DNA of 64,000 nucleotides from Bacteroidota bacterium (GTDB lineage: Bacteria; Bacteroidota; Bacteroidia; Bacteroidales; FEN-979): contig JBDROF010000018.1 in assembly GCA_043810345.1 (NCBI GenBank), positions 97,651 through 161,650 on the forward strand, given 5' to 3'. Position 1 is the first letter of the stretch; every line of letters begins with the position of its first letter. The notes below the pieces were generated by a model. That model did not search any database. It was given only the letters and a program-made list of their open reading frames with translations, and was not told where the DNA came from. Both the position numbers and the translations under genes were made by a program. This document shows positions 1 through 64,000 of the stretch, in pieces.

Positions 1-2060
1 TTAACGGAGGTGCTTCTCCGAGTTTCACTTGGAGGGTAAATGGCACTATTGTGGGGTCCAGTAGTCCAACATACAGTTATATCCCATCGGATGGGGATAT
101 GATATCCTGTCAGTTGAGTTCGAGTGTCTTCTGTCCGGTTGGTGATCCGGCCACCTCAAATACCATTACAATGGCCGTTCTTCCCTATCTGCCTGCCGGA
201 GTTGATATAACCGCTTCAGATAATCCCGTTTGCGAAGGGACCCAGGTTACTTTTACTGCAACTCATGTAAATGGAGGTACCAATCCCACATTTCAGTGGC
301 AGGTCAACGGGACAAACACCGGAACCAACAATTCTACCTTCACCTATACCCCTGCCGATGGGGATCTCGTGGTTTGTATAATGACATCTGATTATTTCTG
401 TGCCACAGGGAATCCGGCGACATCCAACACCATCTTCATGACCGTCCTTCCCTACCTGCCGGTCAGCCTCTCCATTACGGTTTCGGAGAACCCTGTATGT
501 GAAGGGAATCCCGTTGTATTCACGGCCAACCCTACCAATGGAGGTACCACACCGGTCTACCAGTGGATGGTCAACGGCGGCAATGCAGGAACCAACAGCA
601 CTTCCTTCTCTTATTCCCCTGTTGATGGAGATGTCGTCACCTGTTTGCTGACATCAAATGAGACCTGTACGACCGGTAACCCGGCCTTATCCAATTCGAT
701 TACCATGGTCGTGCTGCCAAATCTTACGGTGGACATTACGATAACTGCATCATCAAATCCATCCTGCCAGGGAGATCCGGTTTTATTCACAGCAACACCC
801 GTCAACGGCGGATCGGCACCTGTTTATCAATGGCAGGTAAACGGTGTGAATACCGGGACCAACAATCCATCCTTTTCCTATGCTCCGACTGATGGCGACA
901 TCGTGACCTGTCTGTTGACCTCCAACGAGCCATGTCCGGTCGGGAATCCGGCGACTTCAAATGCCATTAGCATGACCATCCAGCCATATCTTGCAGCCGG
1001 AGTGACGATCATTGCCTCTTCAAATCCTGTTTGTACCGGCACATCCGTGGAATTTACAGCCACTCCGATCAACGGCGGTACGAATCCGGTCTATCAGTGG
1101 AAAATAAACGGTGTTGACGCAGGTACCAACAGCACGCAATTTTTCTACGCTCCTTCTGATGGTGATATAATAACCTGCCAGATGACATCAGATTATTTGT
1201 GTCCGGTGACAAATCCGGTTCTGTCCAATGAAATCACGATGACGGTCCTTCCTCTTCCCTATATAGCATTAAACATCTGCGTCACGATCACCACACGGGA
1301 TGCCAAACCGTTTCTTTTACGCGGAGGGATCCCCGGAGGAGGAGTATACAGCGGTTCAGGGGTGCAGGATTCGATGTTTTATCCTGCCCTGGTGCCTGTC
1401 ACACAGGATTCCTCGGTGGTAACTTATACTTACTCAAATGTGAATAATTGTGATAGCTCTGCCTCACAAACCATCTGGATATATCCGTCTCAGCCATTTT
1501 CCTGTGGATTGACGCTAACGGATATTCGGGACAATCAGGTGTATCCTACGGTTCAGATCGGTTCTCAGTGCTGGATGGCTGAAAACCTCAATGCAGGCAA
1601 TTTCATTCCTTCCAGTTCACAGCAACGTGACAATTGCATTCTTGAGAAATATTGTTATGCCGACAATAGTACGAATTGTATACAGTATGGAGGACTTTAC
1701 CAATGGGATGAATTGATGCAATATTCTGGCGAAGAGGGAATCCAGGGAGTGTGCCCTCCTGCCTGGCATATCCCAACCGAAGCAGAATGGCAGGCGTTGT
1801 TTGATCTCTATCTGGGAAATGCATTTGCAGGGGATCCACTGAAAACATCCGGCTCATCCGGCTTTAATACCCTGTTCACTGGAGCAAGGTTTATCAATAA
1901 AAGCTGGAGTTTTCTGGATTTTGCCACGATGCTCTGGTCCTCCACCAGCCACGGTGTGAACAAAGGTTGGGCACATGGCCTGAATACCTATAATCACAGC
2001 GTTTCCTATTATCCATCCAGCATTTCCAATGCGCTTTCCATCAGATGCATTAAGGATTAG
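1..2060 (+). CDS. Repeat-rich cell-surface protein with C-terminal FISUMP (Fibrobacter succinogenes major paralogous) domain; 5' end lies outside the window
   Basis: The reading frame is open to the window edge (codons in phase from nt 3; the GTG at 51 is internal). It has five tandem 89-aa Ig/PKD-like units (NPVCEG..V.FTA...NGG..P.YQW.VNG..G.N...F.Y.P.DGD.V.C..TS...C..GNPA.SN.I.M.V). The C-terminus carries FISUMP hallmarks: LTDIRDNQVYPTVQIGSQCWMAENL, YGGLYQW, CPPAWHIPTEAEW, WSSTS, IRC. Confidence 0.85.
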   Translation, partial: NGGASPSFTWRVNGTIVGSSSPTYSYIPSDGDMISCQLSSSVFCPVGDPATSNTITMAVLPYLPAGVDITASDNPVCEGTQVTFTATHVNGGTNPTFQWQVNGTNTGTNNSTFTYTPADGDLVVCIMTSDYFCATGNPATSNTIFMTVLPYLPVSLSITVSENPVCEGNPVVFTANPTNGGTTPVYQWMVNGGNAGTNSTSFSYSPVDGDVVTCLLTSNETCTTGNPALSNSITMVVLPNLTVDITITASSNPSCQGDPVLFTATPVNGGSAPVYQWQVNGVNTGTNNPSFSYAPTDGDIVTCLLTSNEPCPVGNPATSNAISMTIQPYLAAGVTIIASSNPVCTGTSVEFTATPINGGTNPVYQWKINGVDAGTNSTQFFYAPSDGDIITCQMTSDYLCPVTNPVLSNEITMTVLPLPYIALNICVTITTRDAKPFLLRGGIPGGGVYSGSGVQDSMFYPALVPVTQDSSVVTYTYSNVNNCDSSASQTIWIYPSQPFSCGLTLTDIRDNQVYPTVQIGSQCWMAENLNAGNFIPSSSQQRDNCILEKYCYADNSTNCIQYGGLYQWDELMQYSGEEGIQGVCPPAWHIPTEAEWQALFDLYLGNAFAGDPLKTSGSSGFNTLFTGARFINKSWSFLDFATMLWSSTSHGVNKGWAHGLNTYNHSVSYYPSSISNALSIRCIKD
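3..1260 (+). repeat. Intragenic tandem repeat, exact 267-nt (89-codon) period, about 4.7 copies
   Basis: The Asn codon of the NGG motif recurs at nt 3, 270, 537, 804 and 1071, a constant 267-nt spacing. The copies are diverged at the DNA level. Confidence 0.9.
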
Positions 2061-2304
2061 AGGTTCCCAGCTTAATCTTCTCCCCATTTTACATGATCAA
2101 TTCGTCCGGTCTGTTCGTTATCTCCAGTAGAAAAGAACGATGTCGTCCGGAAGCTCCTCCAGCCTGTATTTGTCCTTTGGTCCTGAAAAAGAGGAAGATG
2201 AAACCGAAAGCAGCAATGTAAGGAGAGCAATGCGCATAGGTTGTTTGAACTATCAGTAACGTCCATTTTGAGAGATAACGTATGAATAAATAAGGAGAAT
2301 TCTC

Positions 2305-2312
2305 TATTTTTG
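2305..2312 (+). promoter_or_regulatory. Candidate Bacteroidetes -7 promoter box (TAnnTTTG) for the M23 peptidase gene; implies a near-leaderless mRNA
   Basis: tatttttg lies 5 nt upstream of the ATG at 2317. It matches the TAnnTTTG consensus known for Bacteroides sigma-AB promoters. Confidence 0.35.
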
Positions 2313-2316
2313 CGGC

Positions 2317-3546
2317 ATGAAGAGATCCTGGCTAAGACTTGCTTTTCCGATCATTATCTTGTTCGTTATACTCATTGGATCCATCATCTCATTTACAACT
2401 CCAGAAACCCTTGAAGTACCAGAAGTCGAACCAGAAACTGAACCCCATTTTGCCTATCACCTCAATATCGATACCCTGGACATCATTTACAATGAGGTCA
2501 AAAAGAATCAAAACCTTTCGGAGATCCTGGCTCCGTTAGTCTCCATGCAGACCATTGATCGCATTGCCCGAACCACCCGACATATCTTCGACGTGCGAAA
2601 GATCCGGCCAGGAAATCGGTATGCCGTAATTACATCCAGAGACAGTTTGAAGAAGCCATTATATTTTATTTATGAGATCAGCGATACTGATTTTGTCGTC
2701 TATGATTTCAGGGATTCGTTGCATGTTTACCGGGATGAGAAGGTGGTCTTAAAAACTATAAAGAGTGCTTGCGGAACGATCACCTCCTCGTTATGGAATG
2801 CGTTTGTCGACAATGGTCTCGACATTGACCTGGCCCTGAAGATGTCAGATGTATATGCCTGGACACTAGACTTTTACGGATTGCAGAATGGAGATAATTT
2901 CAAAGTCATCTACGAAGAGTTGTGCATTGATACCTTATCTGTTGGTGTGGGAAATATCCTGGCCTCCCGGTTCGAATCATCGGGTCACGACTTCTATGCG
3001 TTTTACTTTGAGCAGGATAGTGCAGGAACCTATTTTGATGAACTGGCTAAAAGTCTGCAACGTACCTTCCTGAAAGCTCCACTCCGCTTTTCACGCATCA
3101 GTTCACGTTTCAGCCATTCACGAAAACATCCAATCCTGAAAATCTCCCGTCCGCATCACGGCGTGGATTATGCAGCTCCACGTGGCACCCCTGTGGTTGC
3201 CCTGGGCGACGGTAAAGTAACAGAAGCACATTGGAACGGGGGATTCGGCAGGTTTGTAAAGATCAGGCATAACAGTGTTTATTCCACCGGGTACGGCCAC
3301 CTTTCCAACTACGGACCAGGGATCAAATCCGGAACGTATGTGAAACAGGGAGACGTGATTGGCTATGTTGGCAGCAGTGGTCTCTCGACCGGACCTCATC
3401 TCGATTTCCGGGTTTATAAGAATCACGCTCCCATCGATCCATTGAAGATGGAATCGCCTCCTACAGAACCTGTTGATACATCAAATCTCAACGTATACAA
3501 TGTCCTGGTGAAAACCATGATGAAGAAATTGGATTCCATTCACTGA
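2317..3546 (+). CDS. Peptidase M23 family (murein DD-endopeptidase-like), N-terminal membrane anchor
   Basis: 409-aa ORF. M23 motifs: HHGVDYAAPRGTPVVALGDGKV, GYGHLS, GSSGLSTGPHLDFRV. N-terminal hydrophobic helix LRLAFPIIILFVILIGSII. Confidence 0.9.
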   Translation: MKRSWLRLAFPIIILFVILIGSIISFTTPETLEVPEVEPETEPHFAYHLNIDTLDIIYNEVKKNQNLSEILAPLVSMQTIDRIARTTRHIFDVRKIRPGNRYAVITSRDSLKKPLYFIYEISDTDFVVYDFRDSLHVYRDEKVVLKTIKSACGTITSSLWNAFVDNGLDIDLALKMSDVYAWTLDFYGLQNGDNFKVIYEELCIDTLSVGVGNILASRFESSGHDFYAFYFEQDSAGTYFDELAKSLQRTFLKAPLRFSRISSRFSHSRKHPILKISRPHHGVDYAAPRGTPVVALGDGKVTEAHWNGGFGRFVKIRHNSVYSTGYGHLSNYGPGIKSGTYVKQGDVIGYVGSSGLSTGPHLDFRVYKNHAPIDPLKMESPPTEPVDTSNLNVYNVLVKTMMKKLDSIH

Positions 3547-3552
3547 ACCCGG

Positions 3553-4623
3553 TTAAAACGTTTTTTTCATACGAATGTGCAGTGCCGGGCATTGAGAGCT
3601 GTCGGTGTACCATTTACAACGGGGTTTACATCTCTGGCAGGCAACTATCATCTCCTCATGGTGTTGGGCTTTGGAGACCCAGTGGGGATCTGCAAGGATC
3701 GGACGTCCCAGGTTGATAAAATCGGCCAGGTTATTCTCAATCAGGTAGTTTGCCCGTTCCAGGGTGTGAATCTCATTCACCACTCCAACCGGGAGATGAA
3801 CCTCCCGTTTGATCACAGTTCCCGAATAACAGATCCAATTGTAATCAAATCCTTTGGGAGGACGGGGCAATGAAACCAGGGATCCACCATGTGAAACATC
3901 AAGCATATCAATGGGTTTTTGTTCGAGATAACGGGCTATAGCGATTCCATCTTCCAGGGTGGGAGAATTGGCCCCTATCCGGTAAAAAAGTAACAGGGAG
4001 TCACCACAAGCTTGCCTGATCCCATCAATGATCTCGCAGGCCAGCCTCATTCGCCCCTCCAGGGTTCTTCCAAATGCATCTTCGCGACGATTGTAGTAAG
4101 TGGAAGCAAACTGGCTAAGCAGATATCCATGCGCGCCATGGATCTGAACTCCGTCAAACCCGGCCTGCTGTGCCCGGATGGCAGCCTTGATGAAATCATC
4201 CCGGAGGGAATGGATCTCATCAATAGTCAGGTCTCTGGATCTCGGATCCTGTGGATTCGCAGAGGGTCCCGCCGGGCTATCGGTCACACTTTCCGGGGTA
4301 ACCAGTCCTGCATGGTGCAATTGGATCAGTGAGACAGCACCAAAACTTTTGACGATCTCCGGGATGTGGTTCAGCCCTTCGATGTGATTGTCGGACCAGA
4401 TGCCGATCTGGGAAGGAGCCAACCGTCCTTCTTTGCGTATACAGGTCGCCTCGGTAACGATGATCCCGGCGCCGCCCTCAGCCCGTTCACGGTAATGATC
4501 CAGGTTTTTCCGGGTAACGAACCCATCATCGCCGGCATACCCGAAGCAGACCATTGGAGGCATGATCACCCTATTCTTTACAGGGATTCCTTTCAGGTTG
4601 AATGAAGAGAAAAGTGGAAGCAT
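3553..4623 (-). CDS. NADH:flavin oxidoreductase, Old Yellow Enzyme family
   Basis: OYE motifs: NRVIMPPM, AGIIVTEA, QLHHAG, GFDGVQIHGAHGYLLSQFAS..NRREDAFG. I place the start at the internal ATG (MLPLFSSF.., nt 4623), 2 nt after the stop of the upstream small ORF. The track start at 4662 is the alternative. Confidence 0.85.
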   Translation of the reverse strand: MLPLFSSFNLKGIPVKNRVIMPPMVCFGYAGDDGFVTRKNLDHYRERAEGGAGIIVTEATCIRKEGRLAPSQIGIWSDNHIEGLNHIPEIVKSFGAVSLIQLHHAGLVTPESVTDSPAGPSANPQDPRSRDLTIDEIHSLRDDFIKAAIRAQQAGFDGVQIHGAHGYLLSQFASTYYNRREDAFGRTLEGRMRLACEIIDGIRQACGDSLLLFYRIGANSPTLEDGIAIARYLEQKPIDMLDVSHGGSLVSLPRPPKGFDYNWICYSGTVIKREVHLPVGVVNEIHTLERANYLIENNLADFINLGRPILADPHWVSKAQHHEEMIVACQRCKPRCKWYTDSSQCPALHIRMKKTF

Positions 4624-4625
4624 AT

Positions 4626-4916
4626 TCAACTGGTTTTGGTAAAAGGATGAGGATTTTTCCACATTTTCCAGACCAGGAAGATGGGAAAGAAAAACCAGGG
4701 AGCGTTCGCTAACAGGACCAGCTGCAGGTTCAGTCCACCATGAACCATATCAATGAAAAACGGCAATGGCCAGAAGGGGTAGTCGAAATAATCCGGATCC
4801 TTGATCACCAGTTGCTCCGGATCAACGATGTGGGTAATGAAGAAAAGATTGATGAAGAAGAATACAAGGTAGATGTAATCGACCGGGCGCTGTTTCAGGG
4901 GGATTGGTTTGCGCAT
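4626..4916 (-). CDS. Small polytopic membrane protein (possibly EXPERA/DUF2781-like), co-oriented and tightly coupled to the OYE gene
   Basis: 96 aa with two or more hydrophobic helices (YIYLVFFFINLFFITHI; NAPWFFFPIFLVW). Its stop lies 2 nt before the OYE ATG. The family assignment is from memory of the pattern only. Confidence 0.5.
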   Translation of the reverse strand: MRKPIPLKQRPVDYIYLVFFFINLFFITHIVDPEQLVIKDPDYFDYPFWPLPFFIDMVHGGLNLQLVLLANAPWFFFPIFLVWKMWKNPHPFTKTS

Positions 4917-4923
4917 AAATACT

Positions 4924-4991
4924 TGATAAGATATAAGATATTAGATGTTAGATATATTGCCAATTGCCAACTGCCAACTGCTAACTGCTAA
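4924..4991. repeat. Intergenic 'morphing' short tandem repeat
   Basis: gataagatataagatattagatgttagatatat is followed by tgccaattgccaactgccaactgctaactgctaa. Each unit differs from its neighbour by 1-2 nt. Confidence 0.85.
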
Positions 4992-5154
4992 TTTTTTTCT
5001 CAGGCACAGCCGGCGCATTTCCGTCATGAGCTCGAGTTTTATGAAATGAACTTTTGCGAAACAAATATACATAATCAACACAACCCTTCCTTTTATCTCA
5101 TTCCGCATAAGTAATCATTAATCACGTTTCGCGTATCTCGAATCCGGCTTCCTT

Positions 5155-5179
5155 GTCACAGCGAGCAGAGCGAAGCTGC
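5155..5179. repeat. Copy of the dispersed motif gtcaNNgcgagcNNNNcgaagc (also at 25913-25937, and inverted at 27104-27129)
   Basis: gtcacagcgagcagagcgaagctgc compared with gtcattgcgagcgcaacgaagcaac. Confidence 0.6.
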
Positions 5180-5241
5180 AGAATCCGATATCAAAATTGA
5201 ACAATTCCATTGAAAATCTACCATTGTACATGGTAAATTGA

Positions 5242-5249
5242 TAAGTTTG
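5242..5249 (+). promoter_or_regulatory. Candidate -7 box (TAnnTTTG) upstream of galM
   Basis: taagtttg lies 21 nt upstream of the ATG at 5270. Confidence 0.4.
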
Positions 5250-5269
5250 TATCCATAAAGCCAAAAACC

Positions 5270-6412
5270 ATGAAACCCTGTTCTATCCTTCTCATTCCAG
5301 TGCTTCTGTGTTCGGGTTTCTTCACAGGTTGCCAGGATCCCGGAGACAGAAACCAATCATCAAACACCTCAATCCTCTCCATCATGAAAGAACCTTTCGG
5401 GGCTGCAGATAACCAGGAGGTATTCCTCTACACCCTTACAAACGCAAACGGGATCGTTGTAAAAATCACCAATTATGGTGGCATCATTACCCAGATCTGG
5501 ATACCTGACAGGGAAGGTCGACCCGGGGACATTGTACTGGGGTATGACGGCCTCCAGGGATATCTCGACAACAATCCCTATTTCGGTGCCATCGCTGGCC
5601 GTTATGCAAATCGCATTGCGAAAGGCCAGTTCACGCTGGATGGAACCACTTACCACCTGGCAACTAACAACGGGAACAATCATCTCCACGGTGGAGAGAA
5701 AGGCTTTGATAAGGTGGTGTGGGATGCCACCTATACACTGGACTCTGCCTCCGTCGGGTTGGAACTTTCCTATCTGAGCCCGGACGGTGAAGAGGGATAT
5801 CCCGGGAATCTCCATGTGAAAGTACTCTATACGCTGAATAATGCCGATGAATTGACCACCGTCATCACAGCAACTACGGATAAACCCTGTCCAGTCAACC
5901 TTTGCAACCACACCTATTTCAACCTGAGCAAGGTCGACACAAACGTTCTGGGGCACATCCTCTCCATTGTCGCTGCCCAATTCACCGATGTCAGCGACGA
6001 CCTAATTCCCACCGGGGATCTGCCTCCGTTAGCCGGAACCCCGATGGACTTCAACACCCCTCATGAGATCGGTTCACGGATCGAAGAGGTCAGGGGTGGT
6101 TATGACCACAACTATGTGCTTGATAAAACACCCGGCGAGCTGGCTCTTGCAGCCACCCTGCTGGATCCGAAGAACGGCCGGGAGGTCAAGATCTACACGA
6201 CCCAGCCGGGCCTCCAGTTCTATTCGGGGAATTTCCTCGATGGTTCGATCAGGGGAAAAGGAGGAGCAGTATACAACAAGCATTACGGACTCTGCCTGGA
6301 GACCCAGCATTTTCCCGATTCCCCAAACCAGAAGGACTTTCCGAACACCATTTTGAAGCCGGGCGAGACGTACCGTGAAATTACCGTATATAAGTTTGGA
6401 GTGGTGGAATGA
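5270..6412 (+). CDS. galM: Aldose 1-epimerase (galactose mutarotase), lipoprotein-type signal
   Basis: 380 aa. Motifs: GAIAGRYANRIAKGQFTLDGTTYHLATNNGNNHLHGG, GFDKVVW, ETQHFPDSPN. N-terminus LLCSGFFTGC. Confidence 0.9.
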   Translation: MKPCSILLIPVLLCSGFFTGCQDPGDRNQSSNTSILSIMKEPFGAADNQEVFLYTLTNANGIVVKITNYGGIITQIWIPDREGRPGDIVLGYDGLQGYLDNNPYFGAIAGRYANRIAKGQFTLDGTTYHLATNNGNNHLHGGEKGFDKVVWDATYTLDSASVGLELSYLSPDGEEGYPGNLHVKVLYTLNNADELTTVITATTDKPCPVNLCNHTYFNLSKVDTNVLGHILSIVAAQFTDVSDDLIPTGDLPPLAGTPMDFNTPHEIGSRIEEVRGGYDHNYVLDKTPGELALAATLLDPKNGREVKIYTTQPGLQFYSGNFLDGSIRGKGGAVYNKHYGLCLETQHFPDSPNQKDFPNTILKPGETYREITVYKFGVVE

Positions 6413-6449
6413 AATCAGGTTTTCTTTCTGAATTTCTTACTTCTGAGCA

Positions 6450-6472
6450 AGCCGCTGCCATTTATGGCGGCT
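6450..6472. terminator. Possible bidirectional hairpin between convergent galM and galK
   Basis: agccgctg-ccattta-tggcggct forms 6 Watson-Crick plus 2 G-U pairs. There is no U-tract, and it overlaps the galK stop codon. Confidence 0.3.
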
Positions 6473-7646
6473 AATAACGGATATTCCGTACACCATCCGA
6501 CACCTCTGCCACATAAAAGTCCGCCTTCAGGCCGGTCTTTTCTTGATATCTTTTTCCGGCCTCCTCAATGAATTGATCTAACGCATCTGTTTTCACGATG
6601 GAGACTGTGCATCCTCCGAAACCGGCGCCGGTCATACGTGATCCGATTACCCCGGGGATCCGCTGAGCTTCGGCAACCAGTGTATCCAGCTCAAAACCAG
6701 TTACCTCGTAGTTATCACGCAAAGATTCGTGCGAGGCGTTCATCAGGGCGCCGAACTCCAGGATGTTGTGGTTCCAGAGGCAGGCAACTGCATTCAGAAC
6801 CCGTTGGTTCTCCGAGATGACATGCCGGGCTCGTCGACGGATCACTTCGTCGGGTATCTGGTCCTGTACTTTGTAAAATTGCATGAAGCTGATTTCGCTG
6901 AGTTGGCTGATGTCAAATATCTCACCCAGACAGGTGATGGCCAACTGACACTCGGCTACCCGTTCATTGTATTTAGAATCAGCCAGTTCTCTTTGTTTAT
7001 TGGTATTGGCAATGACCAGACTGATCCCATCTAACATCAGGGGGACCATCTTATACTCCAGCGTCTTACAATTCAGGAAGATGACATGAGCCTTCTCACC
7101 CATCCCCACAGCAAACTGATCCATGATGCCACAATTAACTCCAACAAACTGATTCTCAGCCTTCTGGGATAATTTGATCAGGTCGATCAGGGAGAGATTG
7201 GTTTCCAGGAGGTCGTTCAGTGCAAAGGCAGTGACCATCTCAATGGAGGCGGATGATGATAATCCAGCATTATTTGGGATATCTCCGGAGAACAACAACT
7301 CCATACCTCCGAAAGAAATTCCCTGGAGCCGGAACTGATCCATCACACCCAGAGGATAATTCACCCAGTGGTTTTCCATCCTTTTGATACTCCCTGTCAA
7401 CGGAACCTCTGTTTGAAATTTCATGTTGGTGGAAGCCAGGCGGATGACTGGCTCATCCACCAGCCGAATTAGCAGATAGGTTCCGAATTGCAGGGCACAG
7501 GGAAGGACAAAACCACCGTTGTAGTCGGTATGCTCTCCAATCAGATTTACCCGCCCGGGGGCGAAATAGATATTCGGAGGTGCTTCCTGATTTCCAAAGC
7601 GTTTGAAAAAAAGGTTAAGAAGTGGTTGAGGATCCATGTTAAGCAT
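6471..7646 (-). CDS. galK: Galactokinase
   Basis: 391 aa. GHMP/galactokinase signatures: APGRVNLIGEHTDYNGGFVLPCA and NNAGLSSSASIE. Confidence 0.93.
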   Translation of the reverse strand: MLNMDPQPLLNLFFKRFGNQEAPPNIYFAPGRVNLIGEHTDYNGGFVLPCALQFGTYLLIRLVDEPVIRLASTNMKFQTEVPLTGSIKRMENHWVNYPLGVMDQFRLQGISFGGMELLFSGDIPNNAGLSSSASIEMVTAFALNDLLETNLSLIDLIKLSQKAENQFVGVNCGIMDQFAVGMGEKAHVIFLNCKTLEYKMVPLMLDGISLVIANTNKQRELADSKYNERVAECQLAITCLGEIFDISQLSEISFMQFYKVQDQIPDEVIRRRARHVISENQRVLNAVACLWNHNILEFGALMNASHESLRDNYEVTGFELDTLVAEAQRIPGVIGSRMTGAGFGGCTVSIVKTDALDQFIEEAGKRYQEKTGLKADFYVAEVSDGVRNIRY

Positions 7647-7742
7647 TTATGAACCGAAATTAATAAAAAGTTAAAGGAAACGGAGCACAATACCAGTAAT
7701 TAGTTTTGGAGTGAAATGCCTTATTCCTTTAGAAAAATCAAT

Positions 7743-7750
7743 TAATTTTG
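7743..7750 (+). promoter_or_regulatory. Candidate -7 box (TAnnTTTG) upstream of the beta-mannosidase gene
   Basis: taattttg lies 24 nt upstream of the ATG at 7775. Confidence 0.4.
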
Positions 7751-7774
7751 CTGAAATTATCTAAACCGCTACCC

Positions 7775-10321
7775 ATGAAAACTACTCTGAAACTAATCCT
7801 CATCAAGTGTATCTCTGGTTTGATCCTTTTAACCGGAAGCTTTCCTCTCGCTGCCCAGGAACAGAAAAACACCATTCCCCTGGATGGGATCTGGCAACTG
7901 AGGCAACAAGGATCTTCTAAAATCTTAAATGCTGTTGTCCCGGGAGATATTTTCATGGACCTTCAGCGCAACAAGGTAATCCCTGATCCCTTTTTCTCAG
8001 CCAATGAAGAGAAACTCCAGTGGATTGGCGATACCGGATGGGTGTACGAAAAATACTTTGAGCTGGATCGTACTTTTTTTACCAACCGGCACATGCAACT
8101 GGTATGTGAGGGGTTGGACACCTACGCGAATGTGTATATCAACGACTCTCTGGTGATCACCGCAGATAACATGTTCAAGACTTGGTACGCAAGTTTGAAG
8201 GGAATTCTTCGAATCGGGTATAATAAAATTAAAATCGAGTTTCCCTCTGTCACCAAACTGAATAAGGCCTTTTATGATAAACTGAAATACAAACTCCCTG
8301 GTGATGAGCGGGTTGTATGCCGGAAAGCCGCTTACCAATTTGGCTGGGACTGGAGTCCCCGGTTTGTTACCATGGGCATCTGGCGTCCCATTTACATTAA
8401 ATACAGCAGATATGTGGATGTGCTTGGCGTCAACTTCATTCAGAAAAGCCTGACCGATTCCATCGCCAGGATGTCTGCTTCCTTTGTTATAAATTCCACT
8501 CTGGCTGACACGGCCGATTTTAAGTTGATGTTTGATTCCACCGTATTTTTCAGCGGACGCGAGTTACTTAAAAAAGGGATCAATGTCATTCGTATCGATT
8601 TCGATATGACCAACCCTAAACGATGGTGGCCAAATGGTTTTGGGGCTCCTACACGCTATAATCTGGGATATCAGGTATGGTTTGCCGGACGAAAAGAGGC
8701 TGAAGGTCATCAAAAGATTGGTCTGCGTACCGTGGAACTGGTTCAAACGCCTGATTCCATCGGGACATCATTCTATTTGAATATCAATGATGTCCCAGTT
8801 TTTATCCGCGGAGCGAATTACATTCCGATGGACAATTTCCCTTCACGAGTGACTGATTCGATGTATACCGCTCTGATTATGGATGTGGATGCAGCGAACA
8901 TGAATATGCTCCGTGTTTGGGGAGGTGGCATTTATGAAAACGATATTTTCTATGACCTTTGTGATGAGAAGGGAATCATGGTATGGCAGGATTTCATGTT
9001 TGCCAATGCCATGTACCCCGAGGATAATCAGTTCCTCAACAGCGTGAGGGACGAAGTGATCCAAAACATTGTAAGACTACGGCATCATCCATCCATTGTT
9101 CTTTGGTGCGGAAATAACGAGATCGAAGAGGGCTGGTTAAACTGGGGCTGGGTGAAAGAATATGGCTACAACAAGCAGGATTCTTCACGGATTTACCGTA
9201 ACTACCGGAAGATCTTTCATGAGTTCATCCCTTACGCATTGCTCCGGCACGATACCCTGCGTCCTTACATCCCCACCAGTCCCATGCATGGCTGGGGACG
9301 GGAAGAGAGCCTGAAGGAGGGTGATTTTCATTACTGGGGCGTCTGGTGGGGAAAAGAGCCTTTCGAAAAATACAATGAAAAAGTGGGTCGGTTTGTATCC
9401 GAGTATGGGTTTCAGGGTTTCCCTGATTACACCACCATTGAAAAATTTACCTTTCCGGCCGACCGGCAACCAGGCTCTAATGCCATGAAAGCACACCAGA
9501 AAAGTTCGGTGGGCTATGAGACGATTCAGGAATATATGGAACACTATTACAAGGTTCCTACCGACTTTTCCATGTACGGGTATGTTAGTCAGCTTCTCCA
9601 GGCTGATGGCCTGAAAACAGCTATCGATGCTCATCGTCGTGCGAAACCTACCTGCATGGGAACCCTTTATTGGCAACTGAACGACTCCTGGCCTGTTATC
9701 TCCTGGTCTACCCGCGATTATTTCGGAAAAAAGAAAGCTTCATACTGGGCTGCCTATCATGCCTACCGTGACTTCTTTGTATCTCCAGTGATGGAAGGGG
9801 ACAGACTGAAAGTCTACGCCACTTTTGATGAACCGGAAAACCAACAGGCTGAGCTTCGGGTGGTGTTGGTTGATTTTGACGGAAAAGTGCTCTGGCAAGA
9901 GGTGAAAACGTACGACTTTTCAGCTAAAAAAACAGAAATTGTGACGGACACCAACCTGTCGTCATACCTCGCCGGAGTAGATAAATCCAACCTATTCATC
10001 TACGCTCAAATCAAGAATATTCTTGGAATCAGGGCAAGCAATCTAAACTACTTCGTACCACCCAAAGAGATGAAGCTGGAAAAAGCACCTATCGAGATCA
10101 CGGTACAGAAGAGCCAAGGTGGTTACGACATCGAGCTCTACACGACAAAACTGGCGAAAGGGGTCTACCTGAGCACCCCGGTAGCCGGCGAGTTCACCGA
10201 TAACTATTTTGATCTCATGCCATTTGAAGTAAAATGGATCAAGTTTGTCACCCAGGAGACCCCGATTAGTTTGCAGGATTCAATAAAAGTGATTTCCCTG
10301 ATTGATTCCTATCCAGAATAG
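7775..10321 (+). CDS. Beta-mannosidase, glycoside hydrolase family 2, secreted
   Basis: Signal peptide MKTTLKLILIKCISGLILLTGSFPLAAQ. Motifs: VPGDIFMDL..VIPDPFF..NE..QWIGDTGWVY, RGANYIPMD, MLRVWGGGIYE, WQDFMFA, WCGNNE, SEYGFQGFP. ATG 7775 is preferred over the track's TTG at 7748. Confidence 0.88.
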   Translation: MKTTLKLILIKCISGLILLTGSFPLAAQEQKNTIPLDGIWQLRQQGSSKILNAVVPGDIFMDLQRNKVIPDPFFSANEEKLQWIGDTGWVYEKYFELDRTFFTNRHMQLVCEGLDTYANVYINDSLVITADNMFKTWYASLKGILRIGYNKIKIEFPSVTKLNKAFYDKLKYKLPGDERVVCRKAAYQFGWDWSPRFVTMGIWRPIYIKYSRYVDVLGVNFIQKSLTDSIARMSASFVINSTLADTADFKLMFDSTVFFSGRELLKKGINVIRIDFDMTNPKRWWPNGFGAPTRYNLGYQVWFAGRKEAEGHQKIGLRTVELVQTPDSIGTSFYLNINDVPVFIRGANYIPMDNFPSRVTDSMYTALIMDVDAANMNMLRVWGGGIYENDIFYDLCDEKGIMVWQDFMFANAMYPEDNQFLNSVRDEVIQNIVRLRHHPSIVLWCGNNEIEEGWLNWGWVKEYGYNKQDSSRIYRNYRKIFHEFIPYALLRHDTLRPYIPTSPMHGWGREESLKEGDFHYWGVWWGKEPFEKYNEKVGRFVSEYGFQGFPDYTTIEKFTFPADRQPGSNAMKAHQKSSVGYETIQEYMEHYYKVPTDFSMYGYVSQLLQADGLKTAIDAHRRAKPTCMGTLYWQLNDSWPVISWSTRDYFGKKKASYWAAYHAYRDFFVSPVMEGDRLKVYATFDEPENQQAELRVVLVDFDGKVLWQEVKTYDFSAKKTEIVTDTNLSSYLAGVDKSNLFIYAQIKNILGIRASNLNYFVPPKEMKLEKAPIEITVQKSQGGYDIELYTTKLAKGVYLSTPVAGEFTDNYFDLMPFEVKWIKFVTQETPISLQDSIKVISLIDSYPE

Positions 10322-10395
10322 TACTATGGTGAGATGGGGAGGGGCTGAAAGAGATCTAGCTATTTTTTAAATGAGAAGGATAGTATATTTATTAA

Positions 10396-10629
10396 TAGGA
10401 GCTATCCTGTACGGAAAGACTGATCTTCTCCCCTGCCGGGATCTCTATCCATAAATTCTCCCAGAAAGATTACGAACCCAGGACCCTGGAGCAATGGACA
10501 GACCTTAATTCTCCTGCACAGGTCCGGTACGTGAAGGTAGTAGCCAAGACGCCAGGGATCTGTCCCGACTGGCTTCCGGGAGCGGGAAACAAGTGCTGGA
10601 TCTTTGCAGATGAGATCAGCGTTGAGTGA
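10396..10629 (+). pseudogene. Orphan C-terminal gene fragment with no start codon (possibly the end of a discoidin/F5-8 type C-like domain protein)
   Basis: A 78-codon open frame begins directly after three stops, has no ATG/GTG/TTG, and ends ..VRYVKVVAKTPGICPDWLPGAGNKCWIFADEISVE*. The composition looks protein-like. The family guess is from memory only. Confidence 0.35.
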
Positions 10630-10719
10630 TGGCTTTAATGGGCATGAATTACGATTAATATTTCGTAACTTTACATAGTTAACCTCAATGTAGTAACCTG
10701 TTCCCAAAACGAAAATCTT

Positions 10720-12193
10720 ATGAAAAGAGTATTTTTTGCATTTATTGGTGGAATGGCCATGACCTTTTTATGCTTTCCCACCCAAGCGTGTACGACCATG
10801 ATCGTCACCAAAGGAGCCAGCGCCGATGGTTCCATGTCTGCCATATGAGGAGATCTGGAAGATCCTGGGACATAAAAACGAACAATCATTGGGAAAACCA
10901 TTACGGATATTCTACTCCCAGGAACTATCCCGGATTGCATTGGAAAATTGTAAAACCGCCAGGGAGGCCATCATGCTCATGGGAAAGTTGCTTGAAAAAT
11001 ACGGATATTATTCCACGGGTGAAACGTTGCTTGTGGCCGACGCTGATGAAGCCTGGGTTTTCGAGATGTGTGCATTACCTGATGAAGTATATCACTCTGT
11101 TTGGGTGGCCCAGCGCGTTCCTGACGGAGAGTTTTTTGTGGCTGCTAACGAATTCCGGATCCGTTACCTGGTCAAGGACAATCCGGATAGCTTTCTCTAT
11201 TCAGAATACCTGATCACCGGTTTGAAAAAACTAGGATGGTGGGATGAAGAAAAAGAGGGTCCCGTTGACTGGTTAAAAGCTGTCAGTCCGGGTGAGTACA
11301 ACCATCCCTATTACTCCCTCCGACGTGTATGGAGGGTACTTGACCGTGTGAATCCCGATCTGGGTTTATCGCCCTGGGCAGAGGATGGGTATACATTTGA
11401 TTACCCGTTCTCCGTCAGGCCGAAGGAGAAGGTTGCCATCAACGATATCTTTTCATTGTATCGCGACCATTACGAGGGCACAGAATTCGATCTGACGAAG
11501 GGAGTGGCAGCTGGACCGTATGGTGATCCTCACAGGTTTGTCGGGCCTTACGACGGAAACCAGAATGATGTAACACAAGACAAAAAGTTGCTGGGAGCCT
11601 GGGAACGAGCAATCTCTGTCTTTTACCAGGGGTACACCTATGTGTGTCAGCTCCGACCTCATCAGCCTGAAATTACAAAAGGAATTGTCTGGTTTGGCCC
11701 AGACGTCTCCTATACAACCGTATTTATGCCATTTTATGCCTGGGTGAACAAGTTGCCGGAAACAATGCAGACCGGTGGTCCTCAAAAATTTTACGGAAAG
11801 TGTGCCTGGTGGCCGTTTAACTTTGTCAATAACTGGTCCCGGTTAAATTTCCAGCAGATGACCAGGTCCGACATCAAACCATTGCAGTTTCAACTGGAGC
11901 AAGAGGAGCAAGAGGTAATTTTGCTGACAGATCAGTCAGTTATAGATCTCACGCCCGAAAAAGCCCGTGAAATGCTCACCGACAAATGCAGCGCCAATGC
12001 AGACAACATCATCTCCCACTGGTGGCAACTGGCAGCCACCCTCGTTGCCAAGTATTCCGATGGATATATCAACCTGCCAGATGGGGAATATTCCACTCCG
12101 GCATTCAACCCGACCCGGATGATCGGATATCCCGCTTTCTGGTTAAACCAGACCGATTACAGTTGGGGCCCTACATCCTATAAAATGAAGTAA
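10720..12193 (+). pseudogene. Peptidase C69 family dipeptidase, disrupted by a frameshift plus an apparent internal deletion near the N-terminus
   Basis: The frame-1 piece at 10720-10848 encodes a signal peptide and the catalytic N-terminus (..FPTQACTTMIVTKGASADGSMSAI*). The rest (10826-12193, other frame) resumes at ..ELSRIALENCKTAREAIMLMGKLLEKYGYYSTGETLLVADADEAWVFEM. About 80-100 aa normally lie between these blocks in C69 enzymes, by my recollection of the family. Confidence 0.6.
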
Positions 12194-12214
12194 AACCATC
12201 TAAAAAGTTTAGCC

Positions 12215-13270
12215 ATGCGTACCACCTTACTTCTGATTTATTGCCTGCTAGGATTGTCTACAATAAAGAATTTCGGACAAGACAAACCCCTTATCTACAT
12301 CCTTGCCACTGGAGGAACCATTGCCGGTGTTGGGACATCGGAGACAAGCTCGGGCTATACATCCGGAGTGGTCTCTGTTGATAAGATCATCTCTTCAGCA
12401 CCTGAGATCCTGCAACTGGCACAGATCAAAGGGGAACAGGTTGTGAACATTCCGAGCCAGGACATGACGGAGGCCGACTGGCTGATCATTGCCAAACGTG
12501 TGAACCAATTACTTGCGAAGGCGGATGTGACTGGCGTGGTTATCACCCATGGTACGGATACCATGGAAGAGACTGCATACTTCCTGAACCTGGTGGTTAA
12601 AAGTGACAAACCGGTAGTACTTGTTGGTGCAATGAGACCTTCTACCGAACTCAGTGCCGATGGACCCATGAATGTCTACGAGGGTGTTGTAGTTGCCGCC
12701 AGCAGGGAATCTGTAGGAAGAGGAGTGATGATCGTGATGGATGATAAGATATGCAGTGCTGATGATGCATTAAAGACATGGACCACCGCGCTCGAGACCT
12801 TCAAATGTCCCAATTTCGGATTCCTGGGATATGTTTACAACAGCCAGCCGATCTTCACGCGGAAATCTCTGGTCCGGCATACCACTTCCAGTGAGTTCGA
12901 AATCACGGGAGTGAGTACATTACCAAACATTGAGATCGTTTACGGCTATACCGGAATTGATTCGCTGTTTGTCACCACCGCCATTGAGAAAGGAGCGAAA
13001 GGAATTGTATATGCCGGCGTCGGGAACGGGAATCCAAACACGTCGAACCTGAATGCCCTGGCAGATGCCGTGAAGAAAGGAATTCCGGTGGTTCGATCTG
13101 CACGGACGCCATTTGGTCCAACTACACAACACGACGAGGTGGATGACGACAAATATGGGTTTTCGGCATCCTGGTTCAAAACGCCGGAGAAATCAAGGAT
13201 CCTGTTGATGATGGCTTTGATGAAGACAAAGGACTACAAAGAGATACAACGTATGTTTGTGGAATACTAA
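12215..13270 (+). CDS. ansB: L-asparaginase, type II (periplasmic)
   Basis: 351 aa with a signal peptide. Motifs: ILATGGTIAG and ITHGTDTMEETAYFLNL. Confidence 0.92.
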   Translation: MRTTLLLIYCLLGLSTIKNFGQDKPLIYILATGGTIAGVGTSETSSGYTSGVVSVDKIISSAPEILQLAQIKGEQVVNIPSQDMTEADWLIIAKRVNQLLAKADVTGVVITHGTDTMEETAYFLNLVVKSDKPVVLVGAMRPSTELSADGPMNVYEGVVVAASRESVGRGVMIVMDDKICSADDALKTWTTALETFKCPNFGFLGYVYNSQPIFTRKSLVRHTTSSEFEITGVSTLPNIEIVYGYTGIDSLFVTTAIEKGAKGIVYAGVGNGNPNTSNLNALADAVKKGIPVVRSARTPFGPTTQHDEVDDDKYGFSASWFKTPEKSRILLMMALMKTKDYKEIQRMFVEY

Positions 13271-13310
13271 CCTATTGCCATTAATTGTACATGGATGCCA
13301 TTGATTACAG

Positions 13311-14207
13311 ATGTATTCTGATAAAGGGAAAGTAAAATCCGACATGCTTCTGCTGCTGGCTGCGGCGATCTGGGGATTTGCTTTTGTGGCGCAGCGTGTT
13401 GGCATGGATTATGTTGGGCCGTTTACCTTTTCGGCAGTCAGGTTTAGCCTGGGCTGCCTGGTACTGATTCCTTTTCTTTTTTTTCGCAGGCACCTGGTAT
13501 ATAACCGATTGAACCCTTCCAGAAAGGAGAAAAAAAAAATAGTCTGGCTTCAGTTCCTTCTGGGACTGCTTGTCTTTGGAGGGGTTTCGTTTCAGCAGTA
13601 CGGGCTAGTATATACCACCGCAGGCAACGCTGGATTTATTACTGGATTGTATGTTGTGTTTGTCCCTGTCGCCGGACTCTTCCTTGGTCATCGCAACCAT
13701 TTCACCATCTGGATTGGGGTCTTACTGGCCCTTACAGGTCTCTATTTCCTGAGTGTAAAAGAGGGATTTACTATCAACTTTGGAGATTCCCTGGTCTTCA
13801 TCTGCGCCCTGATCTGGACGTCACACGTCATCATTGTCGGAAATGTTGCTCCACGAACCGATCCGATCCGCACAGCAATCATTCAATTCTCGATTTGTGG
13901 AGTGCTGAGTTGGATCGTTGCGATCGGTTTCGAGGAGATCAGCCTGCAACCGCTCCTGGATGCTCTCTGGCCGATCCTTTATGGAGGTGTGATGTCAGTT
14001 GGAATCGGCTACACCATTCAGGTGTTCGCCCAGCAGAAAGCTCATCCGGCTTATGCCTCCATCATCTTAAGCATGGAGTCGGTGTTTGCGGTGTTCGGAG
14101 GCTGGCTGTTACTGGGAGAAGCCGTTACCGGTAAGATCCTGCTTGGATGCTGTTTGATGCTTGCGGGGATGGTTGTGACGCAAGTGAAGGGATTTACCAG
14201 ACTTTAA
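13311..14207 (+). CDS. DMT superfamily (EamA-like) transporter
   Basis: 298 aa, about 10 hydrophobic segments, LLLLAAAIWGFAFVAQRVGM, duplicated EamA-like halves. The start could instead be the ATG at 13344. Confidence 0.8.
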   Translation: MYSDKGKVKSDMLLLLAAAIWGFAFVAQRVGMDYVGPFTFSAVRFSLGCLVLIPFLFFRRHLVYNRLNPSRKEKKKIVWLQFLLGLLVFGGVSFQQYGLVYTTAGNAGFITGLYVVFVPVAGLFLGHRNHFTIWIGVLLALTGLYFLSVKEGFTINFGDSLVFICALIWTSHVIIVGNVAPRTDPIRTAIIQFSICGVLSWIVAIGFEEISLQPLLDALWPILYGGVMSVGIGYTIQVFAQQKAHPAYASIILSMESVFAVFGGWLLLGEAVTGKILLGCCLMLAGMVVTQVKGFTRL

Positions 14208-15906
14208 TCAGTGGTACCGTCACACACGAAGTACCGGTCTTTGCTCTGCAATAATAATATCCGGTTGGGAGTTCCGACGGCTGATACTGGATCGTATGAA
14301 TTCCCGGTTGCCGTGTAGTGGCAATCAGGGTCTCAACGATATGTCCATACAGATTCAGGATCTCTATCTTCACAAATCCTTCTGCAGGTAATATGTACCG
14401 GATCGTGGTTCTGCTGGTAAAGGGATTCGGATAGCAGGTCACCGCCAGGGTATTGGCTCCGGCAGAAGCATCATCAATGGCAATATAGGTGGGGGTGATG
14501 TGACTGTAGTAGACATCCTGCTCGCCGTTCAGGGTGTTGGCCCACGCAAGATGAACTCCCGACTCATCGGATCGCATGTCGAAATAGTCGCCCATCTTCT
14601 GCTGCTGTGGCCAGCCCACATGGGGATCAAAGAGTTCGGAAAGCTGTTCGTTGGGCGACCAGGTTTCCCCTGCATCAGTGGAATAGGAATAATAGAGGGC
14701 GGAGAGGTAGCTGCCTGTGGGGGCATCGCGGGTATCGAGCCATACTACGTCGATCCGGCCGGCAGGGGCTACCGACATGGTTCCAAACCACTGGTAATGG
14801 CCATTCTCCGGGTCATCATTGATCCGGACAGGGAAGAGACTCCAGGTCTGTCCGCCATCTGTGCTACGGGAGAACATGACATCGGCAGGATCTCCGGCAG
14901 CCGGTCGCTCGACCGAAGCCAGCACATAAACGTTTCCCCTGCCGGACCCTTCGGAAATATCCACACCGATATCGGCTTGTCCCATCAATCCCGCCGGATT
15001 TACAGGAGACTGGATGGCAAGGTGACCATCGAGAAATACCTGTTCGGCGAGATCCCAGGTTACGACATAGGCCGGACTTTGAGCGGTAGTGGATTTTGAA
15101 ACAACTACTCCCTCGTCTTCTCCAGCACCGGTGATATACAACTCCCCATCCGGTCCCACTGCCATGGTGCCCCAATAGGGGAAACCCTGAACAGCAACAC
15201 AACTCTGGTAGGAGTTTCCCCCATCCGTTGACCGTGTGAAAAACCCCGGGTAACAGGAGCTGTAATAAGCTGTCCAGAAGGAATAAATGTTCCCGGTACC
15301 TACTCCTTCCGTTTTATCGATCACCATCCATTGTTTATCTCCTCCCCTGGCATTGACGCCATCATCCCAAAGGGCTCCCCCGTCGTCACTCCGGAAGACC
15401 TGGCAGGTATAGGTATATCCGTCAGAGGTCAGGCTGTTGTAATAGATCATACCATCTGGATCCGAATCCAGCACAGGATCGGAACGGAAAATTCCCGGTT
15501 CGATCACCCCCGGAAATGTCCAGGTTTGCCCGCCATCCAAAGTATAACCGTAGCCTGCCTGCCTGAAATTGCTGCCGATATTGTCGAACTGTCGCCACCC
15601 GATCACCATGACATCCGGATTGGTCGGATCTACAGCTATGGAAGGCTCATTGGCGGCATCATCAGGAATATTGTACCCGTTTTCATCTACATTTACCTGA
15701 GTGGTGAAGACGGAGGAGTTAATATAGGTATACCCTTTTGCCGGCGTCATCTGACTGCCGGAAGGAGGCATATAGAGGTCATCGGGCATCTCCCGGTGCA
15801 GGGAAGCCCGGTTTGTATTATCGTTGAGATCCTGAGCAAAAAGGGTTGGTTTAATAGTCAAGAACAGGATGACAAACAAGACTATTCTAAAAGACAGAGT
15901 GTTCAT
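14194..15906 (-). CDS. Secreted BNR/Asp-box repeat (sialidase-fold) protein with T9SS C-terminal sorting domain
   Basis: Signal peptide. Five SxDxGxTW-type boxes (LDGGQTWT, SDDGGALWD, STDGGNSYQ, STDGGQTWS, STDAGETWS). The C-terminus CYPNPFTSRTTIRYILPAEGFVKIEILNLYGHIVETL...GYYYCRAK is typical of Por/T9SS CTDs. Confidence 0.88.
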   Translation of the reverse strand: MNTLSFRIVLFVILFLTIKPTLFAQDLNDNTNRASLHREMPDDLYMPPSGSQMTPAKGYTYINSSVFTTQVNVDENGYNIPDDAANEPSIAVDPTNPDVMVIGWRQFDNIGSNFRQAGYGYTLDGGQTWTFPGVIEPGIFRSDPVLDSDPDGMIYYNSLTSDGYTYTCQVFRSDDGGALWDDGVNARGGDKQWMVIDKTEGVGTGNIYSFWTAYYSSCYPGFFTRSTDGGNSYQSCVAVQGFPYWGTMAVGPDGELYITGAGEDEGVVVSKSTTAQSPAYVVTWDLAEQVFLDGHLAIQSPVNPAGLMGQADIGVDISEGSGRGNVYVLASVERPAAGDPADVMFSRSTDGGQTWSLFPVRINDDPENGHYQWFGTMSVAPAGRIDVVWLDTRDAPTGSYLSALYYSYSTDAGETWSPNEQLSELFDPHVGWPQQQKMGDYFDMRSDESGVHLAWANTLNGEQDVYYSHITPTYIAIDDASAGANTLAVTCYPNPFTSRTTIRYILPAEGFVKIEILNLYGHIVETLIATTRQPGIHTIQYQPSELPTGYYYCRAKTGTSCVTVPLIKVW

Positions 15907-15965
15907 ATCAGAGATTTTTTTACAAAGGTAATAGTTTAGAGAACATGCAGTACTTATACTTATTA

Positions 15966-16008
15966 CACAAGGATCACGAAGGTTGCACAGAGATCCACGA
16001 AGATCGAT
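15966..16008. repeat. Intergenic short stutter repeat
   Basis: caaggatcacgaagg..agatccacgaagatcg. Confidence 0.6.
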
Positions 16009-16056
16009 GAAAATTGAGCAAGAAAATGATTTATAAGGGAGATTGGATCAATTCTG

Positions 16057-16064
16057 TAATTTTG
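16057..16064 (+). promoter_or_regulatory. Candidate -7 box (TAnnTTTG) upstream of the M64 peptidase gene
   Basis: taattttg lies 16 nt upstream of the ATG at 16081. Confidence 0.4.
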
Positions 16065-16080
16065 TGTAAAACTTACATCC

Positions 16081-17406
16081 ATGTTTAAACAATTCATCTG
16101 GTTATTCCTGTTCCAGCTCCTGGCCACATCTTCCATTGTGGCTCAGGATGTTTCTATTACACCGGTCATTGATCAGGCATCAGAGAAAAACCTCTTCGAT
16201 CAGTTTTTCACCGGCAAGACCCTGCGGATCGATTACTTACTTGCCGGGAATGATGAAGTGGCGAATATCTACCTCTGGCAACTAAAAGAGGAACCGTTCT
16301 GGGGTGGTCCCCGGAAAAACCTCCTTGATCCCTGGAATTCAGGTAATTTCCGATTTTCAGTGTTCGACTCGGCAACGGGAACCCTCCTGTACCGGAAAGG
16401 ATTCTCCACCCTTTTTGAGGAGTACCAGGGGACACCCGAGGCAAAGCAGGTCGCCCGCGGTTATCCGATGACCGCCACCCTGCCCTATCCGCTTAAACCG
16501 GTTCGTTTTGAGATTGATAAACGCGCCTATGCCACCGGAGCGTTTGAATGCCTGTTTACGCTGGATATTGATCCGCAGGATTACTTCATCCTGCATGAAC
16601 CGGTTGAGCCCAACCCTGTGACACCCCTTGTCGATCCCGGTGATCCTGCCACACAACTGGATATTGTCTTCCTGGCTGAGGGGTATACAGTGGATGAGAT
16701 GACTAAATTCTTGGATGACGCCCGCCGGATCAGCAACTATTTTCTCTCCGTAGCTCCCTTTAATGATTATACCGAGAAAATCAACTTCTGGGCGATAGAA
16801 TCCCCTTCGGTTGGTTCGGGAATCGACATTCCGGGAAAACGGGAGTATGTAAATACGCGCTTCAACAGCAGCTTTTACACTTTCGACAGTGACCGGTACC
16901 TCACCACGCCAGATACCTGGAGTATGCGGGATGCGGCGGCCAATGTTCCGTACGATCAGATCATCATCCTGGATAATAGCAGGAAATACGGCGGAGGCGG
17001 GTTTTATAATCACTATTGCCAGAGTACCGTAGATAATGAATGGAGTGAGATCGTGACCATTCATGAGTTTGGTCATGCTTTTGGCGGACTGGCCGACGAA
17101 TATGTAGGCGGGGTGAATTATGACGGTTTTTACAACCTGGAGATGGAACCCTGGGAGCCGAATATTACCACAAACGTAGACTTCGGTTCCAAATGGAAAT
17201 CGATGATCCATGATACCATTCCCGTGCCAACTCCAAGGGACTCAACCTACCAGCATGTTGTGGGTTTGTTCGAAGGGGGTGGATACATGGCCAAAGGTAT
17301 CTTCAGTCCGGTGATGAACTGCCGGATGAAAGAGAACAGTGCCAAAGGTTTTTGTCCGGTCTGCCGCGAAGCCATCCGCCAGAAGATCCTCTTTTACTGT
17401 GACTAA
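16081..17406 (+). CDS. Peptidase M64 (IgA-peptidase-like) family zinc metalloprotease, secreted
   Basis: 441 aa with a signal peptide. It has the HExxH context IVTIHEFGHAFGGLADEY that is characteristic of M64. Confidence 0.85.
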   Translation: MFKQFIWLFLFQLLATSSIVAQDVSITPVIDQASEKNLFDQFFTGKTLRIDYLLAGNDEVANIYLWQLKEEPFWGGPRKNLLDPWNSGNFRFSVFDSATGTLLYRKGFSTLFEEYQGTPEAKQVARGYPMTATLPYPLKPVRFEIDKRAYATGAFECLFTLDIDPQDYFILHEPVEPNPVTPLVDPGDPATQLDIVFLAEGYTVDEMTKFLDDARRISNYFLSVAPFNDYTEKINFWAIESPSVGSGIDIPGKREYVNTRFNSSFYTFDSDRYLTTPDTWSMRDAAANVPYDQIIILDNSRKYGGGGFYNHYCQSTVDNEWSEIVTIHEFGHAFGGLADEYVGGVNYDGFYNLEMEPWEPNITTNVDFGSKWKSMIHDTIPVPTPRDSTYQHVVGLFEGGGYMAKGIFSPVMNCRMKENSAKGFCPVCREAIRQKILFYCD

Positions 17407-18247
17407 AGGGCTGATTTTCGACATCAAACGGTTTGCTGTCCACGACGGTCCCGGAATCCGTACCACCATCTTTTTCAAGGGTTGTCCTCTCTCCTGCTGG
17501 TGGTGTCATAATCCGGAGAGCCGGGATAAGAAGCCGCAAAAATCGGTCAAACATTTTTCCCTGAATGGAAAACTCTTTGAAAAAGAAGAGATTACGGGCT
17601 ACAGGAGAAGTGTAGAAGCGATCGTTCAGGAGGTTGAAAGAGACCTGATCTTTTACGAGGAATCGGGAGGTGGGGTCACCCTATCGGGAGGAGAGCCGCT
17701 GTATCAGCCGGATTTTTGTGAGGCCCTGCTGAAATCCTTGAAGAAGAATGGCTTCCATACAGCCCTGGATACCTCCGGTTATGCATCTGAAGAAGAGATC
17801 CGTCGTATCCTGCCTTATACCGATCTTTTTCTGTACGATCTGAAGCTTATGTATGACAAGGAACACCTGAAGTACACCGGTGTCTCCAATAAAATCATTC
17901 TCGAAAACCTGAAAACTCTATTCGAATCCGGAAAACAGGTAATCATCCGCTTCCCCGTCATCCCCGGCATCACCGACACCCCCTCTAATATCCGTTCGAT
18001 CATTGACTTCCTCACACCACTGCACCATTGCACCACTGCACCCCAACACTTTTCACCACCTCACCACCTCACCACCTCACCACCTGAACTGCATCTCCTC
18101 CCCTACCACACGACTGCAAAAAACAAATACCGCAGGTTTCAGATGGACGATAACATACCACCCGGGAATAAACTTAAACATGGGCGGTTAGAACAACTGA
18201 AAAAAAGGTTTGAACAGTCCGGTTTCCGGGTAGTGGTCAGAGGGTAG
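17399..18247 (+). CDS. Glycyl-radical enzyme activating protein (radical SAM), minimal PflA-like form
   Basis: KGLIFDIKRFAVHDGPGIRTTIFFKGCPLSCWWCHNPES (CxxxCxxC), GGVTLSGGEPL, ELHLLPYH..KNKY. There is no Cys-rich ferredoxin insert after the cluster motif. The GTG at 17399 gives the typical N-terminus. The ORF-track ATG at 17339 would overlap the M64 gene by 68 nt. Confidence 0.88.
   Translation: MTKGLIFDIKRFAVHDGPGIRTTIFFKGCPLSCWWCHNPESRDKKPQKSVKHFSLNGKLFEKEEITGYRRSVEAIVQEVERDLIFYEESGGGVTLSGGEPLYQPDFCEALLKSLKKNGFHTALDTSGYASEEEIRRILPYTDLFLYDLKLMYDKEHLKYTGVSNKIILENLKTLFESGKQVIIRFPVIPGITDTPSNIRSIIDFLTPLHHCTTAPQHFSPPHHLTTSPPELHLLPYHTTAKNKYRRFQMDDNIPPGNKLKHGRLEQLKKRFEQSGFRVVVRG
18013..18086. repeat. 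Morphing short tandem repeat lying in frame inside the activase CDS
   Basis: cacaccactgcaccattgcaccactgcacc..caccacctcaccacctcaccacctcaccacctg encodes HHCTTAPQHFSPPHHLTTSPP, directly before the conserved ELHLLPYH block. Confidence 0.85.
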
Positions 18248-18265
18248 CATGAAGAGATTTGTGAC

Positions 18266-18994
18266 ATGAACTCTGCAGACATCCGGTTTTACGAGGAATT
18301 GAATGATTTCCTTCCACAAATCAAGCGGAAAGTTTCCTGCCAGGTTTATTTTCGCGGCCATCCAAGCATTAAACATGTGATCGAATCTGAGCGGGTTCCT
18401 CATACCGAAGTAGACCTGATCCTGATCAATGGCCGATCTGTTTCATTTGCTGAAAAGGTGCAGAACGCTGACATCATATCTGTTTATCCTGTCTTTGAAT
18501 CGTTTGATATTTCCCTGGTCAGCAAGCTCCGGCCGGAACCCCTGCGTAATCCCCGGTTTATCCTTGATGTTCACCTTGGGAAACTAACCCGCTACATGAG
18601 AATGCTGGGATTTGATTCTTGTTTTTCACCTGATTACACTGACCGGGAGCTGGTTGGGATCTCATTGTCCCAGAACCGGACTGTACTGACCCGTGATCGC
18701 CAATTGTTGATGAAAAAAGAGCTCGAGCGGGGATACTGGATTCGTTCAGATCACATCATTGAACAGGTGAAGGAGGTGATGCGGAGATTTGACCTGGCAC
18801 GTCTTGTCCACAGGTATTCCCGGTGTACCCAATGCAACGGAACCCTTAGCCGGGTGGATGCATCCATTGCCCACGGACGATTTCCAGATCATGATTTTTC
18901 CCCGGACCTCCATTTTTCTCAGTGCGATACATGCAAACATATATATTGGCGGGGATCGCATTGCGATCGGTTCGACCAGGCTGTCCTGCCTTAA
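18266..18994 (+). CDS. Mut7-C RNase domain protein with N-terminal ubiquitin-like (Ub-Mut7C) domain and C-terminal zinc ribbon
   Basis: 242 aa. Motifs: FYEELNDFL...VYFRG.PSIKHVIES.RVPHTEVDLILING, FILDVHLGKLTRYMRMLGFDS, LTRDRQLL, CTQCNG...CDTCKHIYWRGSHCDR. Confidence 0.7.
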   Translation: MNSADIRFYEELNDFLPQIKRKVSCQVYFRGHPSIKHVIESERVPHTEVDLILINGRSVSFAEKVQNADIISVYPVFESFDISLVSKLRPEPLRNPRFILDVHLGKLTRYMRMLGFDSCFSPDYTDRELVGISLSQNRTVLTRDRQLLMKKELERGYWIRSDHIIEQVKEVMRRFDLARLVHRYSRCTQCNGTLSRVDASIAHGRFPDHDFSPDLHFSQCDTCKHIYWRGSHCDRFDQAVLP

Positions 18995-19024
18995 ATGGAG
19001 ATGGATCTCAATGTGCTTTTAATG

Positions 19025-19032
19025 TATCTTTG
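19025..19032 (+). promoter_or_regulatory. Candidate -7 box (TAnnTTTG) upstream of the glycyl-radical enzyme gene
   Basis: tatctttg lies 46 nt upstream of the ATG at 19079. Confidence 0.4.
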
Positions 19033-19078
19033 TTAAAATAAATAGCAAAGCGAAACAGGGAAATGTCGAGAGTATCGA

Positions 19079-21481
19079 ATGACAGATAGGATTAAAAAAC
19101 TAAGGGAGCAAACTCTTCAGGCGGTTAACCGCATCAACGCCGAAAGGGCGTTGCTGGTGACAGAATTCTACAAAAGCGGGATCGACAAGGAGGTGTCGAC
19201 GCCTGTGATGCGTGCCATGACATTGTTACACATCCTTCAGCATAAACACATCTGCATCAATGAAGGGGAACTGATCGTCGGGGAGCGGGGGCCGGCGCCC
19301 AAGGCATGTCCCACCTATCCGGAGATCTGCCTGCACTCCCTGGAAGACCTGGAGATCCTCGATTCCAGGAAAAAGGTCTCCTTTCAGGTAGACAAGGAAA
19401 CCCGGAAAGCATATGCCGGTCAAATCATCCCTTTCTGGCAGGGCAAAAGTAACCGCGACCGGATCATGCAGGCCATGGAGCAGGAATGGCTGGATGTATA
19501 CAATGCCGGCGTGTTCACTGAATTTCAGGAGCAACGGGCACCAGGCCATACCGTGGCGGGGGAAAAGATCTACCGGAAGGGGATGCTGGATCTGATACTA
19601 GAGATACGAGATGCAAGATCCGGGATAAAGTGGGAAAGTGAACCGGAAGCCGCTGCAAGGGAGGAAGAGCTGAAGGCGATGGAGATTGCAGCTAATGCCA
19701 TCATCCTGTTTGCGAACAGATGTGCGGATGTACTTGAAGGTCTTGTACCCCTCCCCCAGACCCTCCCAAACAATGGAGAGGAGAATCCAACATCCAGCAT
19801 CCCGCATCCAGGATCTGGCAACGAACTGCTTGCACTGGCCAGGATCTGCCGCAGTGTTCCGGCTCACGCTCCGGAAACTTTCCACGAAGCCCTGCAGCAT
19901 TACTGGTTTATTCACCTGGGCGTGATCACAGAGTTGAATCCATGGGATTCATTCAATCCAGGAAGGCTGGATCAGCATCTCTACCCATTTTATAAACGGG
20001 AAACTGAGGCAGGAACTCTGACGAGAAAGCGTGCTGAAGAACTGCTTCAGAGCTTCTGGATCAAATTCAACAACCATCCGGCCCCACCGAAGGTCGGGGT
20101 CACGGCACTCGAAAGCAATACCTACACCGATTTTTCACTGATCAACCTGGGAGGCGTTCAGGCCGATGGCTCAGATGCGGTAAATGAGCTGACATTCTTG
20201 ATCCTCGACGTCATCGAAGAGATGCGGTTGTTACAACCCAGTTCCATGGTCCAGTTGAGCAGGAAAAATCCAGATAGTCTGATCAAACGTGCCCTTCAGA
20301 TCACCAAAACCGGTTTCGGGCAACCCTCCTACTTCAACACCGATGCGATTGTGCAGGAACTTATGCGACAGGGGAAATCGGCAGAAGATGCAAGAAACGG
20401 AGGAGCAAGTGGTTGTGTGGAGGCTGGTGCATTCGGTACAGAAGCCTACATCCTCTCCGGCTACTTCAACCTGGCTAAGATCCTGGAGATCACACTGCAT
20501 AACGGCTTCGATCCCCAGACCCGGAAACAGATTGGTCCGGCATCCGGTGATCCGGCATCGTTCTCCTCATTTGAAGAACTGAGGGAAGCATACCGGAAGC
20601 AACTGAATCATTTCATCCATATAAAAATCAGGGGGAATAATACCATTCACCGGATATTTGCTGATCAGATGCCCGTACCATTCCTCTCCCTGATCATTGA
20701 TGATTGCATCACCAATGGAAAAGACTACAACGCAGGTGGAGCACGATACAATACCAGCTACATCCAGGGCGTCGGGCTCGGGAGTCTGACCGACTCCCTC
20801 ACCGCACTGAAATACCATGTGTTCGACCGGAAAACCATCTCCATGGCCGGATTTCTGGACGCCCTGGAGAAAAACTTCAATGATTACGATGAATTCCGGG
20901 TGGAATTGATTTACAACACACCCAAATACGGAAACGATGATGATTTTGCCGATGATGAGGCACGACTGGTTTTCGAGATGTTCTTTGAGGCGGTGGATGG
21001 TCAACCCACTTCCATTGGCGGCATCCACCGGATCAACATGCTTCCTACCACTTCCCATCTCTATTTTGGAAGTGTGATTGGTGCCCTGCCCGATGGCAGA
21101 AAAGCCAAACAACCCCTTTCCGAAGGGATATCTCCAGTCCAGGGAGCCGACACGAAAGGCCCCACGACCGTCCTGAATTCTGCCGCCAAAATCGACCATC
21201 TACGCACCGGCGGCACCTTGTTGAACCAGAAGTTCTCTCCTGAATTCTTTGATGGCGAAGAGTCCATAGATAAACTTACAGCTCTGATCCGAAGCTACTT
21301 CCGGATGAACGGACACCATATCCAGTTTAATGTCGTTTCGGCGGAAACCCTGAAAGATGCCCAGAAACATCCCGAGAAATATCGCGATCTGATTGTTCGG
21401 GTAGCAGGATATAGTGATTACTTTAACGATCTGGGAGAAGAGCTGCAGAACGAGATCATACGCAGGACGGAACAAAAGTAA
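19079..21481 (+). CDS. Glycyl-radical enzyme, PFL-like fold, Cys-x-Glu (dehydratase/lyase) class; substrate unassigned
   Basis: 800 aa. N-terminus TDRIKKLREQ..INAERALLVTEFYK, active-site loop GGASGCVEAGAFG, C-terminal glycyl radical motif RDLIVRVAGYSDYFNDL. Confidence 0.9.
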   Translation: MTDRIKKLREQTLQAVNRINAERALLVTEFYKSGIDKEVSTPVMRAMTLLHILQHKHICINEGELIVGERGPAPKACPTYPEICLHSLEDLEILDSRKKVSFQVDKETRKAYAGQIIPFWQGKSNRDRIMQAMEQEWLDVYNAGVFTEFQEQRAPGHTVAGEKIYRKGMLDLILEIRDARSGIKWESEPEAAAREEELKAMEIAANAIILFANRCADVLEGLVPLPQTLPNNGEENPTSSIPHPGSGNELLALARICRSVPAHAPETFHEALQHYWFIHLGVITELNPWDSFNPGRLDQHLYPFYKRETEAGTLTRKRAEELLQSFWIKFNNHPAPPKVGVTALESNTYTDFSLINLGGVQADGSDAVNELTFLILDVIEEMRLLQPSSMVQLSRKNPDSLIKRALQITKTGFGQPSYFNTDAIVQELMRQGKSAEDARNGGASGCVEAGAFGTEAYILSGYFNLAKILEITLHNGFDPQTRKQIGPASGDPASFSSFEELREAYRKQLNHFIHIKIRGNNTIHRIFADQMPVPFLSLIIDDCITNGKDYNAGGARYNTSYIQGVGLGSLTDSLTALKYHVFDRKTISMAGFLDALEKNFNDYDEFRVELIYNTPKYGNDDDFADDEARLVFEMFFEAVDGQPTSIGGIHRINMLPTTSHLYFGSVIGALPDGRKAKQPLSEGISPVQGADTKGPTTVLNSAAKIDHLRTGGTLLNQKFSPEFFDGEESIDKLTALIRSYFRMNGHHIQFNVVSAETLKDAQKHPEKYRDLIVRVAGYSDYFNDLGEELQNEIIRRTEQK
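19748..19820. repeat. Probable in-frame low-complexity repeat inside the GRE CDS
   Basis: cccctcccccagaccctcccaaacaatggagaggag..catccagcatcccgcatccaggatc encodes PLPQTLPNNGEENPTSSIPHPGSG, just upstream of the conserved ..LALARICRSVPAHAPETFHEALQ block. Confidence 0.5.
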
Positions 21482-21557
21482 TTGCCATCATTGCACATCA
21501 TTGCACATCATTGCGCATCATTGCACATTATTGCATATTATTGCGCATGATTGCCAT
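21481..21557. repeat. Tandem repeat, 10-bp unit (ttgcacatca and variants), about 7.5 copies
   Basis: attgccatca ttgcacatca ttgcacatca ttgcgcatca ttgcacatta ttgcatatta ttgcgcatga ttgccat. It starts on the last base of the GRE stop codon. Confidence 0.92.
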
Positions 21558-21597
21558 TCTTCATTATCTTTATCTTCCCGTACCAACATTTTTATCC

Positions 21598-21993
21598 ATG
21601 GAAAACGTAAATCCAACACCATCCAACAGCCTTAAAGCCACCCGCCTGATCATCCGGATCTTTGCCTCTTTGATCACGCTGTTTTACCTGCTGGTATTAG
21701 TGCCAAAATTCATCCAGACACTTTTAGGAGATTCTCCCGAAAGCCCTCCCGATGCAAGCTGGGAAGGGAACATGGTCACCATCGGATTCCTTGTTTACGT
21801 TCTGGGATACATTCTCACCTGGTGGCGGGGACTCGTTGGGGGGATCATACTTGTTGCAGCGGGTGCAATCATGTTTGCGTCACACATGGTTGCTGCACAA
21901 GGTGAATTGGAGTTTGTGCCCTTCCTTGTATTTTCCGGCCCAATGATCTTTGTCGGAGCCCTCTATATTATCTTCTGGTGGAAAAAATCCTAA
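21598..21993 (+). CDS. Small integral membrane protein, unknown function
   Basis: 131 aa from ATG 21598 with 3-4 hydrophobic helices. The upstream part of the track ORF (from 21511) is just translated tandem repeat. Confidence 0.6.
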   Translation: MENVNPTPSNSLKATRLIIRIFASLITLFYLLVLVPKFIQTLLGDSPESPPDASWEGNMVTIGFLVYVLGYILTWWRGLVGGIILVAAGAIMFASHMVAAQGELEFVPFLVFSGPMIFVGALYIIFWWKKS

Positions 21994-22011
21994 TCTAATT
22001 CTTCATTTCTG

Positions 22012-24360
22012 ATGGCAAAAACATACGCTTTTTGTTTTCTTCTGATCATAGCCGTGGTAAGTTCTGCGGTATATGCGCAGAAAACAGTACTGACACAGCC
22101 CGGAGCATTCAAATCGATGTACACCATTCCGCATGGAGTTGAGATCAAAGCCGAGCACGCACACCTGCAGGTCACCTGTTATAGTCCCTCAATCATAAGG
22201 GTCAGAATGAGCAAGGGAACGTTTGCACCTGATTTTTCCTATGCAGTAATTGAACAACCCGGGAGTTCTTTTGTGAAGGTCATTAAACACACCGATTCCA
22301 TCCTTCTTGAAACCAAAGTACTACAGGTTATTATCAAGAAAGACCCAATCCGGATAGCTTTCAGAAATAACAAAGGGAACCTTCTGTCAGAAGATTACCC
22401 TGAGTTCGGGGTAACCTGGCTGGGAGATGAGGTAACGAATCACCGGACCCTGTTTCCTGATGAAAAGTTCATCGGTCTGGGTGAAAAGACTGGCCCACTC
22501 AACAGGCGTGGGAATGCCTATGTGAACTGGAATCGCGACATTCCGGGTTATAGCGACCGGGAAGATCCGCTTTATCAGAGTATTCCTTTTTTTATCGGCA
22601 TCCACGACAGCCTGACCTACGGGATGTTCCTGGACAATTCGTACAAGACCCTGTTTAATTTCGGAGCCTCGACAGATGATCTTTTCTCGTTCTTTTCCGC
22701 AACAGGCGGTGAACTTGATTATTATTTCTTCGGCAAGAATTCCGTTGCCGGAATCATAGAAGATTACACCTGGCTAACAGGCAGAATGCCACTCCCTCCT
22801 TTCTGGAGCCTCGGATACCAGCAATGCCGCTGGGGATACTATCCCGAGTCGGAAGTGATGAGCCTGGCCCGAAAGTTCCGGGATAAACAGATCCCCTGTG
22901 ATGTGATCTACCTGGACATTGATTACATGGATGGCTACAAGATCTTTACCTGGCACCCGGATCGTTTCCCCGATCCACCAGAGATGATCAGGAAGCTCAA
23001 TGATTGGGGATTTCATATCGTTGTGATCGTGGATCCCGGGATCAAGATCGAGCCCGGGTATTTTGCCTATGATCAGGGAACTGCGAATGACTATTTTGTT
23101 AAATATCCGGGCGGGCAATTCTATACCGGAAGCGTTTGGCCTGGCCGTTGTCATTTTCCTGATTTTACAAAGGAAACGACACGGATGTGGTGGGGAGAGA
23201 GTTTTCAATCGCTGGTAGATGCCGGTGTAGAAGGTTTCTGGAATGATATGAACGAGCCTTCGGTCTGGGGCCAGAGTATTCCCAATATCGTGGAATTTGA
23301 TTTTGACGGCCACCAAACCACTATGGCCGAAGCACACAATGTGTATGGACTGGAGATGTCGCGGGCAACCTTTGAAGGGACCCGTACGCTGATGGGCAAC
23401 CGGCGTCCATTTATTCTTACACGAGCCGGTTTTTCGGGGATACAACGGTTTTCGGCTGTATGGACGGGCGACAATTCAGCCACTGATACCGACCTGCTGT
23501 TGGGAGTCAGACTAGTGAATAGCCTGGGATTATCCGGCGTTTCCTTTACCGGTCCGGATGTAGGGGGATTTATGAAAAGCCCATCCAAAGAGCTTTTTCT
23601 TCGGTGGCTATCCATTGGCATATTTACTCCATTCCTGCGAAATCATACTGTGGTGAATACAAAAGACCAGGAACCATGGTCATTCGGGGAGGATGCTGAA
23701 CTCCTCTCCCGTTCCATGATCAACCAACGGTACCGTCTTCTCCCCTATATCTATTCCATGTTTTACGAATCCTCTCAAACCGGAATCCCGGTTGCACGTT
23801 CACTGGCTATCGAATACCCTTATGATCCACTGGTCTATGACTGGCGATACCAGAACCAGTATCTCTTCGGAGAGGCTTTTCTGGTTGCTCCGGTGACCAG
23901 CGACCAGCTATACCAGAAGGTTTATCTCCCGGAAGGAACCTGGTACCGGTACTCCACAGATGCCCCATGCTCAGGCAGATCTGAAATCATTGTGGAAGCT
24001 CCATTGAATGATCTGCCGGTATTTATCAGGGGCGGCAGCATCGTCCCCATGCAATCAGACATTCAATATACTGAGCAAGAACCAGATCCTGCCCTTGAAA
24101 TTCATGTGTACCGGGGAGCCCATTTCAACGCCCTGTTATATTACGAAGACGATGGGACTACGTATAATTATAAAAACGGGATATATTGTAAACGGTTCAT
24201 TATTTTTGATCCCAAACACAGGAAAATCATATTCACACCAACCGAAGGATCCTTTCCTTCAAAGTTCTCAACTTTCAAGTTGATCTTCCACGGATTTGAC
24301 CAGGAGATCACTGAACAGAGTGTCCAAAATGTTGTCGAAAGTTTTGAAATTCCATTCTAA
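22012..24360 (+). CDS. Glycoside hydrolase family 31 (alpha-glucosidase/alpha-xylosidase type), secreted
   Basis: 782 aa with a signal peptide. GH31 motifs: IYLDIDYM, GFWNDMNEPS, VWTGDNSA, RNH..DQEPW. Confidence 0.9.
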   Translation: MAKTYAFCFLLIIAVVSSAVYAQKTVLTQPGAFKSMYTIPHGVEIKAEHAHLQVTCYSPSIIRVRMSKGTFAPDFSYAVIEQPGSSFVKVIKHTDSILLETKVLQVIIKKDPIRIAFRNNKGNLLSEDYPEFGVTWLGDEVTNHRTLFPDEKFIGLGEKTGPLNRRGNAYVNWNRDIPGYSDREDPLYQSIPFFIGIHDSLTYGMFLDNSYKTLFNFGASTDDLFSFFSATGGELDYYFFGKNSVAGIIEDYTWLTGRMPLPPFWSLGYQQCRWGYYPESEVMSLARKFRDKQIPCDVIYLDIDYMDGYKIFTWHPDRFPDPPEMIRKLNDWGFHIVVIVDPGIKIEPGYFAYDQGTANDYFVKYPGGQFYTGSVWPGRCHFPDFTKETTRMWWGESFQSLVDAGVEGFWNDMNEPSVWGQSIPNIVEFDFDGHQTTMAEAHNVYGLEMSRATFEGTRTLMGNRRPFILTRAGFSGIQRFSAVWTGDNSATDTDLLLGVRLVNSLGLSGVSFTGPDVGGFMKSPSKELFLRWLSIGIFTPFLRNHTVVNTKDQEPWSFGEDAELLSRSMINQRYRLLPYIYSMFYESSQTGIPVARSLAIEYPYDPLVYDWRYQNQYLFGEAFLVAPVTSDQLYQKVYLPEGTWYRYSTDAPCSGRSEIIVEAPLNDLPVFIRGGSIVPMQSDIQYTEQEPDPALEIHVYRGAHFNALLYYEDDGTTYNYKNGIYCKRFIIFDPKHRKIIFTPTEGSFPSKFSTFKLIFHGFDQEITEQSVQNVVESFEIPF

Positions 24361-24362
24361 TT

Positions 24363-27053
24363 ATGAAGACCTACCTGACACTTCCCCTTTTCTTTACATT
24401 TTTAATAATGACATCGTGTACCCAGGGTGATCATTTCATTACGGACGCACAATACAGGAAGAAGGTCAGGGAGCAGTTTAACAACCAACAGGAACTTGCC
24501 AGACACCGGGCTGACACCTTGTTTGGAGTATTCCGGCAACACCTGACCACAGAAGAACGTGAAGCACTGGAATTTCTTTATGCCTATATGTCTTTGAATG
24601 ACCTTGCAGATTACAACGGGGAATTCTTCCTGAAGAATGTCAAGAGTTCGCTGGCTGCCAGGGATACGTTCAGCTGGGGAAACATAATCCCTGAAGAGAT
24701 CTTCCGTCATTTTGTACTTCCCATGCGGGTGAACAATGAGAACCTGGATTCATCCCGGTGGGTGTTTTTCACTGAGCTCAAGGATCGGGTCAAAGGGTTG
24801 TCGATGAAGGATGCGACGCTGGAGGTAAACCACTGGTGCCATGAAAAGGTAACCTACAGGGGGACCGACAGTCGTACTTCCTCCCCTCTGGCCACCGTAA
24901 AGACCGCCTATGGCCGGTGTGGGGAGGAGTCGACCTTTACCACGGCTGCATTGAGAGCTGTTGGAATCCCAGCCCGTCAATGTTATACTCCGCGTTGGGC
25001 TCATTGTGATGACAATCATGCATGGGTAGAGGCATGGGTCGACTCTGCCTGGAATTACCTGGGGGCCTGTGAACCGGAACCGGATCTGTATCTTGCCTGG
25101 TTCACCGCTCCGGCAAAGCGGGCCATGCTGGTCAACACCAACGTTTTTGGGGATTATCAGGGTCCTGAGGATGTGTTGCTGAAAGATGAGCGATATACCC
25201 GGATCAACATCCTCCCAAATTATACCGAAACCAAACGGATCTGGGCACGGATACTGGATATCCATCAACAAGCGATCTCCAATGCAGAAGTGGAGTTTCA
25301 GCTTTACAATTATGCCGAATTCTATCCGTTGCTAACAACAAAATCCGACCGAAATGGGCTGGCCTCGTTGCTCACCGGTTACGGAGATCTGCTGATCTGG
25401 GCAAAAAAGGGAGGAAAATATGGATTTGCTCGCGCTGATGTGAGGTCGATGGATACGGTGAATGTTTACCTGGAACTGACAACGGAGATAACCGGCGGAT
25501 TGAATTTCGATATGGTTCCACCAATAAAACAGGATTTACCCGATCTGGTTGACGATTCCCTGCGAAATGCGAACAGCGAACGGCTTCAATTCGAGGACCA
25601 GTTGAGAGCCTCCTATGAAGCTACCTTTATCGACTCCTCCAAAGCGTTCCGCGTGGCTGCGACGCTTGGCATAGACCCCAAAGAACTATGGCATTTCCTG
25701 GAACGATCCCGGGGAAACTGGCGTGAGATCATCACCTTTGTCTCCGAGACCCCGGACACCCTCCGGGAATTCATTTTTCCTCTCCTGGAAGCGATTTCTG
25801 AGAAAGATCTTCGCGATATCAACCCTGGGGTCCTTTTGGACGCAATTACGAATTCACCAATCACCACTGCCACTACTTCCCCTACTTCCACCAGTCCACA
25901 GTCGCCAGTAATGTCATTGCGAGCGCAACGAAGCAACACCAATCACGAGCTTCTGGTCAGCTACATCATGAATCCCCGTGTCGACAACGAACTGCTTAAA
26001 CCGTTCCACAGCTTCCTGAATAGGAAATTCCAGTCGGAATTCACTGAAAGCGCCCGGGAGAACCCGGAAGTAATAGTCAACTGGGTAATAACCAATATCA
26101 TCATAGACAAAAATGCGAACTACAGCCGAGCACCAATCACTCCGGTAGGTGTTTTCGGATTGAAAGCAGCCGATCCCCACTCCAGGGACATCTTTTTTGT
26201 GGCAGTATGCCGCAGTTTTGGCATCCCGGCCCGTTTCGAGCCGGCGACTAAAATTCCACAATACTGCCAGGATGGCAACTGGAAAGATGTCTACTTTGAA
26301 GAGCCTCCAGCCAATCCTGAACGCAACGCTACGTTTGTTCTGGTCAATGACCCGGAGAACATCGTTGAGCCTGAGTATTCCATTCATTATACCGTGGAAC
26401 AACACAAGGATGGCTTTTTCAGGACCCTTGACTATGAGAACAGCGATCTGGTCGACAAATTTCCGGTCACCCTTCAGCTTGCCCCGGGCACCTACATGGT
26501 GGTCACGGGGAACCGCTTACCGGACGGAACGGTGCTGGCCAGGATCGTCCGGATCAAGCTGGAGGGAGGTAAAACCACACAATTACCTGTAACCCTAAGA
26601 AAAGATTTCACTTCGCCACCCGTGTTTGGCATCTTCGAAAAAAATAAACTACAATCAGACCTTGCCGGAAAAGGCATTCAAATCGATCCCTCTACAGGGC
26701 AAATCCTTGCCTGGATGGAACCAGATAAAGAACCAACAAAACATTTCGTGGCAGACCTCAAGGCAAAAGCTGAAGAGATCACAAAATGGACCGGGGGCAT
26801 GATCCTCTTCTTTCCCGATCAACAGGAGCTGGAACGGTTTATCAGTAAAGAGAAAGGTGGACTTCCCGAAAAGATCAATTATGCCCTTTATGAGGACTAC
26901 CCGTTTGACCTGCTCTATTATTCCGTGGATGTTCCACTTTCAGGCAATTTTCCATTGGTCATCTACATCAGTCCGCGCGGGTTCATCAATTTTCTCTCTC
27001 AGGGATACCGGATTGGCACCGGGGAAGAGCTGGTGAAGCTGATGAAGAGGTGA
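24363..27053 (+). CDS. Large lipoprotein with transglutaminase-like (Cys-His-Asp) core domain
   Basis: 896 aa. Lipobox FLIMTSC. Transglutaminase core YGRCGEESTFTTAALRAVGIPARQCYTPRWAHCDDNHAWVEAWVD. The start lies 2 nt after the GH31 stop. Confidence 0.85.
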   Translation: MKTYLTLPLFFTFLIMTSCTQGDHFITDAQYRKKVREQFNNQQELARHRADTLFGVFRQHLTTEEREALEFLYAYMSLNDLADYNGEFFLKNVKSSLAARDTFSWGNIIPEEIFRHFVLPMRVNNENLDSSRWVFFTELKDRVKGLSMKDATLEVNHWCHEKVTYRGTDSRTSSPLATVKTAYGRCGEESTFTTAALRAVGIPARQCYTPRWAHCDDNHAWVEAWVDSAWNYLGACEPEPDLYLAWFTAPAKRAMLVNTNVFGDYQGPEDVLLKDERYTRINILPNYTETKRIWARILDIHQQAISNAEVEFQLYNYAEFYPLLTTKSDRNGLASLLTGYGDLLIWAKKGGKYGFARADVRSMDTVNVYLELTTEITGGLNFDMVPPIKQDLPDLVDDSLRNANSERLQFEDQLRASYEATFIDSSKAFRVAATLGIDPKELWHFLERSRGNWREIITFVSETPDTLREFIFPLLEAISEKDLRDINPGVLLDAITNSPITTATTSPTSTSPQSPVMSLRAQRSNTNHELLVSYIMNPRVDNELLKPFHSFLNRKFQSEFTESARENPEVIVNWVITNIIIDKNANYSRAPITPVGVFGLKAADPHSRDIFFVAVCRSFGIPARFEPATKIPQYCQDGNWKDVYFEEPPANPERNATFVLVNDPENIVEPEYSIHYTVEQHKDGFFRTLDYENSDLVDKFPVTLQLAPGTYMVVTGNRLPDGTVLARIVRIKLEGGKTTQLPVTLRKDFTSPPVFGIFEKNKLQSDLAGKGIQIDPSTGQILAWMEPDKEPTKHFVADLKAKAEEITKWTGGMILFFPDQQELERFISKEKGGLPEKINYALYEDYPFDLLYYSVDVPLSGNFPLVIYISPRGFINFLSQGYRIGTGEELVKLMKR
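25845..25949. repeat. Composite repeat lying in frame inside the transglutaminase-like CDS
   Basis: attacgaattcaccaatcaccactgccactacttcccctacttccaccagtccacag..gtcattgcgagcgcaacgaagcaac encodes ITNSPITTATTSPTSTSPQSPVMSLRAQRSNTNHE. It shares words with other repeats in the window (ttacgaatt, caccac, gtcattgcgag..cgaagc). Confidence 0.8.
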
Positions 27054-27130
27054 TGGGGTGATGAAGGGATAGTGCAAACTGCCAACGGCGGACTGCGGAC
27101 TGCGATTGCTTCGCTCAGCTTGCAATGACA
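27041..27130. repeat. Stutter repeat plus an inverted copy of the gtcaNNgcgagc..cgaagc motif, at the 3' end of the transglutaminase-like gene
   Basis: gatgaagaggtgatggggtgatgaagggatagtg; ggcggactgcggactgcg; gattgcttcgctcagcttgcaatgac (27104-27129) is approximately the reverse complement of 25913-25937. Confidence 0.75.
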
Positions 27131-27150
27131 TGACTCCAAACTTGATTCTA

Positions 27151-27618
27151 ATGAATAGCCTGGTTCATCAGATCATTAGCGGCGGTCAAACAGGGGTGGA
27201 CCGGGCAGCGCTTGATTTTGCCCTGAGCCAAAAGATCCCCTGCGGTGGGTATTGTACAGCCGGACGAATAGCCGAGGACGGCCGGATCCCCGACCATTAT
27301 CCGTTGCGCGATACAGAGACCGCCGAGTATGCCGAACGTACCGAAAAAAATGTGCAGACAGCAGACGGAACCCTGATCATATATACGGGATCCATGTCAG
27401 GAGGGACCCAGTTCACCTACCTGTGCGCCAAATCAGCTGGAAAGCCGCTGTTTACCTGTGATCTGGATCAGCCCATTCCGGTCCGGAGATTTCAAAACTG
27501 GATCCGGGAAAAAAGGATCCATACCCTCAACATTGGCGGTCCGCGCGAAAGCCAGCAGCCCGGTATTTATACCCGCACAGTTGAAACGCTTGCGAGGCTA
27601 TTTTCAGCTGCCCGTTGA
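27151..27618 (+). CDS. YpsA-like SLOG family protein (formerly 'putative molybdenum carrier')
   Basis: IISGGQTGVDRAALDFAL...GGYCTAGRIAEDGRIPDHYPL.....YAERTEKNVQTADGTLII. I chose ATG 27151 because the track start at 27106 lies inside the repeat. Confidence 0.75.
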   Translation: MNSLVHQIISGGQTGVDRAALDFALSQKIPCGGYCTAGRIAEDGRIPDHYPLRDTETAEYAERTEKNVQTADGTLIIYTGSMSGGTQFTYLCAKSAGKPLFTCDLDQPIPVRRFQNWIREKRIHTLNIGGPRESQQPGIYTRTVETLARLFSAAR

Positions 27619-27692
27619 ACATTTGGTTCAGTGACGAACTAATTTTCACGACATTTTCTTTTGATTGCTGATTTCAGGAAACAAAAAAATCG

Positions 27693-27700
27693 TACCTTTG
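27693..27700 (+). promoter_or_regulatory. Candidate -7 box (TAnnTTTG) for the tRNA-Arg gene
   Basis: tacctttg ends 9 nt before tRNA position 1 (27710). That spacing fits a transcription start just upstream of the mature 5' end. Confidence 0.5.
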
Positions 27701-27709
27701 CCCCCTATT

Positions 27710-27783
27710 GGCCCCGTAGCTCAACTGAATAGAGTATCTGACTACGGATCAGAAGGCTGGGGGTTTGAATCCCTCCGGGGTCA
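27710..27783 (+). tRNA. tRNA-Arg (anticodon ACG)
   Basis: Hand-folded cloverleaf. Acceptor GGCCCCG/CGGGGTC, D stem GCTC/GAGT, anticodon stem TCTGA/TCAGA with loop CTACGGA (ACG), T stem GGGGG/CCCTC with loop TTTGAAT, discriminator A. No CCA is encoded. Confidence 0.9.
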
Positions 27784-27879
27784 CGAATTAAAAGTTCGAG
27801 TTACTTTCCTTCTTTTTAGTCTGATTTTAACCCGCCTTTTTACTTCGAGCAAATAAAGATTAATTTAAAACACTTTCGT

Positions 27880-28143
27880 ATGAACATTTATGCAGGAAAC
27901 CTTAGTTATAAGGTAGACGAAACAGACCTGAAACAACTTTTTGAGGAATTCGGTGAAGTATCTTCAGTGAATTTAATCAGTGACAAGTACACCGGGCAAA
28001 GCAAAGGATTTGGCTTTGTGGTCATGGAAAACAAAGATGAAGCGATCAAAGCGATCAAAGGACTCGATGGCCGTGAAATTGACAACAGGGAGATCAAGGT
28101 GAATGAAGCAAGGCCAAAACCTGATAATTTTTTCAGGAAATAG
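27880..28143 (+). CDS. RNA-binding protein with a single RRM (RNP-1/RNP-2) domain
   Basis: 87 aa. RNP-2 IYAGNL, RNP-1 KGFGFVVM. Confidence 0.92.
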   Translation: MNIYAGNLSYKVDETDLKQLFEEFGEVSSVNLISDKYTGQSKGFGFVVMENKDEAIKAIKGLDGREIDNREIKVNEARPKPDNFFRK

Positions 28144-28156
28144 CTAAAACAATCTC

Positions 28157-28327
28157 ATGAACAAATCCCAATATAGCTTTACAAAACGAAAAAGGGAGTT
28201 GGAAAAAAAGAAAAAAAAGGAAGAAAAGTTAAAACGTAAAGCGACCAGGCAACATTCAAAAAACGGTTCAAGGGAAACTCCTGGAATGGATGATGAAGAA
28301 AATCCGACTGGTCAGGTCACATCCTGA
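28157..28327 (+). CDS. Possible small Lys/Arg-rich protein (56 aa)
   Basis: A hand-translated ORF below the track cutoff: MNKSQYSFTKRKRELEKKKKKEEKLKRKATRQHSKNGSRETPGMDDEENPTGQVTS. It starts 14 nt after the RRM gene. No family was recognised. Confidence 0.35.
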   Translation: MNKSQYSFTKRKRELEKKKKKEEKLKRKATRQHSKNGSRETPGMDDEENPTGQVTS

Positions 28328-28353
28328 CAAGTTTTCGGATGGTCAGTTAGTCT

Positions 28354-28599
28354 TTACTTTTCCTTCGCCCAGGCATTGATATACACCCACTTATCGCACA
28401 CATTAATATCAACGGATGTTAATGTAAAGGCCAATGCCTTATACCCCTTTTCCCAACCCTCTCTTTCTGCTTTGATAAGCAAAACGTTTATCTTTTCAAT
28501 CTGAGCTTTGTAGTCTGGTTGATCCTGGGCATAGCAGACAGAAACCAGAGCTGTGAAAAGAAGGAGTAAAAACCCGTAATTCCATAAGTTCTTTTTCAT
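28354..28599 (-). CDS. Small secreted protein, unknown function
   Basis: 81 aa with a clear signal peptide MKKNLWNYGFLLLLFTALVSVCYAQ. Confidence 0.5.
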   Translation of the reverse strand: MKKNLWNYGFLLLLFTALVSVCYAQDQPDYKAQIEKINVLLIKAEREGWEKGYKALAFTLTSVDINVCDKWVYINAWAKEK

Positions 28600-28666
28600 A
28601 ATTCCTCCGTTTTTTTTGTGAACTAATCAATAAAGATACAGAATTAAAAATTGTTGCAAAAAAGTA

Positions 28667-28674
28667 TACCTTTG
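28667..28674 (+). promoter_or_regulatory. Candidate -7 box (TAnnTTTG) at the left edge of the biosynthetic cluster
   Basis: tacctttg lies 32 nt upstream of the ATG at 28707. Confidence 0.45.
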
Positions 28675-28706
28675 CACGTTTGGAATAACCGGGAAATCAA
28701 CAGACT

Positions 28707-29435
28707 ATGAGGCATGTATTAGTGACAGGTGGTTCCAGAGGAATTGGAAGGGCTTGCTGCCTGCGGCTTGCTGATGCAGGGCATTACATCATCATCAACT
28801 ACCTCTTCAACAAGGATGAAGCGGAAAAAACGCTGGAGATGGTTCGTGAAAAAGGGAGTGATGGGGAGTTGCTGAAGTTCGATGTATCCAGCCAGCAGGA
28901 GGTAGAAAAAGCCCTGAATGGATGGATGGAGAAACATGAAGGAGCTTATATATCCATTCTTGTGAACAATGCCGGCATCAGGAAAGATGCCCTGGTTATG
29001 TGGATGAAAGACGACGAATGGCAGGATGTGATCAACACCAACCTGAACGGCTTTCTCTATGTGACCCGAGCCCTGATAAAAGAGATGCTGATCAATAAGT
29101 TCGGCCGGATCATCAATGTGGTTTCGTTATCCGGATTGAAGGGGTTGCCCGGACAAGTCAACTATTCGGCTGCCAAAGCGGGTGTGATCGGAGCTACCAA
29201 GGCGATGGCGCAGGAGGTTGCCAAAAAGAATGTAACGGTCAATGCGGTAGCTCCGGGATTTATCCGCACCGATATGACCAAAGATATGGATGAATCCCAA
29301 CTGAAAGGGATGATTCCGATGGGACGTTTCGGCACCACTGATGAGGTGGCAGGGATCGTTGGTTTTCTTGCTTCTGAAGAGGCCTCTTACATCACAGGAG
29401 CTGTGATAAACGTTAACGGAGGACTATATACCTAA
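28707..29435 (+). CDS. 3-oxoacyl-ACP reductase (SDR, FabG-like ketoreductase)
   Basis: 242 aa. Motifs: VLVTGGSRGIGRA, NNAG, YSAAKAG, PGFIRTDM. Confidence 0.92.
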   Translation: MRHVLVTGGSRGIGRACCLRLADAGHYIIINYLFNKDEAEKTLEMVREKGSDGELLKFDVSSQQEVEKALNGWMEKHEGAYISILVNNAGIRKDALVMWMKDDEWQDVINTNLNGFLYVTRALIKEMLINKFGRIINVVSLSGLKGLPGQVNYSAAKAGVIGATKAMAQEVAKKNVTVNAVAPGFIRTDMTKDMDESQLKGMIPMGRFGTTDEVAGIVGFLASEEASYITGAVINVNGGLYT

Positions 29436-29506
29436 TTACGAATGACGAATTACGAATGACGAATTATATATTAATTTCGCTACCTCGCTACTTCGCTACC
29501 TCGCTA
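29436..29506. repeat. Two adjacent intergenic stutter repeats
   Basis: ttacgaatgacgaattacgaatgacgaatt, then ttcgctacctcgctacttcgctacctcgcta. The first word set recurs at 61631-61653. Confidence 0.9.
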
Positions 29507-29510
29507 TTTT

Positions 29511-30734
29511 ATGAATAGAGTCGTCATTACCGGCATGGGAATCTACTCTGTCATCGGGAAGAATCTCGACGAGGTAAAGGATTCATTGTACCAGGGAAAA
29601 TCAGGCATTGTGTTCGATCCGGTCCGAAAAGAGATGGGATTCCGGTCCGCGTTGACAGGGATGGTGGAACGTCCACAACTCAAAGGGATCCTCGACCGCC
29701 GGATGCGGGTGGGGATGGCTGTGCAGGGCGAATATGCTTACATGGCTACCCTGGAAGCGCTTAAAGCTTCCGGGGTTGAACAGGACTTTCTGGATCGCCA
29801 TGAGGTTGGCATTATATATGGCAACGACAGTTCTGCGGTACCGGTGGTAGAATCGGTCGACATTCTCCGGGAGAAAAAAGATACCATGATGATCGGTTCG
29901 GGCTATATTTTCCAGTCCATGAACTCAACGGTATCGATGAATCTTTCGGTTATCTTCCGGTTGCGCGGTATCAACTTTACGGTTGCAGGGGCTTGTGCAA
30001 GCGGTTCACATGCCATTGGAATGGGGTTTCTGATGATCAGGCAAGGCCTCCAGGATATTATTATCTGTGGAGGCGCCCAGGAGATCAATCCTGAATCTAC
30101 TGCCAGCTTCGATGCCCTGAATGCCTTTTCGATCCGTGAATCGGAACCTACCAAAGCATCCCGTCCATTTGACCGCGACCGTGACGGCCTGGTGCCGAGC
30201 GGAGGTGCTGCTACTGTAATTTTGGAAAGCTACGACTCAGCAGTAAAACGCGGAGCTACCATTTTGGGTGAAATGATGGGCTATGGCTTCTCCTCCAATG
30301 GGGAACACATCTCTTTACCCAACGTGGAGGGGCCACGCCGGGCGATGCAGATGGCCCTGAAAGATTCGGGTATGCCTGCCGGGGAGATAGACTACATCAA
30401 TGCCCATGCAACATCGACCCAGGCCGGCGACAGCAACGAAGCACAAGCTATTGATGATGTTTTCGGGAAAACCAAACCCATGGTGAGCAGCACCAAATCA
30501 ATGACCGGTCACGAAATGTGGATGGGGGGAGCCAGCGAGGTAGTTTACTCGACGCTGATGATGCAGAACTCCTTTGTTGCTCCAAATATCAACTTTGACA
30601 ATCCCGATGAGGTCACCGGACGACTCAATCTCGTCCGGACAACATTACCTGCCGAAATCAATGCATTTCTCTCCAATTCATTCGGATTCGGAGGCACCAA
30701 TTCTGCCATAATAATCCGCAAGTTTTCCCGCTAG
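29511..30734 (+). CDS. Beta-ketoacyl-ACP synthase (KAS I/II fold), catalytic Cys-His-His present
   Basis: 407 aa. Motifs: AGACASGSHAIG, INAHATSTQAGD, TKSMTGHEM, SNSFGFGGTNSAII. Confidence 0.9.
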   Translation: MNRVVITGMGIYSVIGKNLDEVKDSLYQGKSGIVFDPVRKEMGFRSALTGMVERPQLKGILDRRMRVGMAVQGEYAYMATLEALKASGVEQDFLDRHEVGIIYGNDSSAVPVVESVDILREKKDTMMIGSGYIFQSMNSTVSMNLSVIFRLRGINFTVAGACASGSHAIGMGFLMIRQGLQDIIICGGAQEINPESTASFDALNAFSIRESEPTKASRPFDRDRDGLVPSGGAATVILESYDSAVKRGATILGEMMGYGFSSNGEHISLPNVEGPRRAMQMALKDSGMPAGEIDYINAHATSTQAGDSNEAQAIDDVFGKTKPMVSSTKSMTGHEMWMGGASEVVYSTLMMQNSFVAPNINFDNPDEVTGRLNLVRTTLPAEINAFLSNSFGFGGTNSAIIIRKFSR

Positions 30735-30751
30735 GATAATGTAAAAAAATG

Positions 30752-30759
30752 TATTTTTG
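30752..30759 (+). promoter_or_regulatory. Candidate internal -7 box (TAnnTTTG) upstream of ACP-1
   Basis: tatttttg lies 9 nt upstream of the ATG at 30769. Confidence 0.35.
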
Positions 30760-30768
30760 CATCCATCA

Positions 30769-31029
30769 ATGGACATCCTGATGCAGAACGAGGAGATTAT
30801 CACTAAGATCAATCAACTCTTGATTGAAGAGATTGAGATTGATGAAGAGCAAATCCGGCATGATGCTGACCTGAAAAAGGACCTGGGCATTGACAGTCTT
30901 GACTTTGTAGATCTTTTTGTCATCATAGAGAACAATTTCGGCTTTAAAATGAAAGCCGAGGAGATGACTGATGTAAAGACCCTCCAGGACTTTTATTCTT
31001 ACGTTATCAAACGCGTTCATTCAAACTAA
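30769..31029 (+). CDS. Acyl carrier protein (ACP-1)
   Basis: About 86 aa. Phosphopantetheine site context DLGIDSLDFVDL. The ATG at 30769 or 30781 is preferred over the TTG at 30757. Confidence 0.88.
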   Translation: MDILMQNEEIITKINQLLIEEIEIDEEQIRHDADLKKDLGIDSLDFVDLFVIIENNFGFKMKAEEMTDVKTLQDFYSYVIKRVHSN

Positions 31030-31037
31030 CCTCCCGG

Positions 31038-31940
31038 ATGTCGTCATGGCAAGGAAAAACCAGAGGAGGGGTCCTGGGGTATAAAATCTTTATCTGGACC
31101 TTAAAATACCTTGGCATCCCATTTGCTTATCTCCTCCTCCGTTTTGTTGTGACCTGGTTTGTTTTCAATTCACGGGAAGCCTTCAGGGCTGTTTACGCCT
31201 ACTTCAGGAATATCCAGCACTACTCCATAGTGAAATCGGTGATCAGTATTTTCCACAACTATTATATTTTCGGACAAATACTGATTGACAAACTGGCCAT
31301 GCTGACGGGTTTCCAACATCGCTTCACGTTTGATTTCGAAGGAGAAGAGCATCTGCGACAGATGCAGGATGGAGGATTGCTGATCAGTGCCCATGTGGGA
31401 AACTGGGAGATTGCCGGAAACCTGCTGAACCGTCTCAACAAGCGGATACACATCCTTATGTTTGATGCCGAACACCAACGGATTAAAGGGTACCTTGAAG
31501 ATACCATGAAAAAGCGCAATGTCCACTTCATCATCATCCGTGAGGGCTACAATCATCTGAAAGAGATTGAACAGGCATTCGCAGGAGGGGATATCATCGC
31601 CATGCATGGCGACAGGTTCATTGAAGGGAATAAAACGGTAACGCTTGATTTCATGGGAAAACAGGCTCGTTTCCCGGTCGGGCCGGTTAACCTGGCAGCC
31701 CGGTTTCAGGTTCCTGTTTCTTACGTGTTTGCCGTCAAAGAAACGCGAACCCATTACCACTTCTTTGCCACGTCTCTGTACCGGTTTGAATTTACACGCA
31801 ACCTGAAGAAGAGAGAGCAGATTCTAAAGGAGGCCGTCGCCATTTATGTTCAAAAATTCGAAGAGATCCTGCGCAGATATCCGTTGCAATGGTTTAACTA
31901 CTATGATTTCTGGAAACCCGAACCTGATCTCATCACATAA
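31038..31940 (+). CDS. Lysophospholipid/lipid A-type acyltransferase (LpxL/HtrB-like LPLAT)
   Basis: 300 aa. N-terminal membrane helix, SAHVGNWEIAG (HX4E/D-type motif). Its length and position match the LPLAT found in aryl-polyene/flexirubin clusters. Confidence 0.75.
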   Translation: MSSWQGKTRGGVLGYKIFIWTLKYLGIPFAYLLLRFVVTWFVFNSREAFRAVYAYFRNIQHYSIVKSVISIFHNYYIFGQILIDKLAMLTGFQHRFTFDFEGEEHLRQMQDGGLLISAHVGNWEIAGNLLNRLNKRIHILMFDAEHQRIKGYLEDTMKKRNVHFIIIREGYNHLKEIEQAFAGGDIIAMHGDRFIEGNKTVTLDFMGKQARFPVGPVNLAARFQVPVSYVFAVKETRTHYHFFATSLYRFEFTRNLKKREQILKEAVAIYVQKFEEILRRYPLQWFNYYDFWKPEPDLIT

Positions 31941-31950
31941 TCACCCCGGT

Positions 31951-33312
31951 ATGACCACCAAGAGGTTACTTCTTGTTTCAGCCAACCGTTTCGCGGTCCC
32001 CTATCCGGTCTATCCGTTAGGTATCTCTTACCTGCTCTCATACCTGCAGGACCGCCTGGAGGGTTTCGAGATCCTGGTATTCGACCTGAACCTCCATGGT
32101 GAAGAGGAATTTACCGACTTTCTGAGATACCATAATCCTGATTTCACTGGCGTTTCGCTTCGGAACGTAGATGATGTCAGTTCCTTTTCGCGGGAGTTTT
32201 TCCTGACAGGATACAAAGAGATCATCGACCTGATCCGGAAAACCCTTCCGGAAACAATGCTGATCATCGGGGGTTCTGCCTTCTCTATTTTCCCTGAGGA
32301 GCTGTTTGCCTATTTTCAGCCAGATTTTGGCATTTACGGAGAGGGCGAAGAGAGCCTTTATAAGCTGTTGACCAGCATCCGTGATAGAGTCCCTGTCTAT
32401 GCAATCGAAGGCCTTGTATACCAAAACGGTAACCAGATTGTAGTGAATCCAAGGAACCATTACCTCCGTTCACTCGACCTCTTCTTTTCCGGTAATCTGA
32501 TCCAGTTCTATTGGGAAAAAAGTGGTATGATGAACCTCCAGACCAAGAGAGGTTGCCCCTATGAGTGCATCTACTGTACCTACCCTCTGATTGAGGGCAG
32601 GAAGGTGAGGACACTGGACCCGGATAAGATCGTGGAGAGCCTGAAAGATCTCTATTTCAACAACCAGATCAACTACATCTTTTTTACCGATTCGGTCTTC
32701 AACATCGACCGGAAATTTAACCTTACGCTTGCCCGCAAGATCCTGAAGTCGGGTATCAAGATCCAGTGGGGAGCCTATTTCTCTCCCCATAACATGGCTC
32801 TGGAGGAACTCAAATTGTTTGCAGAATCTGGACTCACTCACATCGAATTTGGAACAGAATCACTTTCAGACAGTACACTGAAACAATACCGGAAACATTT
32901 TACTGTAAACGAGATCGTTGAGGTCTCAGATATGTGTAATGAAGCTGGAATCTATTTCGCCCATTTCCTGATACTTGGTGGTTATGGCGAAACAGAGAAC
33001 AGCATCAACGAGGGATTTGAGAACTCGAAACGGATTACAAACTCTGTCTTTTTTCCCTATGTTGGAATGCGGATCTACCCAGGTACCAGGTTGTATGAAT
33101 TGGCGGTGTCGGACGGAACCATTGATCCGGAAGACAAACTGATTGAGCCAGCCTATTACCTCGCTGATCATATTGACTACGGGAGCCTGAAGGAGCGTGC
33201 TGAACAAACAGGCAGAAGGTGGGTATTCACGGACGAGGATGTAGTGACCTTCATGAACAGATTGAGAGCACGGAACAGAAAAGGATCATTATGGCACCAT
33301 TTGAAAAAATAA
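31951..33312 (+). CDS. B12-binding-domain radical SAM enzyme (#1)
   Basis: 453 aa from ATG 31951. N-terminal Rossmann-like B12-type region (RLLLVSAN..PYPVYPLGISYL..GVSLRNVDDV..IIGGSAFSIFPEE..GEGEE). Radical SAM motif QTKRGCPYECIYCTYP. It is clearly paralogous to 58699-60141. Confidence 0.88.
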   Translation: MTTKRLLLVSANRFAVPYPVYPLGISYLLSYLQDRLEGFEILVFDLNLHGEEEFTDFLRYHNPDFTGVSLRNVDDVSSFSREFFLTGYKEIIDLIRKTLPETMLIIGGSAFSIFPEELFAYFQPDFGIYGEGEESLYKLLTSIRDRVPVYAIEGLVYQNGNQIVVNPRNHYLRSLDLFFSGNLIQFYWEKSGMMNLQTKRGCPYECIYCTYPLIEGRKVRTLDPDKIVESLKDLYFNNQINYIFFTDSVFNIDRKFNLTLARKILKSGIKIQWGAYFSPHNMALEELKLFAESGLTHIEFGTESLSDSTLKQYRKHFTVNEIVEVSDMCNEAGIYFAHFLILGGYGETENSINEGFENSKRITNSVFFPYVGMRIYPGTRLYELAVSDGTIDPEDKLIEPAYYLADHIDYGSLKERAEQTGRRWVFTDEDVVTFMNRLRARNRKGSLWHHLKK

Positions 33313-33707
33313 ATATCCCTCAGAAACCACCCATGGTGATGGTGGATAAACTCATCACGGTAGCCAACGGGATTGTGGAAACCACATTTCTAATCCGGGA
33401 AGATAACCTCTTTTGCGATCACGGCCTGTTTACCGAAGCAGGATTGGTTGAAAACATGGCCCAAACCGCTGCGGCAGGGGTGGGGAGCAAACCTTCCCTC
33501 GCAGGGAATGAACCTCCGGTAGGTTTCATCGGAGGGATCCGGAACCTGAAGATTATACGTTTCCCGGCTACTGGGGATGAACTCTTCACGAGGATTAGCG
33601 TTGAACACGAAGTTTTTGAAGCCTTAGTAGTGCAGGGTGAGGTGTTTCTGAACGACCAGCTCATTGCCTCCTGTCAACTAAAGTTATTTCTCATGCGACC
33701 AAGATAA
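33291..33707 (+). CDS. Hotdog-fold protein, FabA/FabZ-like dehydratase of the aryl-polyene-cluster type
   Basis: 138 aa. PPMVMVDKL...LFCDHGLFTEAGLVENMAQTAAA...GFIGGIRNLKI. The start is uncertain (ATG 33291 overlaps the rSAM gene by 22 nt; ATG about 33333 is the alternative). Confidence 0.7.
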   Translation: MAPFEKINIPQKPPMVMVDKLITVANGIVETTFLIREDNLFCDHGLFTEAGLVENMAQTAAAGVGSKPSLAGNEPPVGFIGGIRNLKIIRFPATGDELFTRISVEHEVFEALVVQGEVFLNDQLIASCQLKLFLMRPR

Positions 33708-33748
33708 TTTTTTTAATTTCGCACCGCATTAACAAAATTTGTAAAATC

Positions 33749-34147
33749 ATGGAAGAACAGAAGTTTGACTATAAGTACAAGGATCCGGAACACGGACATT
33801 ACAAAGAACTCTTCTATTCATATGATAAAGACGGTAAATACGATAAACGGGTCCGGTTTCATGACGACTCTGACCGGATCTTTATTGAACAGTTTTGGGA
33901 CAGCCAGAATGCCCGGATCGAAGCAGCACGACAGAATGTTTTGTCGGGGAAAAAGAGCCCAGTTTATTATTACATGGAGAAAAACCTGCTGGATGTAATG
34001 AGTTTGAGCATGCAGGCAAAGATTTCACTCTGGCGCGTCAAGCTTCATTTCAAACCACGTCTCTTCAGGCGGTTGAGTGAAAAAACACTGGCGAAATATG
34101 CCGAAGCCTTTAACATTACGGTTGCACAATTAAAAAATATCGAATAA
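33749..34147 (+). CDS. Hypothetical protein, possible C-terminal helix-turn-helix
   Basis: 132 aa with good coding look. The C-terminal LSEKTLAKYAEAFNITVAQLKNIE resembles an XRE-type HTH. No family was recognised. Confidence 0.55.
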   Translation: MEEQKFDYKYKDPEHGHYKELFYSYDKDGKYDKRVRFHDDSDRIFIEQFWDSQNARIEAARQNVLSGKKSPVYYYMEKNLLDVMSLSMQAKISLWRVKLHFKPRLFRRLSEKTLAKYAEAFNITVAQLKNIE

Positions 34148-34165
34148 CTGGAAATCGGAAAATTT

Positions 34166-35185
34166 ATGGAACAGTCAACGATCATGATCGACTATACCCA
34201 CCACCAGGCAGGCCATTGTGAGAGTGGAACCACTTCAAACCTCTTTAAGCATTATGGAATGGATATCTCGGAGCCCATGGCTTTCGGAATAGGGAACGGA
34301 TTGTATTTCAGCTATATACCATTTTTAAAAATCCAGTATGCGCCGATGATCTCATTCCGGAACATACCCAATACAATATTCCGCAGGGGAACCAACCGGC
34401 TGGGAGCAGATGCCATCGTTATCAAAAAATTCAAAACCCCAAAAGAGTCGATGGATGCCCTTGACCGCAACCTGGAAAAAGGAGTTCCGACGGGGCTGCA
34501 GGTGGGTGTTTTTAATCTCACCTTCTTCCCCCCGGAATACCGCATGCAATATAATATGCACAACATGGTTGTGTACGGAAAAGAGGGAAATATCTATCAT
34601 GTCAGTGACACCGTGCTGGAAAAACCTCAGACCATATCTTATGATGACCTGCAGCGGGTTCGCTGGGCAAAAGGAGCGTTTGCACCAAACGGAAAGATGT
34701 ATTGGATCAACCAGGTGAATAAAAACATAGATCTTAGAAAAGCGGTCACTGATGGGATTGCCAAAACTGTTTATGAGATGATCAAGGTTCCTTTCCCCCT
34801 GATTGGCACCAAAGGAATGCGTTTCATGGCCAAAGATCTGAGGAAGTGGCCGAAAAAACACGGAAAAGAAAAAGCCTCTTTTTACCTGGGGCAAATTCTG
34901 AGAATGGCTGAAGAGGTTGGTTCCGGGGGTGCCGGTTTCCGGTTTATCTATGGTGCCTTCCTGAAAGAGGCGGGAGAAAAATTTAACAATCCGGACCTCC
35001 TGGAAGCGTCGGAGATGATGGGAATGGCGGCAAATAAATGGAGAGAGTTCTCTTACATTGGCGCACGTAACTGCAAGAGCAGATCAGAACCAACCGAAGA
35101 TTATGGGATGCTGGGAGATATGCTTAATGAGATCTCCTATATGGAAGAGAAGGTCTATAAAAAACTCGATAAAATCAAGATCTGA
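34166..35185 (+). CDS. BtrH-like (butirosin BtrH N-terminal domain + DUF4872-like) papain-fold protein
   Basis: 339 aa. N-terminus HHQAGHCESGTTSNLFKHYGMDISEPMAFGIGNGLYFSY matches my recollection of the BtrH_N pattern (H..HC....... G..lSE...fG.G.G). Confidence 0.7.
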   Translation: MEQSTIMIDYTHHQAGHCESGTTSNLFKHYGMDISEPMAFGIGNGLYFSYIPFLKIQYAPMISFRNIPNTIFRRGTNRLGADAIVIKKFKTPKESMDALDRNLEKGVPTGLQVGVFNLTFFPPEYRMQYNMHNMVVYGKEGNIYHVSDTVLEKPQTISYDDLQRVRWAKGAFAPNGKMYWINQVNKNIDLRKAVTDGIAKTVYEMIKVPFPLIGTKGMRFMAKDLRKWPKKHGKEKASFYLGQILRMAEEVGSGGAGFRFIYGAFLKEAGEKFNNPDLLEASEMMGMAANKWREFSYIGARNCKSRSEPTEDYGMLGDMLNEISYMEEKVYKKLDKIKI

Positions 35186-35187
35186 TC

Positions 35188-35940
35188 ATGAGTGAAGAGT
35201 CCATCATCGGGATTCGGGATCTGACCAAGTATTACAAAGGGGCTGACGAACCGGCAATCAATCATATTTCACTCGATATTTTCAAAGATGAGATCTTTGG
35301 CTTACTGGGTCCAAACGGAGCTGGGAAAACAACCACCATCTCTATCCTTTGCGGTCTCTTTCCTCCCACTGAAGGAAGGGTTACCATCGACGGGCTTGAT
35401 ATCCGTTCCAACCATGAGAAGATCAAGCACATCATCGGAATCGTGCCACAGGATGTAGCTCTCTATCCTACACTGACCGGCCAGGAGAACCTTCAGTTCT
35501 TTGGCAATATGTACGGGCTGAGAGGGAACGCGCTGAAAGAACGCATCGGTGAGTACCTGGTCCGGTTTGGCCTGGAGAAATTCGCACGGAAACTGGTTTC
35601 CACATATTCCGGAGGAATGAAACGCCGGGTCAACCTGATTGCCGGGTTGTTGCACAAGCCCAGGATTCTCTTCCTGGATGAACCCACTGTTGGGATCGAT
35701 GTGCAGTCGCGCAATGTGATCCTTGAGTTCCTGCACGAACTGCGGAGAACCGGTACTACGATCATCTATACCTCGCACTATATGGAAGAGGCGGAGAAAC
35801 TTTGCAACCGCGTTGCAATCATAGACCAGGGAAAGATCATTGCCATAGGAAACCCTAAAGAGTTGGTTGCCCAGAATCCGGAATTCAAAAACCTGGAAAC
35901 TCTGTTTCTGGGATTGACAGGGAAAGATCTAAGGGACTAA
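35188..35940 (+). CDS. ABC transporter ATP-binding protein
   Basis: 250 aa. Walker A GPNGAGKTT, signature YSGGMKRR, Walker B ILFLDEPTVGID. Confidence 0.93.
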   Translation: MSEESIIGIRDLTKYYKGADEPAINHISLDIFKDEIFGLLGPNGAGKTTTISILCGLFPPTEGRVTIDGLDIRSNHEKIKHIIGIVPQDVALYPTLTGQENLQFFGNMYGLRGNALKERIGEYLVRFGLEKFARKLVSTYSGGMKRRVNLIAGLLHKPRILFLDEPTVGIDVQSRNVILEFLHELRRTGTTIIYTSHYMEEAEKLCNRVAIIDQGKIIAIGNPKELVAQNPEFKNLETLFLGLTGKDLRD

Positions 35941-35967
35941 GCATTTGAAGGAAAACAATTTAATTAA

Positions 35968-36115
35968 CAATAAATGCCAAATCACAATTAACAAATTTCA
36001 AATAAATCCCAAATTCTAAATCCCAATGATCTAAAACATATGAGAACTGATGTTTGAAATTTTGAACATTGGAGTTTGGTTGTTATTTGTTATTTGGTGC
36101 TTGATATTTGTTAAT
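35968..36115. repeat. AT-rich imperfect palindrome (about 45-nt arms) separating the ABC ATPase and permease genes
   Basis: The left arm aattaacaaatttcaaataaatcccaaattctaaatcccaatg compares with the reverse complement of the right arm, attaacaaatatcaagcaccaaataacaaataacaaccaaactccaatg. The core ..cccaatg/cattgga.tttgg is shared with 60157-60286. Confidence 0.7.
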
Positions 36116-36129
36116 CAAATATTCCCGGT

Positions 36130-37431
36130 TTGTTTAAATTTTTCGCCGCTTATCGAAAAGAATGGTTGATCCTGATCCGGGACCCGGCCGGACTGGTACT
36201 CCTGTTCCTGATGCCTATGGTCATGGTGGTGATCCTCTCCATGGTCCAGGAATTCGGCTGGAGCACCATTTCTAAAGAGCCCCAGGTGCCGGTATTGTTT
36301 GTAAATACCGACCTGGACTCTGTAGGGAACAAGTTTCAACAGGGATTAACAGAAGCTAAAATATTCACTCTGATCTCTCAACTGGATTCTGTACCCGTAA
36401 CCCAGGAAGTTGCCCGCCAGAAAGTCCTTGATGGGGAGTATCAGATTGCTGTGATCATCCCCGAACGCACTTCTGAACGTATCAGGGCTAAAATCAGACT
36501 GCTGGTTAATAAAACGATGATGAGCCTGATGATGCCCGACCAGAATCTCCTGGCTGGAGTGACCAATACAGACTCGGTGGAGGTGATCATCTATTTTGAT
36601 CCCGCCGTAAGAAATTCGTTCCGGAATGCGTTTCTAAGTTCCACCCGGGAATTCAATTCAAAGATTGAATCCCGGATGATCTTTGAGACCTTCCAGGAGG
36701 AACTGCGGAAACTCTTTCCTGGTTTTAATATGCCGGTGATCGATTATGAATCGTCTGTCTACTTCAAGGAAATCTTTCCGTCAGGCGTTGAAGAGGAGAT
36801 CCTTCCGTCAACCACACAGCATAATGTCCCCTCCTGGGCCATCTTTGCCATGTTTTTCATCGTGGTGCCTCTCACCAGCAGCATCATCAAAGAACGGGAA
36901 GAGGGGAGTCTGATCCGGCTCATGACCATTCCCGTTACATATATGACCATATTCATGGCTAAAGTCGGTGTGTACCTGATCGTCTGCTTTATTCAGTTCA
37001 TGCTGATGGTGCTTGCCGGGATATACGTGCTTCCGTTGTTCAACATGCCCCCTCTGGAGGTGGGCACCAATTACCTGGCTATTGCCATTATGACAATCGT
37101 ATCGAGCCTTGCTGCATTAGGATATGGGATTCTCCTTGGAACCCTTTCCAAAACCCATCAGCAGGCTGCTGCATTCGGGTCTGTCTCCATTGTAGTACTG
37201 GCAGCCATGGGCGGACTATGGGTACCGGTCTACCTGATGGGTTCCTTGATGAGGCATCTGGCCGCCTTCTCTCCGCTGAACTGGGCTCATGCGGGGTTTC
37301 TTGACATCTTCCTCAGGGGTAGCTCCCTGATGGATGTACTACCAGAGATCATCAAACTTCTTATCTTTTTTACTGTTACCATCGCCATTGCAGCTATCTA
37401 CCGGACACTTAAACCCCCAATCAGCACGTGA
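36130..37431 (+). CDS. ABC-2 type transporter permease
   Basis: 433 aa. One N-terminal TM, a large extracytoplasmic loop, then 5 C-terminal TMs (classic ABC-2 layout). TTG start at 36130 as in the track. Confidence 0.85.
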   Translation: MFKFFAAYRKEWLILIRDPAGLVLLFLMPMVMVVILSMVQEFGWSTISKEPQVPVLFVNTDLDSVGNKFQQGLTEAKIFTLISQLDSVPVTQEVARQKVLDGEYQIAVIIPERTSERIRAKIRLLVNKTMMSLMMPDQNLLAGVTNTDSVEVIIYFDPAVRNSFRNAFLSSTREFNSKIESRMIFETFQEELRKLFPGFNMPVIDYESSVYFKEIFPSGVEEEILPSTTQHNVPSWAIFAMFFIVVPLTSSIIKEREEGSLIRLMTIPVTYMTIFMAKVGVYLIVCFIQFMLMVLAGIYVLPLFNMPPLEVGTNYLAIAIMTIVSSLAALGYGILLGTLSKTHQQAAAFGSVSIVVLAAMGGLWVPVYLMGSLMRHLAAFSPLNWAHAGFLDIFLRGSSLMDVLPEIIKLLIFFTVTIAIAAIYRTLKPPIST

Positions 37432-37850
37432 ACAAAGATCTTGTAGAACGAACCGAGGTAAAAATCAGGTTTGGGGAAGTGGACTCTATGAAGATCGTCT
37501 GGCATGGAAATTACCTTAAGTATTTTGAAGATGCCCGGGAAGCGTTTGGCGAGCGGTATGGCCTGGGGTATCTGGATGTTTCGAAACACCGGGTCATGAT
37601 CCCAATCGTCAAGGTGCAGTGCGATTTTTTAAAACCGCTTGAATATGGGGGCAGCGCCATTGTTGAGACCAGGTTTGTGAATTCGGAAGCAGCTAAGATC
37701 ATTTTTGAATACAAGCTATTCAGGAAATCTGATATGGAACTGGCTGCCACTGGCAGTTCAGTGCAGGTTTTCCTTACTCCCGATGGGGAACTGTTACTCA
37801 CAACCCCGGAGTTCTTTATCGGGTGGAAAAAACATTGGGGTCTTATCTGA
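37428..37850 (+). CDS. Acyl-CoA/acyl-ACP thioesterase, 4HBT (YbgC-like) hotdog family
   Basis: 140 aa. VKIRFGEVDSMKIVWHGNYLKYFEDAREAF. The GTG start overlaps the permease stop (GTGA). Confidence 0.85.
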   Translation: MNKDLVERTEVKIRFGEVDSMKIVWHGNYLKYFEDAREAFGERYGLGYLDVSKHRVMIPIVKVQCDFLKPLEYGGSAIVETRFVNSEAAKIIFEYKLFRKSDMELAATGSSVQVFLTPDGELLLTTPEFFIGWKKHWGLI

Positions 37851-37851
37851 C

Positions 37852-39033
37852 ATGCAGGTTATGCAACCAGTGTATATCGTCAGCGACAACATCATCACTT
37901 CCCTTGGAGCCACCACTACCCAGAATATGGAGGCGTTGAAGGCCGGACACATCGGGATCAGTATGCAATCGGATCCACTCCTTTTTCCGTCACCGGTTCC
38001 GCTCTCCCTGGTTAACACCGGGATGCTGGAGGAGGAGTTCCAGGCGATCCTGGAACACTATAAAAAGAAGATCGATCCCATGGACTTTACCCGTCTGGAG
38101 AAACTTTTCATCATGTCAATTCATGAAGCCATCTGTAAGCTTTCATACAACTTCAAGAGTCGGAAGACACTCTTCGTCCTATCCACGACAAAAGGGAATA
38201 TTGACCTGTTGGAGGCGAGGCATCAGGGAGGCTTCCATCATCACCGGATCTTTTTATGGGAGATGGCCCGGATCGTGGGTGATTTCTTCGAGTTTTTCCA
38301 TCCCCCATTGATCGTCTCCAATGCCTGTATCTCCGGCATTATGGCGCTGCTGACCGCCTTCCGGTATCTGCGGACAGGCGCTTACGACCATGCAGTCGTG
38401 AGCGGCGGAGATATCCTCACAGAGTTTGTGATCTCAGGATTTCAATCCTTTCAATCACTCAGTCCTACCCCCTGTCGTCCTTACGATACCGGTCGTGACG
38501 GACTCTCCCTGGGTGAGGGAGCCGGTACCATAGTGTTGACCACCGGGATGGAAAACAAACCTTCAAACCAGGTGAAGGTGACCGGAGCAGCCACTTCCAA
38601 TGATGCAAACCACATTTCCGGGCCTTCCCGTACCGGGGAGGAGCTTAGTTTTGCTATCTGCAATGCCATGCAGGAGGCAGATCTGTCCTCCAGTGAAATC
38701 GGGTTTATCAATGCCCACGGAACTGCTACCCCATTCAATGACGAGATGGAGTCGAAAGCCATCGTTCTGGCCGGTTTGACGGAGGTGCCAGTGAACAGTT
38801 TCAAAGGATTCTGGGGCCATACCCTGGGCGCAGCCGGACTGATAGAGTCGGTAGCCGCTATCCATGCATTAAAGGGACAACAACTGATCAGGTCGGCAGG
38901 ATTTGAATCCCTGGGAGTACCTGAACCGATCCACGTCATTGCCAACAACGAAGAGAAACAAATGAAAAGCTGCCTGAAGACCGCTTCCGGATTCGGAGGA
39001 TGTAATGCAGCCATCATTTTTGAAAAAGATTGA
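37852..39033 (+). CDS. Beta-ketoacyl synthase (Cys-His-His), short-N-terminus type seen in aryl-polyene/flexirubin clusters
   Basis: 393 aa from ATG 37852 (1 nt after the thioesterase stop). Motifs: VSNACISGIMAL, INAHGTATPFNDEME, FWGHTLGAAGLIES, ASGFGGCNAAIIF. Confidence 0.88.
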   Translation: MQVMQPVYIVSDNIITSLGATTTQNMEALKAGHIGISMQSDPLLFPSPVPLSLVNTGMLEEEFQAILEHYKKKIDPMDFTRLEKLFIMSIHEAICKLSYNFKSRKTLFVLSTTKGNIDLLEARHQGGFHHHRIFLWEMARIVGDFFEFFHPPLIVSNACISGIMALLTAFRYLRTGAYDHAVVSGGDILTEFVISGFQSFQSLSPTPCRPYDTGRDGLSLGEGAGTIVLTTGMENKPSNQVKVTGAATSNDANHISGPSRTGEELSFAICNAMQEADLSSSEIGFINAHGTATPFNDEMESKAIVLAGLTEVPVNSFKGFWGHTLGAAGLIESVAAIHALKGQQLIRSAGFESLGVPEPIHVIANNEEKQMKSCLKTASGFGGCNAAIIFEKD

Positions 39034-39035
39034 AT

Positions 39036-39683
39036 ATGGATCAGGTCATTTCATCATATTCACAGATAAGACCGTTCCAGATCAAGGTCAATGGTCATCT
39101 CGAATTTGATGACAAAAATTTTATTACTTTTGCGGAGTTCATAAAGCCGTTCTTTAAGAGACTCGACTTGCGATACCCGAAATTTTACAAAATGGACTCC
39201 CTGAGCAAGCTTGGGTTTATCTCTGCAGAATTGGTTCTCAGGCAGGTAAACCTCGATCTTTATGATAAGAAACGTGTGGGTATCGTATTGGCGAATGGAA
39301 GCTCCAGTCTGGATACAGACCTGATCCACCAACAAAGTATCAACGACCGTTCGCAATACTTTCCAAGCCCCTCGGTGTTTGTCTACACTCTTCCCAACAT
39401 CATGATCGGGGAGATTTGTATCCGGCACCAGGTAAAAGGGGAAAATACGTTTCTCATCTCAGAAAAATTCGACCACAGGCTTTTGTTCAACTATGTGAAC
39501 GAACTTTTTCAGCACCACCGGGTGGAAGCTTGCCTCGCCGGATGGGTGGAGCTTCTGAAGGAGCAGTTTGAGGCCCTTCTGATGTTCGTTGAACCCGCAG
39601 GAAAAGCAGGTCCGGAGGAAAAAGCAGGGATGATGATCCCTTTCTCCGAAGTGGCAATGGATGAATTATATCAAACAATGTGA
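39036..39683 (+). CDS. KS-N-terminal-like protein without a recognisable active-site Cys (probable non-catalytic KS partner)
   Basis: 215 aa. KFYKMDSLSKLGFISAELVL, GIVLANGSSSLDTD, PSPSVFVYTLPNIMIGEICIRH. It starts 3 nt after the KS stop. Confidence 0.65.
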   Translation: MDQVISSYSQIRPFQIKVNGHLEFDDKNFITFAEFIKPFFKRLDLRYPKFYKMDSLSKLGFISAELVLRQVNLDLYDKKRVGIVLANGSSSLDTDLIHQQSINDRSQYFPSPSVFVYTLPNIMIGEICIRHQVKGENTFLISEKFDHRLLFNYVNELFQHHRVEACLAGWVELLKEQFEALLMFVEPAGKAGPEEKAGMMIPFSEVAMDELYQTM

Positions 39684-39693
39684 CAAGGCAATT

Positions 39694-39951
39694 ATGGAAG
39701 ATTTAATTGAAAAATTGAAGAAGGAAGTGATAGAACAACTGAACCTTGAAGATATATCGCCGGAGGATATTGAAGTAGACTCACCTTTGTTTGGAGAAGG
39801 GCTCGGACTTGACTCGATTGATGCACTTGAACTCATCGTTCTTCTTGAGAAAAATTACGGATTGAAAATTGAAGATCCCAAAGACGGGAAAAAGATATTC
39901 CACTCCATCAGAACGATGGCCGAATACATCACAGAGCCACAAAAAGTCTGA
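39694..39951 (+). CDS. Acyl carrier protein (ACP-2)
   Basis: 85 aa. GEGLGLDSIDALELIVLLE. Confidence 0.9.
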   Translation: MEDLIEKLKKEVIEQLNLEDISPEDIEVDSPLFGEGLGLDSIDALELIVLLEKNYGLKIEDPKDGKKIFHSIRTMAEYITEPQKV

Positions 39952-39954
39952 TGA

Positions 39955-41154
39955 ATGGCCAGGCGGGTTGTGGTAACCGGAACCGGCATCATTTCCAGCC
40001 TTGGCAGGAACCTTCCGGAGACCATCGATTCGATCCTCCACTCCAGATCAGGGATTGGAAAACTTCAACATCTCAATACTCCTCACAAAACAGAGTTCCC
40101 CTTTGCAGAGGTTCCATGGAGCAATGATCAACTGATTGACCTGGCTCAACTAACTGATCTCGTGGGATATTCACGGAACACCCTGCTGGGGGTGATTGCG
40201 GCTCGGGAAGCCTTCAAGCATGCCCGGCTTCCCCATCTTCCACCCCTGAGAACAGGGTTAATCTCTGCTACTACAGTGGGTGGCATGGATAGATGCGAGA
40301 TCTATTACAACGACTTTTTGACCAACGATTCGAAAAACATCTACATCGATGTGTACGATTGTGCCGACAGCACAGAGAAAATTGCTGATACCCTGCAGAT
40401 TCGGGATTATGTAACGACTATTAGCACAGCCTGTTCCTCGGCTGCCAACGCGATTTTACTCGGGGCCAGGATGATCCGCAGTGGTCAGCTTGATCGCGTG
40501 GTTGCCGGAGGCACTGAAGCACTCACCAGCTTTCATGTGAATGGTTTCAATGCGCTTAAGATCCTGGACAAGGTCCCTTGCCGTCCTTTCGATGCCAACC
40601 GGAACGGAATTACCCTGGGTGAAGGGGCTGCCTACCTGGTTCTGGAATCAGAGGAGGCAGCCAGGGAGGGTGACCGGGAGATCTTAGCGGAGTTGACCGG
40701 TTACGGGAACGCATGCGAAGCCTTCCACCAGACTGCCTCATCTCCGGATGGGAAGGGAGCTTTCCTGGCGATGGAGAGGGCTTTGCAGATCAGTGGAACC
40801 GATCAGTCGGAGATCGACTATGTCAACGCACACGGGACAGGGACTGACAACAACGACATTGCTGAAGGAGTTGCCATCGAACGGTTGTTCGGGAAAAGGA
40901 TCCCGAAAGTAAGCTCCACGAAGCCTTTCACAGGTCATATGACCAGCGCAGCCGGATCGGCTGAAGCCATCCTCTCCATCCTCTGTCTCACCCACCGGCT
41001 GATCCTGCCTAACCTGAACTTTAACACCCCCATGCCGGAATTGAACTTTACACCGGAACCAACATTGATACGGGATATCGATGTGAAAACGGTGATGTCC
41101 AATTCCTTTGGATTTGGCGGAAATAATACCACCCTTATTTTCAGGAAAATATGA
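39955..41154 (+). CDS. Beta-ketoacyl-ACP synthase II-type KS (KS-alpha of pair 1)
   Basis: 399 aa. Motifs: ISTACSSAANAILLGARMIRSG, VNAHGTGTDNND, TGHMTSAAGSAEA, SNSFGFGGNNTTLIF. Confidence 0.92.
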   Translation: MARRVVVTGTGIISSLGRNLPETIDSILHSRSGIGKLQHLNTPHKTEFPFAEVPWSNDQLIDLAQLTDLVGYSRNTLLGVIAAREAFKHARLPHLPPLRTGLISATTVGGMDRCEIYYNDFLTNDSKNIYIDVYDCADSTEKIADTLQIRDYVTTISTACSSAANAILLGARMIRSGQLDRVVAGGTEALTSFHVNGFNALKILDKVPCRPFDANRNGITLGEGAAYLVLESEEAAREGDREILAELTGYGNACEAFHQTASSPDGKGAFLAMERALQISGTDQSEIDYVNAHGTGTDNNDIAEGVAIERLFGKRIPKVSSTKPFTGHMTSAAGSAEAILSILCLTHRLILPNLNFNTPMPELNFTPEPTLIRDIDVKTVMSNSFGFGGNNTTLIFRKI

Positions 41155-42248
41155 CCGCATACATCCATGGTATTGGCCTCATCTCTCCCCAGCAGACCAC
41201 GGATCCAGCTCTGTTTCTGCCTGAGGTGATGGAGTATACAGCTGATTTCCTGAAAGCGATTGACCCAAATTATAAAACATACATCCACCCGCTGGCTGCC
41301 CGCCGGATGAGCCGGCTCATCAAGATGGGGATCACATCTGCTCTAATCGCCCTGCAAGATGCACGAATACTCCCCTCCCTTCTTGGGGAGGGTCCGGGGG
41401 AGGGGTCGCAGGTGGGGTCCATCATAACCGGCACTGGCCTAGGATCTGTTGAAGACACCGAAAAAATCCTGACCGGCATGACCGCCGGTGAACAATTGAT
41501 GAACCCGACGCCCTTTATCCAGTCCACCTATAACACCATCAGTTCACAGATCGCTATCTCCATCAAATGTCACAATTACAATTCTACTTACGTACACCGC
41601 TCATTCTCTTTTGAAAGTGCACTTCAGGATGCCCTGTTACAGTTTGCTGAAGGAGCCGTCTTGACAGCCCTTGTTGGGGGCATCGATGAAATGACCGCTA
41701 ACCACCTTCAGATCACCCGGCGGGCCGGGCACTGGAAGATGAACCCGGTGAATAACCTGCAGCTACTCTCGACCAAAACACCCGGTGCACTTGCCGGAGA
41801 AGGCGCTGCCTTTTTCCTGCTGGGGAACCAATCCACAGCCTCTACTTATGCCACTCTCAGGGATGTGAAAACCCTTTACAGGCCGGAAAAGCAGACATAT
41901 CTGGAAGAGGTAATTCACGATTATCTTTCCGCTAACGATTTGGATATAAATCAGTTGGATATCGTAATTCTGGGTTACAATGGGGATATTCAATTTGATG
42001 CCGTGTATGACCAGCTAGGATCAGGAATCTTCCGGGAAACTCAACAGGTGTGGTATAAACACCTCTGTGGAGAGTATTATACTTCTACTGGTTTCGCCCT
42101 CTGGTTGGGAGCCAATATCCTGAAACATCAGCTGGTTCCGGCCATCGTCAAATTCAACAACGTGAATTCCGGCCCTTTAAAGCATATCCTGATCTATAAC
42201 CAATACCGAAATATTAACCATTCCATGATTCTCCTTAGCAGAAGATAA
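41151..42248 (+). CDS. Chain-length-factor-like KS homologue lacking the catalytic Cys (partner of pair 1)
   Basis: 365 aa. ATGA overlap with the KS gene. IHGIGLISPQ.., IITGTGLG, FIQSTYNTISSQIAISIK sits where the KS has ISTACSS. Confidence 0.8.
   Translation: MTAYIHGIGLISPQQTTDPALFLPEVMEYTADFLKAIDPNYKTYIHPLAARRMSRLIKMGITSALIALQDARILPSLLGEGPGEGSQVGSIITGTGLGSVEDTEKILTGMTAGEQLMNPTPFIQSTYNTISSQIAISIKCHNYNSTYVHRSFSFESALQDALLQFAEGAVLTALVGGIDEMTANHLQITRRAGHWKMNPVNNLQLLSTKTPGALAGEGAAFFLLGNQSTASTYATLRDVKTLYRPEKQTYLEEVIHDYLSANDLDINQLDIVILGYNGDIQFDAVYDQLGSGIFRETQQVWYKHLCGEYYTSTGFALWLGANILKHQLVPAIVKFNNVNSGPLKHILIYNQYRNINHSMILLSRR
41371..41420. repeat. GC-rich hairpin repeat lying in frame inside CLF-like gene 1
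   Basis: tcccctcccttcttggggagggtccgggggaggggtcgcaggtggggtcc encodes PSLLGEGPGEGSQVGS, immediately before the conserved IITGTGLG. Confidence 0.85.
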
Positions 42249-42366
42249 CCAGCAACCTTCACCTATTCACGGACTATCCAATACCCTTAACACGATCCCA
42301 CTGAGTCCTGCGCTCTGGGCCCTGTGCTCTTTCTCTTTGTCCTCCGTGGTTGAACAAATTTTCTGT

Positions 42367-42374
42367 TAACTTTG
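42367..42374 (+). promoter_or_regulatory. Candidate internal -7 box (TAnnTTTG) upstream of KS pair 2
   Basis: taactttg lies 24 nt upstream of the ATG at 42399, in the only sizeable (150-nt) gap of this gene run. Confidence 0.4.
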
Positions 42375-42398
42375 CCTGCACGAATTTGTCTGAACTGA

Positions 42399-43613
42399 AT
42401 GTCGAAACGCATCTTTATTACCGGGATCGGGATCATCTCTGCCATTGGGAACAGCATACACGAAGTCCTCTATTCACTGGAAACCGGCAAAACCGGCATC
42501 GGGGAGATCACTCTCTTTCCTACCCTTCACCAGGGGTCAATTCCCATGGCCGAAGTGAAACTCTCCAACGCCCAGCTCCTCAACCTGGCAGGCCAACACG
42601 AAAATGGTAATTTTACGAGGACTGCCCTGCTGGGGATGGTTGCTGCGAAAGAGGCGTTAGAATCAGCGGGAATCAGAGATGTTACTGCCCTTAGAACCGG
42701 TCTTCTCTCTGCCACTACGGTGGGTGGAATGGACCGTAGCGAAGGCTTTTACAAGGAATTCCTTGAAGATCCTGCAAAAGGGCGGTTGAAAGATGTGATC
42801 AATCACGATTGTGGCGACAGCACTGAACGTATTGCTTCTTACCTGGGGATCAATCACCTGATCTCAACCATCAGTACAGCTTGTTCCTCTTCCGCTAACT
42901 CCATCATGTTTGGTGCCGACCTGATCCGCAGCGGAAAACTTGACCGGGTGATCGCCGGAGGAACCGACTCAGTTACAAAGTTCACCCTCAACGGATTCAA
43001 TACACTGATGATCCTGGATAAAAGAGGATGCCATCCGTTTGATGAACACAGGGCGGGTTTAACACTTGGTGAAGGGGCGGCTTTTGTCGTGCTTGAACCC
43101 GAAGAAATTGTAAAAAGAGAGGGGAAACAGCCCCTGGCTGAACTTACCGGGTATGGCAATGCCAACGATGCATACCATCAGACGGCTAGCTCACCCGATG
43201 GAAAAGGTGCCTTTCTGGCCATGACCATAGCCCTGGAAATGAGTAAGCTGAGCCCATCTGAACTGGATTATATCAACGCTCATGGAACCGGAACTGAGAA
43301 TAATGATTTGTCTGAAGGGATTGCCCTGGAGCGGATCTTTGACCCGGTTCCCCCTTTCAGCTCTACGAAAACCTATACCGGCCATACGCTTGGGGCTGCA
43401 GGAGCAGTGGAAGCTGTGATTTCGATCCTTTCGATCTGCCACGGGATGATCTTTCCGAACCTCAATTGGTCAACGCCCATGAAAGAGTTAACGATCCAAC
43501 CTGTAACTCAACTAATAAAGAAGAAGAATATCCGGCATGTTCTCTCCAACTCCTTTGGTTTCGGGGGAAATAACTCCACCCTGATCCTCTCTCAACCTCC
43601 TCAATCTGTATAA
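42399..43613 (+). CDS. Beta-ketoacyl-ACP synthase II-type KS (KS-alpha of pair 2; paralogue of 39955-41154)
   Basis: 404 aa. Motifs: ISTACSSSANSIMFGADLIRSG, INAHGTGTENND, TGHTLGAAGAVEA, SNSFGFGGNNSTLIL. Confidence 0.92.
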   Translation: MSKRIFITGIGIISAIGNSIHEVLYSLETGKTGIGEITLFPTLHQGSIPMAEVKLSNAQLLNLAGQHENGNFTRTALLGMVAAKEALESAGIRDVTALRTGLLSATTVGGMDRSEGFYKEFLEDPAKGRLKDVINHDCGDSTERIASYLGINHLISTISTACSSSANSIMFGADLIRSGKLDRVIAGGTDSVTKFTLNGFNTLMILDKRGCHPFDEHRAGLTLGEGAAFVVLEPEEIVKREGKQPLAELTGYGNANDAYHQTASSPDGKGAFLAMTIALEMSKLSPSELDYINAHGTGTENNDLSEGIALERIFDPVPPFSSTKTYTGHTLGAAGAVEAVISILSICHGMIFPNLNWSTPMKELTIQPVTQLIKKKNIRHVLSNSFGFGGNNSTLILSQPPQSV

Positions 43614-43616
43614 TCT

Positions 43617-44717
43617 GTGAAATTTGTGGTAAAACAAAAAGCATATATAAACAGCGTCGGATGCATCTCTCCTCAGCACACAATCGATAACCGGCAGTTT
43701 CTTACAGAACCGGTTTCGGTAGAAAGTACGCGCCTGAAAGCCATTGACCTGAATTATAAGGAGTTTGTCCCTCCTGAGATGGTACGTAGGATGGGACGGA
43801 TCATTAAAATGGGAGTAGCGGCAGCGAAGATCTGCCTGGAATACCCCTCCCCTTCAGGGGAGGGATCGGGGGTGGGGTCTCCGGATGCCATTATCACTGG
43901 AACCGGTCTCGGTTGCATGGAAGATACAGAGAAATTCCTGGGAAATATGATTAAAAACAACGAAGAGTTTCTCACTCCCACCTCTTTTATCCAATCCACA
44001 CATAATACAGTAAGTGCCCAGATCGCTTTGCTGATCAAGTGTCATGGCTATAACTTCACCTACGTTCACCGGGGATTCTCCTTTGAAACTGCCATCCTCG
44101 ACAGTCTGGTTCGGTTGGAAAATAACCGGATAAAAAACGTGCTTTTTGGTGCTGCCGATGAACTTACAGAAAACTCTTTTCAGATCCAAAACCGGATGGG
44201 TTTCTGGCGCAGACAACCTATTGATAATCTGAAACTTCTTGAGCAACAGGAGCGGGGAACCATCGCAGGTGAAGGGGCTGCATTTTTCCTGCTGGAGAAA
44301 AAGAAAAAGAGCAACTCTTACGCTGTTCTCAACGACGTAGAGATGCTCTATCGTCCTACCACCACCCATGAGATCTCTCATTATATTCGGCTTTTCCTTG
44401 AAAGAAACGGACTGGAAAAGAACAATATAGATCTTCTATTGCTTGGGCGGAACGGGGATATCAGATTCGATCCAATTTATGATGATATAGTGGCAGCCGT
44501 TTTCCCGGAAGTGGCCTCCTGCGGCTTCAAACAGCTATGCGGGGAGTACATGACCGCTTCTTCATTCGGAGTATGGCTGGCTTCCAAAATCTTGAAAGAA
44601 CAGCGGGTTCCTGATCTACTCTTGATCCAGAAAAAACCCTCCGCCCTGAAACATATTCTTTTGTATAACCACTACCGGGGGATCAATCACACCCTGATCC
44701 TCATGAGCCAGGCATAG
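43617..44717 (+). CDS. Chain-length-factor-like KS homologue lacking the catalytic Cys (partner of pair 2; paralogue of 41151-42248)
   Basis: 366 aa with a GTG start. Collinear with 41151-42248 (..RRMGRIIKMG.., IITGTGLG.MEDTEKFL, FIQSTHNTVSAQIALLIKCHGYN, LCGEYMTASSFG). Confidence 0.8.
   Translation: MKFVVKQKAYINSVGCISPQHTIDNRQFLTEPVSVESTRLKAIDLNYKEFVPPEMVRRMGRIIKMGVAAAKICLEYPSPSGEGSGVGSPDAIITGTGLGCMEDTEKFLGNMIKNNEEFLTPTSFIQSTHNTVSAQIALLIKCHGYNFTYVHRGFSFETAILDSLVRLENNRIKNVLFGAADELTENSFQIQNRMGFWRRQPIDNLKLLEQQERGTIAGEGAAFFLLEKKKKSNSYAVLNDVEMLYRPTTTHEISHYIRLFLERNGLEKNNIDLLLLGRNGDIRFDPIYDDIVAAVFPEVASCGFKQLCGEYMTASSFGVWLASKILKEQRVPDLLLIQKKPSALKHILLYNHYRGINHTLILMSQA
43843..43880. repeat. GC-rich hairpin repeat lying in frame inside CLF-like gene 2, at the same alignment position as in gene 1
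   Basis: acccctccccttcaggggagggatcgggggtggggtct has an 8-bp perfect stem (ccctcccc/ggggaggg). It encodes PSPSGEGSGVGS before IITGTGLG. Confidence 0.85.
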
Positions 44718-45524
44718 ATGTTCACATTCCGCAAACTGACCATACTATTTTTCATCCTGCTCCTGGCGCTCAACCTGATCTATTTCCTGGGATGCCGTAT
44801 GGAGTGGTTGATTGGCCATCTTTGCTCTCACACCTATGTGTACATGCTGGTTCTCTTTGGCCTGTACATCGGTATCTCCATTACCATGGCATTTTTCATC
44901 AGCTCCAACTTTCATCATAAAGCCATTTGCAGAGGAGTGACAACGGAAAAGCTATGTGCTCTCACATTTGACGACGGACCGGATCCCGAAAACACGCCAT
45001 ACATCCTGAAGGTATTGAACCGGCAGCGGATTCCCGCCACTTTTTTTGTCATTGGTGAAAAACTGCATGGCAATGAAATGATTCTAAAAGAGATGGATGC
45101 CGGGGGACACCTGATCGGAAACCACTCCTGGAGTCACTCCGTTTGGTTCGATTTTTTTCCGGCATGTCGTCTGAGAAAGGAGCTTACCAGAACGGCGAAA
45201 GCTGTTTCGGACATCACCGGAAAATCCCCACTCCTTTTCCGACCTCCCTATGGCGTCATCAACCCTATACTTTCATCCACGTTAAGGAGTTTGGCCTATC
45301 ATGTCATCGGATGGAATATCCGCTCCTTTGATACGGTACATCGAGACCCGGAAAAAACAGTAACCAGGATCCTAAGGAAGCTTACTCCCGGTTCAATTAT
45401 CTTGCTTCACGATCATCTTGCGAATTCCCCAACACTCCTGGAAAGAGTTATTGACCAACTCAGACTCCACGGATACCAAATTGTCCCAATTACTCAACTC
45501 GCTCACATTGAAGCCTATGCATAA
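44718..45524 (+). CDS. Polysaccharide deacetylase (NodB homology, CE4) with N-terminal membrane helices
   Basis: 268 aa. Motifs: LTFDDGPD, ATFFVIG, GHLIGNHSWSH, LFRPPYG, IILLHD. Confidence 0.9.
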   Translation: MFTFRKLTILFFILLLALNLIYFLGCRMEWLIGHLCSHTYVYMLVLFGLYIGISITMAFFISSNFHHKAICRGVTTEKLCALTFDDGPDPENTPYILKVLNRQRIPATFFVIGEKLHGNEMILKEMDAGGHLIGNHSWSHSVWFDFFPACRLRKELTRTAKAVSDITGKSPLLFRPPYGVINPILSSTLRSLAYHVIGWNIRSFDTVHRDPEKTVTRILRKLTPGSIILLHDHLANSPTLLERVIDQLRLHGYQIVPITQLAHIEAYA

Positions 45525-46146
45525 ACTTATTCTCATTCTGACACTTTTCTCCATTGGGATTGCTAACGCGCAGCACAAACCGTTGGATGCTGCCACCATT
45601 CACCGGATCAAGGAAGGTGTATCCCTGGCTGCAAAAAAGACGGAGACCATCTCCAGTGACTTCACCCAGGAGAAAGAGATGAGCATCCTGAATGATAAAA
45701 TCATTACCAGCGGGAAGTTCTACTTTAAAAAGGAGCAACTACTCCGGTGGGAATACATTCACCCATTCAGCTATGTCATTGCTATCCGGGGAGATGTGAT
45801 TACCATCCGGGATGAAGGAGAGGTCAGATCAATTAACACGCAGGCTAACAAGGTGTTTGCAGAGGTAAACAGGATTTTTATCGGAAGTGTCATGGGAATG
45901 CTGTTGGATGATGACAATTTCAAGGCGGATTATACACAAAGCAACGGTCACTACATCGTCAGTCTCTCTCCTATCTCCTCTGCCTTACAGGAGAGTTTGA
46001 ACAGGATCGTAATCTACTTTGACAAAACGGACTTTACCGTTGATAAGCTAGAGATGTTTGAACCTGCCGGCGACTTTACCAGAATCACCTTCTCAAAGAA
46101 ACAACTTAACCAGCCTCTCTCCGATGAGATCTTTCATCTTCGCTAG
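45517..46146 (+). CDS. LolA-like outer-membrane lipoprotein carrier family protein
   Basis: 209 aa from ATG 45517 (8-nt overlap with the deacetylase gene). Signal peptide MHKLILILTLFSIGIANAQ. FTQEKEMSILNDKIITSGKFYFKKEQLLRWEY is typical of LolA-family members in aryl-polyene clusters. Confidence 0.8.
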   Translation: MHKLILILTLFSIGIANAQHKPLDAATIHRIKEGVSLAAKKTETISSDFTQEKEMSILNDKIITSGKFYFKKEQLLRWEYIHPFSYVIAIRGDVITIRDEGEVRSINTQANKVFAEVNRIFIGSVMGMLLDDDNFKADYTQSNGHYIVSLSPISSALQESLNRIVIYFDKTDFTVDKLEMFEPAGDFTRITFSKKQLNQPLSDEIFHLR

Positions 46147-46852
46147 CGTCTTTATTCTCTTCCTACTTACCGGATGTCAGCCCATAAAACCTCGGCATCT
46201 GGTCCCCGTTTCTGATAACAAGTCTACTGAAACCTCTTTCCCAACTGCTCACTGCCAAGTGCCAACTCTCTTCTCCTCCTCCACCTTTGAAAAAGCCCTT
46301 TTTAAAGCCACCATGGATATCCGGGAGCATCATCTGACCGGATTGATGTTTGTTAAAAAGGTCCTGGATCCGGGATCCGGGATCCGGGATCTTTCCACCG
46401 GTACAGCATATTCTTCTGTTGATGCTGGTGTGAAATACCGGATTGTTTTCAGCAATGAGTTTGGGATGACCTATTTTGACCTGGAGATCGGATCTGATTC
46501 TTTGCATGTCCATTATTGCTTTGAACCTTTGAATAAAAAAGCACTCTGGAAGATACTGGAGACCGATTTCAGGTTGTTACTCACCACTGAAGAGGTATCG
46601 GGTTACATGAAATCCTATATCCAGGATAAAACCAATTACCTGGCATGTCGACAAAAACAGGGAAATATCGTACGATGGGATTTGTACACTTGTGAAGGGG
46701 ACACACTGGTTGAAGTACGTGGTAAATCAAACCTGGCCGATCAGGCTCATATTGCCTTCAACGGATATCAGCAGGGATTCCCGTCACGAATAATCATCTT
46801 AAATCCCTTTATCAAACTGAAACTTTCCATATCTTTACTCTCCATTAATTGA
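46124..46852 (+). CDS. Lipoprotein of unknown function (possibly a LolB-like partner)
   Basis: 242 aa from ATG 46124. Lipobox FLLTGC. It overlaps the LolA-like gene by 23 nt. Confidence 0.7.
   Translation: MRSFIFASVFILFLLTGCQPIKPRHLVPVSDNKSTETSFPTAHCQVPTLFSSSTFEKALFKATMDIREHHLTGLMFVKKVLDPGSGIRDLSTGTAYSSVDAGVKYRIVFSNEFGMTYFDLEIGSDSLHVHYCFEPLNKKALWKILETDFRLLLTTEEVSGYMKSYIQDKTNYLACRQKQGNIVRWDLYTCEGDTLVEVRGKSNLADQAHIAFNGYQQGFPSRIIILNPFIKLKLSISLLSIN
46366..46391. repeat. In-frame heptamer tandem repeat (ggatccg x3.7) inside the lipoprotein CDS
   Basis: ggatccgggatccgggatccgggatc encodes DPGSGIRD. Confidence 0.85.
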
Positions 46853-46879
46853 TCTCCACGGATAGTCTTCGTTTTTACG

Positions 46880-46887
46880 TACCTTTG
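46880..46887 (+). promoter_or_regulatory. Candidate internal -7 box (TAnnTTTG) upstream of the FabZ-like gene
   Basis: tacctttg lies 27 nt upstream of the ATG at 46915. Confidence 0.4.
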
Positions 46888-46914
46888 TTCCCCTAACCGG
46901 TTGTATCTACTGAT

Positions 46915-47304
46915 ATGCTGAAGGGAACTTTTTTTCATATTCTGCAAATCACTGAAAGCAAGGAGGAAGCCGAAGCAGATAATCTGCCAGGTATATTCCG
47001 GATTGCTATTTCCCTGGATCCCACTCACCCCATTTATCAAGGTCATTTCCCTGGTAATCCTGTTGTTCCCGGCGTCTGTCAACTCCGGATAATCACGGAG
47101 ATCATCTCGGAGATTACCCAGAAAGAGGTCAGGTTGTTAGAAGCCGACAACATCAAGTTTCTGTCCATGATCAATCCCTTTGAACATCCGGAGCTGGCTG
47201 TCGATTGCACATTACAGAAAACGGAGGAGGGTTACATCCGGGTAACAGCCTCTATATCAGATCGTGAAAAGGTTTTTTATAAATCCAAGTCTCTAGTTGC
47301 ATGA
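46915..47304 (+). CDS. 3-hydroxyacyl-ACP dehydratase (FabA/FabZ-like hotdog)
   Basis: 129 aa. Signature HPIYQGHFPGNPVVPGVCQLRIITE. Confidence 0.88.
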   Translation: MLKGTFFHILQITESKEEAEADNLPGIFRIAISLDPTHPIYQGHFPGNPVVPGVCQLRIITEIISEITQKEVRLLEADNIKFLSMINPFEHPELAVDCTLQKTEEGYIRVTASISDREKVFYKSKSLVA

Positions 47305-47705
47305 ACCATTCTCAAAACACCCATATCACCACTACTTCTGTCAGGGGTTATGAACTTGATTCTTATAGCCACGTGAATAATTCGGTCTACCTGAACTATT
47401 TTGAGCACGGACGATGGGAACTATTCCGGGAGCTCAATCTGACTCAGGTGATCCATTCCCATAATATTTTGATTGTCGTTACCGATGTGCATATCCGGTA
47501 TATGAGGGAAGCGAAACTTTTCGATGAGATTGAGATTCAAACCCGGGTAGTGTGTGATGAGCCATACCTGATCTTCAAACAGAAATTGATTAACAGGCAA
47601 ACCGGACTTGCGCTTGCCAGGGGAGAAACAAAGACCATCTTCATCGATGAAAACAGGAAGCCGGTAGAAATTCCGGATGAGTTCAAAGCTATTCTTAACG
47701 ATTAA
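47301..47705 (+). CDS. Acyl-CoA thioesterase, 4HBT (YbgC-like) hotdog family (second copy)
   Basis: 134 aa with an ATGA overlap. VRGYELDSYSHVNNSVYLNYFEHGRWELF. Confidence 0.85.
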   Translation: MNHSQNTHITTTSVRGYELDSYSHVNNSVYLNYFEHGRWELFRELNLTQVIHSHNILIVVTDVHIRYMREAKLFDEIEIQTRVVCDEPYLIFKQKLINRQTGLALARGETKTIFIDENRKPVEIPDEFKAILND

Positions 47706-47711
47706 TCATAC

Positions 47712-48467
47712 ATGGAGAGTAACCGTCAGATCGAATGGGAAATCAGAGAAGGGATAGGGGTCCTTAGGATAAACAATCCTCCGGAGAATTACCTGTATGA
47801 ACCTGAGTTCGTTCCGCTTAAGTCGTTGAAGACCTGGACTACCGATCCAATTCTCAAAGGGATACTGATCCACGGGAAGGGGAAGCATTTCTCAGCCGGA
47901 GGCGACTTAAAACGGCTTTTTGAACTGGTTTCGAAGGATCAAAACCTCGAGACAAAGATCGCTGCCGGTGCTGCTATACTCAATCACCTGACCAGTACAG
48001 ACCTACCCCTGGTGGCTGCCATTCATGGCGTATGTTTTGGAGGAGGGCTCGAAATTGCTCTGGCCTGTCACATCCGTGTGGCCGCTGAGAATTCGCTCTT
48101 TGCCACCCCGGAGACCAGCCATGGACTACTTCCCGGAATGGGTGGAACAGTCCGATTACCTTCTGTCATCGGGCAAACCCACGCCCTGCAGATGATCCTG
48201 TCGGGTGATATGATCAGTGCTGATGAAGCCCGCAGGATCGGGCTGATCGATTTCATTGTGCCACGTAAGGAGGTATATGCCTTTGGTTTCAATCTACTCC
48301 GTAAAATGACGAAAACCATTCAACCTCAGGTGATCCGGTCGGTCGTCAAAGCCCTCAGAAATGCACATTACTTACCTCTGGAGCAAGCGATCGCGGAAGA
48401 GACCCGGATCTTTTGTAGGTTAGCCAGGGAAGAATCGCTCCGGCGGTTATCTGAATCAAACACATAA
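47712..48467 (+). CDS. Enoyl-CoA hydratase/isomerase (crotonase) family protein 1
   Basis: 251 aa. Motifs: GKGKHFSAGGDLK, AAIHGVCFGGGLEIALACHIRVA, PETSHGLLPGMGGT. Confidence 0.9.
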   Translation: MESNRQIEWEIREGIGVLRINNPPENYLYEPEFVPLKSLKTWTTDPILKGILIHGKGKHFSAGGDLKRLFELVSKDQNLETKIAAGAAILNHLTSTDLPLVAAIHGVCFGGGLEIALACHIRVAAENSLFATPETSHGLLPGMGGTVRLPSVIGQTHALQMILSGDMISADEARRIGLIDFIVPRKEVYAFGFNLLRKMTKTIQPQVIRSVVKALRNAHYLPLEQAIAEETRIFCRLAREESLRRLSESNT

Positions 48468-48471
48468 CATA

Positions 48472-49146
48472 GTGAACCGTTCATTCCATACTATCGAGTG
48501 GAAAGTGTTGGGTCGAGTCGGGCATCTCACTATGAACCAGCCTCCATCGAACAAGATGACGGTAGAGTTTTTCAATGAAATGACATCATTGAAAAAGGTC
48601 ATTGTCGGGTCAACCAATTTGAAGGCGATCATCATATCCGGGAAGGGGCGTCACTTTTCTTCGGGAGCCGACCTAGATGAGTTGTTACGGGAGATTTCCC
48701 GCCACAAAAACGCTGAATCCTTTCTAAAATCCAACTATTCGGCACTACATTATTTTGAAACGCTCCCCCTGCCTGTCATCAGTGCGATACGTGGAGTCTG
48801 TCTTGGTTCAGCCCTGGAATTGGCTCTCTTCACTCATTTCCGGTTTTGCGGTGATGAAGCCGTGTTCGGTTTACCTGAAACAACCTTCAATCTGATTCCT
48901 GGTATCGGCGGCATCCAACGATTTGCCAACCTGGCCGGGAGAGCGCAAGCACTCGACTACATCCTGACCGGCCGGACCTTTGATGCAAAAACAGCGCTGA
49001 ATCTGGGGATTGTCGACGCAGTTTGGCCGAAAAAGGAGCTGGTGGAGAGGGCGGTCGCGTTTGCAACCCAGCTGCCGGAAAGGTATGAGAAGGGAATGAG
49101 GAAAGTGTATGTCTCAAGATACAGGATAAGGGATTGTAAGAGATAA
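48472..49146 (+). CDS. Enoyl-CoA hydratase/isomerase (crotonase) family protein 2
   Basis: 224 aa with a GTG start. Motifs: GKGRHFSSGADLDEL, SAIRGVCLGSALELALFTHFRF, PETTFNLIPGIGG. Confidence 0.85.
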   Translation: MNRSFHTIEWKVLGRVGHLTMNQPPSNKMTVEFFNEMTSLKKVIVGSTNLKAIIISGKGRHFSSGADLDELLREISRHKNAESFLKSNYSALHYFETLPLPVISAIRGVCLGSALELALFTHFRFCGDEAVFGLPETTFNLIPGIGGIQRFANLAGRAQALDYILTGRTFDAKTALNLGIVDAVWPKKELVERAVAFATQLPERYEKGMRKVYVSRYRIRDCKR

Positions 49147-49150
49147 GATT

Positions 49151-50350
49151 TTGGCTTTACGTAAACATACAACCCCTGCCACTTCAAATCCCGCTTCGCG
49201 GATCCCGAATCCCGCATCCGGCATCCGGCATCCGGTATCTGTAAAGGTTGTCGGAAGCGGCTCATTTCTTCCTGGGGCAGCCATTTTACCCGACCAGGTC
49301 GATTATTTTCTGGGGGAATTGATGGAAGCGCCGGAAAAGATCCGGAAATGGATGAAACGAATCCGGATCCTGATGAAGGAGTTGCTGGAGGCAGAATATT
49401 ATCATTTTGCCTTGGATCCCATTACACGACAATTTACGGAGGATAATGTAACAATGTCGGTGAAAGCAGCCCGGGAAGCCATCACGGATGCCGGAATGAA
49501 ACCGGAGGAGATCGAACTGATCGTTTACGGCAGCGCACACCAGGACCAGATGCCAACTGCTTCCGTAAGGATCCAAGAAGCGCTGGGGATTGAACGATGC
49601 GGGGAGCTCTCAGTGCATGCGAATTGCACCTCTGCCTACAAAGCGCTTCTGCTCGCCCACGAACTTCTTCAATCAGGCCGGTACCGGAACGCCCTCGTGG
49701 TCTCGTCGAGCATGTCATCGTCGGAGCTGGTAGCAGAATACTACAATCAATCCCTGGTTAAAAAAGAGGAGCTGTTTTTACGTTATTTCCTCAGCGACGG
49801 CGCTTCGGCCCTGGTGTTGAAAGCAGAACCTGAACGGAGTGGCAATGGGTTATACCTGGATTACACCTATATGGAATCAACCGGAGGGAAAAAACCGTCG
49901 GCCATGGGAAACAGACGCCCGGCTTACTGGATGAATCCGAAAGAGGAGTATGAGAAAGGTTGTCACCACCTGGCCCAGATGTTCCAGGAGGAGCTTCGGG
50001 CCAACTTCCACGAAGCTGACGGCTCGGTCTTCCTGAATGGCTTGAAACGGATGCTGGCCCTGCATCCGGTCGATCCCCGGCATATCCGTTTTTTCCAGGT
50101 GAACTTCCCGTCAAAACATATTTCGGAACTGGTGATGGATGAATGCAGTGAACTGGGGATCGACCGGAACACGCTCTACTCGAAGATGGCCACGATGGGC
50201 TATATCGGTCCGCCCATGGCCTTTCTCTGTCTCGACCGGATCCGGAAAGAAGAGCAATTGAACACGGGTGATATAATCCTTAGCTTTGTAACTGAGGTCA
50301 GTAAATTCATGCAGGCGGGATATGTGCTGAGGTACGAAGTCAGACGTTAG
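49151..50350 (+). CDS. KAS III (FabH)-like thiolase-fold condensing enzyme, divergent active-site context
   Basis: 399 aa. FabH-like N-terminus VKVVGSGSFLPG, Cys context VHANCTSAYKALLLAHELLQSG. The usual HQAN and GNTSAAS blocks are replaced by FQVNFPSKH and MGYIGPPM. The only in-frame start is TTG 49151, which makes the repeat at 49186-49240 part of the CDS. Confidence 0.75.
   Translation: MALRKHTTPATSNPASRIPNPASGIRHPVSVKVVGSGSFLPGAAILPDQVDYFLGELMEAPEKIRKWMKRIRILMKELLEAEYYHFALDPITRQFTEDNVTMSVKAAREAITDAGMKPEEIELIVYGSAHQDQMPTASVRIQEALGIERCGELSVHANCTSAYKALLLAHELLQSGRYRNALVVSSSMSSSELVAEYYNQSLVKKEELFLRYFLSDGASALVLKAEPERSGNGLYLDYTYMESTGGKKPSAMGNRRPAYWMNPKEEYEKGCHHLAQMFQEELRANFHEADGSVFLNGLKRMLALHPVDPRHIRFFQVNFPSKHISELVMDECSELGIDRNTLYSKMATMGYIGPPMAFLCLDRIRKEEQLNTGDIILSFVTEVSKFMQAGYVLRYEVRR
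49186..49240. repeat. Stutter repeat forming the N-terminal extension of the KAS III-like CDS
   Basis: aaatcccgcttcgcggatcccgaatcccgcatccggcatccggcatccggtatc encodes NPASRIPNPASGIRHPVS. Confidence 0.85.
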
Positions 50351-50436
50351 AATTTAGAACGCAAGTTAAAAGTTAGAACGACGAACTGTTTTCCAAATTT
50401 CCTAATGACTTAATGACCATTGACTAATGACTAACC
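50346..50436. repeat. Intergenic stutter repeats that contain the start codon of rSAM #2
   Basis: gttagaatttagaacgcaagttaaaagttagaacgacgaac and ctaatgacttaatgaccattgactaatgactaac. Confidence 0.8.
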
Positions 50437-52004
50437 CTAAACGATATACGCTGTTTTTACTGAGTCCCCGCCAGCGCTTTATCAATTATCCAGCGCATAT
50501 TTACCTGGCGAAGATGTTCGGAAAGCAGCGGTTTATGGTGCCATTGGCACTTCCTACGGTGGCGGCTCTTACTCCTGACCATTACGACCTCCATATTTAT
50601 GACGAGGAGATTGAGGAGATCCCGGTAGACATCCTGCCAGATATCGTGGGCATCACTACCCTGGCTGCCACTGTCAACCGGGCTTTTGAACTGGGAGACC
50701 ACTTCCGGAAACTGGGTGCCATCGTGATCTATGGTGGACCTTACGCCTCCTTTCAGGTTGACAAAGCACTGGAACATGGTGATGCAGTAGTGGTTGGAGA
50801 GGCCGAAGAACAATGGGAAAAGCTGCTGGAGGATTTTGAGCAAAATAATTTGCAACAGGTCTATGCGGCAAACTCCTATGTCGACTACCTTACCCAGAAA
50901 CCGCCCCGCTGGGATCTGGTCAATATGAAACGGATCTTCCAGGTAGCGATACAGGTCTCCCGGGGGTGTCCCTTCAACTGCGATTTCTGCATAGTAACCA
51001 AAATCTTCGGACGGAGGATGCGATACCGCGAAATCGATAATGTGGTGGAGGAAATCAACGCAGCTCCTTCGAAGTACTTCTTCTTCGTAGACGATAACCT
51101 CACCATCAATAAACGCTATGCCAGAGAGTTGATGGAGGCAATAAAACCGTTGAAGATCTCCTGGGGTTGCATGTGCAGCATCGATGTGGCGAAAGATGAC
51201 GAACTGCTCAAAGCGATGGCGGATGCGGGATGTTTCAATATCCTCATCGGGTTTGAGTCCCTCAACCCGGATAGCCTGGATGCCTCCAACAAGCATCATA
51301 ACCGGCGTGGGACCATCTATGAGGAGGCCATTCAGAAGATCCATTCCCATGGGATCCATATTAACGCCAGCTTTGTGGTGGGTTTCGACAACGACGACCT
51401 GGAGGAATTCGACCGGATCTACGACTTTACATTGAAACACAGCCTTCCCAATGTCAACCTTCACCTATTGAACGCACCACCGGGATCGGAGATCTATAAG
51501 CGATACCAGGAGGAGGGCCGGCTACTGAATTGTAATCCTGAACTTGGGGTGGGCCATTTCCCTACCATCCACTATATGAATATGTCGCAGATTGAACTGT
51601 TCAATAAATATATGACCACTATCGAACGTTTCTACTCCTTTGACACCGTTCTACGGAAAGCGAAAAACCTGTTCAGCAACGGAAACTTCACAAGATCCGG
51701 TGGCGATATTGCAGCATGGCTGAAAGTTCGTCTCACCTGGATCACGGTTAAGGCATTTCTTATTACAAGAGATACCAGGAAACGGGAGCTCTTTTTTTAT
51801 ATCATCGGCCTGATCCGCTCCAACAAAATTGCGATCGACAAAGGCCTGGGATTCCTGCTAACCATGCTGGGATATCACCGGCATATTGAAGCGCATAAAA
51901 GAAACATGGAAGATTACCGGAACATAGTGAGGGAACAGGACCGGGGTGCGTGGAAAGATCACTCCTCCCCAACCCCTCCCCAAAAAGGGAGGGGAAACCA
52001 GTAA
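50427..52004 (+). CDS. B12-binding-domain radical SAM enzyme (#2), long C-terminal extension
   Basis: 525 aa. B12-type N-terminus (LALPTVAALTP..DIVGITTLAATVNRAFELGDHFRKLGAIVIYGGPYAS..VVVGEAE). Radical SAM motif VSRGCPFNCDFCIV. The C-terminal about 150 aa may be DUF4070-like (recollection only). Confidence 0.88.
   Translation: MTNPKRYTLFLLSPRQRFINYPAHIYLAKMFGKQRFMVPLALPTVAALTPDHYDLHIYDEEIEEIPVDILPDIVGITTLAATVNRAFELGDHFRKLGAIVIYGGPYASFQVDKALEHGDAVVVGEAEEQWEKLLEDFEQNNLQQVYAANSYVDYLTQKPPRWDLVNMKRIFQVAIQVSRGCPFNCDFCIVTKIFGRRMRYREIDNVVEEINAAPSKYFFFVDDNLTINKRYARELMEAIKPLKISWGCMCSIDVAKDDELLKAMADAGCFNILIGFESLNPDSLDASNKHHNRRGTIYEEAIQKIHSHGIHINASFVVGFDNDDLEEFDRIYDFTLKHSLPNVNLHLLNAPPGSEIYKRYQEEGRLLNCNPELGVGHFPTIHYMNMSQIELFNKYMTTIERFYSFDTVLRKAKNLFSNGNFTRSGGDIAAWLKVRLTWITVKAFLITRDTRKRELFFYIIGLIRSNKIAIDKGLGFLLTMLGYHRHIEAHKRNMEDYRNIVREQDRGAWKDHSSPTPPQKGRGNQ
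51961..51998. repeat. GC hairpin repeat forming the C-terminal tail of rSAM #2
   Basis: actcctccccaacccctccccaaaaagggaggggaaac has an 8-bp stem (cccctccc/gggagggg). It encodes ..SSPTPPQKGRGNQ*. Confidence 0.85.
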
Positions 52005-52009
52005 AAGGA

Positions 52010-53098
52010 ATGATCAACATCCATCATCAGGCATCAGGCAGCATTCATCCGGTATCAAGCATCCAGACTGTTGGCGTCATCGGTGAAGGAAAAATGGGGT
52101 CCAGCATCTTCTATTCCCTGCTCCATTCGCCCTATTCCCTGCGCTGGATCGGAAGCCCGGATGCCGATGTAGAAAAACTTCAGCAGCACCTGGAAAAAAA
52201 AATCCACCGCCATCTTAAGAGCGGCATCGTGGGTCAGGATGAGCATGATCGCCTGCTTCTGAGAACGATCATCTCCTCCGATGTGAGTCATACCGCAAAT
52301 TGCGACCTGGTGATCGAAGCGATCCCGGAAGAGTTAACGTTGAAGCGACAGCTTTTTGCGGATTTGGACAGGATCACTAAATCATCCTGTATACTGGCCA
52401 CAAACTCATCCTCTTTCAATCCGTCTCAGCTCTTTCTGGATTCGAAAAGAGACGAACGGATTATCGGAATGCACTACTTTTTCCCCGTACCGTTAAAGGA
52501 GACCGTGGAGCTGATTTTTCCTGAGAAAACATCCACCAAAGTGCGTTCAACTACTGAAGCCTTTTTACGTCAGACAGGTAAACAAATACTTCTTCTGAAT
52601 GAATCTAATAGCTTTATTTTAAATAAATTATTCCTTGATATTCAGAATGAAACTTATCGAATTGTTGAACAGGGAATGGCTACAGTCAAGCAGATTGACA
52701 CGTTGATCAAAGAGCAACTTTTTCCTGTTGGAGTGTTTGATTTCATGGATAACGTTGGGATTGAAACCATGTTGGCGGCGGTCAGAAATTATACATCGGA
52801 CTACCCGCACAAAGATTATTACCAAAACCTGATCAACAAACTCCAGGCGCTTGTGGATGCGGGTAAGTTTGGGCTGAAATCAGGAGAGGGTTTTTTTCGT
52901 TATACGGAAGGGAAGATGAGCGATTCATCGTCACCTGAACCCCTCCGGCCAGAAGTTGCCCGTGAGATCACCAACCACCTCAGGTTTACCTATCTGAATG
53001 CTGCCAAGCGGTTCACCATGCAGTCGGGATGTACGATTGATGAGATGAACCAGGCGATCAGGGAGTACTTAGGCCTCGAAAAGGGTCCCTTTGAATAA
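52010..53098 (+). CDS. 3-hydroxyacyl-CoA dehydrogenase (NAD-binding, HBD/FadB-type)
   Basis: 362 aa from ATG 52010. Motifs: VGVIGEGKMGSSI (GxGxxG), DLVIEAIPEEL..KRQLF, ILATNSSS, IGMHYFFPVP. The first ~18 codons derive from the stutter repeat at 52013-52066. Confidence 0.88.
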   Translation: MINIHHQASGSIHPVSSIQTVGVIGEGKMGSSIFYSLLHSPYSLRWIGSPDADVEKLQQHLEKKIHRHLKSGIVGQDEHDRLLLRTIISSDVSHTANCDLVIEAIPEELTLKRQLFADLDRITKSSCILATNSSSFNPSQLFLDSKRDERIIGMHYFFPVPLKETVELIFPEKTSTKVRSTTEAFLRQTGKQILLLNESNSFILNKLFLDIQNETYRIVEQGMATVKQIDTLIKEQLFPVGVFDFMDNVGIETMLAAVRNYTSDYPHKDYYQNLINKLQALVDAGKFGLKSGEGFFRYTEGKMSDSSSPEPLRPEVAREITNHLRFTYLNAAKRFTMQSGCTIDEMNQAIREYLGLEKGPFE

Positions 53099-53163
53099 TT
53101 TTCAAATCCCATCCGTACTTATCCGATTTCTTTGCGATCTTTGTGATATCAAACCACTACATC

Positions 53164-53538
53164 ATGAAAAAATCAGGTATCATACTGGTTGCATTAGTGG
53201 GGACATTTGTGATCTTTGTCTCTTTTATCAGGCCAGCAGGTCCACCCATTTCAGACCCGCCGAAAAACATTCCTGACTCGGTTTGGGCCGTCATTAAAAC
53301 ATCCTGTCTCGAATGTCATGTCAACGATGGCAATAGCCTGGCTAAAGCCAAGCTCAATTTCGATAAGTGGGACGAATATTCCCCGGAAAAGCAGTTTGTT
53401 AAAGCTCAGGATATCTGTGAAGAGGTCCGGAAAGGAACAATGCCTCCCTCCAAATTTCGAAAAAACAATCCCGATGCCGTTCCTTCCACAGGAGCGACAA
53501 CCCGAATCTGCAAGTGGGTGAATCAACTCGAAAAATAG
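53164..53538 (+). CDS. Haem-binding-domain protein (CxxCH), membrane-anchored or secreted
   Basis: 124 aa from ATG 53164. N-terminal helix GIILVALVGTFVIFVSF. CLECHVNDGNSLAKAKLNFDKWDEY....VRKGTMPP matches my recollection of the Haem_bd domain. Confidence 0.7.
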   Translation: MKKSGIILVALVGTFVIFVSFIRPAGPPISDPPKNIPDSVWAVIKTSCLECHVNDGNSLAKAKLNFDKWDEYSPEKQFVKAQDICEEVRKGTMPPSKFRKNNPDAVPSTGATTRICKWVNQLEK

Positions 53539-53545
53539 TTACTAA

Positions 53546-54760
53546 ATGGCTGGAAAAGTGGTTGTTACCGGAATGGGGATCGTCTCCTCGCTAGGTCTTG
53601 ACCTGGAAACCAACTGGTCGAACCTGGTAACTGGCAAAAGTGGGATCGGGAACATTACCTTGTTTGATGCTTCAGAAAACCAGACTCGGATAGCGGGAGA
53701 AGTACCTGCAGCTTTTGAAGACCATTACAAAGATTACATCAAGAAACGGGCTGCCGGTCAGATGACCCGTGTGACCAGGATGTGCATGGTGGCTGCAAAA
53801 GATGCAGTGAACCATGCCGGGGTAGATTTTGAACAGATGGATAAGACCCGGTGTTCTGTGATTATGGGGGTTGTAAATACCGGGAACTCAAGCGTGGAGA
53901 GTGATACCAATCCTCAGAATACCGTATTCAAAAGCATGACGAATTCCATGTCGGCCTGGGTATCTCTGGATTACCAGCTTATGGGGCCCAATTATGCCAT
54001 CAATACGGCATGTGCCTCCTCAGCTTATGCACTGGCTTCGGGGTATGACCTGATCCGGAACAACCAGGCTGATCTGGTCATCGTAGGGGGAGCCGACAGC
54101 ATCATCAACAAAGAAGAGATCGAAGGATTTAACGCTCTTTATGCTTTATCGGTACAAAATGATCCACCTGAAAAGGCCAGCAAACCCTTTTCGTTAGATC
54201 GCGACGGATTCGTCATCGGTGAAGGGGCTGGTGTGATTATCCTGGAATCTGAAAAGAGTGCCTCCAGACATCATGCTACCATCTTTGCCGAACTGGCCGG
54301 TTACGGTTTGAGCAGTGAAGGGTACAACATCATGGCTCCGATGAAGGATGGAGAAGGGATGGCATTCACCATGAACAAAGCGCTCAAATCCACTGGTATT
54401 GCCCTGGATGAAGTAGACTACATCAATGCTCACGGGACCTCAACCGAACTCAACGACAGGTATGAAACACTGGCAATCAAGAGGACCTTTGGTGAACGAG
54501 CCGCGAAAATTCCTGTATCATCCTCCAAATCCATGCTGGGACATACCATCGGAGCCGCTGGGACTATAGAGGGAATCATCACCATTCTTTCCATTTATCA
54601 CGATACGATCACGCCCACAATAAACCTGGATCATCCTGATCCGGATCTGGACCTGGACTATGTACCTCATTCCTCCAGAAAGCAAGGGGTTCGTGTCGCT
54701 TTGTCAAACTCATTTGGCTTCGGGGGCCACAATGCTACTCTCGTTTTCAGAAAGTATTAA
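53546..54760 (+). CDS. Beta-ketoacyl-ACP synthase II (FabF-like), the most canonical KS of the cluster
   Basis: 404 aa. Motifs: INTACASSAYALASG, INAHGTSTELND, SKSMLGHTIGAAGTIE, SNSFGFGGHNATLVF. Confidence 0.92.
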   Translation: MAGKVVVTGMGIVSSLGLDLETNWSNLVTGKSGIGNITLFDASENQTRIAGEVPAAFEDHYKDYIKKRAAGQMTRVTRMCMVAAKDAVNHAGVDFEQMDKTRCSVIMGVVNTGNSSVESDTNPQNTVFKSMTNSMSAWVSLDYQLMGPNYAINTACASSAYALASGYDLIRNNQADLVIVGGADSIINKEEIEGFNALYALSVQNDPPEKASKPFSLDRDGFVIGEGAGVIILESEKSASRHHATIFAELAGYGLSSEGYNIMAPMKDGEGMAFTMNKALKSTGIALDEVDYINAHGTSTELNDRYETLAIKRTFGERAAKIPVSSSKSMLGHTIGAAGTIEGIITILSIYHDTITPTINLDHPDPDLDLDYVPHSSRKQGVRVALSNSFGFGGHNATLVFRKY

Positions 54761-54790
54761 CAGGAATACAGTTTAAATAGAAAAAAGAAG

Positions 54791-54798
54791 TATTTTTG
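54791..54798 (+). promoter_or_regulatory. Candidate internal -7 box (TAnnTTTG) upstream of ACP-3
   Basis: tatttttg lies 28 nt upstream of the ATG at 54827. Confidence 0.4.
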
Positions 54799-54826
54799 CT
54801 TCTGATTCTTTGAAAAAAAAGAGTGT

Positions 54827-55132
54827 ATGGCACAGATTAGAGAAAATACAAGAGAAGAGGTGCAAGAGGTTGTATATGAATTCTTTGCCGATGAATGTGA
54901 GGTAGACGTTTCGGAGATCTCAGATCAGACAAATATCATCAAAGACCTGGATGGAGATTCGCTCATGTTCCTGGAACTTATCGAAATCTTCAAAAAGAAA
55001 TATTCACTTGAGATTGAGCTGAAAACCATCGGTAAATATGCTGTCAAACACCCGGTTGAGACAATCGGGCAGTTAATTGACATGCAGATGCTTATCATTG
55101 AACATGAGAACCGCATCCTGGAATTAGTTTAA
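54827..55132 (+). CDS. Acyl carrier protein (ACP-3)
   Basis: 101 aa. IIKDLDGDSLMFLELIEIF. Confidence 0.88.
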   Translation: MAQIRENTREEVQEVVYEFFADECEVDVSEISDQTNIIKDLDGDSLMFLELIEIFKKKYSLEIELKTIGKYAVKHPVETIGQLIDMQMLIIEHENRILELV

Positions 55133-55147
55133 AAACCCTGACATTCC

Positions 55148-56053
55148 TTGCCTGATTGTACAGCCGCATTTGTTTTTCCTGCCTTTGTCAGGGATTATGA
55201 CGACGATAAGTCTCCGCAAATTGATGGTTTCAGTAAACACTTTCACCATCTTTTGGCAGAAGCATCCAGGGTGGTTGATCCCGACCTGACCTTTTTCCAT
55301 CCCGAGAACCAGAATTTTCTGGACCATGAGTTACGGACTCAGTATATTGCTTTTGTTTATGGCTGTGCAATCTCAGATATTGTTCAGGGAAGAGGGATTC
55401 ACCCGAAACTCCTCTGCGGATACAGCATGGGGATTTATGCCGCTTTGGTTCACGGGGGAGCTCTCTCCTTCGAGAATGGTCTTTTGTTAATCCGCAATGC
55501 TTTTCAGGAGATCTCTTATACAACGATGACTGACCGGTTTGGTATGGCCGGGATCATTGGACTTACCGAACCTGACATTCGGAACATTCTTCAATCCCTC
55601 CCAGGGGTAAAAGTTACAAACCAAAACAGCTCCTACTCATTTGTGCTTTCGGGACGTCAGCAGGATCTGGAGAGAGCGCTGAAGGCCGCCCGGGAAGAGG
55701 GAGCTTTTCATGCCAGGATGCTCAGTGTAACTGTCCCTTACCATTCCTATTTGTTAAAATCGGCCGCACTACAATTTGCTAAATTCGTTTATAGCCTGGA
55801 TATCCGTACACTCCAGATTCCATTGATATCGGTGCTCAACCGGGAAACCCTGAGTTCACCTGAAGATATTAAAACGGAACTTGTTGAAAACCTTTACAAA
55901 CATTTTAACTGGCACTCAACCCAGCTAAAGATGATCGACATGGGCATCAACCTGTTTGTGGAGTGTGGACCCGGAAGTAGTCTGAAGAAGAACTCACGGT
56001 TTATTGAAGGAAATTACCGGTTTTTGTCCATGGATGAGATCCTCACGCATTAA
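55148..56053 (+). CDS. Acyltransferase of the FabD (malonyl-CoA:ACP transacylase) fold, atypical motifs
   Basis: 301 aa with a TTG start. AFVFPAF replaces FVFPGQGSQ. The nucleophile elbow is GYSMG (FabD has GHSLG). LSVTVPYHS. Confidence 0.75.
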   Translation: MPDCTAAFVFPAFVRDYDDDKSPQIDGFSKHFHHLLAEASRVVDPDLTFFHPENQNFLDHELRTQYIAFVYGCAISDIVQGRGIHPKLLCGYSMGIYAALVHGGALSFENGLLLIRNAFQEISYTTMTDRFGMAGIIGLTEPDIRNILQSLPGVKVTNQNSSYSFVLSGRQQDLERALKAAREEGAFHARMLSVTVPYHSYLLKSAALQFAKFVYSLDIRTLQIPLISVLNRETLSSPEDIKTELVENLYKHFNWHSTQLKMIDMGINLFVECGPGSSLKKNSRFIEGNYRFLSMDEILTH

Positions 56054-56056
56054 GCC

Positions 56057-56749
56057 TCAGTCTACCTTCAGCCTATACCCTACATTGTAAACATTTTCGA
56101 TCACCACACCATTCTTTCCCAAATGTTTCCGCAGACGGGAAACAAAGACATCCAGGCTGCGGCTTGAAAAGAAATGGTTGTGTCCCCAAATTTCAATCAG
56201 GAGCTCGTCTCTCTTCACCACCTTCTCACGGTTTTTCAGCAGGAACGAAAATAATTCCGCTTCTCTGTGGGTTAGCGCATGTTTTTTATCAGCTACGGTA
56301 AGCCAAAGATTGACAGGATCCCAAATCACCCTTTGATTGATCTCATTCACTCTGAATTCTTCATCCGAAAGCTGAACGGCCCGCCGTTTCAGGAATACCT
56401 CGATCTTCAGCACAAGCTCTTCAATGCTAAAGGGTTTTGTGATATAATCATCCCCACCCAGCTTGAGTCCATGAATTTTATCCTCTCTGGCAGAGCGGGC
56501 CGTGACGAAAATAATAGGAACCTGAAGGTCTTGTTCACGAATCTTTTCAGCCAGGGTAAAACCATCCATTTTTGGGAGCATGATATCCAGGATGCAGAGA
56601 TTATACTTGTTCTTCCCAAACTTCTCCAGCGCATCCTTCCCGTTTTCAATTGCGTCAATATCGTATCCCTTCATAGTAAGGTTATCCCTTGTCACGAATG
56701 AGAGCGTCAGGTCATCTTCAACATACAGTATCTTGGGTCGTTTTTTCAT
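56057..56749 (-). CDS. OmpR/PhoB-family response regulator (receiver + winged helix)
   Basis: 230 aa from ATG 56749 (ATGA overlap with the kinase gene). Motifs: ILYVEDD, LCILDIMLPKMDG, TARS..EDK..GL..GGDDYITKPF, GYRL. Confidence 0.9.
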   Translation of the reverse strand: MKKRPKILYVEDDLTLSFVTRDNLTMKGYDIDAIENGKDALEKFGKNKYNLCILDIMLPKMDGFTLAEKIREQDLQVPIIFVTARSAREDKIHGLKLGGDDYITKPFSIEELVLKIEVFLKRRAVQLSDEEFRVNEINQRVIWDPVNLWLTVADKKHALTHREAELFSFLLKNREKVVKRDELLIEIWGHNHFFSSRSLDVFVSRLRKHLGKNGVVIENVYNVGYRLKVD

Positions 56750-58008
56750 CTGGTCATGGATATAACAAAGGAACAACCTTTTGCCGGTTCACTCTTCAGC
56801 GAGATTTTCCATCCGTGTGCTTTACAGGTGTTTCTGACATAGAAAAGACCCAGTCCAAATCCCTTGATATCATGCACGTTTCCTGTGGGGATACGGAAAA
56901 ACTTACGGAATACCTTTTTCTGAAATGAATGAGGGATCCCCGGACCATTATCGCTGATCTTCAGAATAACAGATCTATTTTCACAATAGGTTTCAACAAC
57001 AATTGCGGGATCTTCACCTCCATATTTTGATGCATTATCCAATAGGTTGTAAATGATATTTGACAGGTGTACCGGATCCGCATGGACCTTTCCAACATCA
57101 GCGGCAAGTTTTGTCCTGACCGAAAACACTTTTCCCGAATTGCTCCGGCAGTTTTCCAGCACTGGTATGATCAGCTCATTCAACTCGACATTCTCCCGTT
57201 TCAACTCAAAGCCCGTTTTCTCAATCCGAGCGATATTAAGGACTTTATTTACCAGCATGTTTAACCTGCTGTTTTCTTGTTTTATGATGTTCCCATAGGT
57301 CAGTAACCGTTCCGGATCCTCCAGGATTGAGGGATGAGTGATGACATCTGCCGAAATATTAATGCTGGAAATTGGTGTCTTGAATTCATGCGTCATGTTG
57401 TTGATGAAGTCCTTCTGTAATTCAGAAAATCGTTTCTGCTTGAAAATCACCAGGATAGAGTAGCTGAAGAAGAGTACCAGGGCCAGCAGGATACCAGATA
57501 GGATCAACCAGATTGTCATATTACTGATGACAGTATTCTGGATGGAAGGAAACCGAATCCCGAAATAGTAGAGGTACTCACTGTATTTTGGCAGGTTGGT
57601 GGAGGGGGAAAGAGATTTATTAACACCCTGCCTGGGGATGTAATTCCCGTAGACCATTTTATCGTTATGGCAATCGTAAATGGCATACTCATAATCCACA
57701 TCCAGTCCGATCCGGGCGAACTCACTCTTCAGGTAATACTCCAGGATATTGGCATCGACAACGCTGTTTATGTTGACTACGAAGTAGTTGGAAGAAAGCT
57801 GGTTCACCGGGTTCTCATGGGGAGGAACCGTTTCATTATAGAGATACATTTTATGTGCGACACTGTTCAACCCAATGGAGATCGATTCGTTCACCTGCTT
57901 CTCATTCATATTCCAGGCCTTGAGGAGCCAATAGATCTGAATCGTGAAAATCGCGATGATAGCAACTGTCCCGAACAAGATTACGAACCTTACCTGATTA
58001 TGTTTCAT
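56746..58008 (-). CDS. Sensor histidine kinase (two TM segments, HisKA + HATPase_c)
   Basis: 420 aa from ATG 58008. H-box FINNMTHEFKTPISSI, N box LDNASKYG, DNGPGIP, GFGLGLFYV. Confidence 0.9.
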   Translation of the reverse strand: MKHNQVRFVILFGTVAIIAIFTIQIYWLLKAWNMNEKQVNESISIGLNSVAHKMYLYNETVPPHENPVNQLSSNYFVVNINSVVDANILEYYLKSEFARIGLDVDYEYAIYDCHNDKMVYGNYIPRQGVNKSLSPSTNLPKYSEYLYYFGIRFPSIQNTVISNMTIWLILSGILLALVLFFSYSILVIFKQKRFSELQKDFINNMTHEFKTPISSINISADVITHPSILEDPERLLTYGNIIKQENSRLNMLVNKVLNIARIEKTGFELKRENVELNELIIPVLENCRSNSGKVFSVRTKLAADVGKVHADPVHLSNIIYNLLDNASKYGGEDPAIVVETYCENRSVILKISDNGPGIPHSFQKKVFRKFFRIPTGNVHDIKGFGLGLFYVRNTCKAHGWKISLKSEPAKGCSFVISMTR

Positions 58009-58180
58009 CCGGGCAACCTGAGATGTGGAGTCCAAAAATAGACCAAAATCTGCTTAAAAAACGTAATTTTGCTTTTCATTAACATAATTTTACGTTACGT
58101 TAACATTGTTTTACCTTTTGTTAACATGGATATCGAATAGATGATCGGATTTTTGTACAATCAATTAAAACACAACCGAC

Positions 58181-58651
58181 ATGAAACAAGCAACACTTTT
58201 CACCATCCTCATTCTTTTTGCTGCATCTATTTCATTATTGGCCCAACAAACAACGATCACATACCATAAAGAGGCAGATAAAAAAGAAAAGAAAAATGGC
58301 CCTATAGCCAAATTTGATAAGACTGTAAATGATTTTGGACAAATTGAACAAGGCATCCCGAGAACAGCCGAGTTCACATTGACCAACGAAGGCAATGAAC
58401 CGCTCCTGATCAGCTCCGCGAAAGCCTCCTGCGGTTGCACGAACCTGAAGTATTCAACCGAACCAATTCTCCCAAAAAAGTCCACAACAATCTCAGCTAC
58501 TTACAATGCGGCAGCACCAGGTAATTTTATCAAGACAATCACTGTGCAGACCAACGCTGATACAGATAATGTGATTCTTCAGATCAAAGGAATGGTTGTA
58601 TCGAAAGATGGAACCGTGCCAGAGAAGAAGTACGTGCCAGAGAATAAGTAA
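58181..58651 (+). CDS. DUF1573 domain protein, secreted
   Basis: 156 aa with a signal peptide. FGQIEQGIPRTAEFTLTNEGNEPLLISSAKASCGCT is the classic DUF1573 signature. Confidence 0.85.
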   Translation: MKQATLFTILILFAASISLLAQQTTITYHKEADKKEKKNGPIAKFDKTVNDFGQIEQGIPRTAEFTLTNEGNEPLLISSAKASCGCTNLKYSTEPILPKKSTTISATYNAAAPGNFIKTITVQTNADTDNVILQIKGMVVSKDGTVPEKKYVPENK

Positions 58652-58746
58652 TTGCGTATCATTGCCATCATTTCCAAGATTGCACATGAATTGATTTTTT
58701 ACGTCTTATATCCTTCGTCCTTCGTCGCTCCTCTTTCTTCCTTCCT
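58652..58746. repeat. Stutter repeats between DUF1573 and rSAM #3, extending into the 3' end of the rSAM #3 CDS
   Basis: ttgcgtatcattgccatcatttccaagattgcacatgaattg uses the same words as the 21481-21557 tandem repeat. tccttcgtccttcgtcgctcctctttcttccttcc encodes (minus strand) the C-terminal tail ..RKEERGATKDEG... Confidence 0.8.
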
Positions 58747-60141
58747 GATTCTTAGCAGTGTCCTGAACATGGGTTCGGTTAGCTCTTTCTCTTTTCGCGT
58801 AAGCAGGGCTTTTTGCATCAACTCCGGTGAGGGGGAGCTTTCAGCAGATGGAAGACAATTATGGAATGTATTGCTGATCTCTTTCAGTATCTTACCCAGT
58901 TTCTTTTTCGGTGTATCTGCTGAAAAATAGTAGGGTGATGGGTAAAACAGGGATTCCCCGGGTTGGATCACACCCTCTTTCAGAGCGATTTTCTCCAGGG
59001 GTGTATTCGGATAGATCCGCAAGCCAGCATGCATTAATACCATATCTTCTTCGTTGATATACCGGCCAATAAAATTATGTGTCTGGGCAACCGTTTCAGT
59101 AGTCTCTCCCGGTCCTCCAAAGAGAAAGAACCACATGGTAGGCAAGTCATACATCCTGGTCAAGAGGGCAGTGCGCTTGATATCCCGGAAGGTGAATCCT
59201 TTCTGCAGGTTTTTAATAACGGCCGGGGCCGCACTGTCGGGAGTTACATCAATCTGTATAAAACCTGCCTTGATCATCAGTTTAAAGAGTTCATGACTGG
59301 TGTTCCTGGGATTGATCCCCATGGTCCGGAGCCGGGGACGAATATTTCTCCGGATGATGGCGCGACAGATATCTTCTGCATGACCTGCCGGTTCATTAAA
59401 GGTAGAGTCAATGAAATCGAAGGTGACCTTCCCCAACCGGTCCATGGCCTCTTCAATCTCACGTGCAATATCATCCGGATTACGGACCCTGTAACGTCTC
59501 CCCTCTATGCAGGGATAGGTACAATAGATGCACCGGAGTGCGCAACCCCTTTTGGTCTGGACACTATAGACACCACGCTCTTTGTACGGGGAAAAATCGA
59601 TGTGTCGGTCAATCTCAGAAAAAGGGATGGAGTGAAAGGGAATAAACTTTGTCACTGAAACCGCTCCTGCTTTCCTGTTCTCTTTCCTGAACACCTGCGG
59701 GAGGTGATCCACCGGTTTCTCCTTGTCCAGGCAGCGGAGAACCTCCAGGAACACCTCCTCCCCCTCCCCTGTGATCCCATAATCGGCTTCGGTCATCTCC
59801 ATGATCTCCTGCGGAAAGACACTGAATCCACTACCTCCAAGGATTACGGGAGCCTGGGAAACATGTTGAACCGGGTGGATAAAGTCACGCAGTATATCGC
59901 CGATATAAAACACCGTTCTATCAGCGACGACATCGTCGATGTTTCTGATACTGAATCCAATGTAATCGGGATCAAAGGATTTTACCTGATCCACCAGCGA
60001 TCTCCCTTCATTAAAAACCCCGTCATAGATCTTCACATCATACCAAGGTTCCAGGTACGATGCAAGTAAACAAAGTCCCAAAGGGGGAATAGGATAAGGA
60101 AATTTTTCAATATTTGTATTAACCAGAAGGACTCTCTTCAT
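58699..60141 (-). CDS. B12-binding-domain radical SAM enzyme (#3), paralogue of #1
   Basis: 480 aa from ATG 60141. RVLLVNTN..PYPIPPLGLCLL, FSIRNIDDV, ILGGSGFSVFPQE, GEGEE, QTKRGCALRCIYCTYP, GLRIYPNT. All blocks are collinear with 31951-33312. Confidence 0.88.
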   Translation of the reverse strand: MKRVLLVNTNIEKFPYPIPPLGLCLLASYLEPWYDVKIYDGVFNEGRSLVDQVKSFDPDYIGFSIRNIDDVVADRTVFYIGDILRDFIHPVQHVSQAPVILGGSGFSVFPQEIMEMTEADYGITGEGEEVFLEVLRCLDKEKPVDHLPQVFRKENRKAGAVSVTKFIPFHSIPFSEIDRHIDFSPYKERGVYSVQTKRGCALRCIYCTYPCIEGRRYRVRNPDDIAREIEEAMDRLGKVTFDFIDSTFNEPAGHAEDICRAIIRRNIRPRLRTMGINPRNTSHELFKLMIKAGFIQIDVTPDSAAPAVIKNLQKGFTFRDIKRTALLTRMYDLPTMWFFLFGGPGETTETVAQTHNFIGRYINEEDMVLMHAGLRIYPNTPLEKIALKEGVIQPGESLFYPSPYYFSADTPKKKLGKILKEISNTFHNCLPSAESSPSPELMQKALLTRKEKELTEPMFRTLLRIRKEERGATKDEGYKT

Positions 60142-60156
60142 GAAATAAACAATAAG

Positions 60157-60286
60157 CACCAATATTCAATTATCAAATAACAACTAAATACTAATGTTTT
60201 AATCTGTCAGCAGTGATTGAAATGGTTGGCAATTCGGTCATTGGAATTTGGATATATTTGAAATTTGTTTTTTGCGATTTGTAAAT
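60157..60286. repeat. AT-rich imperfect palindrome between rSAM #4 and rSAM #3 (same family as 35968-36115)
   Basis: The left arm ..caaataacaactaaatactaatg compares with the reverse complement of the right arm, caaatttcaaatatatccaaattccaatg. It shares the cattggaatttgg core. Confidence 0.65.
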
Positions 60287-61627
60287 TTAAATTACATCTG
60301 TCCCCTTCTTGATCAGCCACAGCGCTCCAACCCTTTCATGAAATTCTTCATAGGGAAGGGTTGTCTTTGTAACTGCATTAAAAAAGTTATACTTATTATA
60401 ATCATGATCGATAATCTGCTCCTTGATCTGCCGGTAATAGACGGTGCCCGGCATCGGCGACAAAATCGTATAACCGGCATACACAACCGGGTTGGCAGAG
60501 GAGTAATCAGCTAATGCTTTGAAATCATCTTTCATATAATCAAAAGGAATCACATAGTTTCCTCTGACCATGATCCCATATTCATGAAACACCTCAATCG
60601 CCTTCTGATTATCCCCTGCCGGCGATTCCTTCTTGTACCGCTTCAGCTCCTCGTCACGGAATGATTCAAAACCACAGATCACGACTTTTAACCCTCCCCT
60701 TGCCATCTTTTCAATAATCTCCGGATGGTTTGCCGCCACATCGGCCCGGATATCCATCACCAATGTTTTCTCTATCCGTTCTTCCACGATCCGGGCGAAC
60801 AGCTGATTCATGAACGCCATGTCCACCACGGTGTTGGCATCTGCAAACCGCACTACCGAGTACTCGGGAATGGATTGCAGCTCCTGGATCAGGCTTTCAA
60901 CAGTTCGCTGGTGGTATTTCCCCAGGAACTGCGTCCAGATAGAACAAAAGGTGCACTTATAGGGGCATCCAAGAGAGGTAAATACATAGGTACTTGGATC
61001 AGGGCTATTACCAACTCTATAAGTCGATATCCATTTTGCCAGATGCCCACGATCAATCGCCAGGTAATCCTCACAAGCTGCATCCCAGGGTGATGGCTTT
61101 CCAGCTGTCTTCACCAGGACACCCTGCTGCCTGATCAGAATGCCAGCTACTGATTCCAATGGCATTCCAACCGCTTTGGCCCTCATCAACTCCCTGAATA
61201 TATGTGCACACTGCCCCGGGATGACCACATCAACAGAATGATCTGTGAAATCAAAAGGGAGCAGGGTAGCATGCAATCCCCCGGCGACGGTCAGGATCTC
61301 GGGATTCACCTCCTTGACTACCTTACAGATAGTAACAGAATCGTTGAATTCCGAAGTAATCACAGTTACGCCCACCACATCCGGCCGGTGTCTCTCCACA
61401 AGCTCCTTGACAAGTTTCCGTAATGGCGGAGTGGCCGGATCAAGGTCATACTCCCCTTTTGTGTCAAACAACACTACGTCATGATCCTTCACGGCTGCAG
61501 CGACGGTCAGTAATCCCAGAGGCGGACCGATCAATTTCTTGTGGATGAATCGTTTGGCTGCCTTCGGGGCATATTTTAGAATGTTGTTTTCAGGAGAACG
61601 GGGAGGATTTATCAGGAGGATCTTCAT
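60287..61627 (-). CDS. B12-binding-domain radical SAM enzyme (#4)
   Basis: 446 aa from ATG 61627 (the TTG at 61630 is one codon upstream). B12-type N-terminus (KILLINPP..PPLGLLTVAAAV..VVGVTVITSEF..VAGGLHATL). Radical SAM motif TSLGCPYKCTFCSIW. Confidence 0.88.
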   Translation of the reverse strand: MKILLINPPRSPENNILKYAPKAAKRFIHKKLIGPPLGLLTVAAAVKDHDVVLFDTKGEYDLDPATPPLRKLVKELVERHRPDVVGVTVITSEFNDSVTICKVVKEVNPEILTVAGGLHATLLPFDFTDHSVDVVIPGQCAHIFRELMRAKAVGMPLESVAGILIRQQGVLVKTAGKPSPWDAACEDYLAIDRGHLAKWISTYRVGNSPDPSTYVFTSLGCPYKCTFCSIWTQFLGKYHQRTVESLIQELQSIPEYSVVRFADANTVVDMAFMNQLFARIVEERIEKTLVMDIRADVAANHPEIIEKMARGGLKVVICGFESFRDEELKRYKKESPAGDNQKAIEVFHEYGIMVRGNYVIPFDYMKDDFKALADYSSANPVVYAGYTILSPMPGTVYYRQIKEQIIDHDYNKYNFFNAVTKTTLPYEEFHERVGALWLIKKGTDVI

Positions 61628-61630
61628 CAA

Positions 61631-61653
61631 TTACGAATTACGAATGACGAATT
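61631..61653. repeat. Stutter repeat, same words as 29436-29465
   Basis: ttacgaattacgaatgacgaatt lies directly upstream of the rSAM #4 start. Confidence 0.85.
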
Positions 61654-61726
61654 TTAAAATGTGATGCAGAAAAGATAATCAAAGGTACATATTTAATAGA
61701 CTTAAGGCTGCCTTGTGTGGAATTGC

Positions 61727-61734
61727 TATTTTTG
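61727..61734 (+). promoter_or_regulatory. Candidate -7 box (TAnnTTTG) upstream of the GT2-DUF2062 gene
   Basis: tatttttg lies 51 nt upstream of the ATG at 61786. Confidence 0.4.
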
Positions 61735-61785
61735 CTTTGTCAACCTCGTTCCCGGATGCCGGATAGCAATTACATAAGCCAGAAG

Positions 61786-63081
61786 ATGAAATCGTTGAGG
61801 TGTTGCGTGATCATTCCAACCTACAACAATGCCGGAACGCTGGAGAAGGTGATCCGAGGAGTACAGGAATATTCTGACGACATCATCGTGGTGAACGACG
61901 GGAGCACGGATGAAACACCGGAGATCTTAAACAAGTTGGCAGCTGGCAGTTGGCACTTGGCAGAAGATGGCACGGCACCACGGCACCACGGCACCACTTC
62001 ACCAGTCACCAGTCACCAGTCACCAGTCACCATAATCACCACTTCCACCACATCCACCACATTCACCATTATCACCATCCCCCGCAACACCGGCAAAGGC
62101 TTCGCGCTCCGGCAAGGATTCAACTATGCTATTCAGCAGGGATACCGCTATGCTATCACGATCGACAGCGATGGGCAACATTTTCCGGAAGACATCCCGA
62201 AATTCATTGAAAAAACAGAAGAGGATCCTGATGCCATCGTGATTGGCGCACGGGACATGAAACAGGAGGATGTACCAGGAACCAGCAGTTTCGGACATAA
62301 ATTCTCCATTTTCTGGTTCCGGGTTGAGACCGGTCTGAGGGTCCCTGATGTACAATCGGGGTATCGCCTTTACCCGCTTAAGCGGATCCAAACCATCCGC
62401 CAATTTTACTGTTCCAGGTACGAATTTGAGGTAGAGATCCTTGTCCGGTTAGCCTGGCGGGGGGTGTCTATCCTATCGGTACCGGTGAAGATCTGGTATG
62501 GAGCAGCCGCGGAGCGTGTTTCACATTTCCGGAAAGGGAGGGATTTTGCTCGGACCAGTCTGCTCAATAGCATTCTGGTCTTTGCAGCCCTTCTCTGGGT
62601 CAGACCGTTCCATTTTACCAAAGGTCTTCGGAAAAAAAGCTTCAGGGAGATCATCCGGGAGTATTTCATCAACAGTGAGGATACCAACGCAAAATTGGCC
62701 TGGTCTGTGGTGCTTGGCATCTTCATCGGGGTATCTCCCGTCTGGGGATATCAGATGATTGTTGCTGTAGCACTGGCACATTTTCTCCGATTGCACAAAT
62801 TTGTCGCACTGGTAGCCTCCAACATCAGCATCCCTCCCCTGATCCCCATTATCCTCTTTTGCAGTTATATCACAGGAGGGTTTGTGCTTGGAGCTGAGAA
62901 CACCCATCTGGAATACTCTTCAGGCATTAATTTCCAGTGGATCAAGCAACACCTGATCCAATACATCGTGGGAAGTTTTGTTTTTGGTGCCGTGCTGGCA
63001 CCTGTGACCGGATTCATCACCTATGTTTTGCTGGTCACCTTCAGAAAGAATGTACAACTAAAAGAGATGGAAAAGAACTAA
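61786..63081 (+). CDS. Family 2 glycosyltransferase fused to a C-terminal DUF2062 membrane domain
   Basis: 431 aa from ATG 61786. GT2 motifs: CCVIIPTYNNAGTLEKVI, VVNDGSTDETPEIL, NTGKGFALRQG, TIDSDGQH. The C-terminal AWSVVLGIFIGVSPVWGYQMIVAVALAHFLRLHKFVALVASNISIPP is DUF2062-like. The track start at 61717 is an upstream GTG. Confidence 0.88.
   Translation: MKSLRCCVIIPTYNNAGTLEKVIRGVQEYSDDIIVVNDGSTDETPEILNKLAAGSWHLAEDGTAPRHHGTTSPVTSHQSPVTIITTSTTSTTFTIITIPRNTGKGFALRQGFNYAIQQGYRYAITIDSDGQHFPEDIPKFIEKTEEDPDAIVIGARDMKQEDVPGTSSFGHKFSIFWFRVETGLRVPDVQSGYRLYPLKRIQTIRQFYCSRYEFEVEILVRLAWRGVSILSVPVKIWYGAAAERVSHFRKGRDFARTSLLNSILVFAALLWVRPFHFTKGLRKKSFREIIREYFINSEDTNAKLAWSVVLGIFIGVSPVWGYQMIVAVALAHFLRLHKFVALVASNISIPPLIPIILFCSYITGGFVLGAENTHLEYSSGINFQWIKQHLIQYIVGSFVFGAVLAPVTGFITYVLLVTFRKNVQLKEMEKN
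61936..62069. repeat. Long morphing tandem repeat (about 134 nt) lying in frame inside the GT2 catalytic domain
   Basis: ttggcagctggcagttggcacttggcag..ggcacggcaccacggcaccacggcaccac..ttcaccagtcaccagtcaccagtcaccagtcaccat..aatcaccacttccaccacatccaccacattcaccattatcaccatc encodes LAAGSWHLAEDGTAPRHHGTTSPVTSHQSPVTIITTSTTSTTFTIITI, between DGSTD and NTGKG. Confidence 0.9.
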
Positions 63082-63091
63082 CCGGTGCTAA

Positions 63092-64000
63092 ATGGCTGCT
63101 TTCTTCATCCACATTTACCGTTTTTTTCGGAAATACCGCTGGGCGTTCTGGATCTTCATGGCCGTTACAGCCGGTTTTATCATCCTCTTTGCCTCCCAGG
63201 TGAAACTAGAGGAGGATATCTCCAGGATCACCTCAAAAGATGACACTCTCCATCAGGACGAGTATGTGATCCGGAATTTTAAGTTTGCTGAAAAGCTGAT
63301 TGTCCATATCCGTCAGACCGACAGTCTTGACACCCCCTGCCCCGATACGCTGATTGCACTTGCTAAACTGCTTTACGACAGCCTGATGACCCAACTTGAC
63401 TCCTCTTATATTCAATCGGCGTTCCTGAAAACAGAAGATAGCCTGTTACCATTGGTGTTGAGCCTCATCGACAATCATCTTCCCCTCTTCCTGGATGAGG
63501 ATGACTATCTGAGTCTGGACAGCCTTGGTAAGAAGACGGGACTGGAATCCATCGTCAGGAAGAATTACAAGATCCTGGTCTCTCCAGCCAGCATCATGAT
63601 GAAACGGAGACTGGTAGAGGATCCTCTGGGACTCTCCAACATTGCTCTGAGAAAACTACAGAGTCTCCAGGTAGACGATCATTATAGGCTACGGGATGGT
63701 TATATTTTTTCTCAGGACGGCAGGCACCTTCTGTTCTTCATCACTCCGACTAATCCACCAAGTGAAACCAGTAAAAACGCAAAACTGATCCGGACACTGG
63801 ATCAATTGGTCGGTCAGCTGACTGCCATTCCTGAACTATCAGAGACAGCCACAGCTCCCCTGGTCGAGATCGATTATTTCGGATCTGTGGCCGTGGCCGT
63901 TAGCAATGCAAACCAGTTGAAACGAGACATCATCCTAAGCCTTTTTCTGGCGCTGATCCTTATCCTGTTGCTGATCGGATGGTATTTCCGCAATGCAGCT
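63092..64000 (+). CDS. MMPL/RND-superfamily exporter, N-terminal 303 codons (3' end lies outside the window)
   Basis: Not in the ORF track because it is open to the window end. Hand translation from ATG 63092: MAAFFIHIYRFFRKYRWAFWIFMAVTAGFIILFASQVKLEEDISRI... ...FGSVAVAVSNANQLKRDIILSLFLALILILLLIGWYFRNAA. It has an N-terminal TM, a large periplasmic loop, then a TM bundle start, as in MMPL exporters of aryl-polyene clusters. Confidence 0.75.
   Translation, partial: MAAFFIHIYRFFRKYRWAFWIFMAVTAGFIILFASQVKLEEDISRITSKDDTLHQDEYVIRNFKFAEKLIVHIRQTDSLDTPCPDTLIALAKLLYDSLMTQLDSSYIQSAFLKTEDSLLPLVLSLIDNHLPLFLDEDDYLSLDSLGKKTGLESIVRKNYKILVSPASIMMKRRLVEDPLGLSNIALRKLQSLQVDDHYRLRDGYIFSQDGRHLLFFITPTNPPSETSKNAKLIRTLDQLVGQLTAIPELSETATAPLVEIDYFGSVAVAVSNANQLKRDIILSLFLALILILLLIGWYFRNAA

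What the first reader, a model, noticed from the sequence alone, without database searches (positions are those of the whole stretch)
31951..33312. B12-rSAM #1 wedged between the LPLAT acyltransferase and a hotdog dehydratase, with a clear paralogue 26 kb away
Seen: the CxxxCxxC motif (RGCPYECIYCTYP) follows an N-terminal B12-binding-type Rossmann region. The gene sits 10 nt after the acyltransferase stop, and the downstream dehydratase-like gene overlaps its 3' end. Blocks R(L/V)LLV, PYP.xPLG, S(L/I)RN(V/I)DDV, GGS.FS.FP.E, GEGEE, QTKRGC...CIYCTYP.IEGR and GLRIYP.T are shared with the minus-strand gene 58699-60141. Established: class B radical SAM enzymes typically methylate unactivated carbons or perform ring-forming or rearranging chemistry (for example the hopanoid methylases HpnP/HpnR, and BchE). 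I also recall an NCBIfam/TIGRFAMs family named 'lipid biosynthesis B12-binding/radical SAM protein', derived from comparative work on anammox ladderane gene clusters. I cannot recall its accession, and I cannot test membership here. Inference: two paralogues suggest two related radical modifications on an ACP-bound or lipid-bound chain.
Basis: partly seen in the sequence, partly recalled or inferred. Interest (0 to 1): 0.78.

Follow-up and report, generated by a model that had tools for sequence, protein, structure and literature searches.

The report
B12 radical-SAM enzyme in flexirubin-like cluster
The gene is a real vitamin-B12-dependent radical SAM enzyme of the uncharacterised family first noted in anammox "ladderane" gene clusters, but here it sits inside a flexirubin-type pigment gene cluster of an anaerobic Bacteroidales bacterium and probably adds a methyl group to the pigment.

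Summary
Window 31951-33312 (+) encodes a 453-aa protein with an N-terminal B12-binding domain and a CxxxCxxC radical SAM core. It passes the curated cutoff of NCBIfam TIGR04072, "lipid biosynthesis B12-binding/radical SAM protein" (405.6 bits against 360).

The minus-strand paralogue at 58699-60141 is real but distant (29% identity) and falls below that cutoff (308 bits). The window holds two more B12-rSAM genes.

The setting is not ladderane synthesis. It is a roughly 35-kb flexirubin-type aryl-polyene cluster, colinear with Flavobacterium johnsoniae Fjoh_1075-1110. The order KR(FlxB)-KS-ACP-LPLAT(FlxE)-rSAM-DH(FlxF)-DarG-DarH is conserved in about 80 species, mostly uncultured Bacteroidales. 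LPLAT-rSAM and rSAM-hotdog fusion proteins also exist.

The AlphaFold model (pLDDT 88.8) is closest to TsrM. The Arg under TsrM's cobalamin is conserved (R71). TsrM's cluster-capping Glu is replaced by Val.

Best reading, unproven: a cobalamin-dependent C-methyltransferase that tailors the carrier-bound aryl-polyene intermediate. It is a new member of a known family whose function remains unknown.

The parts
28707..29435 (+). Ketoreductase, FlxB type; first gene of the operon in this window
   Evidence: NCBIfam NF053542 FlxB_rubin_SDR, 392.5 bits against cutoff 340; Pfam adh_short
29511..30734 (+). Ketosynthase (FlxC position, FabB/FabF-like)
   Evidence: Pfam ketoacyl-synt N and C domains; NCBIfam KAS I/II hits below cutoffs
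30757..31029 (+). Acyl carrier protein (FlxD position)
   Evidence: Pfam PP-binding
31038..31940 (+). LpxL-type LPLAT acyltransferase (FlxE position). Its stop lies 10 nt before the rSAM start. Fused to the rSAM in some genomes.
   Evidence: Pfam Lip_A_acyltrans; fusion proteins P0026, P0055, P0088, P0130 and ORFs in L013, L024, L025
31951..33312 (+). B12-binding radical SAM protein rSAM#1, 453 aa, a TIGR04072 member (the finding)
   Evidence: TIGR04072 405.6 bits against cutoff 360; AF2 pLDDT 88.8; top fold match TsrM 6WTE
31993..32367 (+). Cobalamin-binding Rossmann domain (aa 15-139). It has no DxHxxG motif. R71 (nt 32161-32163) aligns with TsrM Arg69.
   Evidence: Pfam PF02310; HMMER alignment to 6WTE; R conserved in 125 of 130 aligned sequences
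32554..32577 (+). CxxxCxxC [4Fe-4S] motif (C202, C206, C209)
   Evidence: Translation; aligned to TsrM C227/C231/C234; invariant in 130/130 aligned sequences
32545..33012 (+). Radical SAM core (aa 199-354). V249 (nt 32695-32697) occupies the position of TsrM Glu273.
   Evidence: Pfam PF04055
33291..33707 (+). Hotdog-fold dehydratase (FlxF/ApeP-like); overlaps the rSAM 3' end by 22 nt
   Evidence: Gene call with PF22817 label; NCBIfam FabZ E 5e-7; PDB FabZ hits; rSAM-hotdog fusions P0146/P0272
33749..35185 (+). DarG-family protein (33749-34147) and DarH BtrH-related acyltransferase (34166-35185)
   Evidence: NCBIfam NF053536, 110 bits against cutoff 70; NF053550, 406 bits against cutoff 300
35188..47705 (+). 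Rest of the flexirubin-type core: ABC exporter, thioesterases, KS/CLF pairs, ACP, polysaccharide deacetylase, LolA2, LolB2, FabA-like DH
   Evidence: colinear with Fjoh_1081-1096
50427..52004 (+). Third B12-rSAM (BchE/HpnJ-like, no family cutoff reached), next to a DarB-like KSIII, two ECH genes and a 3HCDH
58699..60141 (-). Paralogue of rSAM#1 (480 aa, 29% identity). R and CxxxCxxC are conserved. Below the TIGR04072 cutoff.
60287..61630 (-). Fourth B12-rSAM (best hit HpnR, 145 bits against cutoff 650)

Best explanation
rSAM#1 is a cobalamin-dependent (class B) radical SAM enzyme of the TIGR04072 family. It works as a tailoring enzyme in a flexirubin-type aryl-polyene pigment pathway of an anaerobic Bacteroidales bacterium.

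**Shown**
- The domain architecture, fold and family membership.
- Tight translational and physical coupling to the FlxE-type LPLAT acyltransferase upstream and the FlxF/ApeP-type dehydratase downstream.
- Placement in the 'initiation' operon TAL-KR-KS-ACP-LPLAT-rSAM-DH. The TAL gene is present in relatives but absent from this window.

**Inferred**
- The enzyme binds cobalamin base-off with Arg71 under the cobalt, as in TsrM.
- It is methylated by SAM to methylcobalamin and passes that methyl to a carbon of the ACP- or pantetheine-tethered intermediate.
- The most likely target is an sp2 carbon of the 4-hydroxyphenyl head group, ortho to the phenol. The ring methyl of flexirubin at that position is known to come from methionine.
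- TsrM's cluster-capping Glu is replaced by Val. The [4Fe-4S] cluster can therefore probably bind SAM normally, so a 5'-deoxyadenosyl-radical step is not excluded.
- The paralogue at 58699-60141 would carry out a second, related modification.
For: - **Family and fold.** TIGR04072 scores 405.6 bits against cutoff 360. The next best families are BzaD (182 bits) and TsrM (105 bits), both Csp2 methylases (PMC12931638). The AF2 model has pLDDT 88.8, and Foldseek puts TsrM first (E 1e-30, TMq 0.77-0.85). The profile search of PDB sequences also puts TsrM first (3e-44).
- **Active-site residues.** TsrM Arg69 aligns with R71, which is conserved in 125 of 130 aligned sequences (126 family representatives plus the window's four rSAMs). 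TsrM Glu273 aligns with V249, which is V/I/L in most of the family and never Glu. The roles of Arg69 and Glu273 are taken from PMC8992657.
- **Cluster identity.** FlxB, DarG-family, DarH, LolA2 and LolB2 models all score above their cutoffs. The gene order matches F. johnsoniae and C. pinensis.
- **Conserved neighbourhood.** Synteny and the 22-nt overlap hold across about 80 species-level loci. A TAL gene sits directly upstream of the KR in about 48 loci.
- **Fusions.** LPLAT-rSAM and rSAM-hotdog fusion proteins exist.
- **Chemical precedent.** The flexirubin ring methyl derives from methionine, with loss of one ring hydrogen (PMC3992019). Class B methylases that act on pantetheinylated substrates have solved structures (TokK, CysS).
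Against: - No member of TIGR04072 has a demonstrated activity. A 2026 review lists the 'ladderane' B12-rSAM under unknown transformations.
- Relatives carry a class I methyltransferase domain in the cluster's MMPL-acyltransferase protein. That domain could make the ring methyl instead.
- The window itself has no TAL or CoA ligase.
- The LPLAT-rSAM pair also occurs away from polyene genes (L069, L037, L074). This points to a substrate defined by the acyltransferase rather than by the aryl group.
- A B12-binding-like domain does not guarantee cobalamin use; AprD4 is among the structural neighbours.
- The product of these clusters is chemically unknown.
Confidence: 0.4

Rival explanations
1. Radical Csp3 methylation or alkylation of the lipid part. 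The enzyme would use 5'-dA radical H-abstraction plus methylcobalamin, as TokK, CysS and HpnR do. Its target would be an alkyl chain of the acyl or resorcinol-type moiety that the LPLAT esterifies, not the aryl ring.
For: - V249 replaces TsrM's blocking Glu, so canonical SAM cleavage is possible.
- LPLAT fusions exist, and stand-alone LPLAT-rSAM pairs occur outside polyene clusters.
- The gene sits next to DarG/DarH, and in three loci next to a DarB gene (NCBIfam-confirmed in L078) and/or a DarA candidate.
Against: - The closest characterised relatives are Csp2 methylases, not Csp3 ones. HpnR and PhpK models score only 83-101 bits.
- The TsrM-type Arg under the cobalt is conserved.
Confidence: 0.2
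2. Non-methylating radical chemistry on the polyene or acyl chain, such as C-C cyclisation, coupling or rearrangement. This is the role proposed for the family in anammox ladderane synthesis.
For: - The family name and its origin in ladderane-cluster comparisons.
- Class B enzymes such as BchE, OxsB and HpnJ do not methylate.
- The best PDB sequence hits of the neighbouring DH are the anammox amxFabZ proteins, though weakly (E 0.002).
Against: - Ladderanes are known only from anammox bacteria, while this family has thousands of members in non-anammox anaerobes.
- BchE and HpnJ models score low.
- The TsrM-like Arg suggests methylcobalamin chemistry.
Confidence: 0.15
3. Anaerobic substitute for DarA/DarB (dialkylresorcinol synthesis). 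The argument is that the gene occupies the slot between LPLAT and DH where darA-darB lie in F. johnsoniae.
For: - Positional equivalence: Fjoh_1104-1103-1102-1101 against LPLAT-rSAM-DH.
- Canonical DarB is absent from the window; the best DarB-like protein scores 109 bits against cutoff 450.
Against: - In L078 a bona fide DarB (615.8 bits against cutoff 550) and a DarA candidate lie between the rSAM and the DH. L028 also carries both near the rSAM. L033 shows only the DarA candidate before the locus ends. The rSAM therefore coexists with these genes.
- C. pinensis has flxE and flxF adjacent, with darAB elsewhere.
Confidence: 0.04
4. Housekeeping radical SAM enzyme (HemN, MiaB/RimO or YgiQ type) that lies next to lipid genes by chance.
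For: JGI labels homologues 'YgiQ (UPF0313 family)' through a generic COG.
Against: - MiaB/MtaB/RimO models score 20-24 bits against cutoffs of 251-357. YgiQ does not match rSAM#1 at all and scores only 18 bits on the paralogue.
- Gene order is conserved in about 80 species, with overlapping stop and start codons and gene fusions.
Confidence: 0.01

Closest known systems
NCBIfam TIGR04072 (rSAM_ladder_B12), 'lipid biosynthesis B12-binding/radical SAM protein'. The family grew out of comparative work on anammox and Desulfotalea fatty-acid-type clusters (Rattray et al. 2009, PMC2649909).
   Same: - Full-length match above the trusted cutoff (aa 5-451, 405.6 bits).
- B12-binding domain plus CxxxCxxC core.
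- Embedded among ACP, KS, DH and acyltransferase genes.
   Different: - The host is a non-anammox Bacteroidales.
- The cluster is flexirubin-type (FlxB, DarG/H, LolA2/B2), not the anammox cluster.
- No biochemical function is known for any member, so 'same function' cannot be asserted.
TsrM (tryptophan 2-C-methyltransferase; PDB 6WTE/6WTF)
   Same: - Best structural and sequence match among solved structures.
- Base-off, His-off type domain with the Arg (TsrM R69 = R71) under the cobalt.
- Same CxxxCxxC placement.
   Different: - About 21-23% identity.
- The TsrM family model scores 104.6 bits against cutoff 500.
- TsrM's Glu273, which caps the unique iron and blocks radical chemistry, is Val here.
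- The C-terminal region differs.
- The likely substrate is carrier-bound, not free tryptophan.
BzaD (anaerobic B12 lower-ligand pathway; predicted Csp2 methylase of 5-methoxybenzimidazole)
   Same: - Second-best NCBIfam model (182 bits, nearly full length).
- Its predicted reaction is aromatic C-methylation ortho to an oxygen substituent, analogous to flexirubin ring methylation.
   Different: - Far below the cutoff (450).
- No bza genes nearby.
- BzaD itself has not been characterised biochemically.
Flexirubin gene clusters of Flavobacterium johnsoniae (Fjoh_1075-1110) and Chitinophaga pinensis (flxA-flxY, dar genes)
   Same: - Colinear gene order.
- FlxB, DarG-family, DarH, LolA2 and LolB2 models all pass their cutoffs.
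- LPLAT (FlxE) and DH (FlxF) flank the finding.
   Different: - The tables for the aerobic clusters list no radical SAM gene.
- This cluster has four B12-rSAMs and an extra ECH / KSIII / 3HCDH / FabF / AT block.
- It has no canonical DarA/DarB, halogenase or (in this window) TAL.
Class B methylases acting on pantetheine- or carrier-tethered substrates (TokK, CysS)
   Same: - Same two-domain scaffold.
- They set a precedent for methylating carrier-bound intermediates.
   Different: - Weak sequence similarity (E 7e-6 to 5e-11 against the profile).
- A different residue lies under the cobalt (Trp in TokK).
- They carry out iterative Csp3 methylation.

Membership tests
NCBIfam TIGR04072 lipid biosynthesis B12-binding/radical SAM protein | Whole-protein HMM score at or above the curated cutoff (360 bits) | tested here: met
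   405.6 bits, E 2e-121, profile positions 1-441 of 443. The paralogue 58699-60141 scores 308 bits, which does not meet the cutoff.
NCBIfam TIGR04072 lipid biosynthesis B12-binding/radical SAM protein | Location in a fatty-acid- or polyketide-type biosynthesis cluster (ACP, KS, DH, acyltransferase) | tested here: met
NCBIfam TIGR04072 lipid biosynthesis B12-binding/radical SAM protein | A defined catalytic activity | not testable with these tools
   None is known for the family
Class B (cobalamin-dependent) radical SAM enzymes | N-terminal Rossmann-type cobalamin-binding domain | tested here: met
   Pfam PF02310, 45.3 bits against cutoff 32.1. The AF2 model superposes on cobalamin-bound TsrM, OxsB and TokK.
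Class B (cobalamin-dependent) radical SAM enzymes | CxxxCxxC [4Fe-4S] motif in a partial TIM barrel | tested here: met
   C202/C206/C209; Pfam PF04055
Class B (cobalamin-dependent) radical SAM enzymes | Actual cobalamin binding and use | not testable with these tools
   AprD4 shows that the domain can occur without cobalamin
TsrM-type non-radical Csp2 methylase (TIGR04428) | Family HMM cutoff (500 bits) | tested here: not met
   104.6 bits
TsrM-type non-radical Csp2 methylase (TIGR04428) | Arg in the lower axial space of cobalamin (TsrM Arg69) | tested here: met
   R71 aligns with it and is conserved in 125 of 130 aligned sequences
TsrM-type non-radical Csp2 methylase (TIGR04428) | Glu ligating the unique iron (TsrM Glu273) | tested here: not met
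   V249 occupies this position; the family has V/I/L there and never Glu
BzaD (TIGR04385) | Family HMM cutoff (450 bits) | tested here: not met
   182.4 bits
Hopanoid methylase HpnR / BchE / HpnJ | Family HMM cutoffs (650 / 481 / 578 bits) | tested here: not met
   82.6 / 81.4 / 96.2 bits. No HpnP model appeared among the hits.
Flexirubin-type pigment biosynthesis cluster | Cluster-specific proteins (FlxB, DarG family, DarH, LolA2, LolB2) above the curated cutoffs | tested here: met
   392.5 against 340; 110 against 70; 406 against 300; 219.6 against 125; 81 against 60
Flexirubin-type pigment biosynthesis cluster | Gene order colinear with the F. johnsoniae and C. pinensis clusters | tested here: met
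Flexirubin-type pigment biosynthesis cluster | Tyrosine ammonia-lyase starter gene | tested here: not met
   No TAL anywhere in the window. It is present directly upstream of the KR in about 48 related loci.
Flexirubin-type pigment biosynthesis cluster | Canonical DarA/DarB dialkylresorcinol genes | tested here: not met
   The best DarB-like protein scores 87.6-109 bits against cutoffs of 550 and 450. A true DarB was found only in L078 and L028, and a DarA candidate in L078, L033 and L028.
Flexirubin-type pigment biosynthesis cluster | A flexirubin-type pigment is actually produced | not testable with these tools
   Uncultured MAG lineage; no chemistry available
Anammox ladderane biosynthesis | Host is an anammox Planctomycetota that makes ladderanes | tested here: not met
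   The identical protein is in a Bacteroidota MAG, and all close homologues are Bacteroidota

The most novel reading that the evidence does not exclude
TIGR04072-type enzymes would be a general device of anaerobes for radical C-C chemistry on polyene or acyl chains built by APE-, flexirubin- or ladderane-type type II synthases. On this reading the Bacteroidales LPLAT-rSAM-DH unit does something other than simple methylation, for example radical cyclisation or cross-linking of the carrier-bound polyene. These abundant, non-anammox clusters would then be an accessible model for the unsolved ladderane radical SAM step.
Probability: 0.15. Interest if true: 0.85.

Novelty: new member of a known kind. 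Interest (0 to 1): 0.5.

Why it matters
No activity is known for the TIGR04072 family. It is the candidate enzyme for ladderane ring formation, an open problem. Anammox bacteria lack genetic tools, and heterologous expression has so far failed to yield the radical SAM enzyme (PMC10139942).

The same family turns out to be a fixed, translationally coupled and sometimes fused part of flexirubin-type aryl-polyene clusters in many anaerobic Bacteroidales. That supplies a defined pathway context with an ACP, an LPLAT, a dehydratase and a tyrosine-derived starter. It also supplies a concrete set of substrates to test.

The result also suggests that anaerobic Bacteroidales make modified flexirubin-like pigments using up to four B12-dependent radical SAM enzymes. 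The flexirubin papers read here mention no radical SAM gene.

Tried and rejected
- **DarA/DarB replacement.** The positional equivalence with Fjoh_1103-1102 was attractive. However, a true DarB and a DarA candidate lie beside the rSAM in L078 and L028, and the DarA candidate alone lies beside it in L033.
- **[quoted passage not shown]** This argument was undermined. Relatives carry a methyltransferase domain at the C-terminus of the MMPL-acyltransferase protein. Only the N-terminus of that gene is inside the window.
- **Housekeeping families (HemN, MiaB, RimO, YgiQ).** Scores are far below cutoffs.
- **Literature.** No paper in the library mentions TIGR04072 or the family name, and none links flexirubin to a radical SAM enzyme.
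- **TAL remnant.** None was found between the RRM gene and the KR.
- **Pfam on neighbours.** My scans gave no hit for the DH or for the DarA candidate.
- **Structure library.** A Foldseek search of afdb50 was unavailable, so no organism-labelled structural neighbours, such as anammox proteins, were obtained.
- **Taxonomy of distant relatives.** Cluster look-ups returned almost no names.
- **Phylogeny.** No tree with HpnP/HpnR, BchE or anammox sequences was built, because those sequences could not be fetched. NCBIfam scores were used as a proxy.
Full report
**1. Observation**

Window 31951-33312 (+) translates without stops to a 453-aa protein containing QTKRGCPYECIYCTYPLIEGR. Pfam places a B12-binding domain at aa 15-139 and a Radical_SAM domain at aa 199-354.

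The upstream acyltransferase ends with TAA at 31938-31940, and the rSAM ATG is at 31951, a 10-nt gap. The downstream gene starts at ATG 33291, inside the codons for the rSAM's C-terminal ...LWHHLKK, a 22-nt overlap. The longer ORF from 31846 is not the real start. Homologues are 452-453 aa and begin MxxKKLLLV, and the public gene call uses the same start.

BLASTP gives 29% identity over 417 aa, E 8e-58. It is a true but old paralogue. Two further B12-rSAM genes lie at 50427-52004 (+) and 60287-61630 (-). They are only 20-25% identical to rSAM#1.

**2. Family**

Against NCBIfam, rSAM#1 matches TIGR04072 'lipid biosynthesis B12-binding/radical SAM protein' end to end, with 405.6 bits against a curated cutoff of 360. 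The paralogue scores 308 bits, below the cutoff. The next best models for rSAM#1 are BzaD (182 bits against 450) and TsrM (105 against 500). HpnR, BchE and HpnJ score 81-96 bits, and MiaB/RimO-type models 20-24 bits. None approaches its cutoff.

NCBI already gives this name to many close homologues. The family arose from comparisons of anammox and Desulfotalea fatty-acid-type clusters (PMC2649909). No activity is known for it. A 2026 review lists the 'ladderane' B12-rSAM under unknown transformations (PMC12931638). The library has no paper mentioning the family.

**3. Organism and distribution**

The identical protein occurs in Bacteroidota MAG GCA_043824395.1. The word-indexed search found 2,993 homologues at E <= 1e-20, and every named protein among the best 120 is labelled Bacteroidota or simply 'bacterium'. 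The exhaustive search found 794 clusters (at 50% identity) with E <= 1e-30.

A scan of one genome per species confirmed 532 relatives. The best 80 are almost all uncultured Bacteroidales, Prolixibacteraceae, Rikenellaceae or Marinilabiliales from anoxic lakes, groundwater, bogs and sediments. The window also encodes a glycyl-radical enzyme and its activase, which fits an anaerobe.

**4. Context**

The surrounding ~35 kb is a flexirubin-type aryl-polyene cluster. These cluster-specific models pass their cutoffs:

| Gene (start) | Model | Score / cutoff |
|---|---|---|
| 28707 | FlxB reductase | 392.5 / 340 |
| 33749 | DarG family | 110 / 70 |
| 34166 | DarH acyltransferase | 406 / 300 |
| 45418 | LolA2 | 219.6 / 125 |
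| 46058 | LolB2 | 81 / 60 |

Together with the KS/CLF pairs, ACPs, thioesterases, ABC exporter, polysaccharide deacetylase, GT2 and the N-terminus of an MMPL exporter at the window's end, the order is colinear with Flavobacterium johnsoniae Fjoh_1075-1110 and C. pinensis flxA-F/dar (PMC3992019 tables).

In C. pinensis the order flxD (ACP) - flxE (LPLAT) - flxF (DH) is uninterrupted. In F. johnsoniae darA-darB lie between the LPLAT and the DH. Here rSAM#1 lies there. The tables for those aerobic clusters list no radical SAM gene.

**5. Conservation**

I called ORFs in the 80 loci and compared them with the window's proteins. The order KR-KS-ACP-LPLAT-rSAM-DH-(DarG-DarH)x1-2-ABC-TE-KS-...-ACP-KS/CLF recurs in nearly every locus with enough flank. 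LPLAT-to-rSAM gaps are mostly -11 to +11 nt, and the 22-nt rSAM/DH overlap is kept in most loci.

An aromatic amino-acid lyase (TAL, FlxA-like; Pfam 543 bits) sits directly upstream of the KR in about 48 loci and in a 5.27-Mb genome. It is missing from the whole window and from its relatives L002 and L003.

Several fusions occur:
- LPLAT-rSAM fusions appear in several independent assemblies (P0026, P0032, P0055, P0088, P0090 and others; ORFs in L013, L024, L025) and in a distant relative at 38% identity (P0130).
- rSAM-hotdog fusions also exist (P0146, P0272).
- The LPLAT-rSAM pair alone survives in otherwise unrelated neighbourhoods (L069, L037, L074).

The functional unit is therefore LPLAT-rSAM(-DH). 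Orthologues of the paralogue lie on the same contigs as orthologues of rSAM#1 in at least 12 genomes (matching contig lengths). In the 5.27-Mb genome both sit in one ~48-kb cluster with the same gene content as the window.

**6. Structure and active site**

The AlphaFold2 model built on 47 sequences has mean pLDDT 88.8 and pTM 0.88. Foldseek against the PDB ranks cobalamin-bound TsrM first (E 1e-30, TMq 0.77-0.85). MgmA, AprD4, TokK, OxsB and CysS follow. A profile search of PDB sequences gives the same leader (3e-44).

In that alignment:
- TsrM Arg69 aligns with R71.
- The three cluster cysteines align with C202, C206 and C209.
- TsrM Glu273 aligns with V249.

Across 126 diverse family representatives plus the window's four rSAMs, the Arg is present in 125 of 130 sequences. 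Position 249 is V/I/L in most and never Glu. The window's other two rSAMs have Leu or Ile at the Arg position.

According to PMC8992657, Arg69 blocks lower-axial ligation and weakens the Co-CH3 bond for nucleophilic attack, while Glu273 caps the unique iron and prevents 5'-dA radical formation. The family therefore has the TsrM-type cobalamin environment but not TsrM's block on radical chemistry. This is an inference from alignment, not a measurement.

**7. Mechanism proposed**

The two-domain scaffold, the TsrM-like Arg and the nearest families (TsrM, and BzaD, which is predicted to methylate an aromatic sp2 carbon) point to methylcobalamin-dependent C-methylation.

The operon is the initiation part of the aryl-polyene line: TAL, KR, the first KS, ACP, LPLAT and DH. 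Flexirubin's ring carries a methionine-derived methyl installed with loss of one ring hydrogen (PMC3992019). Class B methylases that act on pantetheinylated substrates are known (TokK, CysS).

I therefore favour C-methylation of the carrier-bound 4-hydroxyphenyl intermediate, with the paralogue performing a second related step. Confidence is 0.4 for 'C-methyltransferase tailoring this pigment' and lower for the ring as the exact site.

Several points count against this:
- The family is uncharacterised.
- Relatives carry a class I methyltransferase domain in the exporter protein.
- This window lacks a TAL gene.
- Stand-alone LPLAT-rSAM pairs suggest a substrate defined by the acyltransferase.

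Rivals are radical Csp3 methylation of the lipid moiety (0.2), non-methylating radical C-C chemistry as proposed for ladderanes (0.15), and a DarAB substitute (0.04). The last is contradicted because a true DarB (615.8 bits against 550) and a DarA candidate lie beside the rSAM in L078 and L028, and the DarA candidate also lies beside it in L033.

**8. Link to ladderane clusters**

The anammox 'cluster I' encodes an ACP, a FabZ variant, a KS/CLF-like FabF pair, a phytoene-dehydrogenase-like enzyme and a B12-rSAM. The Bacteroidales clusters contain the same kinds of parts, including an Amino_oxidase gene in relatives.

The best PDB sequence hits of the DH next to rSAM#1 are the anammox amxFabZ structures. 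They are only marginally ahead of an ordinary FabZ (E 0.002 against 0.006), so this is a lead and not evidence of orthology. I could not fetch anammox rSAM sequences for a direct comparison.

**9. Verdict**

The gene is a new member of a known but functionally uncharacterised family. NCBI's annotation pipeline already names close homologues this way, so membership itself is not new.

What this analysis adds:
- The flexirubin-type context.
- The very tight LPLAT-rSAM-DH unit, with natural fusions.
- The TsrM-like Arg combined with an uncapped iron site.
- The fact that these anaerobes carry up to four B12-rSAMs in the cluster.

Interest is moderate (0.5). The chemistry is unknown and bears on the ladderane question, but the most likely answer is an ordinary tailoring methylation.

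Noticed in passing
window 47712-53098: A block of ECH, ECH, a DarB-like KSIII (StlD/DarB model 109 bits against cutoff 450), a B12-rSAM (BchE/HpnJ-like) and a 3-hydroxyacyl-CoA dehydrogenase. A haem-binding protein, a FabF, an ACP (54827-55126) and an acyltransferase follow. The same block is present in a 5.27-Mb relative (L084) and upstream of the KR in L049. It may be an anoxic route to an alkylresorcinol-type moiety, with the rSAM standing in for the DarA aromatase.
   Followed up: partly
window 60287-61630 (-): A fourth B12-rSAM. Its best model is the hopanoid C-3 methylase HpnR (145 bits against cutoff 650). Its orthologue sits directly upstream of the FlxB KR in L052, L061 and L065.
   Followed up: partly
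window 28144-28706, compared with L026 5142-6692 and L032: The tyrosine ammonia-lyase gene that opens this operon in about 48 related loci is absent from the whole window and from L002 and L003. Only about 560 bp separate the RRM gene from the KR. The source of the aryl starter in this organism is unclear.
   Followed up: partly
P0219, P0255, P0269: Giant proteins of 2,096-2,331 aa that contain four to six tandem B12-rSAM units related to this family.
   Followed up: no
P0137 (807 aa): A SPASM-type radical SAM domain fused N-terminally to a TIGR04072-like B12-rSAM.
   Followed up: no
L069 9069-11344; L037 3386-5613; L074 1756-3953: The LPLAT-rSAM pair occurs without polyene genes. In L069 it lies next to a Crp-type regulator. 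In L037 it lies next to Nramp and an aminotransferase / SDR / acyltransferase / KS lipid-type set.
   Followed up: partly
window 33291-33707: My Pfam scans find no family for this dehydratase, although the precomputed table lists PF22817 ApeP-like for the identical product. Its best PDB sequence hits are the anammox amxFabZ structures 8AYD, 8AYC and 7QV0 (E about 0.002).
   Followed up: partly
window 56057-58651: A response regulator, a histidine kinase (both on the minus strand) and a DUF1573 protein sit inside the cluster. The 5.27-Mb relative has only a PNPOx-like gene at that position (L084 11460-11873).
   Followed up: no
L084 3108-6959 (-); window 63092-63994: Relatives encode a 1,283-aa MMPL exporter fused to a PlsC-type acyltransferase and a class I methyltransferase. 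The window ends inside the N-terminus of the orthologous gene.
   Followed up: partly
L002, L006, L010, L011, L013-L017, L019, L023, L025, L079, L082: The DarG-DarH gene pair is tandemly duplicated in many relatives but single in the window.
   Followed up: no
window 17339-21481: A glycyl-radical enzyme (PFL-like, 800 aa) with its radical SAM activase lies upstream of the cluster. It is unrelated to the cluster and indicates an anaerobic lifestyle.
   Followed up: no

Follow-up and report, generated by a model that had tools for sequence, protein, structure and literature searches.

The window analysed here, a 64,000-nucleotide stretch of DNA from a Bacteroidota bacterium, carries on its plus strand two ketosynthase-like chain-length-factor (CLF) paralogues, CLF1 (41151..42248, 365 aa) and CLF2 (43617..44717, 366 aa), which are 49% identical and each of which has a KS gene upstream. 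Their assignment to the ketosynthase-CLF type is based on the KS/thiolase fold, the paired full KS gene and a Pfam match (PF00109) confined to the N-terminal KS domain, with loss of the catalytic Cys judged by eye only. Homologues are named chain length factor in the source records, and the CLF fold matches the ishigamide and actinorhodin KS/CLF and FabF at TM 0.73-0.78. Both genes contain a repeat in frame at the same loop, as had been described in an earlier note on this DNA, the sequence, coordinates and translations of which are confirmed: positions 41371-41420 read tcccctcccttcttggggagggtccgggggaggggtcgcaggtggggtcc, translated as PSLLGEGPGEGSQVGS, and positions 43843-43880 read acccctccccttcaggggagggatcgggggtggggtct, translated as PSPSGEGSGVGS. 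The frame, LPSP..GEG..GVG, and the codon position are the same in both paralogues. Copy A in CLF1 (41370..41407, plus strand) consists of CTCCCCTCCC, the loop TTCTT, GGGGAGGG, TCC, GGGGGAGGGG and TC, and is translated as LPSLLGEGPGEGS. Copy B in CLF2 (43844..43878, plus strand) consists of CCCCTCCCC, TTCA, GGGGAGGG, ATC, GGGGGTGGGG and T. The inserts had been placed immediately upstream of IITGTGLG, which holds for copy A but not for copy B, where PDA lies between. The trailing gcaggtggggtcc of copy A, formerly counted as a repeat unit, corresponds in alignment to ordinary flanking sequence, TCGCTGGTTGATGCC (SLVDA), in the sister lineage L131; copy A is a loop-deleted derivative of the long-loop form in L131, the flanks being the same.

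Judged from their sequence, the CLF inserts are copies of a dispersed G/C-rich repeat of ~38 nt, with the consensus CTCCCCTCCCC-N4-6-GGGGAGGGG-YY-GGGGG(A/T)GGGGT. A nhmmer profile built from copies in unrelated genomes and other phyla detected exactly four copies in the window, with E values of 5e-8 (A), 1e-7 (B), 4e-5 (C, minus strand) and 1.3e-4 (D); these counts apply to the 64 kb of the source genome that were covered. The hairpin CCCTCCC-N3-8-GGGAGGG occurs only at 41373-41392, 43845-43864 and 51974-51993, three matches against 0.00 expected and 0 in 100 shuffles, and the same three are the sole perfect G/C stems of at least 7 bp with a loop of 3-8 nt in the 64 kb. Copy C (51962..51994, minus strand), opposite in orientation to copies A and B, forms the last ~14 codons of a B12-radical-SAM ORF (50427..52004), giving the tail SSPTPPQKGRGNQ before the stop; the earlier reading of a third copy as the C-terminal tail of a radical-SAM ORF is thereby upheld. 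The count of three has to be raised, since a fourth, degenerate copy, D (19747..19783, minus strand; VPLPQTLPNNGEE when read on the plus strand), lies in frame in a glycyl-radical enzyme ORF (19079..21481). All four copies are inside ORFs, and three of them (A, B and D) are internal and in frame.

Within the repeat, the C-rich arm complements the first G-rich arm, and the second G-rich arm mirrors the first. This layout is of the purine-motif intrastrand triplex type, the triplex itself being putative. Class II motifs were defined by a pyrimidine arm, a loop of 3-6 nt, a complementary purine arm, a short loop and a mirror purine arm, with at least 7 C-G*G or T-A*(A/T) triads and at most one mismatch. 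Copies A (7/8 triads), B (8/9) and C (7/8) are the only such motifs of at least 7 triads on either strand of the window; copy D, with only 5/6 triads, falls short and is without a stable hairpin. The G-quadruplex motif, which is a sequence motif only (four G-tracts of at least 3, short loops, one strand), is present in copies A (tracts of 4,3,5,4,4), B (4,3,5,4) and D (3,3,5,4), and copy C has only three G-tracts. Copies A and B have their G-rich strand in the sense of the mRNA. The 7-8 bp G/C stems reported earlier were found, with 7 bp in copy A (CCCTCCC/GGGAGGG, loop TTCTTG) and 8 bp in copy B (CCCTCCCC/GGGGAGGG, loop TTCA). RNA folding of the hairpins is predicted at -18 to -30 kcal/mol, which is not better than dinucleotide shuffles (z -0.4 to -1.4), and the stems are thus a consequence of the C-run/G-run composition.

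The closest known architecture is that of BoxC/PIT/TMECO, a group of intrastrand-triplex repeats known from Proteobacteria, E. coli among them (Holder et al. 2015, PMC4666352). The TMECO triplex formed in vitro on the isolated strand and was not detected with duplex, footprinting gave no support for it in vivo, and PIT/TMECO elements were without promoter or terminator activity (PMC4666352). TMECO is reported to be intergenic in every case in E. coli K-12 (PMC4666352), whereas the four window copies are all in ORFs. Common to both are a C-rich arm of 9 nt, a 3-6 nt loop, the complementary G-rich arm, a loop of ~3 nt and a mirror G-rich arm with an A/T centre, as well as a multi-copy, dispersed occurrence, sometimes in inverted pairs, no known transposase and a link with local sequence instability. 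The arms differ, being CCCCTCCCC/GGGGAGGGG/GGGG(A/T)GGGG here and CCCTCNCCC/GGGNGAGGG in TMECO; the window copies depart from the TMECO consensus CCCTCNCCC-N3-6-GGGNGAGGG-N3-GGGNGAGGG, and the repeat is a different sequence family of the same architecture. Its taxonomic spread is also far wider than the Proteobacteria.

Inserts of the in-frame palindromic elements of Rickettsia (RPEs) generally lie in tolerant surface regions. The analogy with RPEs drawn earlier stands for behaviour, as both are palindromic, lie in frame in protein genes and add an extra peptide (Delihas 2011, PMC3184786), and insert-free orthologues exist for CLF1, CLF2 and the glycyl-radical enzyme. It does not extend to structure, which is closer to BoxC/PIT/TMECO (PMC4666352): RPEs measure ~105-146 bp and are restricted to Rickettsia (PMC3184786), whereas the present repeat measures 33-38 nt (~85 nt in its long form), is made of G/C runs, occurs in many phyla and corresponds to RPEs neither in size nor in sequence homology. 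REP/REPIN sequences, which are RAYT-mobilised (PMC3116915, PMC3733652), are likewise short, dispersed G/C-rich hairpins, sometimes in inverted pairs; REPs are extragenic by definition (PMC3116915, PMC3733652), and no REP-type GTAG or CGTC tag or other conserved flank was found in 136 copies of the repeat. Pneumococcal BOX/SPRITE and Bordetella and cyanobacterial MITEs also extend gene ends, as does copy C, or sit within ORFs, as do copies A, B and D (PMC3184786), but they are different elements, none of them described as triplex-type or as recurring at one loop of two paralogues. Of MITE features, inverted outer arms are present in the long forms, and no target-site duplication was seen at the filled and empty sites compared.

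The motif is not specific to Bacteroidota, being also present in Chloroflexota, cyanobacteria, Planctomycetota and Proteobacteria. A genome scan gave at least 120 loci in many phyla, and among the matches listed, 80 of 140 are preceded within 60 nt by an exact CCCTCCC arm. In the cross-phylum copies, the flanking G's outside the fixed search pattern occur in 116/136 and 129/136, the spacer positions are pyrimidine in 120/136 and 126/136, and 131/136 have A or T at the centre of the third tract, which implies that positions outside the search pattern are also constrained. Beyond CTCCCCTCCCC...GGGGT no conserved flank was detected in 136 copies, the composition being near random. Outside the window, most copies do not lie in long open frames (51%, compared with 85% for random positions), and PurL, nSTAND1, UvrD-like, IcmF-like and HI0933-like genes of other phyla contain copies in frame, flanked on either side by Pfam domains. 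A long form of ~85 nt with inverted outer arms is common to CLF1 and CLF2 of L004, and its termini recur in a glycyl-radical gene of L127. The element thus appears to move between genes, a mobility deduced from distribution alone because neither a transposase nor a target-site duplication nor a conserved flank was detected. Comparison of filled with empty sites gave neither a clean insertion nor a duplication, a few bases being replaced; in L128, for example, 37 nt stand in place of GCCA.

Insert-free orthologues, with which an alignment had been proposed, do exist. The short loop DAGCQ(M/I)PDA is found in 93 of 121 CLF1 and 69 of 120 CLF2 homologues, the outgroups of each paralogue included, and it follows that the inserts, on this distribution, post-date the CLF duplication. 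In the nearest relative, L001 (84% identity), both CLF sites are filled; in the next, L003 (74%), both are empty, and homologues at 70-79% identity are without insert. Only CLF1 is filled in L128 and L129, and only CLF2 in L006. Filled and empty states interleave on the paralogue-rooted tree (neighbour-joining only), a pattern that calls for gains to have recurred or else for DAGCQMPDA to have been restored exactly. For each paralogue there are several lineages with a filled loop, the element differing between them in form and orientation (P0022, P0123 and P0125 carry it forward, P0006 in reverse), and we infer that CLF1 and CLF2 were hit in separate events. In L004 the insert of CLF2 matches that of CLF1 as its reverse complement (69/84 identical; score 96 vs 18). 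An orthologue of copy B is present in L001; the CLF2 copies of the window and L001 have the TTCA loop in common and few differing positions, and between the copies in the two paralogues of L001 the loop orientation is different, TGAA vs TTCA. In homologues the loop is either short or occupied by the element, which is recognisable whether intact or decayed. None of them was found to encode a comparable Gly/Ser/Pro loop in non-repetitive DNA, which would have pointed to an ordinary linker, the loops of +7/+9 residues in distant CLF2 homologues being known as protein only.

Mapping onto a structural model, also proposed earlier, places the insert in a loop. The AF2 model of CLF2 (pLDDT 88.3) has a helix at 61-74, a coil at 75-90 and a strand at 91-96; copy B falls in the coil, and residues 82-84 have pLDDT below 50. 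In this model, the insert sits in a low-confidence surface coil, the helix-to-strand loop. The closest solved homologue has a loop 6 residues longer at the same position. Between the window and its nearest relative, nucleotide identity of the insert compared with the gene is 0.84 vs 0.84 for CLF2 and 0.67 vs 0.82 for CLF1, and in many lineages the insert has decayed to unrelated sequence with its length of +11/12 aa kept. The low-confidence coil, the longer loop of the solved homologue, the length kept through decay and the gene-wide rate together mark the loop as permissive. The DNA of the empty loop is a quasi-heptamer microsatellite, (GATGCCN)x4 or GATGCNN repeats, P0169 shows a tandem DAGxGMx expansion at this loop, and L130 has a different 33-nt insert there, all of which imply that the site is fragile. 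In related bacteria the loop also carries another repeat family, and 21-nt expansions.

Heptamer arrays are likewise found beside copies C and D. Copy C is absent at six orthologous loci and is unique to the window among the seven. At ~20-30 nt from it lies a degenerate GATGCCT-type array (52025..52063, minus strand; TRF and array scan), which encodes the N-terminal extension of a 3-hydroxyacyl-CoA dehydrogenase and which is older than copy C, because orthologous arrays are present in L003 and L004. The loop with copy D measures 57 aa here vs 42 aa in 51 of 121 glycyl-radical orthologues, and its left junction is shared with L127. Directly beside it, in the same variable loop, is a GGATGCN-type array (19785..19815, minus strand; TRF period 7, 4.4 copies); only three arrays of the window, this one included, are true GATGCNN arrays. 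A GATGCNN score of at least 13/15 is reached at only five loci in 128,000 strand positions, the three true arrays included.

Taken together, the inserts are likely to represent a tolerated dispersed repeat that came, after the duplication, into a permissive, indel-prone loop of both CLFs. Copies would have landed in the DAGCQ(M/I)PDA loop of both paralogues, the filling being placed in an ancestor common to the window and its nearest sampled relative. With no stops in the frame used, the element is read through as a Pro/Ser/Gly/Glu-rich stretch, and a surface coil tolerant of many lengths and sequences would let the insert drift. The CLF protein with the insert probably still works, and the insert would be neutral. 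The loop is also fragile at the DNA level, being heptamer-like when empty and host to several element forms and other repeats. The equal loop and frame in both paralogues could also be read, as it had been, as descent from an element already in the single ancestral CLF and retained in both copies. This is scarcely credible: both paralogues, 49% identical, occur throughout the family, homologues at 70-79% identity and both outgroups lack the insert, filled and empty states interleave, and the copies still match the cross-phylum consensus at E ~1e-7, which is unexpected after such deep divergence at the observed drift. Selection, the other possibility raised earlier, would mean that the insert was kept for a function, either as an mRNA hairpin or RNA quadruplex pacing CLF translation or as a loop tuning the KS-CLF complex. 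The stems of both inserts are intact in two genomes with ~30% third-codon-position differences, the few differences between CLF2 copies lie in the spacer, at the A/T centre and at the end of the stem, and the G-rich strand is that of the mRNA in copies A and B. A function is nevertheless very improbable, as most orthologues are without the insert, many filled alleles have decayed, the overall change rate is gene-wide and not lowered, the folding energy is no better than that of shuffles, the element occurs in unrelated genes and elsewhere mostly outside long ORFs, and PIT/TMECO has neither promoter nor terminator activity (PMC4666352).

A hotspot of independent insertion fits better than either presence before the duplication or selection, although it is not proven, and the repeated filling of the loop may reflect a true hotspot, exchange between paralogues or survivor bias. 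That an element or repair process prefers (GATGCCN)n-like DNA, so that independent hits recur, is a real if tentative possibility. It is suggested by the fact that in L001, L004 and L128 (17-21 kb) the profile hits with E <0.05 are all at CLF loops, that short, long-loop and reverse-oriented forms occupy this loop in different lineages, that each of the four window copies is within or next to a GATGCNN-type array, with equal relative orientation, the array near copy C predating it, and that the amino-acid changes in CLF2 of L128 sharpen the heptamer repeat. However, the cross-phylum motif is not associated with period-7 arrays (0.8-1.6% vs 0.9-1.8% random), the sample is small (n=4 copies), and period-7 arrays of many different units number at least 14 in the window. 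Arrays and elements may simply share the few places that are tolerant. Exchange between paralogues would require that one of them gained the insert and that short-patch gene conversion through the DAG...PDAIITGTGLG blocks copied it to the other; it could also return empty loops and mimic precise loss. The equal codon position and frame, the equal sub-form within a genome (short-looped in the window and in L001, the ~85-nt form twice in L004) and the exact outgroup-like DAGCQMPDA in empty alleles that branch among filled ones, a sequence that could not be regained by simple deletion, agree with conversion. We consider it unlikely, since the reversed CLF2 insert of L004 needs an extra in-place inversion, flanking identity between the paralogues is short and imperfect, mixed filled and empty states are common, and the likeness of the CLF2 orthologues of the window and L001, set against the difference between the L001 paralogues, argues against ongoing homogenisation. 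A bolder version of the hotspot, rather doubtful as a whole, is that of a triplex- and quadruplex-capable element of ~38 nt, nearly identical across phyla and actively copied, which prefers heptamer-repeat-like DNA such as (GATGCCN)n, repeatedly enters the same loop of two paralogues in either orientation and always in frame, and can carry a ubiquitous mini-repeat nested in its loop. If true, active copying and target preference would define a class of very small mobile DNA that spans phyla and remodels the loops of proteins.

On the favoured reading of a tolerated repeat, sequences of BoxC/TMECO layout, reported as intergenic in K-12, are here read through within conserved enzymes of at least five phyla, and such repeats therefore contribute to variation in protein loops and to errors of annotation (e.g. 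P0150). To our knowledge, the route by which BoxC-type repeats are copied and removed is not known even in E. coli. The 9-residue loop of the two paralogues provides a compact natural set of filled, empty, decayed and inverted alleles, with which it may be asked how tiny repeats are copied and removed. In the mining of aryl-polyene/flexirubin-type clusters, a Pro/Ser/Gly stretch of this kind should not be taken as a functional linker. The database sequence of the CLF1 homologue P0150 starts inside the insert.

The in-frame copies of the G/C-rich repeat (the element) in the two chain-length-factor genes are a genuine feature of the window. Copy A (41370..41407, +) lies in CLF1 (ORF 41151..42248, 365 aa) and copy B (43844..43878, +) in CLF2 (ORF 43617..44717, 366 aa), two ketosynthase-like paralogues that are 49% identical and match only the N-terminal ketosynthase domain in Pfam. 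A full ketosynthase gene precedes each of them. The neighbouring genes, among them ApeP-like, ApeI-like, LolA, ABC transporter, ACP, thioesterases, enoyl-CoA hydratases and two B12-radical-SAM genes, make this an aryl-polyene/flexirubin-type cluster. The insert sequences were recovered exactly as the earlier note gave them, and the hairpin repeats it described are real: CCCTCCC-N3-8-GGGAGGG is matched three times in the window against 0.00 expected, and no other perfect G/C stem with a short loop in the window reaches 7 bp. The third of them, copy C (51962..51994, -), does supply the final codons of the radical-SAM ORF 50427..52004, as had been proposed; it is inverted, since it has the same layout as copies A and B when the minus strand is read. 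A degenerate copy D (19747-19783, -), obtained as a profile match, lies in frame in an 800-aa glycyl-radical enzyme.

Alignment of the copies yielded the consensus CTCCCCTCCCC, a loop of 4-6 nt, GGGGAGGGG, two pyrimidines and GGGGG(A/T)GGGGT. A scan with the pattern GGGAGGGNNNGGGGGNGGGGT, using one genome per species, gave at least 120 loci, and the matches listed include Chloroflexota, Nostoc and other cyanobacteria, Gemmataceae, Desulfonema, Thiomargarita, Sphingomonas, Hyphomicrobium, Prevotella, Hymenobacter, Saprospiraceae and others. Among the matches listed, an exact CCCTCCC arm occurs within 60 nt upstream in 80 of 140, and many of those without it display CCCTCTCC-type variants. Positions not set by the pattern are also constrained: G stands before the first tract in 116 and after it in 129 of 136 copies, the spacer positions are pyrimidines in 120 and 126, and the centre base of the last tract is A in 50, T in 81, C in 4 and G in 1. 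Composition past GGGGT and ahead of CTCCCC was unremarkable in the 136 copies, indicating that there are no conserved flanks. A cross-phylum profile made solely from copies foreign to the window finds exactly four copies in it (E 5e-8 to 1e-4), as well as both CLF copies of the nearest sampled relative, L001. A literature search on the motif string returned nothing specific.

The element and the E. coli BoxC/PIT/TMECO repeat (CCCTCNCCC-N3-6-GGGNGAGGG-N3-GGGNGAGGG; Holder et al., PMC4666352) both have the three-block layout of a purine-motif intrastrand triplex, but their core sequences are unlike, implying a shared architecture and a separate sequence family. BoxC/PIT/TMECO is intergenic without exception in K-12, is linked to local instability, has neither promoter nor terminator activity, and showed no association with transposons, phages or plasmids; its isolated G-rich strand forms a triplex in vitro, the triplex signal is absent with duplex, and a stable triplex is unsupported by in vivo footprinting (PMC4666352). 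By criteria like those of Holder et al. (PMC4666352), at least seven triads (base triples of such a triplex) occur in copies A, B and C and in no other motif of the window, and copy D has fewer. As the G-rich strand of copies A, B and D carries four G-tracts, a quadruplex at these copies would be an equally open alternative to the triplex. Special hairpin stability was unsupported against shuffled sequence, z lying between -0.4 and -1.7 for copies A to C and above zero for copy D. A known RNA family was likewise discarded: the Rfam gathering search of the window and 10 loci gave only a tRNA, and E-value searches at the elements gave chance-level hits only (RAGATH-10, 21 bits vs a gathering threshold of 41; Pab91, 18 vs 71). 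A tRNA gene is located at 27710-27783 of the window. Small repeats inserted in frame are already known as Rickettsia RPEs, pneumococcal repeats and cyanobacterial MITEs (PMC3184786), as are triplex-type repeats (PMC4666352). Undescribed in the literature searched are the sequence family and its very wide spread, which may overlap the cyanobacterial small dispersed repeats (Elhai et al. 2008), an element of this family read through inside conserved enzymes, and a single loop filled repeatedly in two paralogues.

The RRM-to-TGLG segment of the proteins comprises 36 residues in 69 of the 120 best CLF2 homologues, where the loop is CL-ADAGCQIPDAIITGTGLG, and in 93 of 121 CLF1 sequences. Filled loops, which carry an insert, and empty ones, which have the short DAGCQ(M/I)PDA, were compared in the DNA of syntenic clusters, with identity expressed relative to window CLF2. 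Both genes are filled in L001 (84%), at the same codon position and in the same frame as in the window, and both are empty in L003 (74%). CLF1 is empty and CLF2 holds a decayed insert in L006 (66%), while CLF2 is empty in L128 and L129, whose CLF1 holds an intact and a decayed copy, respectively. L004 (69%) has a long form of ~85 nt in both genes, and L005 (65%) has an insert without recognisable element sequence in CLF1 and a composite form in CLF2. In L130 (69%), CLF1 is off the contig and CLF2 contains an unrelated 33-nt G/C hairpin insert; in L131, CLF2 is off the contig and CLF1 contains a long-loop form. L131 is sister to the window and L001, and its insert has the flanks of window copy A, implying that copy A is a loop-deleted derivative. 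The same comparison indicates that the trailing gcaggtggggtcc of copy A is mutated flank, so that the sequence reported for this insert stands and the attribution of its end to the insert does not. Inserts of 11 or 12 additional residues are carried by many further CLF1 homologues; their state varies between intact (LPSPSGEGPGVG) and unrecognisable (TLSSTHWKETPMSL). When KS+CLF modules are placed on a tree rooted by the paralogues, filled and empty loops are intermingled for CLF1 and for CLF2. Judged from these sequences, an origin before the CLF duplication, one of the possibilities initially raised, is excluded by the short loops of orthologues and by this intermingling, and the site must either have gained inserts repeatedly or have had its short loop restored exactly. 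In the CLF1 homologue P0150 (280 aa), the start Met lies directly before LDAIITG, the downstream edge of the insert site; this truncation is apparently an annotation artefact due to the element.

The AlphaFold model of CLF2 (pLDDT 88.3, pTM 0.90), whose fold resembles KS/CLF heterodimers and FabF, agrees with the suggested surface loop: the insert lies in the coil 75-90, which follows helix 61-74 and precedes strand 91-96; pLDDT is <50 for residues 82-84. The best solved relative by sequence, reached by a profile search after a direct PDB sequence search with one CLF gave no match, has a loop longer by 6 residues at the insert site. Gene-wide, the window and L001 agree at 68-70% of third codon positions, and insert identities (84% in CLF2, 67% in CLF1) are no higher than those of the whole genes (84% and 82%), so that extra conservation of the insert is absent. 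Selection of the insert, the other possibility raised in the earlier note, is thus not borne out; the lack of added constraint, together with decayed inserts that still conserve length, suggests that the linker is tolerated and not selected.

That the insertion is tolerated, in a loop both permissive and fragile, is ranked as established, and three readings remain of why the same loop was filled. Insertions may persist only where the protein tolerates them, a bias in keeping with the ~91% of the window that lies in long open frames. The loop DNA itself may instead draw the element. When empty it is a quasi-heptamer microsatellite, largely dictated by DAGCQMPDA: GATGCGG GATGCCA GATGCCG GATGCC in CLF1 of L003 and GATGCCG GATACCG GATGCCG GATAAG in CLF2 of L128; one homologue displays a tandem DAGxGMx expansion at the loop. 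Just five loci among the 128,000 strand positions of the window reach at least 13/15 for three GATGCNN units. Three of these loci are true arrays, two of which border copies C and D and are oriented alike relative to them. However, period-7 arrays of many units abound in the window, and across phyla the motif has no association with period-7 arrays; a general link was therefore rejected, leaving a local one at copies C and D and the CLF site. Exchange between the conserved loop flanks of the two paralogues would account for the common frame, the same sub-form within a genome and the "precise" empties, but demands an added in-place inversion in L004, where the CLF1 and CLF2 inserts are reverse complements of each other (69/84 identical ungapped; score 96 vs 18 in the same orientation). 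As proof that the two sites were hit independently, this opposite orientation is weakened, since an insert could be flipped in place by recombination between the inverted arms of the element itself.

The inverted pair of inserts in L004 is evidence that the element is dispersed by copying, and so is the insert in the glycyl-radical gene of locus L127, which has the same termini as the CLF2 insert of L004 and the same left junction as copy D. Of 121 orthologues, 51 have a glycyl-radical loop of 42 residues; that of the window has 57, and other lineages hold related P-rich/G-rich inserts or long tandem repeats in it. Copy C was seen in the window only when seven orthologous rSAM/dehydrogenase junctions were compared. 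Outside this lineage, 51% of motif copies lie in open frames of at least 600 nt against 85% of random positions, yet clear in-frame copies flanked on both sides by Pfam domains do exist. In-frame cases are PurL, whose three tandem tails are translated LPSPFGEGSGVGS like the CLFs, a cyanobacterial caspase-nSTAND1-WD40 protein, a UvrD-like helicase of Desulfonema, an IcmF-like mutase and an HI0933-like flavoprotein. In the PurL gene (L012:5305-5406), a single C-arm is followed by three tandem G-rich tails of 30-nt period, translated GEGSGVGSCPGEGSGVGSCPGEGPGVG, indicating that the tail of the element can expand in tandem and in frame. The IcmF-like fused mutase (L091:1151-5125, -) has the motif in a linker, and its B12-binding and MeaB domains are separated by an inserted DUF559/restriction-endonuclease-like domain. 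The core of the long form, a 23-nt loop (TTGCGAGCGnnAGCGAAGCAAC) located at L004:7842-7865 and within the CLF1 insert of L131 (gene 3316-4449), makes up one half of a different palindromic repeat that is very widespread, GTCA-TTGCGAGCGnnAGCGAAGCAA-TCCAG...CTGGATTGCTTCGTCGC..CTCCTCGCAATGAC, on contigs of 32-68% GC (metagenome loci L132-L251, among the matches listed). The metagenome scan with this core gave no further element copies and no new insertion sites among the matches listed; that it yields a different ubiquitous palindrome indicates that the long form is a nested composite, one small repeat lying in the loop of another.

In L001 (15881-17983), an HTH regulator, an N6/N4 methyltransferase and a BsobI-like endonuclease are inserted between the enoyl-CoA hydratase and KAS-III genes of the cluster, a cassette that the window lacks at this position. 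The window contains at least 14 period-7 tandem arrays of many different units and several of period 8 (period-7/8 arrays at 4926-4993, 29434-29506, 36004-36113, 46362-46391, 49187-49239, 50402-50434, 52025-52063, 58711-58744 and 61629-62077), many of them at gene starts or ends, where they produce variable N- and C-terminal extensions. The cleanest GATGCCG array (15/15; 49187-49239, -), followed by GGGATTCGGGATCCGCGAAGCGGGATTT, is at the start of the KAS-III-like ORF 49151..50350. Orthologous junctions in relatives have arrays of related units, for example GAATTAC/GAATGAC where the rSAM gene ends and GCATCCG where the dehydrogenase gene starts. A 10-nt array (ATTGCACATC x7.5, also scored as period 30) at 21481-21554 begins at the final stop-codon base of the glycyl-radical enzyme gene. 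The GCGGATCC/CCGCG-type motif beside the 49187-49239 array appears again at the rSAM tail of L001 and within the CLF2 insert of L130, and may represent a third small repeat family of this lineage.

Follow-up and report, generated by a model that had tools for sequence, protein, structure and literature searches.

Close to the end of the 64,000-nucleotide window (the whole stretch of DNA analysed, from Bacteroidota bacterium, GCA_043810345.1 JBDROF010000018.1:97651-161650), 2 intact genes for radical SAM enzymes with a B12 domain, rSAM#4 and rSAM#3, lie in tandem on the minus strand (Table 1). The open reading frames span 58699-60162 (rSAM#3) and 60287-61630 (rSAM#4), and the ATG codons at 60141 and 61627 yield proteins that agree with database homologs of 480 aa and 446 aa, respectively, which confirms the coordinates and strand given in the original prediction. 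The Radical_SAM domain (PF04055) is matched with 70 bits by rSAM#3 and 55 bits by rSAM#4, both above the Pfam cutoff, and the B12-binding domain (PF02310; cutoff 32.1 bits) with 49.6 and 56.4 bits, which places both proteins in class B. The CxxxCxxC motif corresponds to C200/C204/C207 in rSAM#3, invariant in 19 sequences of the family comprising rSAM#3 and rSAM#1, and to C221/C225/C228 in rSAM#4, invariant across 22 to 24 orthologs. By predicted domains and motif, both proteins are cobalamin-type radical SAM enzymes.

Table 1. Features of the rSAM#3/rSAM#4 locus and its host cluster (positions counted from the first nucleotide of the window).
Feature	Position	Strand	Remarks
Flexirubin/aryl-polyene-like core	28707-47304	plus	Pfam/NCBIfam
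rSAM#1	31951-33312	plus	TIGR04072
Accessory module travelling with rSAM#4	47301-56053	plus	Pfam, NCBIfam, synteny
TE	47301-47705	plus	accessory module; Pfam/NCBIfam
ECH, first	47712-48467	plus	accessory module; Pfam/NCBIfam
ECH, second	48472-49146	plus	accessory module; Pfam/NCBIfam
DarB-like KAS III	49151-50350	plus	Pfam/NCBIfam
rSAM#2	50427-52004	plus	Pfam/NCBIfam
3HCDH	~52010-53098	plus	Pfam/NCBIfam
Haem-binding protein	53143-53538	plus	Pfam/NCBIfam
KS	53546-54760	plus	accessory module; Pfam/NCBIfam
ACP	54827-55132	plus	accessory module; Pfam/NCBIfam
AT	55148-56053	plus	accessory module; Pfam/NCBIfam
Lineage-specific insert, AT to rSAM#3	56057-58651	mixed	Pfam
Response regulator	56057-56776	minus	Pfam
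Histidine kinase	56746-58035	minus	Pfam
DUF1573	58181-58651	plus	Pfam
rSAM#3	58699-60141	minus	480 aa
rSAM#4-rSAM#3 spacer	60142-60286	minus	145 nt
rSAM#4	60287-61627	minus	446 aa
Heptamer tandem array AATKACG	61629-61653	minus	3.6 copies; TRF
Bacteroidetes-type -7 box TACCTTTG	61680-61687	minus	faces rSAM#4
Bacteroidetes-type -7 box TATTTTTG	61727-61734	plus	faces GT2-DUF2062
GT2-DUF2062 glycosyltransferase-like gene	61786-63081	plus	export module; PF00535, PF09835
MMPL/RND-type exporter, N-terminal part	63122-64000	plus	leaves window end

The spacer between the 2 genes is AT-rich, as originally described (GC 0.27 versus 0.48 for the window), and this composition is ordinary for the cluster, the other intergenic spacers of which have a GC content of 0.26-0.48. 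The palindrome attributed to it was not recovered: the spacer holds just imperfect inverted repeats (75%-81%), its best ungapped inverted repeat scores 7 where shuffled sequences average 7.5, and its predicted RNA fold has a z-score of -0.81, with 39 of 200 shuffles folding equally well. Nor is the spacer length conserved (0-261 nt, median approximately 40, across 34 relatives), and a palindrome or terminator at this position was accordingly rejected. The -7 promoter box (TAnnTTTG) is absent from the spacer of the window and occurs in that of 1 of 34 related loci. Because the spacer contains neither a significant palindrome nor a -7 box, rSAM#4 and rSAM#3 are probably co-transcribed as a predicted two-gene operon. 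No cobalamin riboswitch or other Rfam element was found near the pair (58-62 kb, E up to 1); across the whole window, Rfam matched just one element, a tRNA at 27710-27783.

On its other side, rSAM#4 starts 158 nt from the ATG of the divergently transcribed GT2-DUF2062 gene, the distance given originally, and the proposal that both genes share a regulatory region is supported by back-to-back predicted -7 boxes, which, within the window's lineage, are kept wherever a locus includes the divergent gap (36 out of 36). Both boxes align in all 11 close relatives compared; the one facing rSAM#4 lies within a conserved block, and the one facing GT2, 59 nt before the ATG in the window, precedes the GT2 start by 59-83 nt in most relatives. 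The heptamer array in the 5' leader of rSAM#4 adjoins the start codon, differs in copy number among close relatives, and recurs at 29434-29466 (5 matches to the pattern versus 0.19 expected). Short tandem repeats (arrays at 61934-62077) also encode a low-complexity insert in GT2-DUF2062. In relatives, the exporter gene that follows encodes an MMPL-acyltransferase-methyltransferase fusion of approximately 1290 aa.

As judged from its gene content, the host cluster is flexirubin/aryl-polyene-like and would direct synthesis of a type II FAS/PKS membrane lipid or pigment. The core runs from FlxB KR, KS, ACP (30757-31029), LpxL-type acyltransferase, rSAM#1, DarH, and an ABC transporter to a KS with a 217-aa partner, 2 KS/CLF pairs, a polysaccharide deacetylase, LolA2, LolB2, and DH, with flexirubin equivalogs exceeding their cutoffs in FlxB (392 versus 340 bits), DarH (406 versus 300), LolA2 (220 versus 125), and LolB2 (81 versus 60). 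The KAS III of the accessory module reaches 109 of the 450 bits required by the StlD/DarB model and 88 of the 550 required by the DarB model, and a Pfam and NCBIfam scan of the 28.7-64 kb ORFs detected no DarA, ammonia-lyase, or AMP-ligase. The regulator/kinase/DUF1573 insert occurs only in the closest relatives, with rSAM#4 at least 77% identical (loci L003-L008, L078, L086-L089, and L114), and is absent elsewhere. Gene content past position 64000 was extrapolated from relatives that are 82% identical. In relatives, a CrtD/CrtI-like (phytoene-desaturase-like) FAD enzyme comes just past the window end; a fifth rSAM sits just outside the window. A glycyl-radical enzyme and its activase at 17339-21481 point to an anaerobic host. 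Protein P0121 has a 100%-identical copy on a 3.2 kb contig of GCA_043824395.1.

All-versus-all comparison resolved the 4 rSAMs of the window into 3 lineages: #1 with #3 (29.5% identity, E 3e-57), both TIGR04072-like, and #2 and #4 each alone (#2 versus #4, 22% identity, E 7e-20; #3 versus #4, E 0.015). The best NCBIfam matches differ along the same lines, bearing out the claim that at least 3 rSAM lineages have been recruited and that #4 and #2 are not close paralogues of #1/#3. Against TIGR04072 (cutoff 360 bits), rSAM#1 passes with 405 bits, and rSAM#3 (308 bits) and rSAM#4 (21.5 bits) fail; in sequence terms, rSAM#3 has diverged from its paralogue rSAM#1 and is TIGR04072-like but sub-threshold. 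Its second-best NCBIfam match is BzaD (186 bits), with TsrM at 129 bits, and its best PDB sequence match is TsrM 6wte (E 5e-35). The top NCBIfam match of rSAM#2 is BchE, with 108 bits. Every NCBIfam score of rSAM#4 falls far under its cutoff, including those of the best match, HpnR (145 bits versus 650), and of the second best, BchE (TIGR02026, 123 bits versus 481; 60 bits for rSAM#3, so that neither protein qualifies).

By these comparisons, rSAM#4 defines a Bacteroidales-restricted family without a curated equivalog. Among its 1,468 homologs, the best 120 are 68%-98% identical, and clustering at 50% left only 3 full-length representatives that are at least 40% identical, the next reaching at most 36%. 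The search turned up no fewer than 83 GTDB species genomes, and the close relatives of the pair are all Bacteroidota MAGs, not the anammox planctomycetes in which an anammox ladderane cluster, with amxACP and amxFabZ, is expected. Members of the wider family (30%-36% identity) come from Deltaproteobacteria and Eiseniibacteriota MAGs and reside in unrelated contexts (a hydrolase with a second rSAM; an RND pump with PagL), and therefore no function could be transferred from them.

In every sufficiently long locus of the approximately 160 related ones, rSAM#4 sits among FAS/PKS-like lipid genes, so the pair represents real cluster members rather than chance neighbours, as had been argued. The AT-ACP accessory module accompanies rSAM#4 most constantly, and synteny identifies AT-ACP(-KS-3HCDH-rSAM#2-KASIII-ECH-TE), not GT2/MMPL, as its predicted conserved functional partner. 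The divergent pairing with GT2-MMPL is confined to the window's lineage, where it is invariant (47/47 loci); the synteny proposed for the rSAM#4-rSAM#3/GT2-MMPL unit thus holds within this lineage but not beyond it. Among GTDB species representatives of lineage A, GT2 is divergent in 30/30, rSAM#3 present in 28/32, and AT with ACP in 26/26. In lineage B, the half of the family with the more distant rSAM#4 sequences (46 loci, 56%-64% identity), GT2/MMPL lies within 10 kb in 0 of 44 loci and ACP within 6.5 kb in 20 of 27; the accessory-module genes, syntenic in lineage A, form a separate block there. Six loci (L007, L022, L027, L031, L102, and L105) retain both flanks but have no rSAM#3, which, on this comparison, is dispensable and sometimes lost.

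The converse scan found rSAM#4 upstream of GT2 in 17/17 cases when GT2 is at least 52% identical. Approximately 50 metagenomic clusters with GT2 40%-50% identical show the canonical DH-GT2-MMPL order and keep KS/CLF/LolA/DH/GT2/MMPL, without rSAM#3, rSAM#4, or the accessory module. Retention of the cluster genes without the rSAM pair, which the original prediction had named as evidence against its reading, is therefore seen in distant relatives, since such flexirubin-type clusters lack both rSAMs, but not inside the lineage. Because these distant clusters run DH-GT2-MMPL without the pair, the comparison suggests that a module of approximately 14 kb ending in rSAM#3 and rSAM#4 was inserted into a DH-GT2-MMPL operon; alternatively, it could have been deleted in other lineages. 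Under insertion, the module (TE, 2 ECH, KAS III, rSAM#2, 3HCDH, haem, KS, ACP, AT, and the rSAM pair) would have entered between DH and GT2 of an ancestral ...LolA2-LolB2-DH-GT2-MMPL operon in the window's lineage, and this placement would have created the rSAM#4/GT2 divergent promoter region.

The rSAM density of the cluster had been considered unusual but is not new: FAS-like clusters of the ladderane type with many rSAMs were reported by Rattray et al. in 2009 from Kuenenia stuttgartiensis and Desulfotalea psychrophila (PMC2649909) and are covered by the NCBIfam family TIGR04072 (lipid biosynthesis B12-binding/radical SAM protein). Clusters with TIGR04072-type rSAMs have been called "ladderane-like" ever since, and the antiSMASH 'ladderane' BGC class occurs in many non-anammox phyla (PMC9902471). 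Compared by description, the present cluster shares with those of Kuenenia and Desulfotalea its type II FAS-like nature, several FabF-like KS, a dedicated ACP, a polysaccharide deacetylase, several rSAMs, and, in relatives, the FAD enzyme. However, the host belongs to Bacteroidales rather than Planctomycetota or Desulfobacterota, the backbone bears the flexirubin-specific FlxB, DarH, LolA2, and LolB2, and rSAM#4 and rSAM#2 are not members of TIGR04072. The core order KS-partner-KS/CLF-deacetylase-LolA-LolB-DH-GT2-exporter is the same as in flexirubin and aryl-polyene/dialkylresorcinol clusters of aerobic Bacteroidota and Proteobacteria, such as flx/dar of Chitinophaga pinensis and arc/dar of Azoarcus (PMC3992019, PMC3949708), and the LpxL-type acyltransferase, BtrH-like DarH with ABC transporter, and StlD/DarB-family KAS III are also common to them. 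The parts of these papers that were examined, including the Azoarcus gene table, mention no rSAM. Unlike flexirubin clusters, the 28.7-64 kb ORFs include no tyrosine ammonia-lyase/CoA-ligase, XanB2, or DarA, the DarB-like gene is sub-cutoff, and ECH, 3HCDH, and haem genes as well as 4 to 5 B12-rSAMs are added. We found no report of rSAM-bearing flexirubin clusters in Bacteroidales in the literature searched.

The fold comparison covered the AlphaFold model of rSAM#4, rSAM#3 being compared with TsrM by sequence. The model (pLDDT 76, falling below 50 near residues 183-236, a stretch that takes in the cluster-binding loop) matches TsrM best (E 1e-19, TM 0.67), then OxsB, MgmA, AprD4, TokK, and CysS (E up to 1e-12). 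The N-terminal Rossmann B12 domain and CxxxCxxC barrel are those of TsrM, BzaD, HpnR, BchE, OxsB, TokK, CysS, and MgmA, and the model superposes on solved Cbl-rSAM structures with TM 0.55-0.69, but structural-level identity is just 12%-16% and scores against characterised families are about 3- to 5-fold under the equivalog cutoffs. Methylases (TsrM, TokK, MgmA, CysS), the non-methylating OxsB/BchE, and AprD4 give similar sequence and fold scores, and the fold was rejected as a discriminator of methylases from non-methylases, both kinds matching the model equally well. HpnR is a lipid C-methylase. According to the structure descriptions, the TokK and CysS structures carry pantetheinylated ligands, which sets a precedent for Cbl-rSAM methylases acting on carrier-tethered substrates.

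On balance, we lean towards a two-gene operon of unrelated class B rSAMs that tailor a flexirubin/aryl-polyene-like lipid, likely by C-methylation, in uncultured anaerobic Bacteroidales (Prolixibacteraceae-like MAGs). rSAM#4 would be the core enzyme, always kept, and rSAM#3 an accessory paralogue of rSAM#1. With its [4Fe-4S]/SAM site and cobalamin, each would functionalise an unactivated carbon, either in an intermediate bound to the ACP encoded in the module or in the released lipid, the likeliest reaction being cobalamin-dependent radical C-methylation without O2; the finished lipid would then be handed to the GT2/MMPL/LolA2/LolB2 export route. According to a 2026 review, the role of rSAMs in ladderane-type clusters is unproven (PMC13459092).

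A rather less probable reading is that the rSAMs are BchE-type anaerobic oxidases, cyclases, or aromatases replacing those steps of the aerobic flexirubin/dialkylresorcinol pathway that require O2, for example by aromatising a cyclohexanedione from the DarB-like KAS III, or by desaturating or hydroxylating the chain. The rank of BchE among the matches of rSAM#4 and rSAM#2 (second and first), the lack of a DarA-like gene among the scanned ORFs, the anaerobic host, the haem-binding protein of the accessory module, and the O2-independent six-electron oxidation recently reported for BchE in vitro (PMC13598231) are all in its favour, but the scores are far under the cutoff, the CrtD/CrtI-like FAD desaturase of relatives could do the desaturations, and the KAS III is too distantly related to DarB to establish a resorcinol intermediate. 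Formation of C-C bonds or rings (cyclopropane/cyclobutane, 'ladderane-like', tail-to-tail) on a polyunsaturated acyl chain, the role suggested for anammox clusters, is improbable. rSAM#1 is a TIGR04072 'rSAM_ladder_B12' equivalog and rSAM#3 its paralogue, and the many FabF-like KS, deacetylase, and FAD enzyme (in relatives) parallel the Kuenenia and Desulfotalea clusters; yet to our knowledge ladderanes are restricted to anammox Planctomycetota, and rSAM#4 reaches just 21 bits against TIGR04072. Moreover, Desulfotalea has a syntenic cluster and makes no ladderanes (PMC2649909), and the link between the cluster type and ladderanes is without experimental support (PMC10139942).

That the pair consists of unrelated housekeeping neighbours, as the JGI ortholog labels 'hopanoid C-3 methylase' and 'YgiQ' and the second-best match of rSAM#3 to BzaD might imply, is very improbable and largely refuted by the lipid-gene context of the related loci. 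The family scores do not sustain the labels: rSAM#4 fails HpnR (TIGR04367), with no hpn or shc genes in the window or related loci; rSAM#3 has 186 of the 450 bits set for BzaD (TIGR04385, B12 lower-ligand synthesis), with no bza genes nearby, and 18 of the 462 set for YgiQ, which rSAM#4 does not match.

Tentatively, the rSAM#4 family might act with rSAM#2, rSAM#3, and the fifth rSAM in a kind of radical chemistry not described before, with a carrier-bound fatty-acyl/polyketide intermediate as its substrate. If so, the product would be the equivalent, made anaerobically and without O2, of flexirubin-type outer-membrane lipids, and the cluster would provide the first tractable model of 'ladderane-type' rSAM lipid clusters, a long-unsolved group the rSAMs of which are uncharacterised partly because anammox bacteria are genetically intractable (PMC10139942). 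A widespread group of anaerobic Bacteroidales keeps 4 to 5 B12-rSAMs in a flexirubin-like lipid pathway; if a cultivable member exists, the chemistry would be directly testable and could enlarge the Cbl-rSAM repertoire on acyl lipids. Some related loci are labelled Draconibacterium or Prolixibacteraceae.

The two tandem genes on the minus strand, rSAM#3 and rSAM#4, are intact class-B-type radical SAM (rSAM) genes of different lineages whose position within a lipid cluster is constant. In both, the B12-binding (PF02310) and radical SAM (PF04055) domains score above the Pfam cutoffs, and the CxxxCxxC cysteines are invariant within each of the 2 families. The ATG starts of the original prediction agree with the lengths of database homologs, 480 and 446 aa, including the 100%-identical NCBI protein P0121 from a Bacteroidota MAG (GCA_043824395.1). 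The rSAM#4 orthologs, with a mean column identity of 76-80%, are conserved under strong constraint. The proposal that at least 3 rSAM lineages are present was upheld by both all-against-all BLASTP and NCBIfam, which concur on three. In the BLASTP comparison of the 4 rSAMs of the window, rSAM#1 matched rSAM#3 (29.5% identity, E 3e-57) and rSAM#4 (20%, E 1e-8), rSAM#2 matched rSAM#4 (22%, E 7e-20), and the match between rSAM#3 and rSAM#4 was not significant (E 0.015). In NCBIfam, rSAM#1 passes the TIGR04072 'lipid biosynthesis B12-binding/radical SAM protein' equivalog (405 bits, cutoff 360), to which rSAM#3 has a sub-threshold match (308 bits), followed by BzaD and TsrM; the top matches are HpnR (145 bits, cutoff 650) and BchE (123 bits) for rSAM#4, and BchE and HpnJ for rSAM#2. 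Automatic annotation as hopanoid C-3 methylase, YgiQ or BzaD was rejected, since each of these labels falls below its curated cutoff. At 50% clustering, 3 full-length representatives are at least 40% identical to rSAM#4 and the rest at most 36%, so that rSAM#4 defines a narrow, uncurated family. Its AlphaFold model (pLDDT 76) matches the solved cobalamin-dependent rSAMs TsrM, OxsB, MgmA, AprD4, TokK and CysS (E 1e-19 to 1e-12, TM 0.55-0.69); the predicted fold thereby confirms the enzyme class and does not indicate the reaction.

The observation of tandem B12-rSAM genes is real and has good evolutionary support. Scanning with rSAM#4, with each GTDB species represented by a single genome, produced 80 loci (83 confirmed); every one is from a MAG, and the labels are almost always Bacteroidales, Prolixibacteraceae, Lentimicrobiaceae or Bacteroidota. 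Grouping by tblastn of 34 window proteins yielded lineage A (34 loci, with rSAM#4 identity of 67% or more) and lineage B (46 loci, 56-64%). GT2-DUF2062 lies divergently and directly upstream of rSAM#4 in 30/30 loci of lineage A against 0/44 of lineage B, and rSAM#3 directly downstream in 28/32 against 0/35, whereas an ACP is found within 6.5 kb in 26/26 (as is the AT) and 20/27, respectively. In lineage A, AT/ACP are followed by KS, haem protein, 3HCDH, rSAM#2, KAS III, ECH, ECH and TE; rSAM#3 is absent with both flanks kept in 4 loci (L007, L022, L027 and L031), and the two-component system and DUF1573 are confined to the closest relatives. In lineage B, rSAM#4 remains within the same kind of cluster, next to AT-ACP, KS/CLF or the block TE-ECH-ECH-KASIII-(rSAM#2)-3HCDH-KS, with a DarH-like gene and a fifth-type rSAM nearby.

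One lineage B locus (L042, 11412-19811) has the rSAM#4 ortholog in a different, smaller arrangement, with genes for an ICMT/PEMT-type methyltransferase, AT, PPTase, ACP, fifth-type rSAM, sulfotransferase and DarH-like protein; the sulfotransferase suggests that the product of that lineage may be sulfated. Two MAGs labelled Chlorobiota and Thiohalospira (L039 and L058) carry rSAM#4 60-64% identical, as in Bacteroidales of lineage B, which probably reflects binning contamination rather than transfer.

The converse scan of metagenomes with the GT2-DUF2062 protein gave 80 loci. Where GT2 was at least 52% identical and upstream sequence was present, a divergent rSAM#4 was found in 17/17, with rSAM#3 missing in 2 loci at this identity level (L102 and L105). 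Neither rSAM#3 nor rSAM#4 was found in the approximately 50 metagenome loci, including marine TARA contigs, with GT2 40-50% identical, in which the order is KS-partner-KS/CLF-deacetylase-LolA-(LolB2)-DH-GT2-MMPL, all co-directional, with DH directly before GT2. The simplest reading of these gene orders would be that the approximately 14 kb block from TE to rSAM#4 is a module added between DH and GT2 in the lineage of the window, in which rSAM#4 would face GT2 because the last 2 genes of the module were inverted; loss of the module from other lineages is also conceivable. Upstream of 2 of these otherwise canonical flexirubin-like clusters devoid of rSAM#3 and rSAM#4 (L125, from 230; L163, from 1), we observed rSAM#1 homologs (46-50% identical), and the distribution of TIGR04072-type rSAMs is therefore wider and independent.

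The start of rSAM#4 lies, as predicted, 158 nt from the divergent GT2-DUF2062 ATG. A regulatory region shared by the 2 genes, as originally suggested, is supported for the lineage of the window: TAnnTTTG, the Bacteroidetes-type -7 box, occurs once towards rSAM#4 and once towards GT2 in 36/36 lineage A loci containing the divergent gap (look-up loci included), and when 11 close relatives are aligned, the 2 boxes stand out as the principal conserved blocks of the region. By contrast, only 1 of 34 loci has a -7 box inside the rSAM#4-rSAM#3 spacer, which makes co-transcription of the pair probable. This spacer has the predicted length of 145 nt; its GC content of 0.27, compared with 0.48 across the window, makes it AT-rich, although several other cluster spacers are equally so, and the palindrome ascribed to it was not borne out. 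The arms found are 75-81% complementary, the RNA fold has a z-score of -0.81 (39/200 shuffles fold equally well), the score of the best ungapped inverted repeat is 7 while shuffles average 7.5, and spacer length ranges from 0 to 261 nt (median approximately 40) across 34 related loci. An Rfam search found no riboswitch or other element at E up to 1 in the 58-62 kb region around the genes.

Features of the cluster and its surroundings (window positions unless stated; family scores from NCBIfam, cutoffs in brackets)
Feature	Position	Strand	Remark
PFL-like glycyl-radical enzyme (800 aa) and radical SAM activase	17339-21481		
ATTGCACATC	21481-21554		10-nt repeat, 7.5 copies
tRNA gene	27710-27783		60 bits (Rfam)
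FlxB reductase	28707-29435		392 (340)
AATKACG array	29434-29466		
Second ACP	30757-31029		PF00550; not in original gene list
rSAM#1	31951-33312		
138-aa ORF	33291-33707		overlaps rSAM#1 stop; no Pfam match; not in original gene list
132-aa ORF	33749-34147		no Pfam match; not in original gene list
DarH acyltransferase	34166-35185		406 (300)
LolA2	~45517-46146		220 (125)
LolB2	~46124-46852		81 (60)
DH	46915-47304		
TE	47301		module border
rSAM#2	50427-52004		
Module ACP	54827-55132		
AT	55148-56053		
AACATAATTTTACCTTTCGTT	58060-58127		21-nt direct repeats, 3.2 copies
rSAM#3 ORF	58699..60162	-	ATG at 60141, 480 aa
rSAM#4-rSAM#3 spacer	60142-60286		
rSAM#4 ORF	60287..61630	-	ATG at 61627, 446 aa
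AATKACG array	61629-61653		
-7 box TACCTTTG	61680-61687	-	faces rSAM#4, 60 nt to start codon
-7 box TATTTTTG	61727-61734	+	faces GT2, 59 nt to start codon
GT2-DUF2062	61786-63081	+	
Examples of tandem arrays	4926-4993, 19785-19815, 36004-36113, 46362-46391, 49187-49239, 50402-50434, 52025-52063, 58711-58744, 61934-62077		
Genes downstream of GT2 in relatives	L001 215-8550; L003/L004 1-8509		locus coordinates; beyond window 64000

When every large ORF in 28.7-64 kb was scanned with Pfam and NCBIfam, the cluster proved to be of a type II FAS/PKS-like type. Four flexirubin-specific equivalogs (FlxB, DarH, LolA2 and LolB2) score above the NCBIfam cutoffs, accompanied by 5 FabF-type KS genes, 2 of them in KS/CLF pairs, a StlD/DarB-type KAS III scoring far under its cutoff (109 against 450), 2 ACPs, 2 hotdog-type genes, a thioesterase, 2 enoyl-CoA hydratases, a 3-hydroxyacyl-CoA dehydrogenase, a small CxxCH haem protein, a malonyl-type AT, an ABC transporter, an LpxL-type acyltransferase, a polysaccharide deacetylase, GT2-DUF2062 and the MMPL exporter. 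Ammonia-lyase, CoA ligase and DarA were not found among the ORFs scanned in 28.7-64 kb, and the cluster is therefore flexirubin-like rather than a demonstrated flexirubin cluster. Past the window end, relatives 82% and 70% identical encode an approximately 1290-aa MMPL-acyltransferase-methyltransferase fusion, a CrtD/CrtI-like FAD desaturase, a C45 autoproteolytic acyltransferase and a fifth B12-rSAM (approximately 424 aa, outside any curated family), which brings the full cluster to 5 B12-rSAMs. In the 28 kb upstream of the cluster, genes for glycoside hydrolases and peptidases accompany those for a glycyl-radical enzyme and its activase, the latter pair indicating an anaerobe.

For rSAM#3 and rSAM#4, C-methylation is the favoured reaction, because class B rSAM enzymes characterised so far are mostly methylases, the characterised enzymes nearest to rSAM#3 are TsrM and BzaD and the one nearest to rSAM#4 is the lipid methylase HpnR, and TokK and CysS of the same class use pantetheine-linked substrates. 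The main rival, a BchE-type O2-independent oxidation, cyclisation or aromatisation, is attractive given the anaerobic host and the lack of DarA among the scanned ORFs, and 'ladderane-like' ring formation is a possible but unsupported alternative. Whether methylating, as we favour, or not, the 2 enzymes would use cobalamin and SAM-derived radical chemistry on an intermediate carried by the module ACP, presumably loaded by the AT, or on the released lipid. The product may then be exported via GT2/MMPL/LolA2/LolB2, along the lines put forward for flexirubin (PMC3992019).

The general phenomenon is already known: FAS-like lipid clusters with several B12-rSAMs (TIGR04072, antiSMASH 'ladderane') have been recognized in genomes since 2009, with no member characterised. 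The 'ladderane-type' clusters of Kuenenia and Desulfotalea, with 4 rSAMs, 2 phytoene-desaturase-like enzymes and many FabF paralogues (PMC2649909), resemble in inventory the window cluster taken together with the downstream genes of its relatives. The ladderane class is now found by antiSMASH in many non-anammox phyla (PMC9902471), and rSAM function in such clusters is still unproven (PMC10139942; PMC13459092). Compared with these known clusters, the window cluster is distinguished by its flexirubin-type backbone, an accessory block of modular make-up that includes a DarB-like KAS III and β-oxidation-type enzymes, 4 B12-rSAMs within the window plus a fifth past its end in relatives, and the uncurated, Bacteroidales-restricted rSAM#4 family. 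A search of the available literature found no paper on rSAM-bearing flexirubin-like clusters of Bacteroidales.

Short tandem arrays of all periods number 42 in the window against 8.8 in shuffles, and those of period 7 number 11 against 0.83 ± 0.82 in 30 dinucleotide shuffles (overlaps collapsed). Several arrays fall within ORFs; period 7 is not a multiple of 3 and so does not represent ordinary codon repetition. The heptamer AATKACG forms 2 arrays, one abutting the rSAM#4 start codon and the other at the start of the cluster, after the FlxB stop and before the first KS, and the pattern ACGAATKACGAAT has 5 matches against 0.19 expected. Copy number before rSAM#4 varies in close relatives from 0 to approximately 6 or more, and the array may act as a leader or regulatory element common to both sites, or may be a tract prone to slippage. 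Within GT2-DUF2062, 7-, 8- and 9-nt repeat arrays encode a low-complexity insert (…AGSWHLAEDGTAPRHHGTTSPVTSHQSPVTIITTSTTSTTFTIITI…) that divides the PF00535 match into 2 stretches; the protein has 430 aa in close relatives and 405 aa in one more distant. The 145-nt divergent gap that separates the genes for a histidine kinase (start 58035, -) and DUF1573 (start 58181, +) contains three AACATAATTTTACCTTTCGTT repeats, which are candidate targets of the neighbouring OmpR-type response regulator. The ATTGCACATC array overlaps the last stop-codon base of the glycyl-radical gene region and extends downstream, and the tRNA gene, which precedes the first cluster gene by approximately 0.9 kb, delimits the cluster on the upstream side.
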